DNA of 64,000 nt, taken from NCBI GenBank assembly GCA_010909165.1, contig VJWM01000025.1:3162001-3226000 (forward strand). Direction: 5' to 3'. The translations under genes were made by a program, and so were the position numbers. Source of the DNA: Anthoceros angustus. Its lineage: Eukaryota > Plantae > Anthocerotophyta. Below, in pieces: positions 1-64,000 of the stretch; within the stretch, counting starts at the first letter, position 1, and each line of letters begins with the position of its first letter. Under the pieces are notes generated by a model. The model saw only the letters and a program-made list of their open reading frames with translations. It was not told the origin of the DNA and did no database searches.

Positions 1-526
1 TCGAAACGCATTGATGCCATTGCCAACCCAGAGACCGCGCCAGCCTTGGGCTTGAAGCACATCTTTGAGGTTACCATTAATGGTCGGAGGACCAACACCC
101 ACGATCAACCTTGTCCTGCGCATTGCATCACCACACAAATGAGCCAGGTTTGAGGCATTGCCTGCTGAACAGCTTCCCAAAACAATGTCGGCGGCTACCT
201 GACGGTTTCAAGCGGAGCCACGAATGTCTTGGACAATCCTCCCGAAAACGCACCGCTTGCAAACTCACGAAAAGCCCGACTTTGAAATCCGGCCTTTCCA
301 GCATACGAAATTGCCAAAGTTAAGCTCAATTGAGCACCGGCAGCAAACCTGAGATCTCAGAACAAGGGGAGAAATCAACCCAACCTAATGCTACACCCGC
401 AACAGCAAGACGCCACTGGGTACAACCACTTCGGCAGCTCACCTTGATGTCTTCCCAGAGCTGAGCACTTTGCAGCTGAATCAGATTAGTGACGCTATCC
501 TTCGACTGAGATTTCTTTGTAACCAT
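1..526 (-). CDS. BTL1: Mitochondrial carrier family adenine nucleotide transporter, BTL1-like (5' part; runs off window start). Exons ~526-443, 293-199, 115-<1
   Basis: Spliced minus-strand translation SRAFREFASGAFSGGLSKTFVAPLETVR|TRLIVGVGPPTINGNLKDVLQAQGWRGLWVGNGINAFR carries the Px[D/E]xx[K/R] carrier signature and resembles plant BTL1 (PLETIRTRMIVGVG...QGWQGLWAGN). GT-AG sites support the internal exons; the first exon is less certain. Confidence 0.85.
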
Positions 527-1746
527 GCTTGCACTTCCTACTCCAGCAACCTTCCAACTCCGATAATTCCTTCGCCTCCCCGACCCCCTCTCTTCCTCAT
601 ACGCAGCCCACGAGCCCTACCACAGGCTCGATCACCATGCCTACTTCCCTGAGCCGTCAAAGAAGCTGCATCCAGGTGCCAGGCCCGGTTCAAACTCCAT
701 GTCTACATGGTCTGTCCCCTACGCTCCTCCCAACCCCGCTCCTCTGCCTCCATGTTCCCTAGAGGATCCCCTTACCACTCTCATCTGCCCCTGCTCTACA
801 GACCCGCCACCTCCGTGCTGTGCCTACCCGCTCCTCATCCTCAACTCCATGTCGTCGAGCAATGTCGCAAGGCTTGCCACCAATGTAGCCACTAGCAACC
901 TAGACAGCAGCGAAGTCATGAAACGAATCACGGAGAAAAGCCCTAGCCAGGGTTTTTCACGTTTCGGACATGGAAGGCTGTTTGTTACCTGTTGATTGCA
1001 TTTACTGCGATCAATCCGTTTGTTGCTTGCCTGAGCCCGCCAAACTATGCTATGCGATGCTAAGCCGGGAAGATTGCAGTTGGTCAAGGAAGGTACCTCG
1101 ATACAAGGCTTTGTCTGACTGTCGGCTTCCGTTTGAGGGAGTCTACAGGGTTGCTTCCAGATGCTTCATTGCTCGTGTTTTCCGGGAATTGGAAATCGTG
1201 TTTCAAGTATTCCCAGCTGAATTATCCCCAAGCACGCCGTAGCAGCTGTGGACGGGCATGGTGTAGATTCTTAAACACCAGAGAGGAGGAGCTCGGAGAT
1301 GGGGATAAAATTTTGAAAACGGCACACAGCCTATTTAGCCTGCATATCGAAGAACATCGATCAAAACCGTGGATGAAAAATGTGGTGAGAATGGACAGCT
1401 TGGAAGTCGAGGAACGTTGATCAAAACCTCGGCTGACAAATGCGGTGACAATGGATGGCTCTGGAAGCAGGATGTCACGAGGCACTGCCAATGTGTCTGC
1501 ACCGGCTCCACAAATGTCTCGACCCGCTTCACATGTGAAGGACCATGAACGGACAGAGCGGGACAACTGAACATCAGAGACCTAGAAAGTCAGGAAACAT
1601 GATCCTAAAGCCCTAACGGGGGTTTTGGTGGTTTGGAGGTTTGTGGAAGGCTGGAGGGGAAGGATGTCGGCTTGCGGGCGCTTGTGTGCATTGTCGGTGG
1701 CGAGTGTGGGTGGGATTTGAGGAGCGCAGTAGGAGGAGGGTAGAAG

Positions 1747-4210
1747 ATGCAGAGCCTTCAGGGGGCGCCGGCTGCCCGCAGTGTTGCACCTGTGACACTG
1801 CACCAGCACAGGGGACGGGATTTTCGCAACCTGCCATGGCGGTTTGCAGAGCACAGGTGCTGCGGCATCCTGTCTGGGAAAGTGCGGGTTTTGCAGAGCG
1901 CAGGCGGGAAGGCGGGGCAGCTGGTGGTGAGGTGCGGGAACGACGATGAGCTGTTTCTGGACGATGACGCGCCGGCTCCGCCTTACACCAGCTACATTGA
2001 TCCGGTGTCTGGGGAGCCTGCTCCGACGTACGGGTTTCGGCCCAAGATTCCGCGCATGGAGTATTGGGGGGAGGAAGTGTTGCGGGAGGTGAGGGCTGCT
2101 GAGGGGTCCGTGCCCAGACGGGGGAGGCGAATGCCTGACGCGGAATCGTCTGATGGGCGCCGGGCCCGCACGTCCAGGAGGAAGCAGAAGGCTGAGGAGG
2201 CCCGCGTCGGAGCTGAGGTAGCTCAAGTTGCAGCCGTAGGGGTGGGTGTGGGGGTTGCGGAGGCCGTGGGGCCTGATGGAAGGAGGCCGAATCCCTTTCT
2301 GGAAGACTCCGATGACGAGGAGGAGGAAGAAGAGGAAGGGCAGGGTGCGGGTGAGCAGAAAGAAGGTGCCTCAGAGGATGGGGCGGTTGAAAATCGCGAG
2401 CCCCGACCTGAGGACTATCAGCTCGTCGTAAGTGATAAGAGCTCGCTCGGAGAGCAGATGAAGGACCTGATCGAGCCTGCTCCCGACAGCCCACTTAAGA
2501 ATGATGAATTGTGGTGGAATTGGCGGCGGCCGGAACCGGGGCAGGAACCGTGGAGTGCATGGCAGAGGCGTATGGGAGATTCTGACACTGTGAGAGTGTT
2601 CTTCCTCAAAATATGAAGCTCCGGTTTGTTTGCTGTAGTGCAGACCTCAAATCTGTTTGAGCATCTGTTGCTTTCTGCTTTCTCGATGTGAGGGCCTGAG
2701 ACCTGGGGTTACATTCGAACAGAAGCTTGGACACCAGATTCTGTGAATGCGGGTGTAGTAGGACATGGAGGAAGAAGTTCAGTTACTCTTGAGCGGATTG
2801 TGTGACAGGTTGACCCCGTTCTTGAATGCGACAGGTAATGGCATCTGCTATGGCTAAGAGTGGGCAGATCAAACTGTTTGGTGACAAGCCAACCATTGCC
2901 GAGGCGACACTTGCTCGTGCAAGGAAGCGAGTCTTCAAAGAGCAGCGGTATGCTCTTCTTTTGTCTTATCTTGGGATGTTACCGGTGGCTGAACCTTTGG
3001 CATCTGCAGACTTCAGGCGGAGGAGGAGAGAAAGAACAAGATCGGTGCTATGGCGTACTATCAAGAATGGGTGAAAGCCTGGAGAAGGGACACGTCCCTT
3101 GAAGCCGTGAAAAAGCGCGAAGAAGAAACCGGCGACAATTTGTCCACCCAGCTGCTAGAGATGTTTAGTCATCAAACTCGTGAGGAATATCGCATAATGA
3201 TGGGTACCGACATTCGGATAAAGCGGGATCCTTTAGTAATGCGAATGAGCGATGAAGAAAAGAAGCAAGGTAACCTCTGTCCCATGGAGTTGCGCACCTG
3301 TAGCCCTACACCCCTCTCTAATTTTGCTGTCCCCTTCTTCTATGCAGTGTACGGAGGCGATCCTGTCTACCCGACGATTAACTACGTGCAAGATCCAAAC
3401 TGTGTCGCTGACTACAGGGGAGCGAATTTTCATGAACCGACTCCGGACATAATCGAGTTCCTCAGACAGGTAAGAAGAGACGAGGACAAGCGCTTTGTCA
3501 TCCTTTGCTGAACATTGGCTTGGGAGATGATGCTGGAGTAGCGTGATTCACCTCTGCCTGCAATGCAAGCTGAGTGATTGCGTTGGCCTTGTGTATAACT
3601 GCAGGAAGGAAGGTTAATCACGAGGGAGGAGCTTCAACGCATTCAGGAGCTTGAAAAAGCTCAGGATGAAGAGGTTGGACCAGGACATTTTTACTGGATT
3701 CAGGAACATCGGAAGAGACCTCATGTCTCATCATCGCAATGTCAATGATGCTCTCGATACATCAAACACCGAGCTGTCTATTCTTGCACGCTAACCTTGC
3801 CATGTCGAACCTGCAGGATGGAATTCATGATGATGGCATGTCTGGCGCCGTCGACATCGGTGACAAAGATGTGAGAGCTTTGCTTCAGTGCGACCTCGTG
3901 CTTGGGCCAAGCCCGTGGTAGCTGCCCAAGCACGTGGTAGCACTATGACAGCTGATGAATTTGTTCCCTGCCTCTTGGTTGCTACCTTAAGCTTGCGACT
4001 GCCCGTTTGCAGGACGAAGATGAAGATGACGATGAATCAGAAGAGCATGGTAGGTCAGCCTCCCTCAAGGCGACCCAGGAACCGGTGAAAGACCTGCTGG
4101 ACACGACCAAAGAGAAGCCCGTGGAGGCTGGCACTCTGGACGAAGATGACCTGGTGGACGAGGATATGGTGGTGGGAGACGATCCGGATGATGATGTCAT
4201 CAACGTCTAA
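1747..4210 (+). CDS. PTAC12: Plastid transcriptionally active 12 / HEMERA (PAP5). Exons 1747-2589, 2835-2947, 3010-3269, 3348-3469, 3605-3673, 3817-3870, 4013-4210
   Basis: Motifs LWWNWRRPE..WSAWQRR, AMAKSGQIKLFGDKPT, MAYYQEWVKAWRRDTS, QLLEMFSHQTREEYRIMMGTDIRIKRDPL and YGGDPVYPTINYVQDP..FHEPTP match angiosperm pTAC12; six GT-AG introns keep the frame. Confidence 0.95.
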
Positions 4211-5355
4211 GTTCAAATGTACCAAAGCTTTGTCCCTTTTCCCCGCCGCCATTTCTGAGGTGCAGTGACGAACCTTAGGATATTGTACTTCTGTAACAGA
4301 CTTCATGTGTTCCGTCTCCATGTCCATGCCGCAGGCCCAATTACGATGTACCCGTGACCTAGCCCATCCATTTATGCACGCTGGCGATGTTGGTAACATG
4401 ACGCTGTTTGCGTGCCTCTCTGTCCCGCATGCCCAGCTTGCCAAGCGTCTGCTTCTTGACCCACCAAACAGGGTGTAGTGCCAAGTGTATTCCAAAGTCT
4501 CGTGCCTTGACTTGTGAGAGCGTTGTTTCACACGCCCTCAGCCAACATTACACGATACACCCTCATCCTCGCCGGCGACGTCGACTTTAGTCGTCAGCAT
4601 TTCCGCGAGGTCCATCTAGTCCGGTTTCTTGTCCGACTGTCAGTTGTGCCGGCCGCCAACCGGATCTCCCGTGCCGGTTTCCGAAAATAGCCCTGTTCAG
4701 ACGGCTTTGTTGTCGAGGAATAATCACTTCCTCGTATCTCTGGTGCCAGATAGAAAGCGTGAAATTTAAATACTGTATGTTGGTGGACACCGCAGGTCCT
4801 GAGTCCTGTGTTGTCCAGGGATCGAGAAGTGACCTCCTCGAACTAGTAGGTAGCGAGAAATGAATGTCTCCGGCTCGGGAGAGCAGTTGAACTGTCCTCC
4901 ATAACCAGTGTCACTGGACCCGACTGAATCTCACGTTTTGTATGTATCGCTGTATCTTTGCTGGGCCTGTGCTGAATTGCGAGCCAGTGGATTGCTCAGG
5001 GGTGTGGGGTGTCCAGGATTCGGTGCGGCCAAGCTTGAGCTGTTGGGTTGTAGGTGTAGAAAGCTCTATATAGCCTAGAGCTTTAGGTGTTGGGTTGCAG
5101 GAGTAGAAAGCTCTATTCAGCGGAGAGCGGGAGCTCTAAGGAAGGATGAGGCGGGAGTGAAGGAAAGCACAGGCTGCAGTTAGCATGAGCTTGTGCTCTT
5201 TTCAGCTCTTGCTCCCTCCCAGCTGTGCTTGAGGTATGTATGTGTGTTTGATGGAAAGGGGCGATCGGTGATGAGCTGAGGCCCAGCTTGCCGCGTGATC
5301 GTTCTTTTGTGTGTTTCTGTCTGTGCTCCAGGGGAAGGCAGGGTTCTGGGTTGAG

Positions 5356-7480
5356 ATGGGGAAGTGGAAGGAGCAGTTTCTGCCGGAAGAGTCGTTCCAG
5401 AGCTGGAGCAGCTACGCCAAGGCTCTGGGGAGCACCAGACGCCGCTTCGCGGAGCGCGTGTTCGCCCGCTCCGATGAGCAGAAGGAGATCAGCGAGGTCA
5501 TCCAGAGGAGTAAGCATGCGATGAAGAAGCAGCTGGGTTGGTGGGACTTGCTGTGGTTCAGCATTGGGGCTGTGGTGGGATCTGGCATCTTCGTGCTCAC
5601 GGGCCAGGAGGCAAACCAGACAGCTGGGCCTGCGATTATCCTGTCTTATGCTGTAGCGGGAATCTCGGCCATGCTCTCTGTTTTCTGCTACACCGAGTTT
5701 GCGATTGAGATCCCTGCAGCTGGTGAGCTCTGAAGAGGAGAATCATCCTGTGTCTTTGCCGCGCTCACTGCCAAGGTGATATGCATACAGTGGTTACTTG
5801 TGTATGGTGCGTTTTGCAGGTGGATCTTTTGCATATTTGAAGGTGGAGTTGGGGGACTTCGTAGCGTTTATTGGAGCAGCAAACATCGTATTGGAGTATC
5901 TTGTTGCAGGAGCTGCAGTGGCAAGGTCATGGACTTGCTACTTTGCAAGTCTTATTAACCATCAGTGTGACGACATTGTCATCCACACCAACCTAGCACA
6001 AAACTATAATCTATTAGATCCCATAGCAGTAGCGGTACTTATCATCACCGGCTTGGTGGCTATCTACAGTACCAAGGCCACTTCTTATCTCAATTGGATA
6101 TCTTCCTTTGTCAACATGGGCATTATCATTTTTGTCATAGTCGCAGGTACTACTACTAAGCTGTCCAGTTGGCATTCTCCACAACTTCTATCTTGCAGAT
6201 CTCTCTCCTTGCAGCAGTACCTAGTTGACTTACCCCTGTCGAGTCTTCTATTGCTTGCAGGATTGATCAAGGGTGATTCAGAAAACTTGACACCTTTTGT
6301 TCCTTTCGGCAGTCGTTCCATATTTCAGGCAGCTTCCGTGCTCTACTTCGCATATATTGGGTTTGACGCAGTGGCCACTATGGCTGAAGAGACAAAAAAT
6401 CCTCCAAGGGATGTACCCATCGGCTTGGTTGGCTCCATGTCAATTGTCACCGTCCTATATTGCCTGATGGCGTTGACTCTTACCAGGATGCTTCCGTACA
6501 CGCAAATTGATCCTAAAGCAGGATTCTCCAGTGCCTTCAGGTACTGTGTTTCTTCCCACATTTCTCCTCCTTGCTGCTTCTTCTCTCTTTCCGCAGCCAC
6601 CCGGTAGGCGGTAGGGGTCTCCAAAGTCAGTTTGCATGAGAACCTCATTTTGGGTTATCTTGTTTGCAGTCTTGTTGGATGGAAATGGGCCAAGTATGTA
6701 GTGGCTCTGGGCGCGTTGAAAGGCATGACCACAGTCCTGCTGGTTAGTGCTGTAGGGGAGGCACGTTATCTGACTCACATTGCCCGGACCCATTTGATAC
6801 CCCCCTGGTTTGCTGTGGTGAATGAAAGAACACGAACACCAATCAACGCCACAGTAGTGATGGTTCTGGGCACTAGTGTATTGGCCTTCTTCACAGAGCT
6901 GTCCATCTTGGCCAATCTCCTATCTATCAGCACACTGTTTATCTTCATGCTGGTTGCCATCGGAATTTTGGTAAGGCGTTACTACAAAGAGGGTGAAACC
7001 AGCACCCTACAACTGAGCCTGCTAGTGTCTTTCATTCTCCTCATTGTTGGCTCCAACATAGGCATTGCTGCCTTTTATGCTACCGCCGAAGGATGGAAAT
7101 ATCTCTACATCCTTTTTATCGGTCTCTGGGTTTTCGCAACCTTGGGCCTCCAATTGACGCTGCCGCAGGTGAAAACTCCTCGAGTATGGGGGGTTCCGTT
7201 GGTGCCTTGGTTTCCCTCTGTCTCCATTGCTTTCAATGTGTTCCTCATGGGCACCATCGACACCAAGTCCTTCATAAGATTTGGAGTATGGACCGGAATT
7301 TGTCTCGTCTACTACTTCCTATTTGGCTTACATGCCTCCTATGACACAGTCAAACAAGCAGAAGCCCACTCTTTGGAAGAGGGAACCAAGTCTGTGGATC
7401 ATGGGAACAGGGATCAGGTTGACGGGACCAATAACCAGCGTGATGGGAGTAAGCATCAACTTGATACCACAACTTCTTAG
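5356..7480 (+). CDS. CAT: Cationic amino acid transporter (APC family, CAT1/CAT5-like). Exons 5356-5722, 5820-6146, 6261-6540, 6670-7480
   Basis: WWDLLWFSIGAVVGSGIFVLTG, GPAIILSYAVAG, FAYIGFDAVATMAEETKNP, WGVPLVPWFP motifs; many TM segments; GT-AG introns join the frames. Confidence 0.95.
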
Positions 7481-7827
7481 ACTTCGGGGGCTGACTTCGG
7501 GGGCAGTTGCTCTCACCTATGGGTAGGCACAGGTTCGTCAGGCACGGGCCTCGAGGAGTATATCGATCTCGCAGGAATCTCATGTACTTGGGAATGTTGT
7601 GTGTCACAACTACAATAAGCTAGAGAGTGAACGAATGAAAGTTCACTTTGATATGCCGCAAAGGCTGCTAGAGCTTAAGGTGTAGCCGCAACAAATCTCA
7701 CGTCATCCACTCACCTGGATGCATGATTTGGAATGATAAATAGTGTCGAATGAGGGGAAAACCTTCTCAGTTGCTGAGAACATCGCTCACTGTACATGAT
7801 ACCTCGGAATTTGCGGACGAGATGTAT

Positions 7828-10325
7828 CTATGCCGACAACACAGGACCTTTCTTACATGTTTCGAAGTGCAAATCACCTCCCAATGCCTGCGAGACGAAG
7901 CTTTCCACCTCCTCCAGCGTCGATACTCCCTTGCGGACAGCGTATCTCTTCCTTCGGCGTTTGTAAGCTACAAGTACAGTATCGGCCTTGGGATTGCCGA
8001 ACGCCTTGAGGAAATATGAGTGTTTGCTCGCATCCACGAGGCCATAGGACAACGCAGACTTCTTCCCTCCATTGCTGTCTACTTGTCTTACCAGAGTTTT
8101 CCGAGAAACCTGCATCACATACAGTAGGCACTCAACAACGGTTGCCCATCAGAGCATTGAGCACCACGACAAGCATCCTTGGTAGCTCACCTCGGTAAGA
8201 AACTGCTGAAGCTTGCCGCCATGTTTGAGACTTTTAATCACCGCAATAATGCAAATGGGGCTGTCCTCCCCACACACCAAGTCCATATTTGACTTGGACA
8301 GAAAGGGGACTTCTGTCTGTGGATCTCCCTGTCTAGGCCCAGCCTCCTTGTTCTCCTTCCTGAGTTTCTCAATCAGGCCTTCGAGAATGTGAAATGTCTT
8401 GGTACCCTCTAAGTCGGCCTTGCCAGCCAACAATGTCTCCTTCCCATTAGCGAATACACCCACCACTGCTGGGAAATCCGTCACACCGAACCTCTTGGCC
8501 AAAGGATCAAGCTCGTCATCAACCTGCAAACATCACCAATGTTATTCTGGCTACATATTCTCCTGTGGAGAGAGTGAGCAATGAGCCGATGCAACATATC
8601 TAATCAACCTGCAGCACCATGTGGTGGCTATGCAGACTTGAGAGGTACCTGTAGGTCGAAAAACGCTACTTGATTGTCATAGATGCCACTAAGGGCACGC
8701 CACATAGCTGGAGTCTCCTTCTTTTTCGTGAACAATATCACACGAGCAAGAACGTGATGGTCTGGGAAAAGCTGGAGAAAGTTTTCCGTATCGAGCCGTG
8801 TAGATTTCCTGGGAAGATGTGTCGTGACAAAGCTCTTAAGTGATTTTGCAGTCCATGGACCTTGATATAGCAATGGCTCGGAGCCTCCATACGGATATAC
8901 AAATGCCTTCGCATCTTGGAGAGGTAGAGCACCTTCTGTATCGCACAAACGTTTTTGAGATGCACAATCAATCACACCAACCTGGCAAGGAAACCACAAC
9001 TTGGTTAGTCGCACAATACAGACCATGATCTTACATGATAGACACATGACTAGAGATTCCCGGAGGAAAGCTCACCTTGATCATACCTCGCAGACTGTCC
9101 ACGACCTCCTTCAACGCAGAGGCCATCGGCTGCAAGTTTCGATTATTTGGGTTGTAAAATAGTACAAGCCATGCCAGCTTCCCTTTGTTTATGACCTGTT
9201 CCCTGGTGTTAACACCAGAAAGTTTATCTACACCGTCCATTGAGTCAAACAAGGTGGATCTGCTCCCCCCTTGTTCCTGAAAATGGTAGTTCCCTTGATT
9301 GCCACCTCTTGCTTCCTCAAAAAATGAATCGAATATATTCCCATATCCATTACTACCACCCCCACCACCAGTTCCATCGTAGGACCACGTAAAAACTGGC
9401 TCGGAGCTCTGATAAAAATATTGTCTTCCACCTTGATGTCCCTGTTTCTGCCACCCAAACGGTCCACCTGTTGGCCCTTTAGGACCTTCTGCATCTCCAT
9501 ATGTGTCATAATTGGTTCTCTTCTCCTCATCTGATAGGATCTCGTAAGCTGCACAAAAACAAGATCTGGAGTGCATAAATTGTGTGCAGAGTCGATCATG
9601 CCAAAGAATGCAGTGCGCTCTCCACAATGACTACCTTCGACCAGGCCATTGCTCCTTCAAACACTACTCGCGTATTAGGAGCTGAGGATAGCAGACTGCA
9701 TTTCATAAAAGCCATCCAGGACAAGCAACAACTCTCACCGTTACTAATTTCTGTGAACTTCACTTGAGCATCCTTCGAAGGATTCTTGTCAGGGTGATAC
9801 TTCAGCGACTGCCTGTACACACGCACAAAGAGGCACCGTCGAAGCGTCCCAGATCAAACCGTGAACGCAACGTAGGACTAATCAAACGCACAAACGCCGG
9901 TGCGGGGAAACATACTTGTGAAAAGCTTTCTTAATATCAGCCTGGCTCGCCTGCTTATCAACTCCTAAAACCTGCATCCACAGCTACAAATGATCAGGCC
10001 ACCTGCTACCTTCCCCAGCGAATCCACACAACCCTGACTCCAATTCGGCACCAGGCCAGCCGCACTCTCACGCCAGCGACAACCTTCGAGCCGCATGCTC
10101 GCCACATAAAACGTGCCGCTTACACCGCTCCCGGCATCTTTCCTCATACGAATGCGGCCTCAACATGCAGACACTGAATTACAGCCGCACGAAGCCGCCT
10201 CTACCTTGTACAAATCCTTGCCGTCCACCACCCCGGAGCTGCCAAGCAGCAGCAGCAGCACGAACACCACCGGCAGCCTGCACGCCCGCCCGCAGCGCTG
10301 CCTCCCGCCTCCCCGGGCCGCGCAT
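7828..10325 (-). CDS. ERDJ3A: ER-lumenal DnaJ protein with thioredoxin-like folds (ERdj3A/TMS1-like). Exons ~10325-10205, 9971-9916, 9812-9739, 9548-9076, 8981-8649, 8523-8192, 8109-7828; start ambiguous
   Basis: Signal-peptide-like LPVVFVLLLLLGSSGVVDG, then [35 protein letters not shown] (HPD), AYEILSDEEKRTNYDTYG, a G/F-rich linker and thioredoxin-like domains (RVILFTKKKETP). No in-frame ATG precedes the signal peptide in this sequence. Confidence 0.9.
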
Positions 10326-10701
10326 CCTGTGCGACGATGCTCCAACCACCAGCCAGTCCAGCTCCAACATCCGCAATCCCTCACCACCAAAATCACACCC
10401 CGCCTGCCATTTCCGCCACACCTCTTCCCATCAAATGCGTCCCAGACCCGATCAGACACAATCCCTTCTCAATTCCTGCCTCCCAGCGTCGCAGCCTGTG
10501 CCGCAGCATCTCACGCCCGATATCAGCTTAACGCAATCCAGTCGCATCAAAACTCAGGTCCTACACCTCTATAGCTAGGCAGTCTCCGCGCACAGAGCTC
10601 TTCTGCTCGATATGTAACGAGTTCTCGGTGATCAAAATACAAAACCTTTACGTCGAAAATTCCACCTCGGCAGCTCCTTATTGGCTGGCCTTCGAACAAT
10701 T

Positions 10702-10735
10702 CACGTGGCGCGCTCTGAGTGGCAGCTTGACGTGG
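10702..10735. promoter_or_regulatory. G-box (CACGTG, 10702-10707) and UPRE-like TGACGTGG (10728-10735) in the ERDJ3A/YKT6 divergent promoter
   Basis: Exact motifs ~380-410 bp upstream of the ERDJ3A start. TGACGTGG is a known bZIP60-type UPR element and ERdj3A is a UPR target in angiosperms. Function here untested. Confidence 0.45.
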
Positions 10736-11173
10736 CTACCCTCCTCACGGATGTTAAACTGTACAAGGTTTAGCCGACCGTGAGTGATGGACTCCTTCAC
10801 GTCCAGCTAATGATTCGAGAATTACATATTTAATAAAACAATGAAATAGGCACGAGATATTTTAATATGGTAAATGGCCGAAAACGAGAAGCAGGATCCT
10901 GCCTCATATGTATGAGGCGACGGCCTACACGGCTGGACTTCCCGAAGAGTGACGCCCAAGGAGCAGCTGATCGTCGGCCGAGGCTGTCGCCTTTTCAGCA
11001 CGTTTCTATATGCGCACCCGGGTTGTCCATGGTCTGGATTTGGGGCTGGGAACGCGCATGCTGTGGCAGCCGCGATTGCGCCGAGTCGCGTCTGGGCCGG
11101 GCCGGTTGGATCGAGTCTCGGGAGCAGGTTTGGCTTTGAGAGATCGGGGCTGGGGTGAGCCAGGGGGGGGGCC

Positions 11174-12389
11174 ATGAAGGTGACGGCCATCCTGGTATTA
11201 AGATCCGCCCCGGGGCAGGGATCGGAGCAGCCGGTGGTTCTCGCCAACGCTTCGGATGTGAGCCAGTTTGGCTACTTCCAGCGCACCAGCGCCAAGGAGT
11301 TCATCTTGTTCGTGGGACGGACCATTGCGAGTCGCACGCCCGCGGGACAGCGGCAGTCCGTGCAGCAGGATGGTGAGCATTTTGTCTTCCCCAGCTCTCT
11401 GCATGAGGCGACAGTGTGGTGTTGAATTAGGGTTTGGAGTTGCTGTTCGCCCGTGGGAAGCTGCGTAGGCTCCAGGTCGGGTCTTTGTGGAGGAGGCAGA
11501 TCTCATGGGAATTTCGCCTGGTTGTTCAGAGTACATGGTGCATTGTTACAACAGAAACGGCCTCTGTGGTCTAGCGTTCACGGACAAAGAGTATCCCATG
11601 CGCAGTGCCTTCTCTGTGATCAATAAGGTGGATTTTGATGTTCCTGCTTACAGGTGTCTTCGTCTGGTTTTGTGTCCCGTAATTTGATGCTTGTCCCGTG
11701 GTTTGATGCTTCTTCTTTGCCCTTACGTCTGTGTTATGACTGCTCTCTATCAGGTTCTGGATGAGTATCATAGTACTTTTGGGAATTCGTGGCAAACTGC
11801 GCGCAGCGATAGCCAAGAACCCTGGCCGTACCTTCCCGATGCTCTGGCTAAGTTTCAGGTAAATTCAGGTTTTATTGCACTGTCCAGGGGTTTGGGGGCA
11901 CCTAGGGACTGTATCGTGTATGGAAGCAATTCAGGGCCTCCTGCAGCTGGTGTGTTAACTGTGTCTATCCTCGTACAGGACCCTGGAGAAGCCGACAAGC
12001 TGTTGAAAATTCAAAGGGATCTCGATGAGACCAAAGTCATCCTGGTATGTTTCGTCGCAGTGCTTTACAGTACGTCGGAATTGACGTTGGAATTGCAAAA
12101 CTGACTCTTGCCCGCCTGAAACTCTTCTTCTTTCGCAGCACAAAACTATTGACAGTGTACTTGCGCGCGGGGAGAAACTTGACACACTAGTGGACAAGAG
12201 CACAGATCTGAGCATGGCTTCACAGGTGCAACTCTTCTCTGTTTCTGGGGTGAAGCAGTGCAGTCGTCTTGTCTGTTTGAGCCTATTTGGCTGATGCACC
12301 CAGTCCTTAACGCGCACCCTGAACCTCTGCGATTGCAGATGTTCTACAAGCAGGCGAAAAAAGCGAATCAATGCTGCACAATTCTGTAG
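11174..12389 (+). CDS. YKT6: Longin R-SNARE YKT6 (YKT61-like). Exons 11174-11372, 11530-11627, 11754-11858, 11979-12044, 12139-12225, 12339-12389
   Basis: LANASDVSQFGYFQR..KEFILFVGRT, DPGEADKLLKIQRDLDETK, VLARGEKLDTLVDKSTDLS, and C-terminal CCTIL prenylation motif; five GT-AG introns. Confidence 0.97.
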
Positions 12390-14247
12390 TTCCTCTCACC
12401 CGTGTCTGCGGGCAACCCGTTTTAAAGACGACACCTGTGTTTTTCTGGGTAGCAACATCAGTAGCCTATATGTTAAATATGCTACGCAATGCATGTACTT
12501 TAAACACATCAGCGGAGCCTGCAGTGACTCGACCTGCGTCCCCGGCCCGGAGCTTCTCTCTCCCACCTGTCGTTGTACATATCTCGCCGAGATTCGGAAT
12601 TCGCGTTAAAGTAACCATTTTCTTGCAATGCACTAGTTCCTAGACCATATGGACATCTTCACGAGACCCGAACGGCACCAGAAGGCCATCTGTGAGCGTC
12701 TCCAACCACCGAAGTGCAGGTGTCCGTTTGCATTTCTATTCTAAATTTTAAGTATTTAAGTTATCTATAAAGATTAAATTCTAGTCTCTTGGAGATTGCC
12801 ACACTATGCATTTCTACCATATGAATTATAAATCTTTTATATTTGCTTTGTGTATGGCCCAAATGGCCCGAACCTTAGCTTGAATTCCCTTGCGCTTTAA
12901 GACGGCGCCTCCAACATGAGCACTTCCATCGGCCCTGCTGAGAAAAAAATTAGAAACTTTGAGGTTAGCGAAGGTGCCCATTCACTACTAGAGAAAGGAC
13001 CCCTTTGACATTGCATTTTGCAAGGCTACGTTATAAAATGACGTTGTCGGAGATAAACATTCATAGCATTATAAAAAGTGGTGACATGGACAGCTTGATG
13101 ACAAGGATCCACATCACCACTCACAGTGGCATGATGTCATGGCACTAGTCGCCAGGTCACCGATCTGGCTGCCATGCATGGTACCTTGGTGACATGTCGG
13201 CGGTTTACATGGCATATTATGCCATGTTGGCGGTTAATGTGTCACCACCATGCCACATAAGCAGCTCACATGGTGGATTTTCATTGGCCAAGTCCGATGA
13301 TGAGGCGAATTTTGATTGGTTGCTATGATGCTAACATGGCACATTTTCATTGATCACTTAAACTTGTTGATGATGTGGCGCATTTTCGTTGGCCCATGGT
13401 TTGATGATGTATCCAATTATAATAAATAATGAGGAATGCAACATCGGATTGGAAAGAACAATGGGCATACATACACTTGCACAAGAAAAGACGATTGTTA
13501 TGTGTTACAGGAAGACATAAATAGTCTATGTAAAATAACCGATTTATGGCCGAATTATATGAAACCTAAAACTATATTTAGAATACCCCTTCGTTGAATA
13601 AAGGTTATTAGGGTAGAGTTAGGTATGTACTTATAACTTATCCAATACATTATACTCGGCCAGTGTTAGGGTAATTTACAACGCCTTTTACTACGCATTG
13701 AACAAGGCAGGTTTATAATGCACGGGTACAAGGCAGTTTTACAACGCATGCGTACAATGTAGTGTTACAACGTCATAATACAACAGTTATGTACAATATT
13801 TGTTTACAACGTACTTTTACCATATTCAAAGTAGTCCTTCACAACTACCTCCCGAAGAATGATAGGGCTATGTAAATTCAAGCAGTGCCTTTGCTACATA
13901 CTCATGTCACACAACCACATGGACAATCATATTCTCGATTCTGGTAGGTCGGATGATGTACTAAAATTGTTTTGTCTTCCATAGCAATTTATGTAGAAGG
14001 CCGTCACCGAGGGCCTTGTTGTGGGCCTGCCGTCAAGTTCTACACGCCATGTGGAATGCCTGACAGCCTTCAAACAACAAGAAAAGAAACTTGATATATG
14101 ATAATGGGATATTATATTAGATTCCAAGTTAAAGTTGCTCATTTCTCATATATATATAAACACACTCAAAATTAAGATCTTAAAAGGAAAGGTCTATGAC
14201 AAAGGCTATAAGGTTTGCATTTTTGTCGGGTGGAACTGAATGTGAAG

Positions 14248-14558
14248 ATCGTTCTATCCAAGTTGGGATAATCTTCGTTTTACATACCAACAATCGGGTA
14301 TGTTAGGGCACACAAATCTGGCGTGTTGCCGATCGAAGAGATTCGTGAGTGCATGCTTCCGACTTCTAGCATTGTGGATGCCCATCGTCCGCGGGCGTGT
14401 TATGAATCGTTCTATCCAAGTTGGGATAATCTTCGTTTTACATACCAACAATCGGGTATGTTAGGGCACACAAATCTGGTGTGTTGCCGATCGAAGTGAT
14501 TCGTGAGTGCATGCTTCCGACTTCTAGCATTGTGCATCCACCCATCGTCCGCGGGCGT
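14248..14558. repeat. Tandem duplication, 158-bp period, 2 copies
   Basis: atcgttctatccaagttgggataatc...ccgcgggcgt starts at 14248 and 14406 with few mismatches. Confidence 0.9.
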
Positions 14559-14969
14559 TCCTTCATAACACGTTCGTTCATTGTTTTGCGTGGTCAATGT
14601 ATAGAGGCAAATTTTTTGGTAATGAATTCAAAGACTTTATAGATATTTCAAAGTATACATCGAAGTCTCACATAGAGATTTTTACGTAGGACATTAACAA
14701 GCGCACAGAGGCTGAAACCATGATCTTTCATGATCTTGTACAATAAGTGGTCCCATAGGCCCATGAAGCTAGAGGATGGATGGCACTGTAAAAGGGCAAG
14801 GACATGATGTTTTTAAAACAATTGGTCCCGTAGGGCCTTGCAGCTTGAGGATGGATGGCACCTCATCCAAGCACTGATCCATCCTAAGAATACTTAACTT
14901 TCAGGATCCAATGAACTCATGTCATTCCCTTAAAGATAGGCCTACATAAATGAACCCATATCTGGACCA

Positions 14970-15090
14970 GACATGTCACTCACTTGAAGAGAGGACTATG
15001 TAGTGGTATAGACATGTCACTCACTTGAAGAGAGGACTATGTAGTGGTATACTGACATGTCACTCACTTGAAGGGAGGACTATGTAGTGG
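14970..15090. repeat. Tandem repeat, ~41-43 bp x3
   Basis: gacatgtcactcacttgaagagaggactatgtagtggtata at 14970, 15011 and ~15054. Confidence 0.9.
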
Positions 15091-15114
15091 CATTCTTGCT
15101 CTCCGCCGTGCACC

Positions 15115-15330
15115 CGTGAAGGTAAGTAAATATGTTCCTAAATTACCAAAAATGTTTACTCATTGATTCATGACGAATGTGGGAAATGTCCACCTCTGAA
15201 GGTAAGTTAATATGTTCCTAAATTACCAAAAATGTTTAGTTATTGACTCAAGATGAATGCGGAAAATGTTGTGAAGGTAAGTAAATATGTTCCTAAATTA
15301 CTAAAAATGTTTAGTCCTTGATTCAAGATG
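15115..15330. repeat. Tandem repeat, ~77-82 bp x3
   Basis: tgaaggtaagtaaatatgttcctaaattaccaaaaatgttta repeated near 15117, 15197 and 15272. Confidence 0.85.
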
Positions 15331-15756
15331 AATGCAAAAAACATAGCATCTTCAGCTCCAGCTCTGGTGGTAAGTAGGCCCTTATTAAGGGCTCTTCCTT
15401 ATCTGGGATTAATAGGCCCTTTAATAGGCCCGCTCTTCCTCCTTCCATGGGACTTCCATGCCTACATATTTATAAAGTCTCCGTATTTATTTTATGTGAT
15501 TGATTTTGATATTATCATAAGTGGTTATAATGATCGAGTGGGGAAGGGTTTAGGCCCTAGGGTTTAGTTTATTAGGGAAGAAGCAGGTACTGTTTGGGGT
15601 GGAGGAGTGCTGTTGAGGAATCGCAATTCGCGAGCGCCGGGCAAGCATCCTGCGGGATCGGTTGTCGCCTAAACATGTTGGCTGGATTTGTACAGGTTTG
15701 GTCGTGCAATCGTGTTGAAGTTGCTGGCCTCGACTGATACGGCAACAGGCGTCGCC

Positions 15757-17778
15757 ATGCTGGCTCTTAAGAACCAGCTGCGGTGTTTGACCTATCCACC
15801 AGATCTTGCTGGGGAGCTCCCTCTATATGTAGCCTCTAACTCCCTCCCAATTCAGGCTGCTTGCTTTGAGCCAGCTGGCGTCGCCTTCCATGCTGCCGCG
15901 CTCCGGCTACTGGGATTGGACAAGTCGGATGGCGACAGTGAGGAGGATGTGGTCTCTGACAAGAAGGAGAAGACCTCGTCTCCATCCGTGGACTCCTACC
16001 AGTCCAAGGGGAAGAAGAAGTCCGGGTCAGCGGGTGATCAGCAGGACCACTATGCTCTCCTGGGCCTAGCTCATCTCCGGTTCCTGGCTACTGAGGAGCA
16101 AATCAGGAAAGCTTACAGGGAAACTGCCCTGAAGCATCATCCTGATAAGCAGGCTGCCCTGCTCTTGACTGAGGAGACAGAGGAGGGGAAGGAAGCCAAG
16201 AAGGAGGAGATTGATAAGCATTTTAAGTCCATTCAAGAGGCCTATGAGGTTCTCATTGACCCTACCAAGCGCAGGGTGTATGATTCTATTGATGAGTTTG
16301 ACGACGAGATTCCTGAGGACTGCGCTCCGGAGGATTTTTTCAAGGTTTATTCACCTGTGTTTATGAGGAATGGCCGGTGGTCAGTTGTACAGCCGGTCCC
16401 TCCTCTGGGAGAGGACAACATGTCCATGCAGGAGGTTGATGCTTTCTACGATTTCTGGTGGGGTTTCAAAAGTTGGCGGGAGTTCCCCCATGCGGATGAG
16501 TTTGATCTTGAGCAAGCGGAGAATCGGGAGCATAAGAGATGGATGGAGAGGCAGAACTCTAAGCTCCGGGAAAAGGCTAAGAAGGAGGAGAATAGTAGAA
16601 TTAGGGTGATGGTGGAGAATGCTTACAGGAAGGATCCACGAGTTGCGCGAAGGAAGGAACAGGAGAAAGCCGAGAAGCTGCGGAAGAAGCAGGCGAAGGA
16701 TCAAGCTAGGCGGGAGAAGGAAGAGGAAGCAGCTAGGGTTGTAGAAGAGGAGAAGAAGAGGAAAGAGGAGGAAGAGAAGAAGGCAGCTGAAGAAGCGGCG
16801 GCTCTGAAGAAGATTAGGGAGAAGGAGAAAAAGCTGGTGAGGAAAGAGAGAGCTCGGTTGCGCTCTGCTGCTGCTGGATTGGTTGGGCGGAAAGACCTTG
16901 GGGTTTTAGACGATACGATTGAGGACCTCTGCATGAGTTTGGAAATCACTCAACTGAGACAACTTTGTGAAAGGCTGGAAGGGAGCAACAATGTTGCTGA
17001 GCAGGCACATATTCTTCTGGGAAAAGACACCGTTTTTGAAAATGGGGGCACTGTGCACGTGCAGAGCGGGAGTGATAGTGGTGGTGCAGGTGATGTCAAA
17101 CAGGTCCCTGCAATTTCACAATCTCCCAAAGTTTGTGTAGAGAAGAAGGCATCTTCTGTTGCTAATGCTGTCAAAAAGGAAAGGCCTTGGTCCAAGGAAG
17201 AGCTGGATCTTTTGCGTAAGGCTATAGGTAAGTATCCAAAGGGAACGTCACAGCGATGGGAGGTGGTTTCTACCTACCTAGGAACTGGACGATCAGCAGA
17301 GGAGATCACTAGGGCTGTGAAGACTCGCTTACTGCAGAAGCCAGACTCTTCAAAAGCGTTTGATTCATTTTTGTCGAATCGGAAGACTTCAGGTGTTGCC
17401 ATTGATTCGCCACTCTCTACCAGGGATGACGTTGTCAAGGAGACTTCTCCCAACGTGGTACCTGTGAAAGAAAGTGAGACGACAAGAGGTGGGACTGCCA
17501 AGAAAGATGTCAAAGTAGTTGAGAATGGTGTCGCCAAGAGTGCAGCTAATGGGAACAGCTTAGTAGAGGTGTCCGAAAAGGGCAATAGTGGTGTGGCAGA
17601 CCATGACGGATGGTCGGAGGCTCAGACTCATGCTCTTGTCGTGGCCGCTAAGAATTTCCCCAAGGGTACTGATCGGAGGTGGGAGAAAATTGCTGCAGAG
17701 GTCCCTGGAAAGACCAAGGCAGAGTGCATGAAGAAGTATTCTGAGTTGAGGGATATGTACAAGAAGGCAACAGCTTAA
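15757..17778 (+). CDS. ZRF1: Zuotin-related factor / DNAJC2 (J domain + ZHD + two SANT/Myb domains), copy A, intronless
   Basis: QQDHYALLGLAHLRFLATEEQIRKAYRETALKHHPDK, FYDFWWGFKSWREF, KRWMERQN, SANT motifs WSKEELDLLRKAIGKYPKGTSQRW and WSEAQTHAL..FPKGTDRRWEKIA. ATG at 15757 in GCCATG context. Confidence 0.97.
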   Translation: MLALKNQLRCLTYPPDLAGELPLYVASNSLPIQAACFEPAGVAFHAAALRLLGLDKSDGDSEEDVVSDKKEKTSSPSVDSYQSKGKKKSGSAGDQQDHYALLGLAHLRFLATEEQIRKAYRETALKHHPDKQAALLLTEETEEGKEAKKEEIDKHFKSIQEAYEVLIDPTKRRVYDSIDEFDDEIPEDCAPEDFFKVYSPVFMRNGRWSVVQPVPPLGEDNMSMQEVDAFYDFWWGFKSWREFPHADEFDLEQAENREHKRWMERQNSKLREKAKKEENSRIRVMVENAYRKDPRVARRKEQEKAEKLRKKQAKDQARREKEEEAARVVEEEKKRKEEEEKKAAEEAAALKKIREKEKKLVRKERARLRSAAAGLVGRKDLGVLDDTIEDLCMSLEITQLRQLCERLEGSNNVAEQAHILLGKDTVFENGGTVHVQSGSDSGGAGDVKQVPAISQSPKVCVEKKASSVANAVKKERPWSKEELDLLRKAIGKYPKGTSQRWEVVSTYLGTGRSAEEITRAVKTRLLQKPDSSKAFDSFLSNRKTSGVAIDSPLSTRDDVVKETSPNVVPVKESETTRGGTAKKDVKVVENGVAKSAANGNSLVEVSEKGNSGVADHDGWSEAQTHALVVAAKNFPKGTDRRWEKIAAEVPGKTKAECMKKYSELRDMYKKATA

Positions 17779-18903
17779 CTTTTTTGAAGGTTGGTCCTAC
17801 ATAGGTCTTTTATGGAAGCAATTACCAGTTATATTCTAGAGCAGGGGCAGTCATCGGCAGGGGGAAGGCTTCAGGGTGGCCCAAAGGAGCTGCATCTGAG
17901 CAAGGTCGGTTTTTGTGAGTTGCTGGCATTGGAATGGAGTCGGCGAAGGATCCGAATAGATGCAGTCTCGGTGAGTTTCTCTTCTTGGGTATGCTGCTGA
18001 CAACATAAATTTGGGTGTAGACCACTCTTGTGCTCAGATAGATGCCAACAAGCCTCTCTCATTAGTGCACTTCATGGCGTTCGCCCTCTTGTGGCTAGAT
18101 TAATCTCAGTTAATCTGTTCAATGCAGTACTGCTTATCAGTGGCTTGGTTTGCGTTGCAGTATTTTACGGTTCAAGTGCTTTTGTCTTATATTTTGATTC
18201 TGAATCCCATTATCCTTTCCTGATGCAGAGTCGAAAAACCTGGCTGGCCTACGGGAGGACTCTTCCGTAGTGCACTTAGCCTGCGAACCGGTTCGGGTGT
18301 CTCGTTAACGTGTATACTTCCCTATGTGATGAAGTCGTTCCTCATATCCGTCAATAATCTTTTTACTGGTGACAATTTCATCGCCTAGAGATCTTTTTGA
18401 CCGATGTCGTCTTCAATCAGGCACCTTGGTATTGATTTACGGACTTCACAGCTCGAATTGAGTCACTAGAAGCTTCTCTAATTAAGCAGGAAATTGCTGT
18501 TGGCTGTCGTTCGAGATTGTTTGAGGCTCGGTACAGTGAGTGACACGTGATGCACATGAACTGCGACCCCAGCAATTTTGCACAACCGGTTGCTGCGTTT
18601 ATTTGCGTGGTTGTGGTGCTCCCCGTTGTTGGGGAGCTATGCCTCTTCTTTCTTCCCTTCCTTGGCTACAAGTTTCACTCCTTGTAGGCAGCTACCGTGA
18701 GTCGTCCTTCCCTGAGCGAACCTCGTCATTTCCTGCGCGCGACCCCCTTAACGTGCGATCCTCTGTTTTTTTTTTAAATCAATGATCAAGCCTCGATGTC
18801 GGCTATTTTCCGTTCTTCAAACTACGCTTCCTTGCCGGTAACGCTTTAATGGACTGGTAGAGAAGACATTTATGGGTTGTCCAGTTAAGATACGTTTGTA
18901 GAA

Positions 18904-20949
18904 ATGAAACAATTTTTGCTTCCGAATCTTCACAACTCCTTGGAAGCCTTACCCTCTGTTGTGGCTAGTAATTGCTGGCCAGTAAGATCTTCAAAATATG
19001 AGCCAGCTGGGTTAGCATTTCATTCAATTGCTTGTCGGCTGTTAGGTGTATATCATGAAAACTCTGAGTTAGAGAATTCAGCCTCGGGAAGAAAAGATTC
19101 TACTCATAATACATGTGATCAGTCAAAAGGAAGGAAAAAAGTTTCTCTTAAAGGTGATCAACAAGATCATTATGCACTTTTGGGTATAGGGCATTTGAGA
19201 TTTCTTGCCACCGAAGAGCAAATTAGAAAAGCATATAGAGAATGTGCTTTGAAATATCATCCAGATAAACAATCTTCTTTGATACTACGTGAAAAGACTG
19301 AAGAAGCTAGGAAGACTAAAAAAGAGGAGATTGATCAATATTTTAAGGCTATCCAAGAAGCATATGAGGTCTTGATCGACCCTTGCAAAAGACGAGTTTA
19401 TGACTCAAGCGATGAGTTTGATGATGAGATTCCGACACACTGTTCTTCCAAGGACTTTTTTAATGTATTTGGTCCCGTATTTATTCGTAATGGAAAGTGG
19501 TCAATTACCCAGCCTGTTCCAATTCTTGGCGAAGAGGACACATCTATGGAAGAGGTTGATCGTTTTTACAATTTTTGGTACTCTTTCAAAAGCTGGAGAG
19601 AATTTCCGCATGTAGATGAGTTTGATATTGAAGAAGCAGAAGGTAGAGAACACAAACGGTGGATGGAGCGGCAAAATGCAAAGCTTCGAGAAAAAGCTAA
19701 GAAGGAGGAAACAATAAGAGTAAGAGCATTAGTCGACATAGCTTATAAGAAGGACCCACGAGTCTTAAAGAGAAAAGAAGAAGAAAAAAATGAGAAGCTA
19801 CAAAAAAAAAGACTTCGGGAAGACATTCGGCGAGTGAAAGAGCAGGAGACAGCTAGGGCCATAGAGCAAGAGAGGAAAGAAAAAGAAGATTTAGAGAAAA
19901 AAAACCTTGAAGAAGCTCATTTAATACGAAGATTAAAAGAAAAAGAGAAAAAATTACTTCGAAAAGAGAGATCCAGATTTCGAACAATCATATCTAGTGT
20001 TGCTTCGCAACAAAATGGCTTAGAAATATGTGATGATTTGATAGAGACAATTTGTAGAACATCACAAATGTCCCAACTCAAATTTATAAATGATGAGCTA
20101 GAACAATGCAAACAATATGAAGAACAATTACAAATCTTGCAAAAAATATCAAATGATAAAATTCCAACTATTGTGGAAGCAAAACATTCAGAAGATTTAG
20201 AGCACAATGAGAACGATAATTGTGCTAAGACAACAAACTATACAAGCAATGTTGATGTAGGGAAGTCATGTACATCCTCCAAAGAAGTAAAACATCAAGA
20301 TACTGAACAAACAAGCTGGACTGCAGAAGAAATAATCTTATTACGAAAAGCGATTACCAAATATCCTAAAGGAACATCACAACGTTGGGATGTAATTTCT
20401 CAATATATAGGAACAAAACGTCCTGTAGAAGATATACTCAGAGTAGTCAAAACAATCTTAATGCAAAAACCTTGCACCTCCAAAGTGTATGATTCTTTTT
20501 TGGAAAAGAGGAAAAATACAAGTGTGATAATTAACTCTCCTCTTTCTACAAGAGACGCAAGCAATATAGAGACATGGATTTCTAAAGATGATATTTTTAA
20601 TAATAAGACAGCTAGCCCACTAAATAGTGAGCTAAGAGGTCTTGTAAACAAACAATCAGCCATGACCACCAATCCAGAATTAAGCGGTCAACACATTACA
20701 AAATCAGGTGCTATGCATGCAACAATTTCATCGGAAAGTTTGAATATTTGTAATGAAGATCTTTGGTCCGAGGCTGAGCAATTAACGCTTATTAAAGCTT
20801 TAAAACTTTTTCCAAAAGATACCGAACAAAGATGGGAAAAAATTGCGGAAACAATTCCAGAAAAGTCAAAAGTACAATGCTTTAAAAAATTTGCTCAATT
20901 AAGAGAAAATTTTAAACTGAAAAACAAGCAAAACAATGAACAATCTTAG
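18904..20949 (+). CDS. ZRF1: Zuotin-related factor / DNAJC2, copy B, intronless, AT-rich
   Basis: Uninterrupted 681-aa ORF collinear with copy A: QQDHYALLGIGHLRFLATEEQIRKAY..YHPDK, FYNFWYSFKSWREF, WTAEEIILLRKAITKYPKGTSQRW, WSEAEQLTLIKALKLFPKDTEQRWEKIA. Confidence 0.93.
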   Translation: MKQFLLPNLHNSLEALPSVVASNCWPVRSSKYEPAGLAFHSIACRLLGVYHENSELENSASGRKDSTHNTCDQSKGRKKVSLKGDQQDHYALLGIGHLRFLATEEQIRKAYRECALKYHPDKQSSLILREKTEEARKTKKEEIDQYFKAIQEAYEVLIDPCKRRVYDSSDEFDDEIPTHCSSKDFFNVFGPVFIRNGKWSITQPVPILGEEDTSMEEVDRFYNFWYSFKSWREFPHVDEFDIEEAEGREHKRWMERQNAKLREKAKKEETIRVRALVDIAYKKDPRVLKRKEEEKNEKLQKKRLREDIRRVKEQETARAIEQERKEKEDLEKKNLEEAHLIRRLKEKEKKLLRKERSRFRTIISSVASQQNGLEICDDLIETICRTSQMSQLKFINDELEQCKQYEEQLQILQKISNDKIPTIVEAKHSEDLEHNENDNCAKTTNYTSNVDVGKSCTSSKEVKHQDTEQTSWTAEEIILLRKAITKYPKGTSQRWDVISQYIGTKRPVEDILRVVKTILMQKPCTSKVYDSFLEKRKNTSVIINSPLSTRDASNIETWISKDDIFNNKTASPLNSELRGLVNKQSAMTTNPELSGQHITKSGAMHATISSESLNICNEDLWSEAEQLTLIKALKLFPKDTEQRWEKIAETIPEKSKVQCFKKFAQLRENFKLKNKQNNEQS

Positions 20950-21983
20950 TTACAAATTGACCTTTCTAAATGTAAGGTCCATTAAATTTTTTCGAACCGT
21001 GAACAACTGAGCACATGACTGAAGATAATATACAAGGTATGTAGATTGATAGATCATTAAGTTTTATCTATGATTTATAAAATTATACTTGTTTTGTTAC
21101 ACATGGAGTTAATATTTGTAAATTTGAGTACATAATGGAACAAACCTTCACTAAAATGTGTTTCTACAGAACATAACAAATTGACATCAATTGCGAAATA
21201 AACCTTAAGATTTCGCATGTTTGGATGACAAATTAGCTAGCGAAGCAATAGAAAATTTAATGTAAGCATACTTCATACAGTTTTGATGAAATTACTGTAG
21301 TAAGCTATTTAGATAGCGGGGTGTTTACTGAAATATGTTGCATTCTTGTCCACCTTTATCTCGCTACTTACTACAATTGTACTTGGACATAATCTTTATA
21401 TAGCATGATGTATAATAATTGTTGGTTTCATTAATATGTAAATTTATAGTTTCTAATATGTAATGTCCATTTATCTTTGTTTCCCTTTATTTGCATAAGA
21501 AAGGTGGCTATGACATAATAGAGTTTGTAATCTTAACCTTACGGAGGTGCACATCATTGTAGGTAAATGTGAATTTCAAACAAGTAAACTTACGGAACTT
21601 GATTAACTTCCTACGTTATGAAGACGTAATATGGGTGGCGTGAAGAACCGCAAGATCTTGTTATTAGTGATTCTATGACTCTACAACTTGGATTGTGTAT
21701 GCCACAAATTGTGATTGCTGTTAGGACCTATCTTACCAAGAGCCCAACTCTAAATAGTCAACTATATGGTTTTGTGAAATCTTTTCACAATTTTGTACAT
21801 TTTAATTAGAGGGTTACTATTACTTTGGTTAGATCAAAAGCTCGACGGAAAGTATGATTTACGACTTCTTTCACGAGATGGCAGACTATCTAATCTCCTA
21901 GTATAGTGTTTTGTACTTATGTGTTGTTGTTTTATTGTGTTATGATTATTATTATTATTGGTCTCAGGTATGAATTTTGGTAG

Positions 21984-22186
21984 GCTAGGAGCCTATTGAA
22001 GGCTTAATCTTGTCTAGGCTAGGGGCCTATTGAAGGCTAGGCCTTGTTTAGGCTAGGGGCCTATTGAAGGCTAGGTCTTGTTTAAGCTAGGGGCCTAGTG
22101 AAGATTAGGCCTTGTCTAGGCTTGGGGCCTATTGAAGGCTAGGTCTTGTCTAGGCTAGGGGCCTATTGAAGGCTAGGTCTTGTCTT
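21984..22186. repeat. Tandem repeat, 34 bp x6
   Basis: Unit ggctaggggcctattgaaggctaggtcttgtcta at ~21984, 22017, 22051, 22085, 22119, 22153. Confidence 0.9.
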
Positions 22187-22239
22187 TAGATAAGATTAAA
22201 AAATGAAATTTATATGATAAATATTAATATGTACTCAAC

Positions 22240-22415
22240 ATCAATTCCAAACTCTGTTGATGAGGGCATTGTGCAATAGAGTGAACATCCATTCCAAACT
22301 CTTTAGATGAGCGCACTGTGCAATAGAGTGAATATCCATTCCAAACTCTTTTGACAAGGGCACTGTGCAATGGAGTGAACATCCATTCCAAACTCTTTTG
22401 ATGAGGGCACTTTGC
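22240..22415. repeat. Tandem repeat, 47 bp x~4
   Basis: Unit catccattccaaactcttttgatgagggcactgtgcaatagagtgaa with small variations. Confidence 0.9.
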
Positions 22416-22920
22416 AATAGAGTGATCAAGAGATTAAAAGACTGTGTGATACGAGATAAAGGATACGAGATTGAGTGACACTTATCAAGAGATCCAAAGA
22501 CCACATGATACAAGGTCAAGTGATAATTATGCCGCTCTAGTTGACAAGGGACTTGAAATATGTTTTTATATATATGTTCATATATATGTATGTATATGTA
22601 TGTATGTATATATATATATATACTATCACATTTGGGGGTACAGATTGGCCATTGGCCAGGGAGGCCTCTGCGTAGGTGGCCTTTTTTGGAAGCTAGGCCC
22701 TCTCTGCGCCTATCTTGACCTCGCTTCCTAATAAGGGATTCCTGCATTTCGGAAGGATTTGTCTCGAGCGTAGAAGATGAGTTTTTTCCCCTGCAGGTGT
22801 ATGTCATGGCATGTAGGAGTAATGCTTCAGAAGTAGATAGTAAGACTAGTATTTGGAACGTACAGCAGGCCATGTCTATGAATGGCATGACCTGCATAAA
22901 GGAGGTATGTGTGTATGCAT

Positions 22921-23050
22921 GTACATGTACGAGTGCATGCATGCATGTACATGTACGAGTGCATGCATGCATGTACATGTACGAGTGCATGCATGCATGT
23001 ACATGTACGAGTGCATGCATGCATGTACATGTACGAGTGCATGCATGCAT
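22921..23050. repeat. Perfect 26-bp minisatellite x5 (gtacatgtacgagtgcatgcatgcat)
   Basis: Five identical copies read directly; built from palindromes GTACATGTAC and ATGCATGCAT. Confidence 0.97.
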
Positions 23051-23129
23051 GTACATCCGCATGTAGGTGTATATGTGCATGTGTATGCATGCATGTGATA
23101 TTATGTGTGGTGTGCAATACGAAATAAGC

Positions 23130-25136
23130 GGGATAATGGGAGGTTTATGAAGTCAACCGTAAATACGAAGGAAGCCGACAAACTCAATTAAGACATGGCG
23201 GCTCATCGAGAGGAGCGAGCGACTCTTCGAGAGCAACGATGACACAATCAATGCATGGCGGCGGCATCAGCTGGCCACCACGACTACAAATGCAAGGCAA
23301 TCCAAGGTCCTCCTTGGATTGTTGATGTTTATCAACGAGGATAGCCAAACTGATCCAACATCTTTTGTCCAAGCTTCTCAAAGCAGTTTGTTGGTGCACT
23401 TGCTCATATTGCGGCAAGCCATTTTGCACTTCAACAATCCCCTATGGAGAGTAAGCTTGACAAGGAGAGTTCCAGACACTGAAGGGTTGGAATTCAGCTC
23501 ACAATTCAGGTGGAACATTGCAAGAAGGACCCAGGTTGCTGACGTTAGAGTAGTGGCAACACAGTCCACATAAGCTCATGGTTAATTCAGGTGATAGAGT
23601 TGTAGATCACTCGTTGCTATCATATTTAGGACACTCTATTGCTGAACTTACTGCACTGGCAGAATTGGAACCGTCTTACCTGTAGCAGAGGCTTTGGATT
23701 GAGATGATTGACAACTTAGCTTGCCTAGTTGATTGGACTAAGGAGGGAGCTATAAGGTCGACTAATTTTGACAGCATGCCTTACATAGTGTCACGTAGTC
23801 GAAGGGATTGAAGAATGATGGTGTTTTTGCCATTTAGCTCGACAAACGAAATAACTCTTATGTAGGAACTTCGTAGTCTCGTTGCTCAGTCACCCTCGAT
23901 TCACAGAATAGGCAGACAGTTTGAGTGGAGTTAGAGTCTCATTCATACCATAGACTTTGAGGATAGGTACAATGGTGCAAGTATGGAGTATGAACAAGCT
24001 CCAAGCAAGAATGATGTGTTTACTGGAAGGCATGGTAGCATGTCGCTTGGTGACTTTGAGGAGAAGTTCATGTAAAGCTAGACGGGGTCAAGGAGATGGT
24101 GTGAAGCTTGCTGCAGAAGTGGTACGGATCCTAGTAAGGGAGGTACAGCTGGTGAATCTTGCATGTTGGTACTTGCAGGAAAACGTTTAGCTTCTCACCT
24201 ACTAGTTGAGTAGCGAATTTATCATTGATGCGGTGCAAACCGGGTCATGCTCATCGTGTTCAAAGCTTTTGGACAAATGTCGCTAGTCTTGAAGTGCTCA
24301 GACGACATCAAAACTCGACTATGCCACAGCGTAGATGAATTGACGAAATATTTGAAGAAGGGTGGCAAGCGCAACAGGTATGAAAGATGGACCAATTGCC
24401 ACACTTTCCTATCAACATGGAGGGTGAACCGAGACGGGCCTGGTCGACACTTGTAAGTACTGCACAATCATTTACTTTTCGTCAAGGAGGTGATGCCATG
24501 GTGCTGAGTAAGAAAGGCGACAAGGTTGGTGAACCCATGATTTCAGAACGTAAACAAGCCATGGGGTTTGATGCATGCGCTACCAACACGCCTCGTGTTT
24601 TTGAGGCATTCAGGTGTAAAATCATTGGACAGGCTTTTGATTTGCATTGCTTGCAGTGGTTGGTCAACGTGGGGCTTGCTACACAACTGATGACTTGCCA
24701 TGAAGAGGGAAATGCTTACAGGTGCATGAAGAAGGAAGCCAATTTCTAGTAAAAGAGGAAGCATGCCTGGAAGGCATGCATCCACGCGCAAAGTGACAAG
24801 GCTAGAAAGTCATAACATGTTTGGCAGATATGTGGTGACTTGGAAGAACAGGATCAGCAGAAGATCTGCAATATGCTGGAAAAAAATCATGATGTGTTTG
24901 CGTTCAATTAGGGAGAGTTAGGTTGGTATGACCAAGTAAAGTTTAAGATCGATACCACTACTAATAAGCCCATGTGTAGAAGGAGGCACAAGTTAAGTCC
25001 CATAGAATGGGAAATTATTGACAAGTGGTGCAAGGAGCTGGCTGCAACTGGATTGATCGGAGAATCCAGTTCTCAATATGCTGCAGCGACTGTGCTGCCA
25101 TTCAAAAAGAATGAGAATGGTGAATGGAAGGACAGA
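23130..25136 (+). mobile_element. Degenerate Ty3/gypsy gag-pol remnant, truncated at the RT N-terminus
   Basis: 24870-25136 translates to HDVFAFN*GELGWYDQVKFKIDTTTNKPMCRRRHKLSPIEWEIIDKWCKELAATGLIGESSSQYAAATVLPFKKNENGEWKDR, the typical gypsy pre-RT/RT start. A CSYCGKPF knuckle-like stretch lies near 23400; many stops. Confidence 0.8.
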
Positions 25137-28100
25137 TGTTCCTAATCGTGCTCATCGATACTTCTGTGGTGCGACTTTCGCTGACGGCCAGCCGAGCGCG
25201 CACAATCCCGTGTCGTTGTAGCAAGGGGTCCGTTCCCAAGAGAATGATAGGCTTCGTTTGACACGTTTTCGACCGATTCTTACCCCACGTCGTGACCGTT
25301 CGGACCCGAGCGTGCACGTGCACGGTTCTACGACTAACCACTCTTAACGTTCACCAAACAGGCCCGGTGTGGCCAAACGGTTAAGGACTCTTTTCTGCAT
25401 TCGGTCGGCCTCATCCGTCTAGTCCGTTCTTCTCACCCCTCTCAATACACTCATCGTTCTTGGAAAAAGAGTGGGTGGGCTGCGTGGTTCGAACCTCCTT
25501 CGTCGTTCCGCCGGGCCTCTTCGTCAAGGCTCTTCACGCCCTCCCAGAGTTCCCCAGCTCACGCGTTCCGGTCCGTCTGACGTCGGGCCGCCGCTCTGGA
25601 CGAGCAAGGGTCCCCGATCGTCCACCCGGAATCCCGTCAGGTTGGGCTACCGGCGGCGGTCTGACAACCGCGGTAACCACCACATCCTCCTCTCCTGGCC
25701 CCCGAGTGGGTCCCCGCCCTATAGGGTCACCAGGTGGTTGCTCCGCCTGAGCCAGCTGTCGGTGACTTCCTCTCTCCTCCTGAGTCCAGACCTCGGGGTC
25801 CGGTCTCGACTCCGGGGTCCGAACTTCAAGGATCGGCCTTATGTCTGGAGTCCGGACCTCAAGGTCCGGTCTCGTCTCTGGGGTTCGGACCTCGGGGTCC
25901 GAACTTATTACCGGGGGTCGGACCTCCCGTCTCGGACTTCCCGGTTCTTGGACTTCTGGGGGTCCATGCCCACTCATCGGACCCCCCTCCTGGCTCAGGT
26001 CCCGCTGGTCCCCTCCCTCTCTACCCCCTTCGAGGTCCTCGTTCCTATTCTCCCCAGAGGGTTGCGGCTGGCTTACCTCATGCCCTGCCACGTCGACCGC
26101 GTTCTGCTCCTCCTGAGGTTCCTCTCCTCCGCTGCCGTCATCCTCGAACAACGCCACCAAGGCCCCGGTGCTGTCCCCGTGCCCTTTTTCTCCTCCCACT
26201 CCTTCTGACCCCTCCGAAGGTCCGTCCAATTGTCGCGGGTGACGCGAAGCTTCCAAAGCCTTGAGGAGCTCAGCGTGGTAGTAGGCAAAATCCGAGTCGA
26301 TTTGCTGGATTGCCTCTTCCACATGCGCCCGGAGCACCCGATACTCTCTTCGCCATAGGTGCTCCGGCAGCTGAGCATGCTGCCCGGCTTGCTGGCCCGT
26401 TTCCATCGCCAGGTTCGTTAGTTGGAGCCGGGCAGAATCTCGCGAGGCCACTAGGGAGGCCTCTTACTTCCTGCAGCCGCCGCTGCTGCTCCACCTGCTC
26501 CAGCTCCCTTCGTTTCCGCACCTCAGCCAGTTTCCCTGCCATGGCGCAGCGTTCCCCCTCCGCCTTCCTCAACTGGACCAGTAGCTTCTTTTCTGCGTCC
26601 AAGGCCCTTGCTCCTCCATTCATCCTGGCCTGAAGCTCCGCCATCTCCCTTCCCAGGCGGTCCGGCAACTCCGCCCGGTTCCTTGCTTCGTCCAGGTCCT
26701 GCTCCATTTCGGCGACATCCTGCTCCTTGTTCCATCGCCTCACCTCCTTCGTCCTCGAGCAGAGCTGGAGCCGAGCTATCTCCCGCTCGTGGTTCGCGAT
26801 CACTCCCTGGAGGGCTCCATGCCGCTCGACCGTGTCTTGGAGCTGTAGCTCCAAGGTCTCCTTGCGGTCCTCCATCTCCTGCCGCCGTTCCTCCCCTCCA
26901 CGCACTAAGCCCGAAGATCCTCCATCTCACAGTGCGCCTCCTTCTCTTACGACTTGCATGCCTGCTCCACCGCCTCCACCGCTCTTGCCGGAGCGCGGCT
27001 GTCCCCTCTCCCTCCACCGGCTTGGTGTTGTTCTGCCGAGCCGCCTCGGCCCAAGTCTCGAGCCTGTCACTTTGTCTTGAGCTTCCTCCAACTCTCCTGC
27101 GCCGCTTCTCGCCGCCTGCAGAGGTCCTCTGCTCGGGCTTGGGCCTCCTGCGCCTGCTTCAGCTGTTCCCACAGCTGGAGGATCTTGGTCCGGTCTTCCT
27201 GAACAGACCAGACCTCCCGCTCCGCTTCCCGACACTTTCCCTCCTCGATTCGAGCGAGGGACTCCGCCTTCTTCTTGGCCGCTTGGGCCGCCTCCACCTG
27301 CTCCTGGAGGAGCACCATGCGCCTCCTGGTGGCCTCTACTTCTTGGGTCTTCTCTACCGTCCCGCAGAGACCCCAGAGCATACCGTCTGCGGTCCGGAGT
27401 GACTCCGGACTTGGCTCTCCGGACCTGATAAGGATCCTCAGGTCCTGAGTGTCCGGGTCTAGTCCTTCGATCTCCTTGGCCCGTTTGGCCGCTAACTCCT
27501 TCTCCGCCCGCCTTCGTTTGGGGCTCGGAGGTGGGAGGGGTCCTAGGCTTCGTTTCCTCACAGCCGGAGACAGGGGCCAGCTCGGTGGTTGCGCGACCTC
27601 CTGCGCCTTGGGCGGCGTCCCGCTCCGCTCTTCTCACGGCTTCCTCCGCCTCCTGCCACTCCGTAGGTAGGGGCGAGGCCAGTATGCCTTGGCGCCGTTG
27701 GCGGGAGGCTGTTCCGCCTCTTACGACTCTCCTCGTCGGCGTGGCTCCGCCGGGTTGTGGTGGGTTCTTTGGTGGTGGGCGTGGCCGGCCACCGCCTCCC
27801 TTCCCGTGGTGCTCCGTCCGTCGCGGGGCCTCGCTCGGAACCGAGAGGGAGGCAGAATATCCTCCCATACCTCCCGTGCGGCGAGGGGGTCCGCTTCGAT
27901 CGAATGGAACTGGGATCCTCGTGTCCGAGTGTCCGGTCTAGTCCTTCGATCTCCTTGGCCTGCTTTGGCGTCCTTCTCCGCCCGCCGTTTGGGGCTCGGA
28001 GGTGGGAGGGGTCCTGAACCGTTTCCCCTTCCCGAGACAGGGCGGGCTGATGTGGTTGCCATGACCTCCTGCGCCTTGGCGTCCCGCTCTTCTCTTCCTC

Positions 28101-28775
28101 CGCCTCCGCCACTCCGTAGGTAGGGGCGAGCCAGAGTGCTCCTTGGCGCCTGGCGGGAGGCTGCCCTCTTACGACTCTCCTCGCCGGCGTGGCTCCGCCG
28201 GGTTGTGGTGGTCACTTTGGTGGGCGCCGCCAAAGACACTCCTTCCCGTGGTGCCTGTCGTCGCCGCATGGGCCTCGCTCGGAACGAGAGGAGGGAGGCA
28301 GGAATATCCTCCCATACCTCCCGGTGCGGCGAGGGGGTCCGTTCCAGTCGAATGGAATCCGGGATCCCTTCCCAATCGTCCTCCCTTCCCGGGCCCGTTT
28401 GGCCTTAGGAGGTCGGACCTCCGCCTCTTGCGCCTTCGCTCCTTCCCGCCTCCACACCGTAGGGGGCCCGTCGCCCCTTGGAGCGCCGCTCCTCTTCTCC
28501 CTCCTTCAGGAGGTTGAGGTGTCCCCATACATGGATGAGGAAGGGTGATAGTGCTGACGGAGGCGGCTTCTCACTCCTTAGCTTCCTGGCCTCCTGGTTG
28601 ACTCGTGGGGTCCAGACTTACCCCGGCACTCCGGAGTGTGGTCCGGAGTCCTTCGGCCTACTCCGGAGTACTCCGGACTTATTTCTTCCTTTCCGCCTTA
28701 TTTTTCACTCCGCGCCTACGAAAAAAAACAAAACCTAACTCATTTCCTACCCCAGGGGAGAGTCCGTGGTCCACA
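25137..28775 (-). mobile_element. GC-rich inserted element (TG...CA ends) carrying a frameshifted coiled-coil ORF
   Basis: Sharp GC jump at both ends. Begins tgttcc exactly where gypsy RT homology stops and ends ggtccaca where the transposase-like homology starts. Minus frames give E/K/R/Q heptad-rich peptides; internal ~470-bp duplication (27440-28400). No pol domains and no TSD. Confidence 0.6.
25792..25923 (-). repeat. 33-bp x4 in-frame repeat (EVRTPETRPDL-like)
   Basis: Units at 25792, 25825, 25858 and 25891 encode an 11-aa repeat in the 25534-26451 minus frame. Confidence 0.8.
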
Positions 28776-29856
28776 ACTTCACATAGCGGATTCCAGAGCT
28801 TTCGCACTGACTCTTATACAAGGTCCATATTTCCAACTTTGTGTATGTGTCAGGGAGATTGAACACTTCCAAATTGGGAAGCCGCTCGGCCATAAACAAA
28901 AAAGCCTTGTCCATCCAAGATATGGTTTCAAGCGCCCTCCTGTGCCCAACATATTACACTCCTCTGAAGGCCTTCAAGCATCAGTGCATAGGAGTCGCCC
29001 CCATGACATGTGTGACCACTTTCACCCTATCACCCTAAACTCCATCCGGCTGAACCAGGGACTGAAGAAATGTCTCGTGTTCCTGCCTCCCCATCCGAAG
29101 GAAGCGGTACCGCTGCTCCTGAAATCACTCTTTAGTCAGCTTCAGCAAACACATTTGGTTGCAACCAGGGTTTCTAAAATCCGCTGTCATTATGTCCCCT
29201 TCATTTTTATTCAATGACACTCCAGCAGCGCGTCTCCGTCGAGATACAACAACTGCCTCTGTTGGGGCCTGCCAAGTCTCATTCAAAGGCTTCGGATGGA
29301 AAGAACGATACACATCCGGTGTCTGGAAGTCGTCCACGTCCTCTTCGTCCCCAATGGGCCCTTCATGAACTGGTGAGTGCAAGCGACCAACATCAACTGC
29401 ATGAAACAAGCCCCGACGTGCAATCGTCAACCCATCTCCCCGGGGAACGTCATTCACACTTGTTGCACTAGAATCTGGACAGCATTTAGATGGGCTTCCC
29501 TCCAAAGCAGCGTAAAGATGCAAATTCCTAGGTGTCGTGGGCACACCCCACGGGATACTTGGCGATGCCAAATGTCGACGTCTGCGTCTGGTGTTTGCAT
29601 GACCAATATTGAAACATCTCACATGGATCACACCATACGGACTCTCACAACCAACAATATCAATTCCCATACGAAGGGAACAAATCAAACCTTCGTCATG
29701 GAAACCACCTTCGGGAATGGGAAAGCGAACATGACGCGGAGGGAGAGGTGCAGTTGCTGTGGCATCCTGTACAGCTAGCCTCTTCCCTTTTCTAACTTCA
29801 TCAGAAGCCCTCACACATTGCGAAGGCATTCCTTGTTCCAACGCTTCATCCTGCAC
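28776..29856 (-). pseudogene. Decayed transposase-like gene (N-terminal half), truncated by the GC-rich insertion
   Basis: A single minus frame with four stops reads GCNQMCLLKLTKE*FQEQRYRFL...TISWMDKAFLFMAERLPNLEVFNLPDTYTKLEIWTLYKSQCESSGIRYVK. This resembles the W..Y/F....D.MP....hLP motif of DUF7869-type transposase-like proteins (recalled, not searched). Confidence 0.5.
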
Positions 29857-30743
29857 GCCGATCCATTGGCTTCAATCAAATGCAACAAACAACATAGACT
29901 AGGAATAGTATGTGAGCCTTGCAAAAGATAAGAACTCCAACCTCCTCTCCTTCCGGCGTGTGGGTTAGGTTCAATATTGCATGCCTACGGCTAGTGGAGA
30001 ACCTCGACTTTGAGGGCCCTGGTAGTGTGAAAAGAAGACGCCGGCAGGCGGAAGAGGCCTGCCTTAGCAGACCTTGAGCGACGAGGATGATCGAAAAGGA
30101 AGACGCATGCAAACGGCGGCTACATGCCTTGAAAGGCCTAGAGCGAAGAGGGAGAGCACCTTATTTTGCCAACTAATTACTCAAACATGATTGAGTATCC
30201 ACAAGAGATCTCCAACGATAAATCACGCCGTCATTCCTTTTTATTGACGTAAATTAATGTGCCACATCTAGCCATCACCAAAGACAGTGTGATTATGGGT
30301 CAGTCAGAGTTAAAATTTGGGCATGTGTAAATATGGTGTCCTACGCTAATTCAGCCGCGTTTTGGGCTATAAAGGTATCGGGGCAAGGAAACCCTACTAA
30401 CCCAATGTTAAAGTTTTGTTTCGGCAGTTCGCGTTATGGTGTGGCGTGCTTGCACGTAAGTCCACTCTAGTAGAAGTAACGGCCGGCTTGCTTGCAGCTT
30501 TGTTTGCTCGCTGATTTCAAGCACAGTTCAGATGCAATCTCAGGCATCCGAGCTTCGTGGCAACGCGCTCTAGAGCGAAGAGCAGCCCTCGTCAGTTGAT
30601 TTGGAGTTAAGAGGCAGCGCAAGACATTCTTCAAGTGTGCTAGGCAGCAGCTATTGTGAGAGAGGTCCGTCTTTCATCCTTGTAGTCGATTTTGAACATC
30701 CGCGCCATTGTGTGTTGTGCTTAATGTTTGTAGGTTTGTTTGC

Positions 30744-31315
30744 ATGAAGATGGCAAGCAGGAGGAGGAGCAAGAGGAACCAGGCAGACCTAGTCGCCGAT
30801 CCACCAGCGCCGCCTAAGAAGCCAAAGAAAACCGAGGCTGCAAACAAGGCAAAGATGGTAGCTCCCACCGGAACGGAATTGTTCAAGGTGCAACTTACTA
30901 GGTCTGCACATGAAGGCACTTTGCCAATGCAATCGGCACACCCTGCATGTGTGGGAGGGCATATTGCCTTTGCGGAGGCAAAATCTGGGAGCATGTCTTC
31001 AGGGAAGAGTAGCAGAACAAAGGCTGGTGGCAGACAAGGTGAGAAGGTTGTGAAAAGTACCAAGCAACCCATGCCCGTGCCAATTCCTTCTCCATTCAGC
31101 TACAAGGAGACGATGCTCATCCGACGAATTGGTGGCCAGATTGACCCTGTTGTTATTGTGGACAAGGATTGGATGCTCGTCCAAGATCCACATCCAGATG
31201 AGGAAAGTGTGTCATGGACGCCATTGCTGAAACTGTGGATAATGGGGTACGGGGGGCTTTGCCCAGTCAAAGAGTTAGAGCTGGTTGGATTATATGGGCA
31301 AAAATGGACATCAAT
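30744..31315 (+). pseudogene. Basic N-terminal ORF of unknown function, interrupted by TIR element
   Basis: MKMASRRRSKRNQADLVADPPAPPKKPKK... ORF runs into the left TIR at 31316; divergent from the transposase-like gene. Confidence 0.4.
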
Positions 31316-32189
31316 CAAGGTAAACTTGGGCTCTCCCTCATTATGAGGGAGAGCCCAAAACACGATAATTTTTGAAGGGGGATATCGGCCCCTTGGTAGA
31401 AAGACCCCTTGTTACGAAGAACACCTTTCCTAGAACAGCATATGTGCCCTACTTTGATAATGCACACACCTTTACGAGGTCATACCTTTGATAAAAGATG
31501 CACTTTCAAGTCTACACCAACTGGAGCACAATAGGGTGTGGGCCCGTCTGCGTTTTGTAGAATGCATAGAGGGCTGCCATTTTCATATGTTTATTACAAC
31601 CGAAAACTTTTACTTTCAAGTGGTGGAACACAATGAAAACAATCTTGTACTAGCGAGTCTTATTTCAATGGTCGTGAGAACATTGCAACAAACAAGCTAA
31701 AGGAGGAAGTGGTCATCGGCATCGACAATAGTCATTCAAGAGTGCGGCTGGCGACTCATCCATGCCTTGCGCGGAGTCAAGTACCACCGCCATATTCGAG
31801 GCGGTCCATATCCTCCGCCTCGAAGTTGTCGTTCTCCTCCATTGCTTGCTCGTCTTCAATAGTACCATTCTTGGGCCCGTCCAGTGTCGGCCACCACGGC
31901 ATCTAGCATCTGCGACCCTCATCCAAAAGGTCGCCGTCGTGGTCTTCAACCTTCGGCACTCAATGCAACCACTTGGGCTTTAAGGCAATGCTAGCGTCCT
32001 TAAAATGAACAAAGTTAGTTGCCCATGCGCCCATGCAAGCATCCTTAAAATCAACAAAATTGAGTTGTTAGGAAGATACGGGTTTGAACACAACCTATTC
32101 ATTACTACACTTATTTCCCAAACACTAGACCAACAATCCCAAGTTGCAACTCTCTTGAGGCGCTAAATATATATTTTCTTGAAGACAGC

Positions 32190-32570
32190 CTATGAGGAGG
32201 GCGCCGGCCGGCCAGCGCCCATGGGTGGCGTGTGCTAGGGAGGCGCCGGCCGGCGCCCATGGGGGCGTGTGGGGGGGCGCCGGCCGGCCGGCGCCCATGG
32301 GTGGGGGCGGCGCGGCCATGGGCGGTGCTAGGGAGGCGGCGGCGGTGCCCATGGGCGTGTGCTAGGGGCGCCGGCCGGCCGCGGGTGCTAGGGAGGCGCC
32401 GCCGGCCGGCGCCATGGGCGGTGTGCTAGGGGGGCCGGCGCCCATGGCGGCGGCGTGTTGGCGCGGCCGGCGCCCATGGGCGTGTGCTAGGGGCGCCGGC
32501 CGCGCCATGGCAGTGTGCTAGGGAGGCGCCGGCCGGCCGGGCATCTTGGGGCGCCGGCCGGCCGGCGCCC
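32190..32570. repeat. GC-rich degenerate tandem array (~35-40 bp, ~9 copies)
   Basis: Recurring gtgctagggaggcgccggccggcgcccatgggc; rich in GGCGCC, GGCCGGCC and CCATGG palindromes. Confidence 0.85.
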
Positions 32571-32717
32571 TCCTCATCCTCCGGTGCATGCGGGTGAAGC
32601 TAGGGGGACAAGAAGGGCAGCGGTATCCTATCACCGATGGAAGGTGTGGCCCATTTGCGGGAAGGGTTAAAAGATTTGCGTCCATAAGTGATTGAAGAGT
32701 ACAAGTGGTGGGAAGCC

Positions 32718-34575
32718 TTTTGGGTGGACCGGAAGGAGATTGCTATCATTGTGGAGAATAACATTGGGCTAGTGCTACAGCGTCCTTGGAAGTGGTTTTC
32801 ACGTGCAGAAGTGGATCATACATGACCACTTCAAGTGCGGATGAAGCTTTGCTAGATGAGGCATTATTGAGGACCTCCCACGGCGTGATATGTAGGGGCA
32901 TATCAAAATGCGGAAGGCAAGCTGGGAAATGGCACGGATGAATGGGGACATAACGGAAATCAGAGGGATGTTTACGGCGGTGCCGTGCAATACGGACACG
33001 CATACTAGGCCATTACGGATTGGGAGGTCATTGGCGTGAAGCTAAGCGCTGACCTCACTTTCTTATCCACTATCGGACCGAGCACATAGATGCGTATGAA
33101 GGAGATATGTGCGAGAATACATAGTCCGCCAGAGTGGTAACCCATCGGTCCAATCGAGGAAAAAGGGAATAAGGTCCATTACCTAAAAACATACAGGAGG
33201 TATTTGTAGATGAAACAGTCATCTATTATGGGTTTGTGTTGAGCACGGAAACATCATGCGGTGGACAAAAAGCGATAAGGGATAAGCTCTGCGAGTTGCG
33301 TGGCTTCATACAACTGCGAGTCAAAGTGTCATCAAGATAGTGATGACAATGGAGGAGAATTTGGACCAAGTGATGACGATGGATTGAACTACGGGGATGA
33401 GTGAAAGAAATCTCGTTTTCCGGGGTCCCGAGTTAATGTTGTAAGTCCGGTTCTTGATGTTTACGTGTTAGGAAATACCTGCGTGGCTTTTGTGGTGTCA
33501 TAACAAAACCACATTTCCATCCCAAAAGCGAGTTCTGATCGTCCACCGGCGAGCGGCCTTCCTCACCGTTCCTACTTTGCATCATTCCCTAGGTTCGAGT
33601 TTGCGACCACCATTCGACACAAACATTCTTTGGATGGAAAGTAGTAACTTCTTTGGGTGGACCGGAAGGAGATTGCTATCATTGTGGAGAATAACATTGG
33701 GCTAGTGCTAGTCATTCTTGGAAGTGGTTTTCACGTGTAGAAGTGGATCATACACACCACCACTTCAAGTGCGGATGAAGCTTTGCTAGATGAGGCATTA
33801 TTGAGGGACCTCCCACGCGATATGTATTTGGGGCATATCAAAATGCGGAAGGCAATCGTGGGAAATGGCACGGATGAATGGGGACATAACGGAACCGAGA
33901 GGGATGTTTCCGCGCTGCAATACGGACACGCATACAGCCATTCGGATTGGGAGGTCATTGACGTGAAGCTAAACGCACCACGACCTCACTTTCTTATCCA
34001 CTAGTATCGGACCGAGCACATAGATGCGTATGAAGGAGATATGTGCAGAACACATAGTCCGCCAGAGTGGTAACCCATCCGTCCAATGCCGAGGAAAAAG
34101 GGAATAAGATCCATTACCTAAAAACATACAGAGGTATTTGTGAATGAAATACCATCCCAGACATGGGTTTGTGTTGAACGACGGAAACATCATGCGGTGG
34201 ACAAAAAGCGATAAGGGATAAGCTCTGCGAGTTGCGTGGCTTCATACAACCCGCAGTGAAAGTGTCAAGATAGTGATGACAATGCAGGAGAAGTCGACCA
34301 AGTGATGACGATGGATTGAACTCGGGATGAGTGAAACTGAAATCTGCTTTTTCCCGGGTCCCAGTTAATGTTGTAAGTCCGGCTGATGTTTCGTGTTAGG
34401 AAATACCGTCCGTGGCTTTTGTGGTGTCATAACAAAACCACATTTCCATCCCAAAATCGAGTTTACTGCCCCGCCCGGCAGAACGGCCTCACCGCTCCTA
34501 CTTTGCATCATTCCCTAGGTTCGAGTTTCATACCACCATTCGACACAAACATTGCCGGATGGAAAGTAGTAACTC
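32718..34575. repeat. Tandem duplication, ~933-bp period, 2 copies, inside the TIR element
   Basis: gggtggaccggaaggagattgctatcattgtggagaataacattgggctagtgcta at 32722 and 33655; homology continues to ~34575. Confidence 0.9.
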
Positions 34576-35169
34576 GGTGACACCTTTTTTCGAGCTTTTT
34601 CCGAATGCCTTCAAAGCCTTTTAGGGCCCATCAAAAACCCCCTTCAGAGATTATTTGCGGAAAACCCCCTTCGAGATTATTAACCCCCTTCAAAAATTAT
34701 CGTGTTCCAAGTTTACCTTGTTTTGCACCACCAAGCCATATGAGTTCGAGGTAGTAATCCAAGACCCTGATGTGTATAGGTTGTAAGTTCTCAGTCTGAG
34801 AGGGTTTCACTCCATGAAATGTGCACCTCAATCATTTGTCGAAGAAATCTGCGACTGCATGCACCTACACACTGTAAGTTGTCTGAAATGACAGTCTTGT
34901 TGGTTGCACTGTGACTTTAATGAATGACCCATCTTTCGGTTTTTCGTTTGCAGCTACCCTTAGTCGGAAGGGCACTCATCACGGCTTTCTGTGGGAAGAT
35001 TACAGAGACAATTGTGGACCATAGAAGGGAGGTGTCCATGAGACGGGTGAGAGCAGCAATGTAGAGAAGTAATGAAGAGGCAGAAAGTTCGGAGCCGAAG
35101 ATTCCAGAAATATAGCTCTCGCTCGTGGGAAACTAGCATGCCCTATATGGCATAGGGAGATGTCTCTTA

Positions 35170-35900
35170 GCATAGGCAGGTACGTAGCAAACCCTTCTTT
35201 TAAATTCTTCCATTGCTTGACCCACTCAAGCTCGTCCTTGCTCTTGAATAGGAAAGGAAGCAGGTTCCTGGCTTATAGCCAGCCTTCCGATTCGCACCGG
35301 CTTCTTTATCTACTACGATGACGTTCCGCTTGGTCTTGGTCCAACCTCTGGCCTGTTCTCTCACGACTTGCAGCTGTGGCGCCCCTCTCGACGACTTTGG
35401 GACCCACTTAGCTCGCTGTCCAATAGGATTGCTACACGTGATGCAATCCGAGACGTCATGTTCTCCATTGCCAAGGAGAGAGGATTCTATCCTTTCAGGA
35501 AGCGCCCATATCGACATTTCTCTTAGGGCTGACCTATCTCTGACGCAGGGGGACCCGATCTTTGTTGTAGATGTGGTTGTAACAGACCCTACTCGAATAC
35601 TGTTTGTGAGCATATCATCATCAACCCTCCGGGTTGGATGGCAGAGGGATGCGCTATAGCCAAGGTTCAGATGTACACCCCCATCCAGGAAGGCCATGCT
35701 TTCATTCCCCTTGCTGTTGAGGCACACAGGGGCATGGGCAAGGACTTCTCGAGGTTTATCAAGGCTTGTACTAAAGCATACTACATCTGCAAGAAAATGA
35801 TAGGTCTCCCTCTTTCTTGTGTGGTGACTTTCTTCCGGTAACGAGTATCCATTGCTTGGCAAAGAGCATTGGCAAATGCAATTTTCAGGACAACTTTGAA
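35170..35900 (+). mobile_element. 5'-truncated, decayed non-LTR retrotransposon of the RLE (CRE-like) type: zinc knuckle + restriction-like endonuclease
   Basis: FRLVL..TCSCGAPLDDFGTHLARC (CxC..D..G.H...C), ATRDAIRD, RADLSL..VVDVVVTDP, AKVQMY, FIPLAVEAHRGMG, RVSIAWQRALANAI across frameshifts; typical order of RLE motifs. Confidence 0.8.
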
Positions 35901-36102
35901 CGCGGGGAATGTAGCATCGTCAGCTTTGGTGCATAGTAGGCCTTCCTTATTCTAGACTATGACATCTTGAGAGCGGTAGGTAGCTTTAGAGTAGACGTTC
36001 GAGGGGCCTAGTCCCCCTTGGCCTGAGGCCCTCTAGAAGGTTGTTCCCCATTGCCCCAATGTAGATGGGACTTCCCATCTCTACATATTTATAAAGTCTA
36101 CA

Positions 36103-36105
<3 letters not shown>

Positions 36106-36186
<81 letters not shown>
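36106..36186. repeat. Compound microsatellite (TC)n(TA)n
   Basis: Directly visible. Confidence 0.98.
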
Positions 36187-36188
<2 letters not shown>

Positions 36189-36480
36189 CCAACTCTCGAG
36201 CAAGAGGGTGCATATATACCATCTTGGGTGCATATATATATATGCACCCAAGATGGTATGTTCCATGCATTTTGTAGGGACGATAAAGCAATAAATGCTT
36301 GCTCGGTAGGGAGGATAAAGCAATAAATGCCTATGAACCTAGTCAACATTAAGATGTAAGTCCTTTTAGAGTTAAGAGGCCCTTTAAGATAGCTTTGAAA
36401 AAGTTCCATAATTATCATGAACTTTTAGATATATTTCATGTACAATATAAATTTTCACTGACAATGGCATTTGAACCCAT

Positions 36481-36585
36481 ACTCTTTTAGACCAAAGATA
36501 GGGTCTAAGAACTCATACCCATTTAGACCAAAGATAGGTCTAAGAACTTATACCCATCTAGACTAAAGATAGGGTCTTAGACCAA
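36481..36585. repeat. Tandem repeat, ~36 bp x3
   Basis: actcatacccatttagaccaaagatagggtctaaga variants. Confidence 0.8.
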
Positions 36586-38146
36586 CATAAACATAACAAT
36601 AATTATATTTATATCCAATCGACTCATCTATATCAATCTATAGTTAGTTAAATTGCAATAAAAAAACCTACATTTAGTATCTTATATAAAAATAAAATAA
36701 TTATTATAATTATCTATATTTTTTATAATTCATTGATGTCTTTAAATATTAATCATGACTTAGAGATCCTTTTCTTCCACTAGGCGATGATGCTGTTAGG
36801 GTAATGAGTGTTTGAACTGGAGTTTGGTATATAAGGTGACATACGAGCCAACAAGATGACACGAGACAACTTAGCGAACACCACGTAGCAGTGAAGCTGA
36901 GGCAGGCAGGCAGGCGGGGTCCTGGCGCACAAGCACGCAATAGCAACGAAGGAGGAGCTGTGGGAGGAGAAATTGGAGTGCAGGGGACTGAGCGTGGGCA
37001 CCTTCCGCTTGGCTGGCTCGCAGGGCCAAATCTCGCAACAGCAAAATTGGCGGAGGGAGCAGGGCATTGGAGAGCAGGAAGCGGTGGTTGATGCATGGCC
37101 GGTGGAAGAGGACACACAGAAGGAGCGTGTGAGACTGTTGCGAGGCTGCAGGCAGGCCTGTCTCGGCCCGGCCGAGGGATACAGCGCAGCCGGCGTGAGG
37201 AGTGTCATGTGACGAGAGCTGGGGGAGGAAGGAGGGTGAGGGAAGGAAGGCGAGGGTGAAAGACAGGCAGACAGACGAGTGTGACGAGGGTAACGTGTGA
37301 CGATCCGGGTCCGGGGGGGCGGAGGGTGGGGGGGTTTGGGCTGGAGCTGAGCGTAGAGGGAGGCTGTGTGTTGTGAGTGCGTTTGAAGCTCCTCTGACTC
37401 TGCTTGTTTGGATAGGGGAGTAGGAATGGAATGAACGGGATCTTGGGTTGCCTGCCTCCACAGGTTTCTGCTCCTTCTGCGGTCGGGTGGAAGTGTAACC
37501 GGTCTGCGGAATGGAGAGATGAGTTGAAGTTGTGGATTCCTTTTCTGGACATGATCTTGATTCTGCAAGCTTTCTTGCTGGGATTTGACGTTGAAGCTAT
37601 ATGTGTTTAGTTTGTTTGTATGTGTGTGTGTGTGTTTGTGGGTTGCAGCTGCATCTTGGTAGTTTTTGTCCCAGCCACATTTTTCTCCGCTGTCAGAATC
37701 CGAGGCAGCGGAGTTGGGTGTTTTTGCTGTCCTGCGGGGTGAGGATGGTTGTGATTGAGTCACCAAGTTGTTGTTCCCCGGGCCTCTCTCCCCTGTTGTC
37801 GTCCTTGTCAATGGTTTCTGGACAAATGAAGGTGAGCTTGCTGGCTCTTTCTTGGCCCATGGCTGTCCACCCAGAGGGAGTTGACTGTTGGAGTTCTTCT
37901 AGTTTTTTGAGACAAGTGGTCACCCTGTGTAGCCTGTTCTTGCTGGGAGCGGGGGCGGGAACTGCAGAGCATGAATGTAGGACGTGTTTGTGCAGGAAAG
38001 AGGAGAGCGAGAGAGTGAGGAAGAGCAAGCGTGAGAGAGAGAGAAAAGTAGAGAGAAGAGTAGAAAGAATAGAGGCTGGACCGTGCTTGGCAGGCACCAC
38101 GGTTTGAAGACGCTGAGAGAGAAGTGCTCATTTTTGTTTGATTTCC

Positions 38147-40743
38147 ATGCCCATGGCAAACGCCTCCGGACCGAATGTGAAGATGTCACTCGGCTCCCGA
38201 AAGCTTGTGGTACGGGACTTGAACTTCCCACTCTTTTGTGGCCAGTGACTTGAGTTCCAATTTCACACGGTCCACGGTTTACTTTGGATAATTTGGTTTT
38301 GCTGTACATTTTTCAGGTGCTAGGGATTCCATGGGATGTTGACACGGAAGGACTTAGACAGTACATGAGCAAGTATGGGGAACTGGATGACGTTATTGTC
38401 ATGAAGGTAGGAGCAAGACTGGTCTTGGTTGTCTGAATTGTGTCTTGATATGGTTTTAGGTTGGCTATGACTACTCTTTTCTGAACAATTGATCACTACA
38501 GGACCGGGCTACAGGTCGATCCCGTGGTTTTGGTTATGTCACTTTTACTGCAACTGAAGATGCTGAGGTATGGTCCCCTCCTCCCTCCCCTCCCTCTGCT
38601 TCCGCTTAGATGCTTGAGATATCGGTGGTGTACACAAGCGATCCAATTATCCATGCGCTTTGGTGGCAGAAAGCTGTGGCAGCTCAGCACTCATTAAATG
38701 GCCGGATGTTGGAAGTGAAGGTGGCAACACCTAAGGTGAGGCACACTGCCCTGCCAGATATATGCTACCCTGTTCTAAGTCAAATGGATGCGGACAAGTA
38801 CTTGATAGGATGTGGAACGTGTCTTGCGATCGAAGGCTTTGAGAATCTGTCGTCAATGACAAAGCTTTATGAGCCGGCTGATAACTTCCAAACTCCCTAA
38901 CAGGGTTCCTTGCTTTTTCTTCAGGAGGACATGAAGCCACCTTCAAAAAAGGTCACCCGCGTATTTGTAGCCAGAATTCCGCCTAGCGTGACTGATGATG
39001 TCTTCAGAGCGTAAGAATGGTCCTGTCATTATGGCAACTGTTTGGCTTGACGGAATGTCCTGACAAGAATTCCTTTTAAAGAGAGCTTTCAGTTTGGAAT
39101 TGTTGGAACTTGGCACTTGGTATGGTTGAAGCTTGTTGTATAGTTGTCAGAATGGTCTGAGGGATGTGTCTTTCTTTACGAATACATGTAGCTTCTCCCC
39201 TTGACAGCTTGTTTTGAATGTATAATGCACCTTAGGTACTTTGAAAAGTATGGAACTCTCACTGATGCATATATGCCCAAGGTAGGCTCTTCTGCCCTGA
39301 TGCTCTGTTTTTCTTCCTTGTGTCTATGAGCATAGTGCTGGAACTGACAAAATAGGGATGTTGCTGGCAGGACCAAGGATCCAAAGCCCATCGTGGAATT
39401 GGATTCGTTACTTTCGAAAATTCAGGTGATGGAGCACGGAGGATAAGTTACTTTGTGTCACCTAGTTTTTGGCGCGTCTGAGGTCAGAGTGTGTGTGCTG
39501 GACTCGACTGACAGTGGTCGTGCTGCAGATGCTGTGGATAAGCTTATGTCAGAGACGCATGAACTAGGAGGCTCTACGATTGCTGTTGACAGGGCGACTC
39601 CGAAGGTGCGGTTTTGATTCAGTGTTCAGAGTGCCTGGCTGCCTGATTTTGTCTGCTTTTACCATCTTTATTCACAGTTGGTCACCGCAGGAAGAAACCA
39701 TGAAGCTTTGGGGAAGAGGGTTCCCACCTTACGGGGCGTACGGTGTTTATACCAATCCAGCACGGTTTGGTGGTTTTGGAGCGTTTGGGGGTTACGAGTA
39801 CGCAGGTGCTGCAGCCCTTGGTGCTGAATTGGGGGCTGCTGGCATGGGTGCTGCGTTCGGGGCTGGTGGGTGGCCTCCACCACCTCCTGGAAGCATGCTT
39901 GGAGGAGCAAGCATGGGAGTTCCAGGTGGAGGAGCAGGCGGTTATGGTTCTGCTCCTCTCCCAGCACCTAGAGGATTGGGAACAAAAATATTTGTGGGCA
40001 GGCTTCCTCCAGAAGCAACTGCAGAGGACCTGCGACGCTATTTCAACAATTTTGGCCGCATTGTAGATGTGTATGTACCAAAGGTGAACGCTGTGTGTGG
40101 ATGCTTGAGCTTCTCATGGAACAACGTTGGGTGATATCTGGAGCGCACTCTTAAACGAGTTAACTGGTGTGCTTGGGCCCATGCAGGATGCAAAAAAACA
40201 GTCCCACAGAGGTTTCGGCTTCGTCACATTCTCCGACGAGGGTGCTGCTGAGAGGGTGTCGCTACGAACACACGAGCTCCTAGGACATCAGGTTTGTGAG
40301 CTGCATTGCATTGATGTGCCACTGCACCTTGACAAATGCGTGAGGTGGTCATGTTACGTCGCTGTGTGTTGTTCATCAGATAGCCGTGGATCGTGCTGCT
40401 CCTCAAGACGAAGTCGGTGGGCACCACTCCTATCTGGGTGGCGGAGGGCACGGCTCGGGACCTCCTTCCGGGGGTGCTGGAGGTCCTCTGAGGGGCGGCA
40501 ATGGAGCTCTTCCAGGAGGCGCATACGGCGGACTGCCTGGCAACCTAGACTTCGGCGGGGTATGTGACATGAAACCTCTCTTCCAACGACATGCATGACA
40601 AAGTTTTTGAAGCTGACATGCAATGCCTGTTTTCGCGCGTGCAACAGTGGGGTGGCTACGGGGGCGTGGGACCGATTCCCGCTGGAGACAGCGGACCGGG
40701 GCATCGGTCCTCCAGGCTAGAACCTCGCTACAGGCCCTACTGA
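38147..40743 (+). CDS. Three-RRM RNA-binding protein (At4g36960-like), 12 exons: 38147-38209, 38317-38406, 38502-38567, 38670-38735, 38925-39010, 39236-39281, 39371-39425, 39529-39605, 39691-40083, 40187-40291, 40380-40559, 40648-40743
   Basis: RKLV|VLGIPWDVDTEGLRQYMSKYG, RNP1 motifs RGFGYVTF, RGIGFVTF and RGFGFVTF, VAVDRATPK, KIFVGRLPPEA, C-terminal RYRPY*; all GT-AG introns phase-compatible. Confidence 0.93.
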
Positions 40744-42735
40744 ATCGAGCAAGGCCACGGATGGTGAGGCCGCAGCATTGTTGTATACATACTAGCGATA
40801 ACTTAGGAGACCGATTCCTCTGCCTGCGCTGCTGCTTCGCTCAAAAAACGAAACGAACACCACATATTTACATGTGCCCTAATGCCGTCCCGGGCTTTAA
40901 GCCTGGTACCTAATGGATACTTCCTGCCTTCCCCGCCGCCTGTCCACAAGCCTCGTGCAAGCAAACAAGAGACGTCACGTAACTGCCGGCAGCCATGGAA
41001 GGTCGTAGTGCAGCAGTCACGTCCCGGGGATGTTCGATTGTCGTTGATTGGCGGGGAGGTGAGTTGCGAATCACGTCAGAAAGAGGAAGGAGCAGGTTTC
41101 GCCAGGGAGCGGGGGCCACGCGAGCTGGTGGCGGTTGGTTGCCGGACACCGGACGAGTAAGGCAATTTCGTTTGCCGTTTCCGACTCCGGCCCGGAAGAG
41201 TGTCCGAAATATTCTGCCCAAGTTTGTCTTTGTCGGTTGCATGGACTTGACCCACCCCGAGAAAGATCAGGTGGATCCACGCTTTCATGGCCGGGGCCGG
41301 CCTAACATCTCCACTCTCTTAACTTGTTAAGTACCAAGTCCCATGACGGAAATCCGTCCTTAGTGGACTTCAATAAAATTCTTCTTCTCCTTCTTCTTAC
41401 GGATTAGGGTAGAGGTATTGGTGTATAAGTATGATTAAAAATGATATTTACAGCAGCCCAACACCCTGCATGGCGCCCAGCTGTGTGGAGCGTATAAATT
41501 GGTGGCTGGTGGCCTAGGGGTAGGAGTGTACGCTCGGTCACAATGATTTGATTAGTGTAAGCAGCACAAGTACGTTGGGCGTTTGCGCCCGTCGCCAGTC
41601 GCCCGTCCGGAGCTCGTAACAGTTTCGCCTCCCGCTCGCCATCGCAGCGAGCTGTGGCCTGTGGCTTGTGGCTTGCAAGCAGCGGGGCCGTGCGTGGTGC
41701 GTGAAGGAGTCGGTGGTGTGGGAATGTTGGAAATTCCTGGGCTCTGGAGCGCACCAGCACCGATCGAGCAGACGCGGGACTCGACGTGCACCTTGAAGGT
41801 GTCCTGGTTTTGTAGGCAAGGTGAGTCCCGATTTGACATGCAGACATATGTGTACACACACAGGGCCACGGGTTGCCGTCGGGTGGCCTTGGCTTGGATG
41901 GGGGAGGCGGGCTCCGGGCCGCCTGCACTTCAATTCCCCGCTGCCGCCAGCAACGTCCTTGTCGCGCCAGTTTTGAATCCGTTAACACTCCCGTCCTGGT
42001 GGGTCAGCGTGGCCCAGCCGGCCCGGGGGCATAAATCTGAGAGTCAGCTGCTGCCACTGGCCAGTGTTGCTTCCTTCTGCCAGGGAGCTGTACTCTACGC
42101 TTCCGCTTGCGCTTCCGCCCGCCTTTGCTCGTTTGCTGCTCCATCCATCTTGTCTCCCGTCTGCGTGTCCGGCTTAGCATGCGCCGCTCCCCTGGTTGCG
42201 CTAGCTCTCTCCATTCCTCCATCCTGGTCTCCAGGGCTCGCGCTGTTTGCTGCTGGAGGCTGGACGGTGAGCGATTTGGGAGGAAGCTTGCTCTCCTCCC
42301 GCTGCACCTTCCCCCTTTCCCCCTCCTGCTTTTGCCCGGGGTACCGGTGGTGAGGGATTTGCTGCAAGCATGCAGCGGGGGCTGGATGCCGGCTCCAATT
42401 GCTCGTTTTGCTTGGACTGTGAGGTTTGCAAGTCTGCAGCTGGCTGTCAGTGTGTGCCTGCCTTGACGTTCTGCTTGCCTCGTCCCCCGAGGTGGTGAGG
42501 AATTCACATGCAGCGGGAGGGGGATGAGGGGGATAGCTTGCTTGCTGGTTGTGTCACATGTGCGTGGTTGCAATGCATGCAGGGCTGGCGCTTGAGACCA
42601 CGCTTTGCTTCGTGGAAGTGGTTCACTTTGCTTTGCTTGTTTCTCCTCCAGTGCCTCGTTGCTACGGGTTCTCACATGTGCCGTTCTTTGTCTGTGCGCA
42701 GTGGCCGATTCGTCCGAGGCCAAGGCGAGAATCCG

Positions 42736-44845
42736 ATGGGTGAAGTGGAATGGAAAGTTCCCAAGTCTCTCGAATTCGAGGGGCCCAACGGGGCCAAGGG
42801 AGCCAACGGATCCATAATCGACGGTCCTCTTGACGATGATGGACGTCCGCAACGCACAGGTGCATTGTTACCGCATGCTTTTTCTTTCTGCTCTTCCCTT
42901 GCTCTGCTAGCGCCTTGTTGTGACGACGTGGTGGTTTTGCTTGGAACCAGGAACTACCTGGACGGCTTCTGCGCACGTAATAACAGCAGTGATAGGCTCT
43001 GGAGTTCTGTCGCTGGCATGGAGCATAGCCCAGCTGGGATGGATTGCCGGTCCAATCATCCTCTTGTTTTTCGCTCTCGTCACCTATTTCGCGTCCGTCA
43101 TGCTCACGGAGTGCTACAGGTATCCCGATCCTGTCAGCGGGGCGCGGAACTACACTTACATGGATGCCGTCAGGACCCATCTCGGTAAGAGTACAACCTC
43201 CCTCTGCTTGCTGATCTTAAACATTACTGCCCGCCCGCAACTTGCAGTTATGGTGACCCTCCAACTGGACACAGCCGGCGTACACTTCCCGGACGGCCTC
43301 CCAGGTTTACTCCTCACCTGCACACCCTCACACACTTGTCCCGCCTCTATGTACTCGCAGGAGGGCGGGCAGTCATCTGGTGCGGGTTGGTGCAGTATGC
43401 GAATCTACTGGGCACGTCCATTGGATACACGATCACCTCGTCCATCAGCATGGTGTAAGTGTTATATACCCTTACAGCTCTCGCTTCTCCAAGCCCAGTC
43501 ACTGACATTGCTAAGCATTTCCCCTGTTTTACAGAGCCATCAAACGCTCGGGCTGCTTCCACGCGCATGGACATAACGCGCCTTGCCATGTCAGCAACAA
43601 CATTTACATGATCATTTTCGGATTGGTCCAGATTGTGTTGTCCCAAATTCCAGATTTTGGCAGTATTTGGTGGCTATCGTATCTTGCTGCGGTTATGTCC
43701 TTCTCTTACTCGACTGTCGGACTCGGCCTTGCAGTCGACCGCGTGGTTTGTAAGTTCGCAAATCCTTTCGAGCAGTGTGCTAATTGCAAGCTGGGCATCT
43801 TGGACAATGTGCGTTGATCATGAATCTCACTCTAGTCTGATCTCGTACACTTGCAGCGGACCATGAAGGGAAAGGAACCATCACCGTTGGACAGAACTCG
43901 ACTCATGCACAGGCCACATGGAAGATTTTCCAAGCTCTGGGAAACATCGCTTTTGCGTACTCCTTCTCCATGATTCTTATTGAGATCCAGGTCTGGCTCT
44001 GTTCGACGTCTCAGTTACATCTGCTTTCTTTTCCTTTTTGATGATCCTGCAACTGACATATGTACAAGTGCACGTGTGAACAACTCAGGACACTTTGAAG
44101 TCCAAGCCAGCTGAGAAGAAGGTGATGAAAAAGGCAACCACCATTGGCACCATAGTGACGACCGTTTTCTACATGGCTGTAGGCTTGGTTGGCTATGCAG
44201 CCTTTGGACTGCATGCCCCTGGAAATCTTATGACTGGATTCGGTTTCTATGATCCTTACTGGTTGGTAGACTTCGCCAATGCGTGTATTGTGGTGCACCT
44301 GGTGGGAGCGTATCAGGTAGCTCTTCACCTACTCCTCCCTTTCTGCCTTCCCAGGAATTCAACATGGTGGCAGTTCTCATATGAAGCATCAGTTGTTGAC
44401 ATGTTTCCTGCCATCACAGGTTTTCAGTCAGCCCCTTTTTGCATTCGTGGAGGGCAATGTCTCCAAGAAGTATCCTTTGAGCCGCTTTGTGAACAAGGAG
44501 CATTCTGTGCGCGTTCCTTGTATGGGGAAGTATTACTTCAACTACTTCCGGGTAGTTTGGAGGACGATATACGTGGTTATACTGACAGTCATCTCCATGT
44601 TGATTCCCTTCTTCAACGACGTAATGGGAATCATCGGAGCACTGGGTTTCTGGCCCTTGACTGTTTACTTCCCTATGGAGATGTATATCGTGAAGAAAGA
44701 GATCCCTCGCTGGTCTAGCAAATGGGTCTGGTTCCAGATACTGAGCCTGTTTTGCTTGTTGGTTACCCTTGCTGCTGCTATAGGATCGGTGGAAGGCATG
44801 CTGCAAGATCTTAGGAAGTACAAGCCCTTTCATACAGGGTATTAG
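42736..44845 (+). CDS. AAP: Amino acid permease (AAAP family). Exons 42736-42859, 42951-43184, 43361-43454, 43535-43749, 43857-43990, 44089-44316, 44420-44845
   Basis: DDDGRPQRTGTTWTASAHVITAVIGSGVLSLAW, RNYTYMDAV, SQIPDF, FQALGNIAFAYSFSMILIEIQDTLKS, PGNLMTGFGFYDPYWLVDFAN, GALGFWPLTVYFP; canonical AAP intron positions. Confidence 0.97.
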
Positions 44846-45384
44846 TGAGACCAACAGCACACCCTCAGAGAGGCTGTTACTTTACTATTAATATTATTGT
44901 GCAGCAAACTGGTAAATCCTACAAGCAAGGTTTTGAATCTGTTTATCTTTGGAACATGGCAATGCCATCACTGAGTAAATTATATCTATTATTTGCAAGG
45001 GTTTCACCTATGAAGTGTGTATAGAAGAAGTTGCCACTTTTGCAATCAAGGGTGGTGCCTATTTTGCCCGAGTTTTAGCAGTTTCTTCTTTTCGGTTTTA
45101 GCTTTACATCTTTAACCGGCCGGGGTGTCTCGTGTCTCCCTGAACCAAAGCCGCGGGATCAAACCCTCATAACACGAGTCGTTTCCCTCGTCGTCGACCG
45201 GCACGTAAACTCCAAGGCCAAGTTGCACTGGGTAGACTGTACGCGCAGTTAGACGATCATGCTCGCAGCCAATTTTTAGCTTCGGGAGGGAGGCGGAGCA
45301 AGGGCATTGCCAGCAGATCACCTGGCGGAAGCTGCTTCTGACGGTGAGCCTCTTGCGCAGCCGAGGTAGGAGGGTTTGTCGACA

Positions 45385-45645
45385 ATGCAACCTCCAGCGC
45401 CGCCGCGCAAGAAGGTAACATGGAAGGAGGGCACAGTGGACAACGAGATTCTGGACAGGAAGAAGTACAAGATAACTTGTGTTTTCCACAAGGAACATGA
45501 ATTACACTGCGACAGCAGTGATGAATCAGATGATGAACAAGCAGGGGGCAGCGGTGATGGAGAACAAGCAGGGGGCACAAGGAAGAGGAGGAGGCTACAA
45601 CCTCCTTGCAGCAATCTGCACTGCTCACCTGGTACCACATCCTAA
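45385..45645 (+). CDS. INH3: Protein phosphatase 1 inhibitor-3 (INH3/Ypi1/PPP1R11)-like, diverged, single exon
   Basis: RKKVTWKEGTVDNEILDRKKYKITCVFHK followed by an acidic tract; matches family core KKV[S/T]W...TVDNE...KK.SK.CCIFHK with substitutions. Confidence 0.75.
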   Translation: MQPPAPPRKKVTWKEGTVDNEILDRKKYKITCVFHKEHELHCDSSDESDDEQAGGSGDGEQAGGTRKRRRLQPPCSNLHCSPGTTS

Positions 45646-45899
45646 CTGGAGCCGATAAAAACGCCGTCAAGTAAAAGATGGCCTGCCCTTAGCCAGGCAA
45701 TGTTATGGCAAATCACGGCATGGACTACTTCCAACTGCTTAGTGCGGAATACATTCCTGTAGGCCCACACCAATTGATACTTCTTCAACGAGGGAAGAAT
45801 AAGTAGAAATAAGGTTTTAATATCAAACAAGTGGCCGGAGAGGTGTGCCAGAGAGAAGGCACAGGAGCTTCAACATAGACAAGCGTTCCACCAACCTTG

Positions 45900-47480
45900 T
45901 CAGCTGATACTATCCAAATCGCATCTGCAAAGGATGGTGCTGGTGAAGAGCTTCTTGAAAGGCTGATGCTTGGACTTGGGTACCCGCGTGGAGCCCTTCT
46001 TCCTCCTGCGTCCTCTGCTCTTGCTTCTTCCATCAGATTGCTGCTTGTCAGTAACTTGCTTCTCCGCCAATGAGTCAGAAGCATCTGCCGGGCTTTGCTG
46101 GGAGAGAGGTTCCTCCATGCTGAAATCCTCATGTCCCGAGCTGCTGCCGCCTTTCATGGCATTACGCTTGGAGCTGTTAGATGTGGGCGAGGATACCAAG
46201 CCCTTGGACTTCCTGATGCCAGCAAGCTCCGGTGACTCCTGTTCCCGGAGGCTCTGGTGCATGCTGGTTCCGGAAATGCTCACCTCCTTGGATATGATAA
46301 CTTCCTTGGCCAATACCACATCCTTCATCGTCACGCTCTCATAGTGTGTGCTTTCTTCCTGGACCACATACATGTGACTTTTGGACGAGACAATGCCATA
46401 CTTGAGAGATATCTCCGCAAACTCTGAAGCTACCTTGAGGTTTTCGTCCGCGTACAGGTTCAGGTTGGGCAAGCAAGGTATCACAGGAGACGCGGGGTTT
46501 GAAGGCTGCTTGCTGGATGCCTTCCCCTCTGGGGGAGAATTCAATCTCGATGCCTTCCCCTCTGACACTCGTGGAGAAATGCTCGAGACGCCGGGAGAAG
46601 CATCCTCGCGCAAGCTGACATCCGCACCGGCTTCAACCGCCGGAGAATGCGTCTCTGCATCGTTCACCTCGGGACTCACTTTTCCAGATCTCTGCGGGCT
46701 GCTGCCGCGGGGCAGCATCTTCCCTGCTGCCGGGGACGCGATCTTGGCATCCTTGGGATCATCCGTGCAGACAACGCTCACAAGCCGGCCGCTCTCCTTC
46801 TCCAATGTGAAGAATCTCGTGCTTTTGCCGGAGGGAGACACCTTGATATCCCGATACTCGTCTTTCCGGAGCTCATCCAGCACCAGCGCCTCCTCCTTGG
46901 TCACAAACTGGTACGATCCGCTCATATTCCTGGCGCGCCTCCCGCTCCTCTTCCCGCCGTTCAGCGTGCCTAGGGCTCCGTCCTTGTCCGCCCCTGCTCC
47001 CTCTTCCACCATCCCTTCCTTGCTGAAAAGCTGCTTGAGCGATCCATGACTCTGCTTCATCAGCTGCAACAGGGAGCTCGAGGTCCTCCCCGCCTTGGAC
47101 CTCAGAGGAGCCTGCTCGAACGGCGCAGTCCTGGCTGCGCCACAAACCTCCTCAGCAGGGCCAGCACTTCCAGAGCCAGCCGATGACAGATTTGGTCGGG
47201 ACGAGCCGGAATCAGGCTCGCGCTGAGGAGATTGCGCGGAATTGTAGAGCGGATTGCTCACCAGCTGCGGGCCTGCTGCTGCAGCATTCCCCGGCGCAGG
47301 AGCAGGTCTCCCTGCACCGAACTTGAAGCTGTCGCCGCTCCCGAAGACCTTCCCCGGCACGAAGGTGCGGTGCAGGGAGCGCTTCAACTTCTCCTTCTGG
47401 ATGAGCTTCAGCAGCTGGTGCCGGAAGAGCACTTCCTCATCCGTGAGCGACCTGCCGCCGATCACCAGCCTTACCACCAT
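45900..47480 (-). CDS. Hypothetical 526-aa single-exon protein, largely low-complexity with a C-terminal basic NLS-like tract
   Basis: Long uninterrupted ATG ORF with GC-rich third positions like neighbouring genes; no family recognised. Confidence 0.7.
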   Translation of the reverse strand: MVVRLVIGGRSLTDEEVLFRHQLLKLIQKEKLKRSLHRTFVPGKVFGSGDSFKFGAGRPAPAPGNAAAAGPQLVSNPLYNSAQSPQREPDSGSSRPNLSSAGSGSAGPAEEVCGAARTAPFEQAPLRSKAGRTSSSLLQLMKQSHGSLKQLFSKEGMVEEGAGADKDGALGTLNGGKRSGRRARNMSGSYQFVTKEEALVLDELRKDEYRDIKVSPSGKSTRFFTLEKESGRLVSVVCTDDPKDAKIASPAAGKMLPRGSSPQRSGKVSPEVNDAETHSPAVEAGADVSLREDASPGVSSISPRVSEGKASRLNSPPEGKASSKQPSNPASPVIPCLPNLNLYADENLKVASEFAEISLKYGIVSSKSHMYVVQEESTHYESVTMKDVVLAKEVIISKEVSISGTSMHQSLREQESPELAGIRKSKGLVSSPTSNSSKRNAMKGGSSSGHEDFSMEEPLSQQSPADASDSLAEKQVTDKQQSDGRSKSRGRRRKKGSTRVPKSKHQPFKKLFTSTILCRCDLDSIS

Positions 47481-48369
47481 TTTTGCGGCTGCAATCTCCG
47501 CTCACACCAAATGCTTATCCATCCAGACCGCCTGCTGCTGCTGGAGGCAGAGCCGACGGAGACACACAAATATGAGCATTGGGAGCCTAGAGCTCCTCTC
47601 AACCGGTTGGGTGCGCCCAATTTCTAAATCCATGGCATTGCGGAGGGCCGGCTGAGCACTGAGCAATCGGCGGGCGGCAACGCAATTACGCGAAGCGTGG
47701 GCCTGATGGTGCGACCCGTTGCAGCGTGTGCGAGGAATCTTTGTGCTCATCGCTCCCGAGAGTCGAGACAGGTGGAGCCACGAGCATTTACGAGGTTTTT
47801 CGCGCCACCTCTAACGCTCCGCCGTGACCCAATCACACGAATGATCTACGACTGTGTTGCTGCTATTTTATTTTAATGTTTTTCTTTTTTCCACGTCCTT
47901 TCAGAGCTTATAGCGACCGGCTTCCATGTTTGAGCACCCCTTAGTCCTGCGTCTTTTTTTTTTTTGGCGAACCGTCTTTCCACACAGCCGTCAGCATACC
48001 TAGTGGGCCGGCTTGAAATTAGTTAATAATTATAGTGTGTTAGTTCAGTATATATGAAGATTTTTATTAAAATTATATGTATATCTCATACCAATGTATC
48101 TTGTCAAGCTCCATTTTCAAGGTCAAGGATTGGTTTCTCGGTATTCCTACATATTTAGTAGTTTGTACCTATATAGTTTTACATTGAAGCTTTACTTCCT
48201 CAAGCTTTGATTTATTATCATTTGATCATGTATATATATATATCATAATTATATCATTGGTTTGTCGTATGTTTTTGGTTTATATTTGGTACTTAAATAT
48301 GTAAAGTATATATGAACTTGATACATATGTGGGCATATAGAAAAATAAGGTCTTAATTACCTTCGTGCC

Positions 48370-48560
48370 CAGACATCTCCTAGACAGTGGAGCAACCGAG
48401 CACATGTCTTCTAGGAGGGATTGGTACTTCCTTGCTCGCTCTACAACCTATCTACATGGGAGATAGTTCTCTACATGTGGACGTTGGTGAAGGAGTGGTA
48501 ATGGTGCAACTCCAAAATCATGTTGCCTTCATGAAGGCAACATGATTGCACTAACTCATA
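48370..48560 (+). mobile_element. Ty1/copia protease fragment
   Basis: LDSGATEHMSSRRDW...IYMGDSS..GEGVVMVQL across a frameshift. Confidence 0.65.
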
Positions 48561-48739
48561 CTTATTTTCAGGGTTGGGTAGGTTTTATTCATGTTATTGT
48601 GTTTTTCAGACTCACGGTGTTCCCCTGAGTAAGTGTTACTTTTGCCACAACCCGCGTAGGTGAACCTTTGATGGTGAGTACATAGCCAGTTGAGGTAAAT
48701 AGCAAATCACAACAATGCAGTAGCATTAATTGACTAACT

Positions 48740-49896
48740 GAATTAAGTGCTTGGCCATTGCAAGTACATACAGCACATGGAGTTTAAGCAAAGTATTATC
48801 AATCGGTTGGAATGAACACGTACCAGTACGAAGGAGAAATTAAGTGCTTGGCCATTGCAAGTACATACAGCACATGGTCGAGTTTAAGCAAAGTATTATC
48901 AACCAGTTGGAATGAACACGTACCAGTACCAAGGATCATCAAACCAGTGTGAGAATGCTCATCACCTAACACACTCTTTCAGAATGGCCAAGCACATACA
49001 GCACATGGTCGAGTTTAAGCAAAATATTATCAACCAGCTGGAATGAACACGTACCAGTACCGAGGATCATCAAACCAGTGTGAGAATGCTCATCACCTAA
49101 CGCACTCTTTCAGCTGTACTTGAAGGTATGAAGTTACTCATCAATGATTTGTCCTTGCAAATGTGGGATGTGGCTCCGGCATCCACGTACCAACTATCAG
49201 GAGCATGTGAGGAGGTGGAGAGACACACCGTCATAATCATGAGTTGCTTGCTGGAAACATCGGCATGTTGAGGCCGTTTCTTGGTGACGGAGTTAACATC
49301 AACATGCTTGGAGGTCTTCTCGGCTTTCCTCGGCTCACCAGATTTCTTTTTTCGGCATTCCCTTTCCCAATGCCCTTGCAGCCCACACCAGTTGCAAGTG
49401 CTAGATCTTTTGGTCTGTCCTGGTTTGGAAAGACCACTACCAGGGGAGTTTCTATTCCCATTCTACGATTTGCCTTTTGATGTATAGAGAGAGTACTTTA
49501 TCTGTCTTAGTGCATCATGATCCATGATTGGATGAACTGGCATGACTTTTCTCCTCTTGAAATAAAGCACCAACAACATTTGTAAATCTAATAGTGGTTG
49601 GTTTACCTGCAGCTACAGCATTACCAGCATCCCGGAGGGTGGCTCCATAGCTGGAGACAAAAGGCTAGAAACTAGAAGGCAGGCTAGTTAGGAGTTGAGC
49701 AACAGCATCCAATTCACTCATGGTGGACCCTAAGGAGATGAGTTGTGCACGGTCACGGACCGCCAAGGAAAGTCGCAGCCCTTCTCGCCACAAGATCCAG
49801 GGAGAAGAGTTCCTGACAGACATAGAGTGAGAATGTTCTTCACCTCGTTTGTCTACGCAAGTTGTGTCCATATCTCCTCCGCTTTATTCAGGTAAG
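48740..49896 (-). mobile_element. Ty1/copia gag-protease remnant, cut at 49896/49897 by the macro-array
   Basis: Minus strand: LGSTMSELDAVAQLLTSLPSSF (UBN2-type gag), CNWCGLQGHWERECRKK (CCHC), SWYVDAGATSHIC (protease), LGD...GTGTCSFQLVDN.LLKLDHVLYV repeated three times. Confidence 0.85.
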
Positions 49897-52800
49897 TGTC
49901 ATGCCGTGTGATACTAATCTCTGCACTTGGGTTTAGTGTTTGATTGGCATTAATTAATCTAACTACTTATCTTTAAGTAAGTAATTAGTGTTATTTAATC
50001 TAACTACATATCTTTTACTAAGTAATTAGTGTTAATTAATCTAATTACTTATCTTTAAGTAAGTAATTAATGTTAATTAATCTAATTACTTATCTTTAAG
50101 TAAGTAATTAATTTTAATTAATCTAATTACTTATCTTTAAGTAAGTAATTAGTGTTAATTAATCTAAGATGCTTATGTTAATTAAGCATTGATTAGTGTT
50201 AATTAATCTAAGATGCTTAATTAAGCATTAGCATGTTAATTAAACATGGTTAGCAATAGCTAAGTGGATAAGCTCAAGTAATATGCTTTGGCATATTCCT
50301 TGCATATATAGTGTATTCTTACCATACAATAGCTAAGTGGATAAGCTCAAGTAATATGCTTTGCATATTCCTCGATATAGTGTATTCTTAGGATATTTCT
50401 TGCATGCCGATGCCAATATGATATCTTAAGAATACGTCACGTGGTCTAGTATATAGACCCTTCCATCGAGGACAATGGATCAAACATTGTCCTCCAGAGC
50501 AATGCAACGAACAGAGGCCAGTGGGAGCGACTGAGGAAGTGTGAATTGTGTGTTGGTTTGCCACGACGTGCAAGCTACTCCCTCCGTCATAAGCCTGATG
50601 ACACAGACGTAGATAGGCCGTGCTAGGCTTTGTGATGCTAGGCGATGCTAGGCCGCGAATAGAGAGGAGGCAAAGAAGCCCAAGTTCAAGGCCAAGAGGA
50701 GGCTAAAAAGCCCAAGTCCAAGGCCAAGGAGGAATGAGGCCTCCACAAGGAGGGATGGCCTTTAAGGCTAACCAACCAAGGGAGAAACAAGAGTATTTTA
50801 CTCTTGGATCAAATGGATAAGGTAAAGTGGATAGGCTTGGGTATGTTATCGGCATTGATTTCACTCTCGTCCAAAACTCTCATTAGCTAGCACCCCATCC
50901 TAATCGATCCATCTCATGGGTGCTTAACTTTGGAGTTCTTATGTCCTTGCTATCTAACTCACCGGCTTTAAGGCCAACCAACCAAGGGAGAAACAAGAGT
51001 ATTTTACTCTTGGGCCCTGGATTCCAAGGATAAGGGTAAAGTGGATAGGCATGGGTTATCGTAACCAACCAAGGGAGAAACAAGAGTATTTTACTCTTGG
51101 CCCCGATTCCAAGGATAAGGGTAAAGTGGATAGCATGGGTATGTTATCGCAGTTGATTTCACTTTCTCATTCAAAACTCATTAGCTAGCACCCCATCCGG
51201 GTACTAATCCATCTCACGGGTGCTTAACTATGGAGTTCTTGTGTCCTTGCTATCTAACTCACCCATCTAACTCGCATGTCGAGCTTGTCAGCTTTAATGA
51301 TAGGAGATTCATAGCGGGTAAGCTTAACTCCCACAGCTCCTAGAGTAGAAGTAGGATGGGCCTGTGCCATGTCAAACTTGTAAAAATCTTAGCAATATAT
51401 TTATGTTGATGAATAATTAGCAGACCTTCATATCTGACTCGTAAGATCTGGATGCTTAGACAGAATTGCACGTCCCCACTATTTGTCATCTCAAAAGGCT
51501 GACGTAACATACCCTTCACATGATATCGATATGAAGCGCTCGTGCCATGCTTGCGCCCGACATTAATGACCGGCCATATAATGGCGCCCAGCGCCCGACA
51601 TTGGCCCCCAACGCCTGACATTGACTTGCCATACAATGGCGCCTAGCGCCAAATAATAATGGCATCTCATTAACGCCCAACTATAGTGCCCAGTTAACGC
51701 CCAACTATCGCGCCCAAATAACGCTCAACAATGGCGTTCAACGCCCAGCTATGGCGCCCAATTATCGCCCAACAAAGGCCCCCAATTAATGCCCAATAAT
51801 GGCGCCCAATGCCCAAATATGGCGCCCAATGCCCAAATATGGCGCCCAAGGCCCAACTATGGCGCCCAATGCCCAACTATGGCGCCCAACGTCCGACAAT
51901 GGCTGGCCATCCACTGGCACCCAACGCCCTACACTGGCTGGCCATACAATGACGCCCAACGCCCGACAATGGTTGGCCATCCAATGGCGCCCAACGCCCG
52001 ACAATGGTTGGCCATCCAATGGCGCCCAACGCCCTACAATGGCTGGCCATACAATGGCGCCCAACGCCCGACAATGGCTGGCCATCCAATGGCGCCCAAC
52101 GCCCTACAATGGCTGGGCATACAATGGCGCTAACGCCCTACAATGGTCGGGTTACAATGGCGGCCCAACGCCTGACAATCGTGGCCACCGCCAATAGCTC
52201 CCCGCCGCCACCCTCCCTCCCCACCTACAAAACAACGCGACAATGGCTAACCACACAATGGCGGCTCGACAATCGCCACCCCGCCAATGGTTGGCCATAC
52301 AATAGGGCCCAACGCCCGACAATGGCTGGCCTGATAATGGCTGGCCCGACAATCGCTGGCCAGCCTGCCAATGGCTCCCCGCCTGCCACCCTCCCCCCCA
52401 CCAAAAACTCTCCCTCCATCCCCCTTCCCAATGGCGTCCAATGCCCGACAATGGTTGGCCATACAATGGCGCCCAACGCCCGACAATGGCTGGCCCGGCA
52501 ATCGCTGGCTAGCATGCCAATGGCTCCCCGCCTCCTCCCCGCCTGCCACCCCTCCCCCCCACCAAAAACTCTTACTCCATCCCCCTTCCTACCCACTTCC
52601 CCCTCCCCTCCCTCCCGCACCCCTTCCCCCGCCAAATTTTAAGAAAAAGGCTTTACAACATAATCCTACAACAAGGGAGCCACGTCATCGCATGCAACGG
52701 TAAATGGCTTCCAATCATATTTTTGTGATTAGTGATATTAATAAAGATTTTTAGAAAAAAAAGATCAAATTTTGAAAAAAAGGCTTTACAACGTAATCTA

Positions 52801-55800
52801 CAACGAAGCTACGCCATTGATCATTGTTGTAAATGAGCACCCAAAAGAGTGCCATATCATCCAACTAGAAACCCGCATTGTAAACCGAGTCTTAAAACTT
52901 GCCACATCAGCGAAACTTAAACCAATTTACAACGGAGGTTTTAGACGTTGTAAAGATTGGGACATTTACAAAAGGGGTTTTGTAAAACCCCTCCTCCCCG
53001 CCTGCCACCCCTCGCCCCTACCACCCTCCATCCCCCTTCCCAATGGCGCCCAACGCCCGACAATGGCTAGCTATACAATGGTTGGCGACACCGCCACCGC
53101 CAATGGCTCCCCGCCGCCACCCTCCCGACCGCCACCTCCTCCCACCAAAACTCTCCTCCATCCCCTTCCCAATGGCGCCCAACGCCCGAGAATGGCTGGC
53201 TATAACGCCCAACGCCCGACAATGGCGCCCGATAATGGTCGCCCGACACCGCTAAGCGTGCGGTAATGGCTCGCCCGCCACCCTCCTCCCGCCACCTCCC
53301 CACCAAAACTCTCCCTCCATCCTCCTTCCCAATGGCGCCTAACGCCGACACAATGGCTAAACAATGGCGGCCCGACAATGGCGGCCCGACAATGGTCGCC
53401 CGACAATGGCTGGCCGGACAATGGTCGGTCGGCCGACAATCAATGACTTGACCGACAATGGTCACCTAACAATGGTCGGCCCGACAATGGTCGGCCGACA
53501 ATGGCCGGGTCGGCCGACAATCAATGACTTGACCGACAATGGCTGGCCAATGGCTTGGCCCGACAATGGCCGGGCCGTCAATGGTCGGGTGGACAATGGT
53601 TGGCCCGACAATGGTCGGTGCCGCCAATGGTCTTTCGACAATGGCTGGCCCGACAATGGTCGCCCGACAATGGTGGCCCGACAATGCCCGGCCCGACAAT
53701 GGCTGGCCATACAATGGCTCCCAACGCCCGACAATGGTGGCCCAATAATGGTGGCGACAATCACTGCCACCGCCAATGGCTCCCCGCCTCCCGCTTCCTC
53801 CCCGCCTCCTCCTCCTCCTCCCCGCCACCCTCCCCACCAAAAACTCTCCTCCATCCCCTTCCCAATGGCGCCCAACGCGACAATGGTTGGCTATACAATG
53901 GCGCCCAACGCCCGATAATCGCTGGCCCGACAATGGTCGCCCGACAATCCGGGTTAGCGTGCCAATGGCTCCCCGCCGCCACCCTCCCGCCGCCACCTCC
54001 CCACCAAAACTCTCCCTCCATCCTCCTTCCCAATGGCGCCTAACGCCGACAATGGTGGACAATGGTCATCGGCACTGGGCAATGGCGGCCCGACAATGGC
54101 GCCCGACAATGGCGGTCGGCACAATCAATGACTTGACGAGCCGACAATGGCTGGCCCGACAATGGTCATTTGACAATGGCCGGGTCCGACAATCAATGAC
54201 TTGCGACAATGGCTTTGGCCTACAATGGTTGGCCGACAATGGCCGGCCCGACACAATGGTGGGTGGACAATGGTTGGCCCGACAATGGTCGGTGGCCGAC
54301 AATGGTGGCTCGACAATGGCTGGCCCGACAATGGTCGCCCGACAATGGTGGCCCGACAATGCTGCCCGACAATGGCGCCATACAATGGCTCTAACGCCGA
54401 CAATGGTGGCCCAATAATGGTGGCCCGACAATGCCACGCCAATGGCTCCCCGCCTCCCGCTTCCTCCCCGCCTCCTCCTCCTCCTTGCCTGCCACCCCTC
54501 CCCCCCACCAAAAACTCTCCCTCCATCCCCCTTCCCAATGGCGTCCAACGCGCGACAATGGTTGGCCATACAATGGCGCCCAACGCCCGACAATGGTTGG
54601 CCTGATAATGGCTGGCCCGACAATCGTTGGCCAGCCTGCCAATGGCTCCCCGCCTCCTCCCCGGCTGCCACCGCTCCCCCCCACCAAAAACTCTCCCTCC
54701 ATCCCCCTTCCCAATGGCGTCCAGCGCCCGACAATGGTTGGCCCTACAATGGCGCCCAACGCCCGACAATGGCTGGCCCGAAAATGGCTTTTCCGACAAT
54801 CACCTGGCCAGCCGCCAATGGCTCCTCGCCACCCTCCCCACCAAAAACTCTCCTCCATCCCCTTCCCAATGGCGTCCAACGCGACAATGGTTGGCCATAC
54901 AATGGCGCCCAACGCCCGACAATGGTTGGCTGATAATGGCTGGCCCGACAATCTGGCCAGCCTCCCAATGGCTCGCCTCCTCCGCCACCGCTCCCCACCA
55001 AAAACTCTCCTCCATCCCCTTCCCAATGGCGTCCAGCCGACAATGGTTGGCCCTACAATGGCGCCTAACGACAATGGCTGGCCCGAAAATGGCTTTTCCG
55101 ACAATGGCCGGCCAATGGCTCGACAATGGCTCGCCACCCTCCCCACCAAAAACTCTCCCTCCATCCCCTTCCCAATGGCGTCCGATGCGGACAATGGTTG
55201 GCTATACAATGGCGCCTAACGCCTGACAATGGCTGGCGACAATGCTGGCCCGATAATCGCTGGCCAGCCGCCAATGGCTCCCCGCCGCCACCCTCCCGCC
55301 GCCACCTCCCCATCAAAAATTCTCCTCCATCCCCTTCCCAATGGCGCGCCCACCGCCCAACAATGGTTATTATACAATGGCGCCTAACGCCCGACAATGG
55401 CTGGCCCGAAAATGTCGCCCGACAATCGCCGGCCGTATCAATGGGTCCTCGCCACCCGTCCCCCACCAAAAACTCTCCTTGGCGACATTCCAGGAAGATT
55501 GGTTTTGTGCACAATGCACTACATGAGGTGATTGGTTTTGTGCACAATGCACTACATGAGGTGCGCAGTATGTAGTCCTACTAATGATAATGTTTTGACT
55601 TGCGCCTCACATTATCGGGATTTGTTTGCACCTATATATCTCACAGTATTAGATTTGTTTGCTTGGTTGTTGGTAAGTGCTTATATGAATTCTTACTGCG
55701 TATGACGCTTGTCATGCCGTGTGATACTAATCTCGCACGGTTTAGTGTTTGATTGGCATTAATTAATCTAACTACATATCTTTTAGTAAGTAATTAGTGT

Positions 55801-58800
55801 TAATTAATCTAATTACTTATCTTTAAGTAAGTAATTAGTGTTAATTAATCTAACTACATATCTTTTAGTAAGTAATTAATGTTAATTAATCTAATTACTT
55901 ATCTTTAAGTAAGTAATTAGTGTTAATTAATCTAATTACTTATCTTTAAGTAAGTAATTAATGTTAATTAATCTAAGATGCTTATGTTAATTAAGCATTT
56001 ATTAGTGTTAATTAAACATGGTTAGCAATAGCTAAGTGGATAAGCTCAAGTAACTGCTTTGGCATATTCCTTGCATATTATAATGTATTCTTAGGATATT
56101 TCTTGCATGCCGATGCGATATGATATCTTAAGAATATGCCGATGCCAACGCTGATAGCCATACAATGGCGCCTAACGTGAAAAATGGCGTCTGAGAATGG
56201 ATGGCCCGACAATGGCGACAATGGCTCGCCCGCCACCCCCCGCCCGCCACTCCTCCCCCACCAAAACTCTCCCTCCATCCCCTTCCCAATAGCGCCCAAC
56301 GCCCGACAATGGCTGGCCATACAATGGCGCCTAACGCCCCACAATGGCTGGCCCGACAATCGCTGGCCAGCCTCCCAATGGCTCCCCGCCTGCCACCCCT
56401 TCCCCCGCCACTCCTCCCTCCACCAAAAACTCTCCCTCCATCCCCCTTCCCAAAGGCGTCCAACGCCCGACAATGGTTGGCCATACAATAGGGCCCAACG
56501 CCCGACAATGGCTGGCCTGATAATGGCTGGCCCGACAATCGGCCGGCCCCGCCAATGGCTCCCCGCCCGCCACCCTCCCGCCCGCCACTCCTCCCTCCCA
56601 CCAAAACTCTCCCTCCATCCCCCTTCCCAATGGCGCCAATGCCCGACAATGGTTGGCACAATGGCGAACGCGACAATGGCTAGCCCGGCAATGGCTAGCA
56701 TGCCAATGGCTCCCCGCCTCCCCGCCCGCCACCCTCCCCCACCAAAACTCTTACTCCATCCCCTTCCTACCCACTTCCCCTCCCTCCCTCCCGCACCCCT
56801 TCCCAAATTTTAAGAAAAGGCTTTACAACATAATCTACAACAAGGGAGCCACGTCATCGCATGCAACGGTAAATGGCTTCCAATCATATTTTGTGATTAG
56901 TGATATTAATAAAGATTTTATAAAAAGATCAAATTTTAAAAAAGGCTTTACAACGTAATCTACGAAGGAGCTACTTCATTGATCATTGTTGTAAATGAGC
57001 ACCAAAAGAGTGCCATATCATCCAACTAGAAACCCGCATTATAAACGAAGTCTTAAAACTTGCCACATCAAACTTAAACCAATTTACAACGGAGGTTTTA
57101 GGCGTTGTAAAGATTGAATATTTACAAAGGGTTTTGTAAAACCCTCCTCCCCCGCCACCCCTCGCCCCTACCACCTCCATCCTCCTTCCCAATGGCGTAG
57201 CCCGACAATGGCTCCCCGCCTCCTCCCGCCTGCCACCTCCCCACCAAAACTCTTACTCCATCCCCTTCCTACCCACTTCCCCTCCCTCCTCCCGCACCCC
57301 TTCCGCCAAATTTTAAGAAAAGGCTTTACAACATAATCCTACAACAAGGGAGCCACGTCATCGCATGCAACGGTAAATGGCTTCCAATCATATTTTGTGA
57401 CTAGTGATATTAATAAAGATTTTATAAAAAGATCAAATTTTAAAAAAGGCTTTACAACGTAATCTACAACGAAGGAGCTACTTCATTGATCGTTGTTGTA
57501 AATGAGCACCCAAAAGTGCCATATCATCCAACTAGAAACCGCATTGTAAAACCGAGTCTTAAAACTTGCCACATCAGTGAAACTTAAACCAATTTACGGA
57601 GGTTTTAGGCGTTGTAAAGATTGGAACATTTACAAAGGGGTTTTGTAAAACCCTCCTCCCGCCACCCCCCGCCTACCACCTCCATCCCCCTTCCCAAAGG
57701 CGCCCAACCCCGACAATGGCTAGCCATACAATGGCTGGCCTGACAATCGCTGGCCAGCCTGCCAATGGCTCCCCGCTTGCCACCTCCTACCCGCCTGCAA
57801 CCCTCCCCCCCACCAAAAACTCTCCCTCCATCCCCCTTCCGAATGGCATCCAACGCCCGACAATGGTTGGCCATACAATGGCGCCCAACGCCCGACAACG
57901 GTTGGCCCGATAACGGCTGGCGACAATCACTGCCACGGCAATGCCTCCCCGCCACCCTCCCCCGCCACTCCTCCTCCCACCAAAACTCTCCCTCCATGCA
58001 GTTCCCAATGGCGCCCAACGTCCGACAATGGATATACAATGGCGCCTAACGCCCACAATGGCGAAAATGGTGGCCCGACAATCGGCCACCTATCAATGGG
58101 TCCTGCTCGCCACCCCTCCTCCCCACCAAAACTCTCCTCCATCCTCTTCCAATGGCGCCCAACGCCCGACAATGGATGGCCATACAATGGCGCCCAACGC
58201 CCGAAATGGCGGCGACAATGGCTGGCCCGACAATCAATCAGCCACCTACCAATGGCTCCCCGCCCGCCACCCTCCTACCGCCACTCCTCCTCCCACCAAA
58301 ACTCTCCTCCATCCCCTTCCCAATGGCGCCCAACGCCCGAGAATGGCGGCTATACAATGGCGCCCAACGCCCGACAATGGCCGGCCGATAATGGCTCCCG
58401 CCACCGCCAATGGCGAAATGGCTGGCGAAAATGGCTCCCGCCACCCTCCCGCCCGCCACCTCCTCCCCACCAAAACTCTCCTCCATCCTCCTTCCCAATG
58501 GCGCCTAGCCGACAATGGCGGCCATACAATGGCGCCCAGCCGACAATGGCGTCCGACAATCGTTGGCCCGACAATGGCCGGCCGACAATGGTCGACAATG
58601 GTTGGCGACAATGGTCCGGCTCGACAATGACTTGCGACAATGGCTGACAATGGTTGGCCGACAATGGTGGCCGACAATGGCGCCAATGGCAATGGATAAT
58701 GGCTCGACAATGGTCGGCCGCCTTCTACCGCCAATGGCTCGGGTTTTGACAATGGCCCGACAATCCGGGCCCGACAATGGCGCCCGACAATGGTCAACCC

Positions 58801-60278
58801 CGACAATGCTGGCTATACAATGGCGCCAACGCCCGACAATGGTTGGCGATAATGGTGGCCAATGGGTGGCCCGACACCGCCGCCACCGCCAATGGCTCCC
58901 GCCTCCCGCCTTCCTCCCGCCTCCTCCCGCCTCCTCCTCCTCCTCCCGCCACCTCCCCCACCAAAACTCTCCTCCATCCCCTTCCCAATGGCGCCCAATG
59001 CCCGACAATGGTTGGCCATACAATGGCGCCCAACGCCCGACAATGGCTGGCCGAAATGGCTTTTCCGACAATGGCCGGCCGCCACCTCCTCCCGCCACCC
59101 TCCCCACCAAAACTCTCCTCCATCCCCTTCCCAATGGCGTCCGATGCCCGACAATGGTTGGCCATACAATGGCGTAGCGACAATGGTGGCGATAGTGGCT
59201 GGCCCGATAATCGTCGGCCGACAATGGTGGCCCGATAATGGCTCCCCGCCACCCTCCCCGCGCCACTCCTCCCCACCAAAATTCTCCTCCATCCCCCTTG
59301 TCGTCACCGCCCAACAATGGTTGGCCATACAATGGCCTTGACAATGGCTGGCCGAAAATGTCGGGCCCAGGCAATCGTGGCCGGGTATCAATGGGTCCTC
59401 GCGTGCCACCGTCCCCCACCAAAACTCTGTGACATTCCAGGAAGATTGGTTTTGTGCACAATGCACTACATGAGGTGCGACGTATATAGTCCTACTAATG
59501 ATAATGTTTTGACTTGCACCACACATGGGGGGGGGATTTGTTCAAGCACCTATATATCGTATTAGATTTGTTTGCTTGGTTGTTGGTCGAGGAAGTGCTT
59601 ATATGAATTCAAGTGCTTACCTCGTGCGACAGTTGTCATGCCGTGTGATACTAATCTCTGCACTTGGGTTTAGTGTTTGATTGACATTAATTAATCTAAC
59701 TACATATCTTTTAGTAAGTAATTAGTGTTAATTAATCTAATTACTTATCTTTAAGTAAGTAATTAGTGTTAATTATTCTAACTACATATCTTTTAGTAAG
59801 TAATTAATGTTAATTAATCTAATTACTTATCTTTAAGTAAGTAATTAGTGTTAATTAATCTAATTACTTATCTTTAAGTAAGTAATTAATGTTAATTAAT
59901 CTAAGATGCTTATCTTTAAGTAAGTAATTAATGTTAATTAATATAATTACTTATCTTTAAGTAAGTAATTAGTGTTAATTAATCTAATTACTTATCTTTA
60001 AGTAAGTAATTAATGTTAATTAATCTAAGATGCTTATGTTAATTAAGCATTTATTAGTGTTAATTAAACATGGTTAGCAATAGCTAAGTGGATAAGCTCA
60101 AGTAATATCCTTGCATATTCCTTGCATATTATAGTGTATTCTTAGGATATTTCTTGCATACACGATGCTAATATGATATCTTAAGAATATGCCGATGCTA
60201 ACGCTCGACAATGGTCAGCCATACAATGGCGCCCAACGCTCAAAAATGGCTGGCCCGATAATGGATGGCCCGACAATC
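49897..60278. repeat. Hierarchical macro-tandem array: units 49897-55709, 55710-59633, 59634-60278 (interrupted)
   Basis: tgtcatgccgtgtgatactaatc starts each unit. Each has a 41-bp AT array, GC-rich 35/15-bp arrays with C-rich tracts, a TTTACAAC block (52632-52991, 56803-57143, 57307-57655; not reached in the truncated unit 3), and a ~200-bp linker (55488-55709, 59435-59633). Confidence 0.92.
51310..51550 (-). mobile_element. Ty1/copia reverse transcriptase fragment within a 1.1-kb insert in array unit 1
   Basis: VKGMLRQPFEMTNSGDVQFCLSIQILRVRYEGLLIIHQHKYIAKIF resembles the copia RT FEMKDLG..K.iLGIQI.R....i.l.Q.KY motif. Confidence 0.7.
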
Positions 60279-60614
60279 TGTCGCAAGCCACGATCAAGAC
60301 TGTGATCTTGGAAGCGAATGAGCCTGGAACAAGTGTTGATCTTTGCATCATGTGTACATATAGGGGTCCCGTCTAGTGACAAGAATGTATTCCTAACTAA
60401 TACGGTTGAAACTAAACTACGGCTATTTACTTATCTTGGTTTACCCACGGGTGATTATCCTTATATGGCCTATTACAACGTTTGTCGTGTCCGTGCTTGG
60501 AGATCCGTCTCCCGCTCGGACAAAAGAGGGGTGTCCAAGCCGCCTCGCCCATGGACTTAGCCGGTCCGGCCCACGGCCCGCTTACCGAGGGTTCCGAGTG
60601 GTCACTCCGTGACA
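60279..60614 (-). repeat. 3' LTR (336 bp, TGTCAC...GCGACA on minus strand) preceded by a polypurine tract
   Basis: Minus strand gtggggagaa (60624-60615) directly before TGTCAC; TG..CA ends; the left end abuts the satellite at 60278. Confidence 0.85.
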
Positions 60615-63600
60615 TTCTCCCCACTTAGCGAGGGCTGGTCCTCCACCTTGGAGCCGCGGCCGGAGCGGAACTGCTGACACCAAAGTGAGGGGTTCCCAAG
60701 TAGCTAGGGCGGCTCGCTTGGACCAACCTACCAAGCAAGAGGGCGTAAGCTTACGATATCTAACCCGGAGGATGCTTGGGTCCACATGTGGCCGGATCGG
60801 GTGTCGTGCCGGGACGACGGATCTGCGGCTAGGGTGGCGGCCGGAAGAGCTAGGGACCGCCGAGTGGGTGCGGGTGAGTGAAGGACGCCTGAGTCCGATC
60901 CAGAGTGGCCGGTGAGTTGGTGGAGGCCGTGTTGAGTCGCGGGCCTGACCGAGGGTATCCGACCGATCCGTGTTGGGTCTTGGCAGAGGGAGCTCGGGTG
61001 ACGATCGGCTTGAGCATCGATACGTGGAAGGTCTTGCAGATCTTCCAGTCTGCGGGAAGGGCGAGCTGGTATGCCACCGGATTGATCTGCTTGGTGATCT
61101 CAAAGGGTCCAGTAAATCGGTAGGTGAGCTTCCCCTTGGGCTGGATGGGTGAGGGATACCGGTGAGGGCGCATACGAAGCCATACCTTCTGCCCAACTGT
61201 GTAAGTCACTTCCCTGCGGTGTTTGTTGACGACTTGCACGATCCTGCGGGATAGTTTCTTGCGGCTTGTCAACCTCATGATACACGCCCTGGGCCGCCAT
61301 GCTACCGGCCCATTTGTCCGGCAGAGGGCCGGAGGCCGAGGTGGCGGCATGATCCATAAAGAAGCTTGAGGGCGCCACCCGAGTCGCGTGCTTTGAGGTG
61401 TTGTATGCATACTCGAGCAAAGGTAACATAATTTCCCAGTTGCCTTGTTTCTCATGGGTGAAGTGTCTGAGCATGTCTTCGAGTACTTGGTTCTGTTTTT
61501 CAGTTTGCCCATTTGATTCCGGATGGCAAGCTGATGATAAGTTCTGACTGATGCCGAGGGACTCTGTGAAGCATTTCCAGAATCCAGCTGTGAACTTGGT
61601 GTCTCGGTCGGAGACAATCAAGGAATACCATGCACCCGAATATTTCAGGAATACTGCTAACTTGGGTGCCGTGGATCGGTTTGGGGGATGAAATGGCTGT
61701 CTTGGAGAGTCGGTCCATGACGACCCGAGCGTCTGCTCTTCCCGACTGGTCCGGCGGTGAGTAATGAAATCCATGGAGATGGATTCGAACCTACCTGTGG
61801 GGATTGGTAGTGGAGCAACTTGCCCGGGCGATTGATCGCCTTGGCCTGCTGAGGAGGTACAAGACCGCACCCGCTTGATGGCGCCGAGGCCATCCCAATA
61901 AAATGTTCCTTAACGCGGGCGTATGTCTTATCCACGCCGAGATGTCCCGCTGTGGGACTGTGGAGATCATGTAGGATTGCTTTCTTGATGTCGGTGGCTG
62001 CGAAGGGATGACCAAGCGCCCCTTCTTATACGTGCAAGCATCCTTGATTGTGTACTTGCATGAGCCGGGTGACTGCCCGCACATCGAGAGTAATTGGTAC
62101 ACTCACCGAGGGCACCGCCCCTGGAGAGCTTCCTGCACGGCGGATGGTGTCCACCGCGTTGTCATGAGAGTGCACGCCCGCTACCGAGGGCATCGAACGA
62201 CGCTCGAGGGGCCCGCAACATAGCGGATGTAAGTTGAAATCAAAGGTATTCTCGCCCGCGTGCATTCAAGTCATCATCAAGAAATGTTGAAGTGAATGAT
62301 GGTTGTGGCATGTGAAGTGGCCGGTGTAGTGCCTCGAGTTTCGGTCGTGGACGATCGCGAACATTTCTTTATCGTGAATCGCGTAGTTCACCGTGCCCTT
62401 GCCTTCTTTGATTCATATGCGATAACCCGCCATCTTGGAGAGAACGCCCAATGGCGTAGCCGCCGGCATCTGTGTATCACATAAGGTGAGTGCGGGTTGG
62501 CCACGGGGCACGGGGCAGGGAGGGTCAGGCTCTTGAGTTTGAGGAAGGCCTGCTGTCTGCCCCGACCTAGTTGTAATTCCTTGGATGCGGCGGAGGGCAT
62601 CTGCCGAGGGAGCGCAATCTTCTTTGAAGTCCTTGCGAACCTCCGTAGAATCAAATGCCATACCTAGGAACCCACGGAGTGGAGATCTCGGGCGCCACGG
62701 AGATTGCCCGAATCTTCGGTATCCACTGATGCCGCCGATTATATGACCGAGGTATTCGACTGTTCGAAAAACACACACTTGCTTTGGCGAATAGCTTGTG
62801 TTCGAGTGTCTCAAATACTTGTCGACCAACTTGTAGTGGCCGGGTGGTCGGATGTGGATGAGTATGTCGTCCAGAAAAACTTCAACGCCATGGCCGAGAA
62901 GGGGGCGGAGGAGTTCCTGCATTAGACATTGAAAGGTGGCGGGCGCGTTTATGAGGCCGAACGGCATGACCACAAACTCGAAGTGTCCGTGTCGAGTTCT
63001 GAAAGCTGTCTTGTACTTGTCCCCTGCTCGGATGCGGATCTGATGGAAGCCTGAGCGTAAGTCAATCTTTGTGAAGTATTTTGCTCCATGCAGTTGATCC
63101 AGTATCTCATCCACCCGGGGCATCTGATATACATTTCTGACTGTGGCTCGATTGAGGCCCCTGTAATCGATGCAGAGGCGCCAACCGCCATCGGGCTTTC
63201 CCACCAGAAGGACTGGAGCGCCAAAAGGTGAGACTGAAGCTCTGACGAACCCCTGTTGGAGGAACTCGTCAACTTGCCATTTTATCTCTTCATTTTCCCC
63301 TGCGGATGTCCTGTAGGGCGGGATACTAACAGGTTTGTGGCCAGGGATCAGCTCGATGGCGTGATCTATGGCCTGCGTGTGGCGCCTGTGGCACGGCGAA
63401 GAGATCAAAGATACTCGCAGCAGCCTTCATCTGTAGGGCATCCTCGCCTTGTGCCTTGGCCGCACGGACTCGGGGTGCCTCCAAAGGTAAGACTTTCTTT
63501 AGTCTTGCTACGATGTGAAGTCACAGGGCTTTATTTAGAGCGAGATCGCAACAGTGTTTGTCAAGACGCATTTGTCTCGACATGACGTCCGGCGCCGGCC

Positions 63601-64000
63601 TGTAACCCGACGATGTTGTTTGCCCACCGATGTTCAGGTCGGAGGTCACAGCCGTGGTTTGCCGATAATGAGGTCATGGCACAACAGGGCATGAGAATCA
63701 AGAATTTCCTCATATCCGCCGGAAGGTGACCACCGACGAGGTGTCAGATTCCTTGCCCGTATCCCGGCTGTCGAGTCAGAATTCACGTGGACTCATGTCC
63801 GTGTCTTGTATTGCCCCCGAGAGCGGCCGTGACGGGTCATGTAGTGGTGGTCATCACGTCCCAATGTGCGGTGACACCTTGCGCGACTGCAGCTTGATGG
63901 GGACATGGTTCAGTCACATGTATCCGACTGACCGCACCTGTGGCAAAGCTTGGAGGAGGTCTGACCGATTTCGTGGTGTCGGTCACCTCTTCAATCTTGA
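60279..64000 (-). mobile_element. Ty3/gypsy chromovirus-type LTR retrotransposon (RT-RH-INT-chromodomain-3'LTR); continues beyond window
   Basis: RT: SPFGAPVLLVGKPDGGWRLCIDYRGLN..KIDLRSGFHQIRI..KTAFRT..MPFGLINAPATFQ..FLDD. INT: SISMDFIT, IVSDRDTKFT..FW, HPESNGQTEKQNQVLE, GPY/F-like GPFEI..INPVAYQLALP. Chromodomain ILRVRYRK..LVGW....ATWEP. PPT and LTR present. Many frameshifts. Confidence 0.95.

Follow-up and report, generated by a model that had tools for sequence, protein, structure and literature searches.

Tandem LTR-interior arrays and satellite arrays within LTR elements have been documented (PMC7215508, PMC7004042, PMC11963269). Cassandra and other TRIM arrays are composed of LTRs and interiors arranged head to tail with one shared LTR per junction; they are non-coding and non-autonomous, and the LTRs of Cassandra are short with 5S-derived Pol III promoters (Kalendar et al. 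2020, PMC7215508). Ogre/Tat elements (Vondrak et al. 2020, PMC7004042) and the POL-3'LTR region of Retand (PMC11963269) contain family-specific tandem repeats in the non-coding interior, which expand into longer arrays. According to a supplement of PMC6317226, many Retand elements (57%) use tRNA-Lys primers. Ogre/Tat and Retand carry gag-pol or autonomous partners together with defined PBS, PPT, and TSD, and the reports of Retand come from angiosperms rather than bryophytes. Unequal recombination or template switching gives rise to three-LTR "tandem" LTR retrotransposons, and LARDs are large non-coding derivatives; the described cases have an LTR-interior-LTR-interior-LTR layout with a large non-coding interior, are flanked by TSDs, and possess both PBS and PPT. 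Plant macrosatellites, such as Sobo of Solanum bulbocastanum, have a kb-scale non-coding unit with internal sub-repeats and partial LTR derivation, and form long arrays of many units.

We analyzed a repeat array in a 64-kb stretch of DNA (the whole of which is called the window). The array resembles Cassandra/TRIM arrays in its head-to-tail layout, with one putative LTR shared per junction, and in its non-coding, apparently non-autonomous nature, whereas its units are 4-6 kb long, only 2+ copies are seen, and neither a PPT nor a 5S or tRNA signal was found. It shares tandem repeats in a non-coding interior with Ogre/Tat and Retand; unlike them, it has no coding sequence or PPT, and no TSD was seen, the right end lying outside the window. 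The layout that we propose is that of the three-LTR and LARD cases, but the PPT is absent and the PBS is a candidate only. In contrast to Sobo-type macrosatellites, 2+ units are visible and the junction with a copia gag is sharp. The array lies in a bryophyte-like plant genome and may derive from a defective LTR retrotransposon.

Sequence searches located TGTCATGCCGTG at exactly three places in the window, starting at 49897, 55710, and 59634 and always on the + strand. The first 25 bases of the three unit starts are identical, and in the alignment the inter-unit similarity begins exactly at TGTCATG. TTCCAGGAAGATTGG was found at two sites only, 55488 and 59435, where the linkers preceding blocks 2 and 3 begin; the linkers (222 and 199 bp) have ~89% substitution identity in the alignment, and a perfect 33-bp duplication (55497-55563) lies inside the first. 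The blocks, 5591 and 3725 bp long, end with GCGACA (55482-55487) and GTGACA (59429-59434). The initial annotation had described the TGTCATG starts, a shared linker of ~200 bp, and these block ends, and all of them were found. Units 1 and 2 are colinear end to end in the alignment. The array consists of two complete units and one interrupted unit (unit size 3.9-5.8 kb), giving 2.1+ colinear head-to-tail units with nested satellites inside the window. This three-unit pattern is a true duplication structure, not chance. None of the 10 array ORFs had a Pfam match, so the array is without coding capacity, and a search with an array ORF gave no relatives at the protein level; further copies of the array were found neither elsewhere in the window nor in two metagenome scans. 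The array is a young non-coding composite tandem repeat (Table 1).

Table 1. Features of the array and its flanks (positions in the window).
Feature	Position	Strand	Remarks
Degraded copia fragment (gag, zinc knuckle, protease beta-barrel)	48360..49896	-	six-frame pieces, weak Pfam matches
Unit 1 head	49897..50434	+	TGTCATG start; 41-bp AT-rich hairpin-like satellite 49950-50211; duplicated 73-bp segment
Unit-1-only segment, 1109 bp	50435..51543	+	two ~200-bp internal repeats; alignment, module BLAST
Unit 1 body	51544..55487	+	C-rich satellites, CAATGG core, ends GCGACA
PBS-like 12-mer equivalent, unit 1	51637-51648
Unit 1 tail ("linker")	55488..55709	+	mostly unique sequence + 33-bp perfect duplication
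Unit 2 head, candidate conventional LTR, 455 bp	55710..56164	+	TGTCATG to CCATACA
Unit 2 body	56137..59434	+	~165-bp higher-order satellite copies; ends GTGACA
PBS-like 12-mer TGGCGCCTAACG, unit 2	56166..56177	+	one base after ...ACA
Unit 2 tail ("linker")	59435..59633	+
Unit 3	59634..60278	+	head (41-bp satellite, 8.3 copies) + first ~90 bp of body, then interrupted
PBS-like 12-mer equivalent, unit 3	60227-60238		TGGCGCCCAACG
Gypsy 3' LTR, 336 bp	60279..60614	-	TGTCAC...GCGACA; independent element inserted into unit 3
Gypsy polypurine tract	60615-60626		80% purine; positive control for PPT test

TRF detected nested arrays of 41, 35, 20, 15, about 165-176, and 305 bp. The unit 1 body has satellite periods of 15, 20, 35, and ~165 bp (higher-order) and a single ~0.5 kb AT-rich module at about 52560-53100, while the unit 2 body has two such modules, at 56689-57213 and 57190-57721. 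The 1109-bp segment is missing from units 2 and 3 with identical boundaries (alignment, module BLAST), and sequence inspection revealed no TSD or TIR around it; it was therefore rejected as a nested TE insertion, a deletion common to units 2 and 3 being likelier. GACA is found at 1.5-2.1% of the positions in the bodies, about 4-5 times as often as expected from composition, and the GACA block ends belong to the satellite motif; the initial annotation had cautioned that these ends could be coincidental. The satellite body motif is present in 85 copies, all in one orientation and 0 reversed, and the CCGACA within it presumably resembles En/Spm subterminal repeats.

On the left flank, the copia fragment is frameshifted, and its Pfam matches are weak but colinear and in the correct order: Retrotran_gag_2 (profile positions 112-137), zf-CCHC, and Pol_BBD. 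The N-terminal side of the minus-strand gag is cut at 49896/7, so that unit 1 begins inside it as first described, and copia homology stops where the TGTCATG of unit 1 starts; at the opposite side, near 48360, the copia is truncated as well. On the right flank, unit 3 is cut at 60278/9 by the gypsy insertion that had been noted before, an element with RVT_1 and integrase SH3 domains and LTR termini TGTCACG...TTGCGACA. The array was rejected as the 3' UTR or LTR of this gypsy, since the element possesses a PPT of its own and its 336-bp LTR stops precisely at 60279, and similarity between the gypsy LTR and the array was no greater than in shuffled controls.

The array has the TG...CA ends of an LTR, with TGTCATG at the three starts and candidate ends at either ...CCATACA, closing the AT-rich heads, or ...GACA, closing the long blocks. 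Taken with the heads as LTRs, it is most likely the remnant of a non-autonomous LTR-retrotransposon-type element with an LTR-interior-LTR-interior-LTR structure, a reading that we hold tentatively and at rather less than even confidence. The heads run TGT...ACA; the unit 2 head measures 455 bp and the unit 3 head 592 bp, and that of unit 1 is longer because of the 1.1 kb segment. This size and these ends are typical of LTRs, and the neighbouring gypsy LTR is bounded in a similar way. In all three units, TGGCGCC(C/T)AACG lies 1 nt past the ...CCATACA head end. This 12-mer holds the entire 11-nt tRNA-Lys,2 PBS of Drosophila Gypsy, TGGCGCCCAAC (PMC1635307), a comparison with Drosophila that may not match the tRNA-Lys of this plant. 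In a survey of plant LTR elements, 9% had tRNA-Lys as primer (PMC6317226). The 12-mer also forms the core of the 35-bp satellite, with one in every monomer, and occurs 21 times, so it is not a unique site and may be a chance resemblance, and the last ~25 nt of the head are already satellite-monomer-like, which blurs the LTR end. No PPT precedes either internal TGTCATG: purines make up 47% of the 15 nt ahead of 55710 and of 59634, and 40% at the minus-strand equivalents, compared with the gypsy control (Table 1). An element on the minus strand was rejected, as no TGG follows the reverse-complemented head end and no PPT precedes either reverse-complemented boundary.

With the heads as LTRs, the interior would comprise both the 0.2 kb "linker" and the satellite body, which is C-rich. 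We infer that such an element inserted into the copia gag, that the three-LTR tandem arose by unequal recombination between LTRs or by template switching, that the interior tandem repeats expanded and contracted, and that the gypsy element later inserted into unit 3. The 35-bp monomer resembles the junction of LTR end and primer site, and the satellite may have originated there. It is unlikely that the locus represents a mobile, non-autonomous element of LTR type in which the element's own junction of LTR end and primer site seeded kb-scale satellite arrays, situated in the interior or in the LTRs.

The initial annotation divided the array otherwise, taking the satellite-built blocks of 3.7-5.6 kb (TGTCA...GACA) as LTRs and the ~200-bp linker as the interior of a TRIM/Cassandra-like tandem. 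The head-to-tail layout and the TG start at the copia gag stand, and this architecture is compatible with such an element, as are the block ends TGTCATG...GGCGACA or ...GTGACA, which resemble the neighbouring gypsy LTR ends; the partition itself fails the tests applied to it. No TGG was found within 0-5 nt of the block end, the first TGG in the linker being at +13, which would need an implausible tRNA end, and in the linker no complement that could serve self-priming was as long as 10 nt. The absence of a recognisable PBS or PPT in the linker, already remarked on, was thus confirmed by the primer-site and purine tests, and the PPT is lacking on both strands. Rfam cmscan of 49800-60400 at E<=1 gave no 5S or tRNA, only a weak chance match to mir-1307, and the whole window had no gathering-level matches; Cassandra-like 5S cassettes at 50766-51276 were unsupported by Rfam, and an rDNA spacer origin was dismissed for want of an rRNA signal. 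Two further points argue against the long blocks as LTRs: GACA is an enriched satellite motif, and no extended similarity to the gypsy LTR exceeded that of shuffled controls. We consider such LTRs very improbable, and the TRIM/Cassandra-like reading was dropped. The asymmetry of the array had been offered as its sign. The layout is compatible with this, but the right end lies beyond the window, so any tandem array with a period of block plus linker gives the same asymmetry, and the line dividing "LTR" from "linker" is arbitrary. Likewise, the three phase-matched starts and two complete units are direct repeats such as any tandem array has. The conventional partition with the heads as LTRs fits better but is incomplete, and an LTR-type origin of the array is possible.

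A distinct possibility, though well below even confidence, is that the array is a fragment of a macrosatellite, a composite tandem repeat of multi-kb size unrelated to retrotransposition, the "unit start" being the phase at which it was cut. A deletion, the repair of a double-strand break, or circular repeat DNA that re-integrated would have joined an existing array to the truncated copia, and the second truncation of the copia indicates that rearrangement junctions are present here. With the right end unseen, an array of this period looks alike from an arbitrary start, and no PPT, self-priming signal, or coding capacity was found in the array, nor dispersed copies in the window or the metagenome scans. 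However, few units are visible, and the sharp TG junction, at which the array begins with TGT exactly at the copia, is left unexplained; in addition, ...ACA and the tRNA-Lys-type 12-mer follow the head. Two coincidences would be needed, a TGT start (1/16 to 1/64) and ACA plus 12-mer (about 0.05-0.1), both rough, after-the-fact estimates. It is improbable that the structure is an assembly artefact, arising from a mis-join at 49896/7 or, in a noisy assembly of long reads, from false expansion or collapse of repeat copies: gap openings in the unit alignment are very dense, about 50 per kb, as such an error might leave, but the units differ in 41-bp copy number (6 vs 8), the 1.1 kb segment, AT-rich modules (one vs two), and the 33-bp duplication, and these structural differences argue for distinct genomic copies. 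Least probable of all are head-to-tail copies of another satellite-carrying mobile element, for instance one of Helitron/Helentron or CACTA type. The CCGACA motif recalls En/Spm, but no TIR was found and all 85 motif copies share one orientation, whereas CACTA subterminal repeats lie in both. Satellite-carrying Helentrons are known from other organisms (PMC7492417), but neither strand showed a 5'-TC/CTRR-3' pair, hairpin, or A|T target at the junctions. Helitron and CACTA were both rejected on ends and motif orientation.

If the array is a macrosatellite fragment only, it would be an ordinary feature of a repeat-rich genome. If instead it is a mobile element with a satellite seeded by its own sequence, every insertion would bring an already formed satellite array to a new locus. 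So far, satellites arising within LTR elements have been documented mainly in angiosperms. Were the retroelement reading true, the satellite monomer would resemble the element's own LTR-end/primer-site junction, and the array would be a bryophyte-grade case of satellites that originate in LTR elements and share in their spread or amplification.

A search of the window located TGTCATGCCGTG at three sites, 49897, 55710 and 59634, all of them on the forward strand, and TTCCAGGAAGATTGG at two, 55488 and 59435. Within the window the array comprises three head-to-tail units, each starting with TGTCATG, the third being interrupted at 60278/60279. When the three starts were aligned, 25 bases were identical and homology began precisely at TGTCATG; the sequence upstream of unit 1 was unrelated to that upstream of the other starts. 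Unit 1 spans 5813 bp and unit 2 spans 3924 bp; the two were colinear. Substitution identity between units varied by segment from 87 to 100%, with very numerous small gaps. The two unit tails (the linkers, 222 and 199 bp) shared about 89% substitution identity, confirming the linker of about 200 bp that the initial annotation had placed before units 2 and 3. A perfect 33-bp tandem duplication (55497-55563) is present in the first linker only, and the second has a run of nine G where the first has TATCGGG. The remainder of each of these two units, the block, ends in GCGACA (unit 1) or GTGACA (unit 2), as annotated. In the body, the higher-order repeat is composed of 15-, 20- and 35-bp sub-repeats centred on CGACAATGG, a motif found 85 times in forward and 0 times in reverse orientation. 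The AT-rich modules have inverted arms of about 25 nt, separated by about 215 nt, and also contain a GGGTTTTGTAAAACCC palindrome; such a module looks like a small MITE-like insert co-amplified along with the unit. Unit 1 holds an extra 1109 bp that units 2 and 3 lack at identical boundaries, and neither TSD nor TIR was found for this segment. It opens with ACGTCACGTGG (G-box-like), then TATATAG, and holds two repeats of about 200 bp. No sequence matching the array was found in the remainder of the window.

Features of the array, its flanks and other genes in the window
Feature	Position	Strand	Description
ZRF1/DNAJC2 copy 1	15688-17778		intact tandem ORF
ZRF1/DNAJC2 copy 2	18904-20949		intact tandem ORF
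Serine-rich ORF	45900-47480	-	526 aa
Copia protease region	48741-49113	-	tandemly duplicated
Unit head	55710-56164 (unit 2)	+	AT-rich, 0.43-0.56 kb; 6-8 copies of 41-bp hairpin-like repeat
Unit-1-only segment	50435-51543		
Unit body			C-rich; ~11-13 copies of ~165-bp higher-order repeat
AT-rich modules	56800-57125; 57306-57633; also 52632-52969		~0.5 kb each, one or two per unit; copies listed lie in satellite body
Unit tail (linker)	55488-55709; 59435-59633	+	0.2 kb
Gypsy element	from 60279	-	RVT_1 and integrase SH3 domains
Gypsy 3' end	60279-60626	-	purine-rich tract, then 336-bp LTR TGTCAC...GCGACA

The left flank is a minus-strand copia fragment with frameshifts, in which gag motif, CCHC knuckle and protease beta-barrel follow one another in the correct order. 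Its Pfam matches were weak yet concordant, with positions 112-137 of the Retrotran_gag_2 profile falling at 49668-49745. Because the gag reading frame extends to a few bases short of 49896, the array starts inside gag, in agreement with the initial annotation. The other side of the remnant is also truncated, near 48360, and the duplication of its protease region has periods of 100 and 131 bp with 93-96% identity. On the right, the purine-rich tract of the gypsy element is 80% purine across 15 nt and its LTR terminates exactly at 60279. This textbook 3' end, with its own PPT and LTR, indicates an independent insertion into unit 3, and it served as a positive control for the appearance of LTR ends and PPTs in this assembly. 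The insertion point in the satellite reads ...GACAATC, giving CAATC as a candidate 5-bp target. The gypsy LTR ends resemble the block ends over 5-9 bases only, and no additional similarity between this LTR and the array exceeded shuffled controls.

Elsewhere, ZRF1/DNAJC2 copy 1 reached at best 69% identity, to a Logan contig protein, and about 60% to moss and liverwort proteins, whereas copy 2 showed about 51% to all proteins matched, indicating that copy 2 is evolving much faster. Identities of this order place the window in a land plant from outside the groups that are well sampled. The serine-rich ORF could be assigned to no Pfam family, and the protein collection contained no exact match to it.

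The window stops within the gypsy element, leaving the right end of the array outside view, so the data do not determine where an "LTR" would stop and a "linker" begin; the only fixed boundary is the left TGTCATG. Any tandem array with a period of block plus linker that starts at the first base of the block gives the same asymmetry, which is thus not specific to the TRIM/Cassandra-like array that had been proposed. Across 49800-60400, Rfam detected neither 5S nor tRNA similarity (E ≤ 1). Had a single-copy segment been duplicated in situ, its boundary would have to match the copia junction by chance. Thus, the unit start is either the genuine end of an element or the arbitrary phase at which a pre-existing array was joined to copia.

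The proposal that the blocks (3.7-5.6 kb) are LTRs and the linker their interior was rejected. The first TGG lies 13 nt past the block end, requiring an implausible tRNA acceptor end, and no complement of at least 10 nt to the post-LTR region was found within the block for Tf1-like self-priming, elements of this kind having been described in mosses by Neumann et al. (PMC6317226). The 15 nt preceding both internal TGTCATG are 47% purine and the minus-strand equivalents 40%, so the linker lacks a recognisable PBS or PPT, as first annotated. The suspicion that the GACA ends are coincidental also held: GACA is found at 1.5-2.1% of positions in the bodies, some 4-5 times as often as composition predicts, and the block ends (…TGGCGACA-T), compared with the satellite monomer (…TGGCGACAAT), read as satellite variants, which makes coincidence the best account of the inverted ends. 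We consider this giant-LTR arrangement very improbable. The head of every unit ends in ...CCATACA; one base further on lies TGGCGCC(C/T)AACG (56166-56177 in unit 2). This PBS-like 12-mer includes the whole 11-nt primer site for tRNA-Lys,2 in Drosophila Gypsy (PMC1635307), a resemblance that could be due to chance; the window contains no tRNA genes. The same string appears in the literature on foamy viruses and other retroviruses, and a tRNA-Lys primer is used by 9% of surveyed plant LTR elements, chiefly non-chromovirus gypsy lineages such as Retand (PMC6317226). An LTR the size of the head (455-592 bp, TGT...ACA), followed 1 nt downstream by a putative primer site, is an ordinary arrangement; satellite arrays within the non-coding interior of LTR elements (PMC7004042, PMC11963269) and LTR-interior-LTR tandem arrays (PMC7215508) are both documented. 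The array may be an LTR-interior tandem of retroelement origin, with the AT-rich head as LTR and the C-rich body plus linker as interior, a reading that we favour tentatively. It is weakened, however, by the 21 occurrences of the 12-mer as the core of a 35-bp satellite, by the final ~25 nt of the head, which already resemble the satellite monomer, and by the lack of a polypurine tract here too.

A macrosatellite fragment joined to the copia remnant is an alternative that we consider only slightly less probable; it would correspond to a pre-existing array joined at an arbitrary phase. Helitron and CACTA elements were considered and rejected, since neither the termini nor the orientation of the motif copies match those classes. 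None of the 10 array ORFs matched a Pfam family, no rRNA signal was found, the head terminus and the conserved linker core had no match in metagenome scans, and a protein-level search with an ORF that spans the block-end/linker junction yielded no relatives. Assembly error and other element classes share what probability these readings leave. The array structure is real, non-coding and apparently lineage-specific, and whether it is a retroelement tandem or a macrosatellite fragment, it falls within known kinds of repeat organisation.
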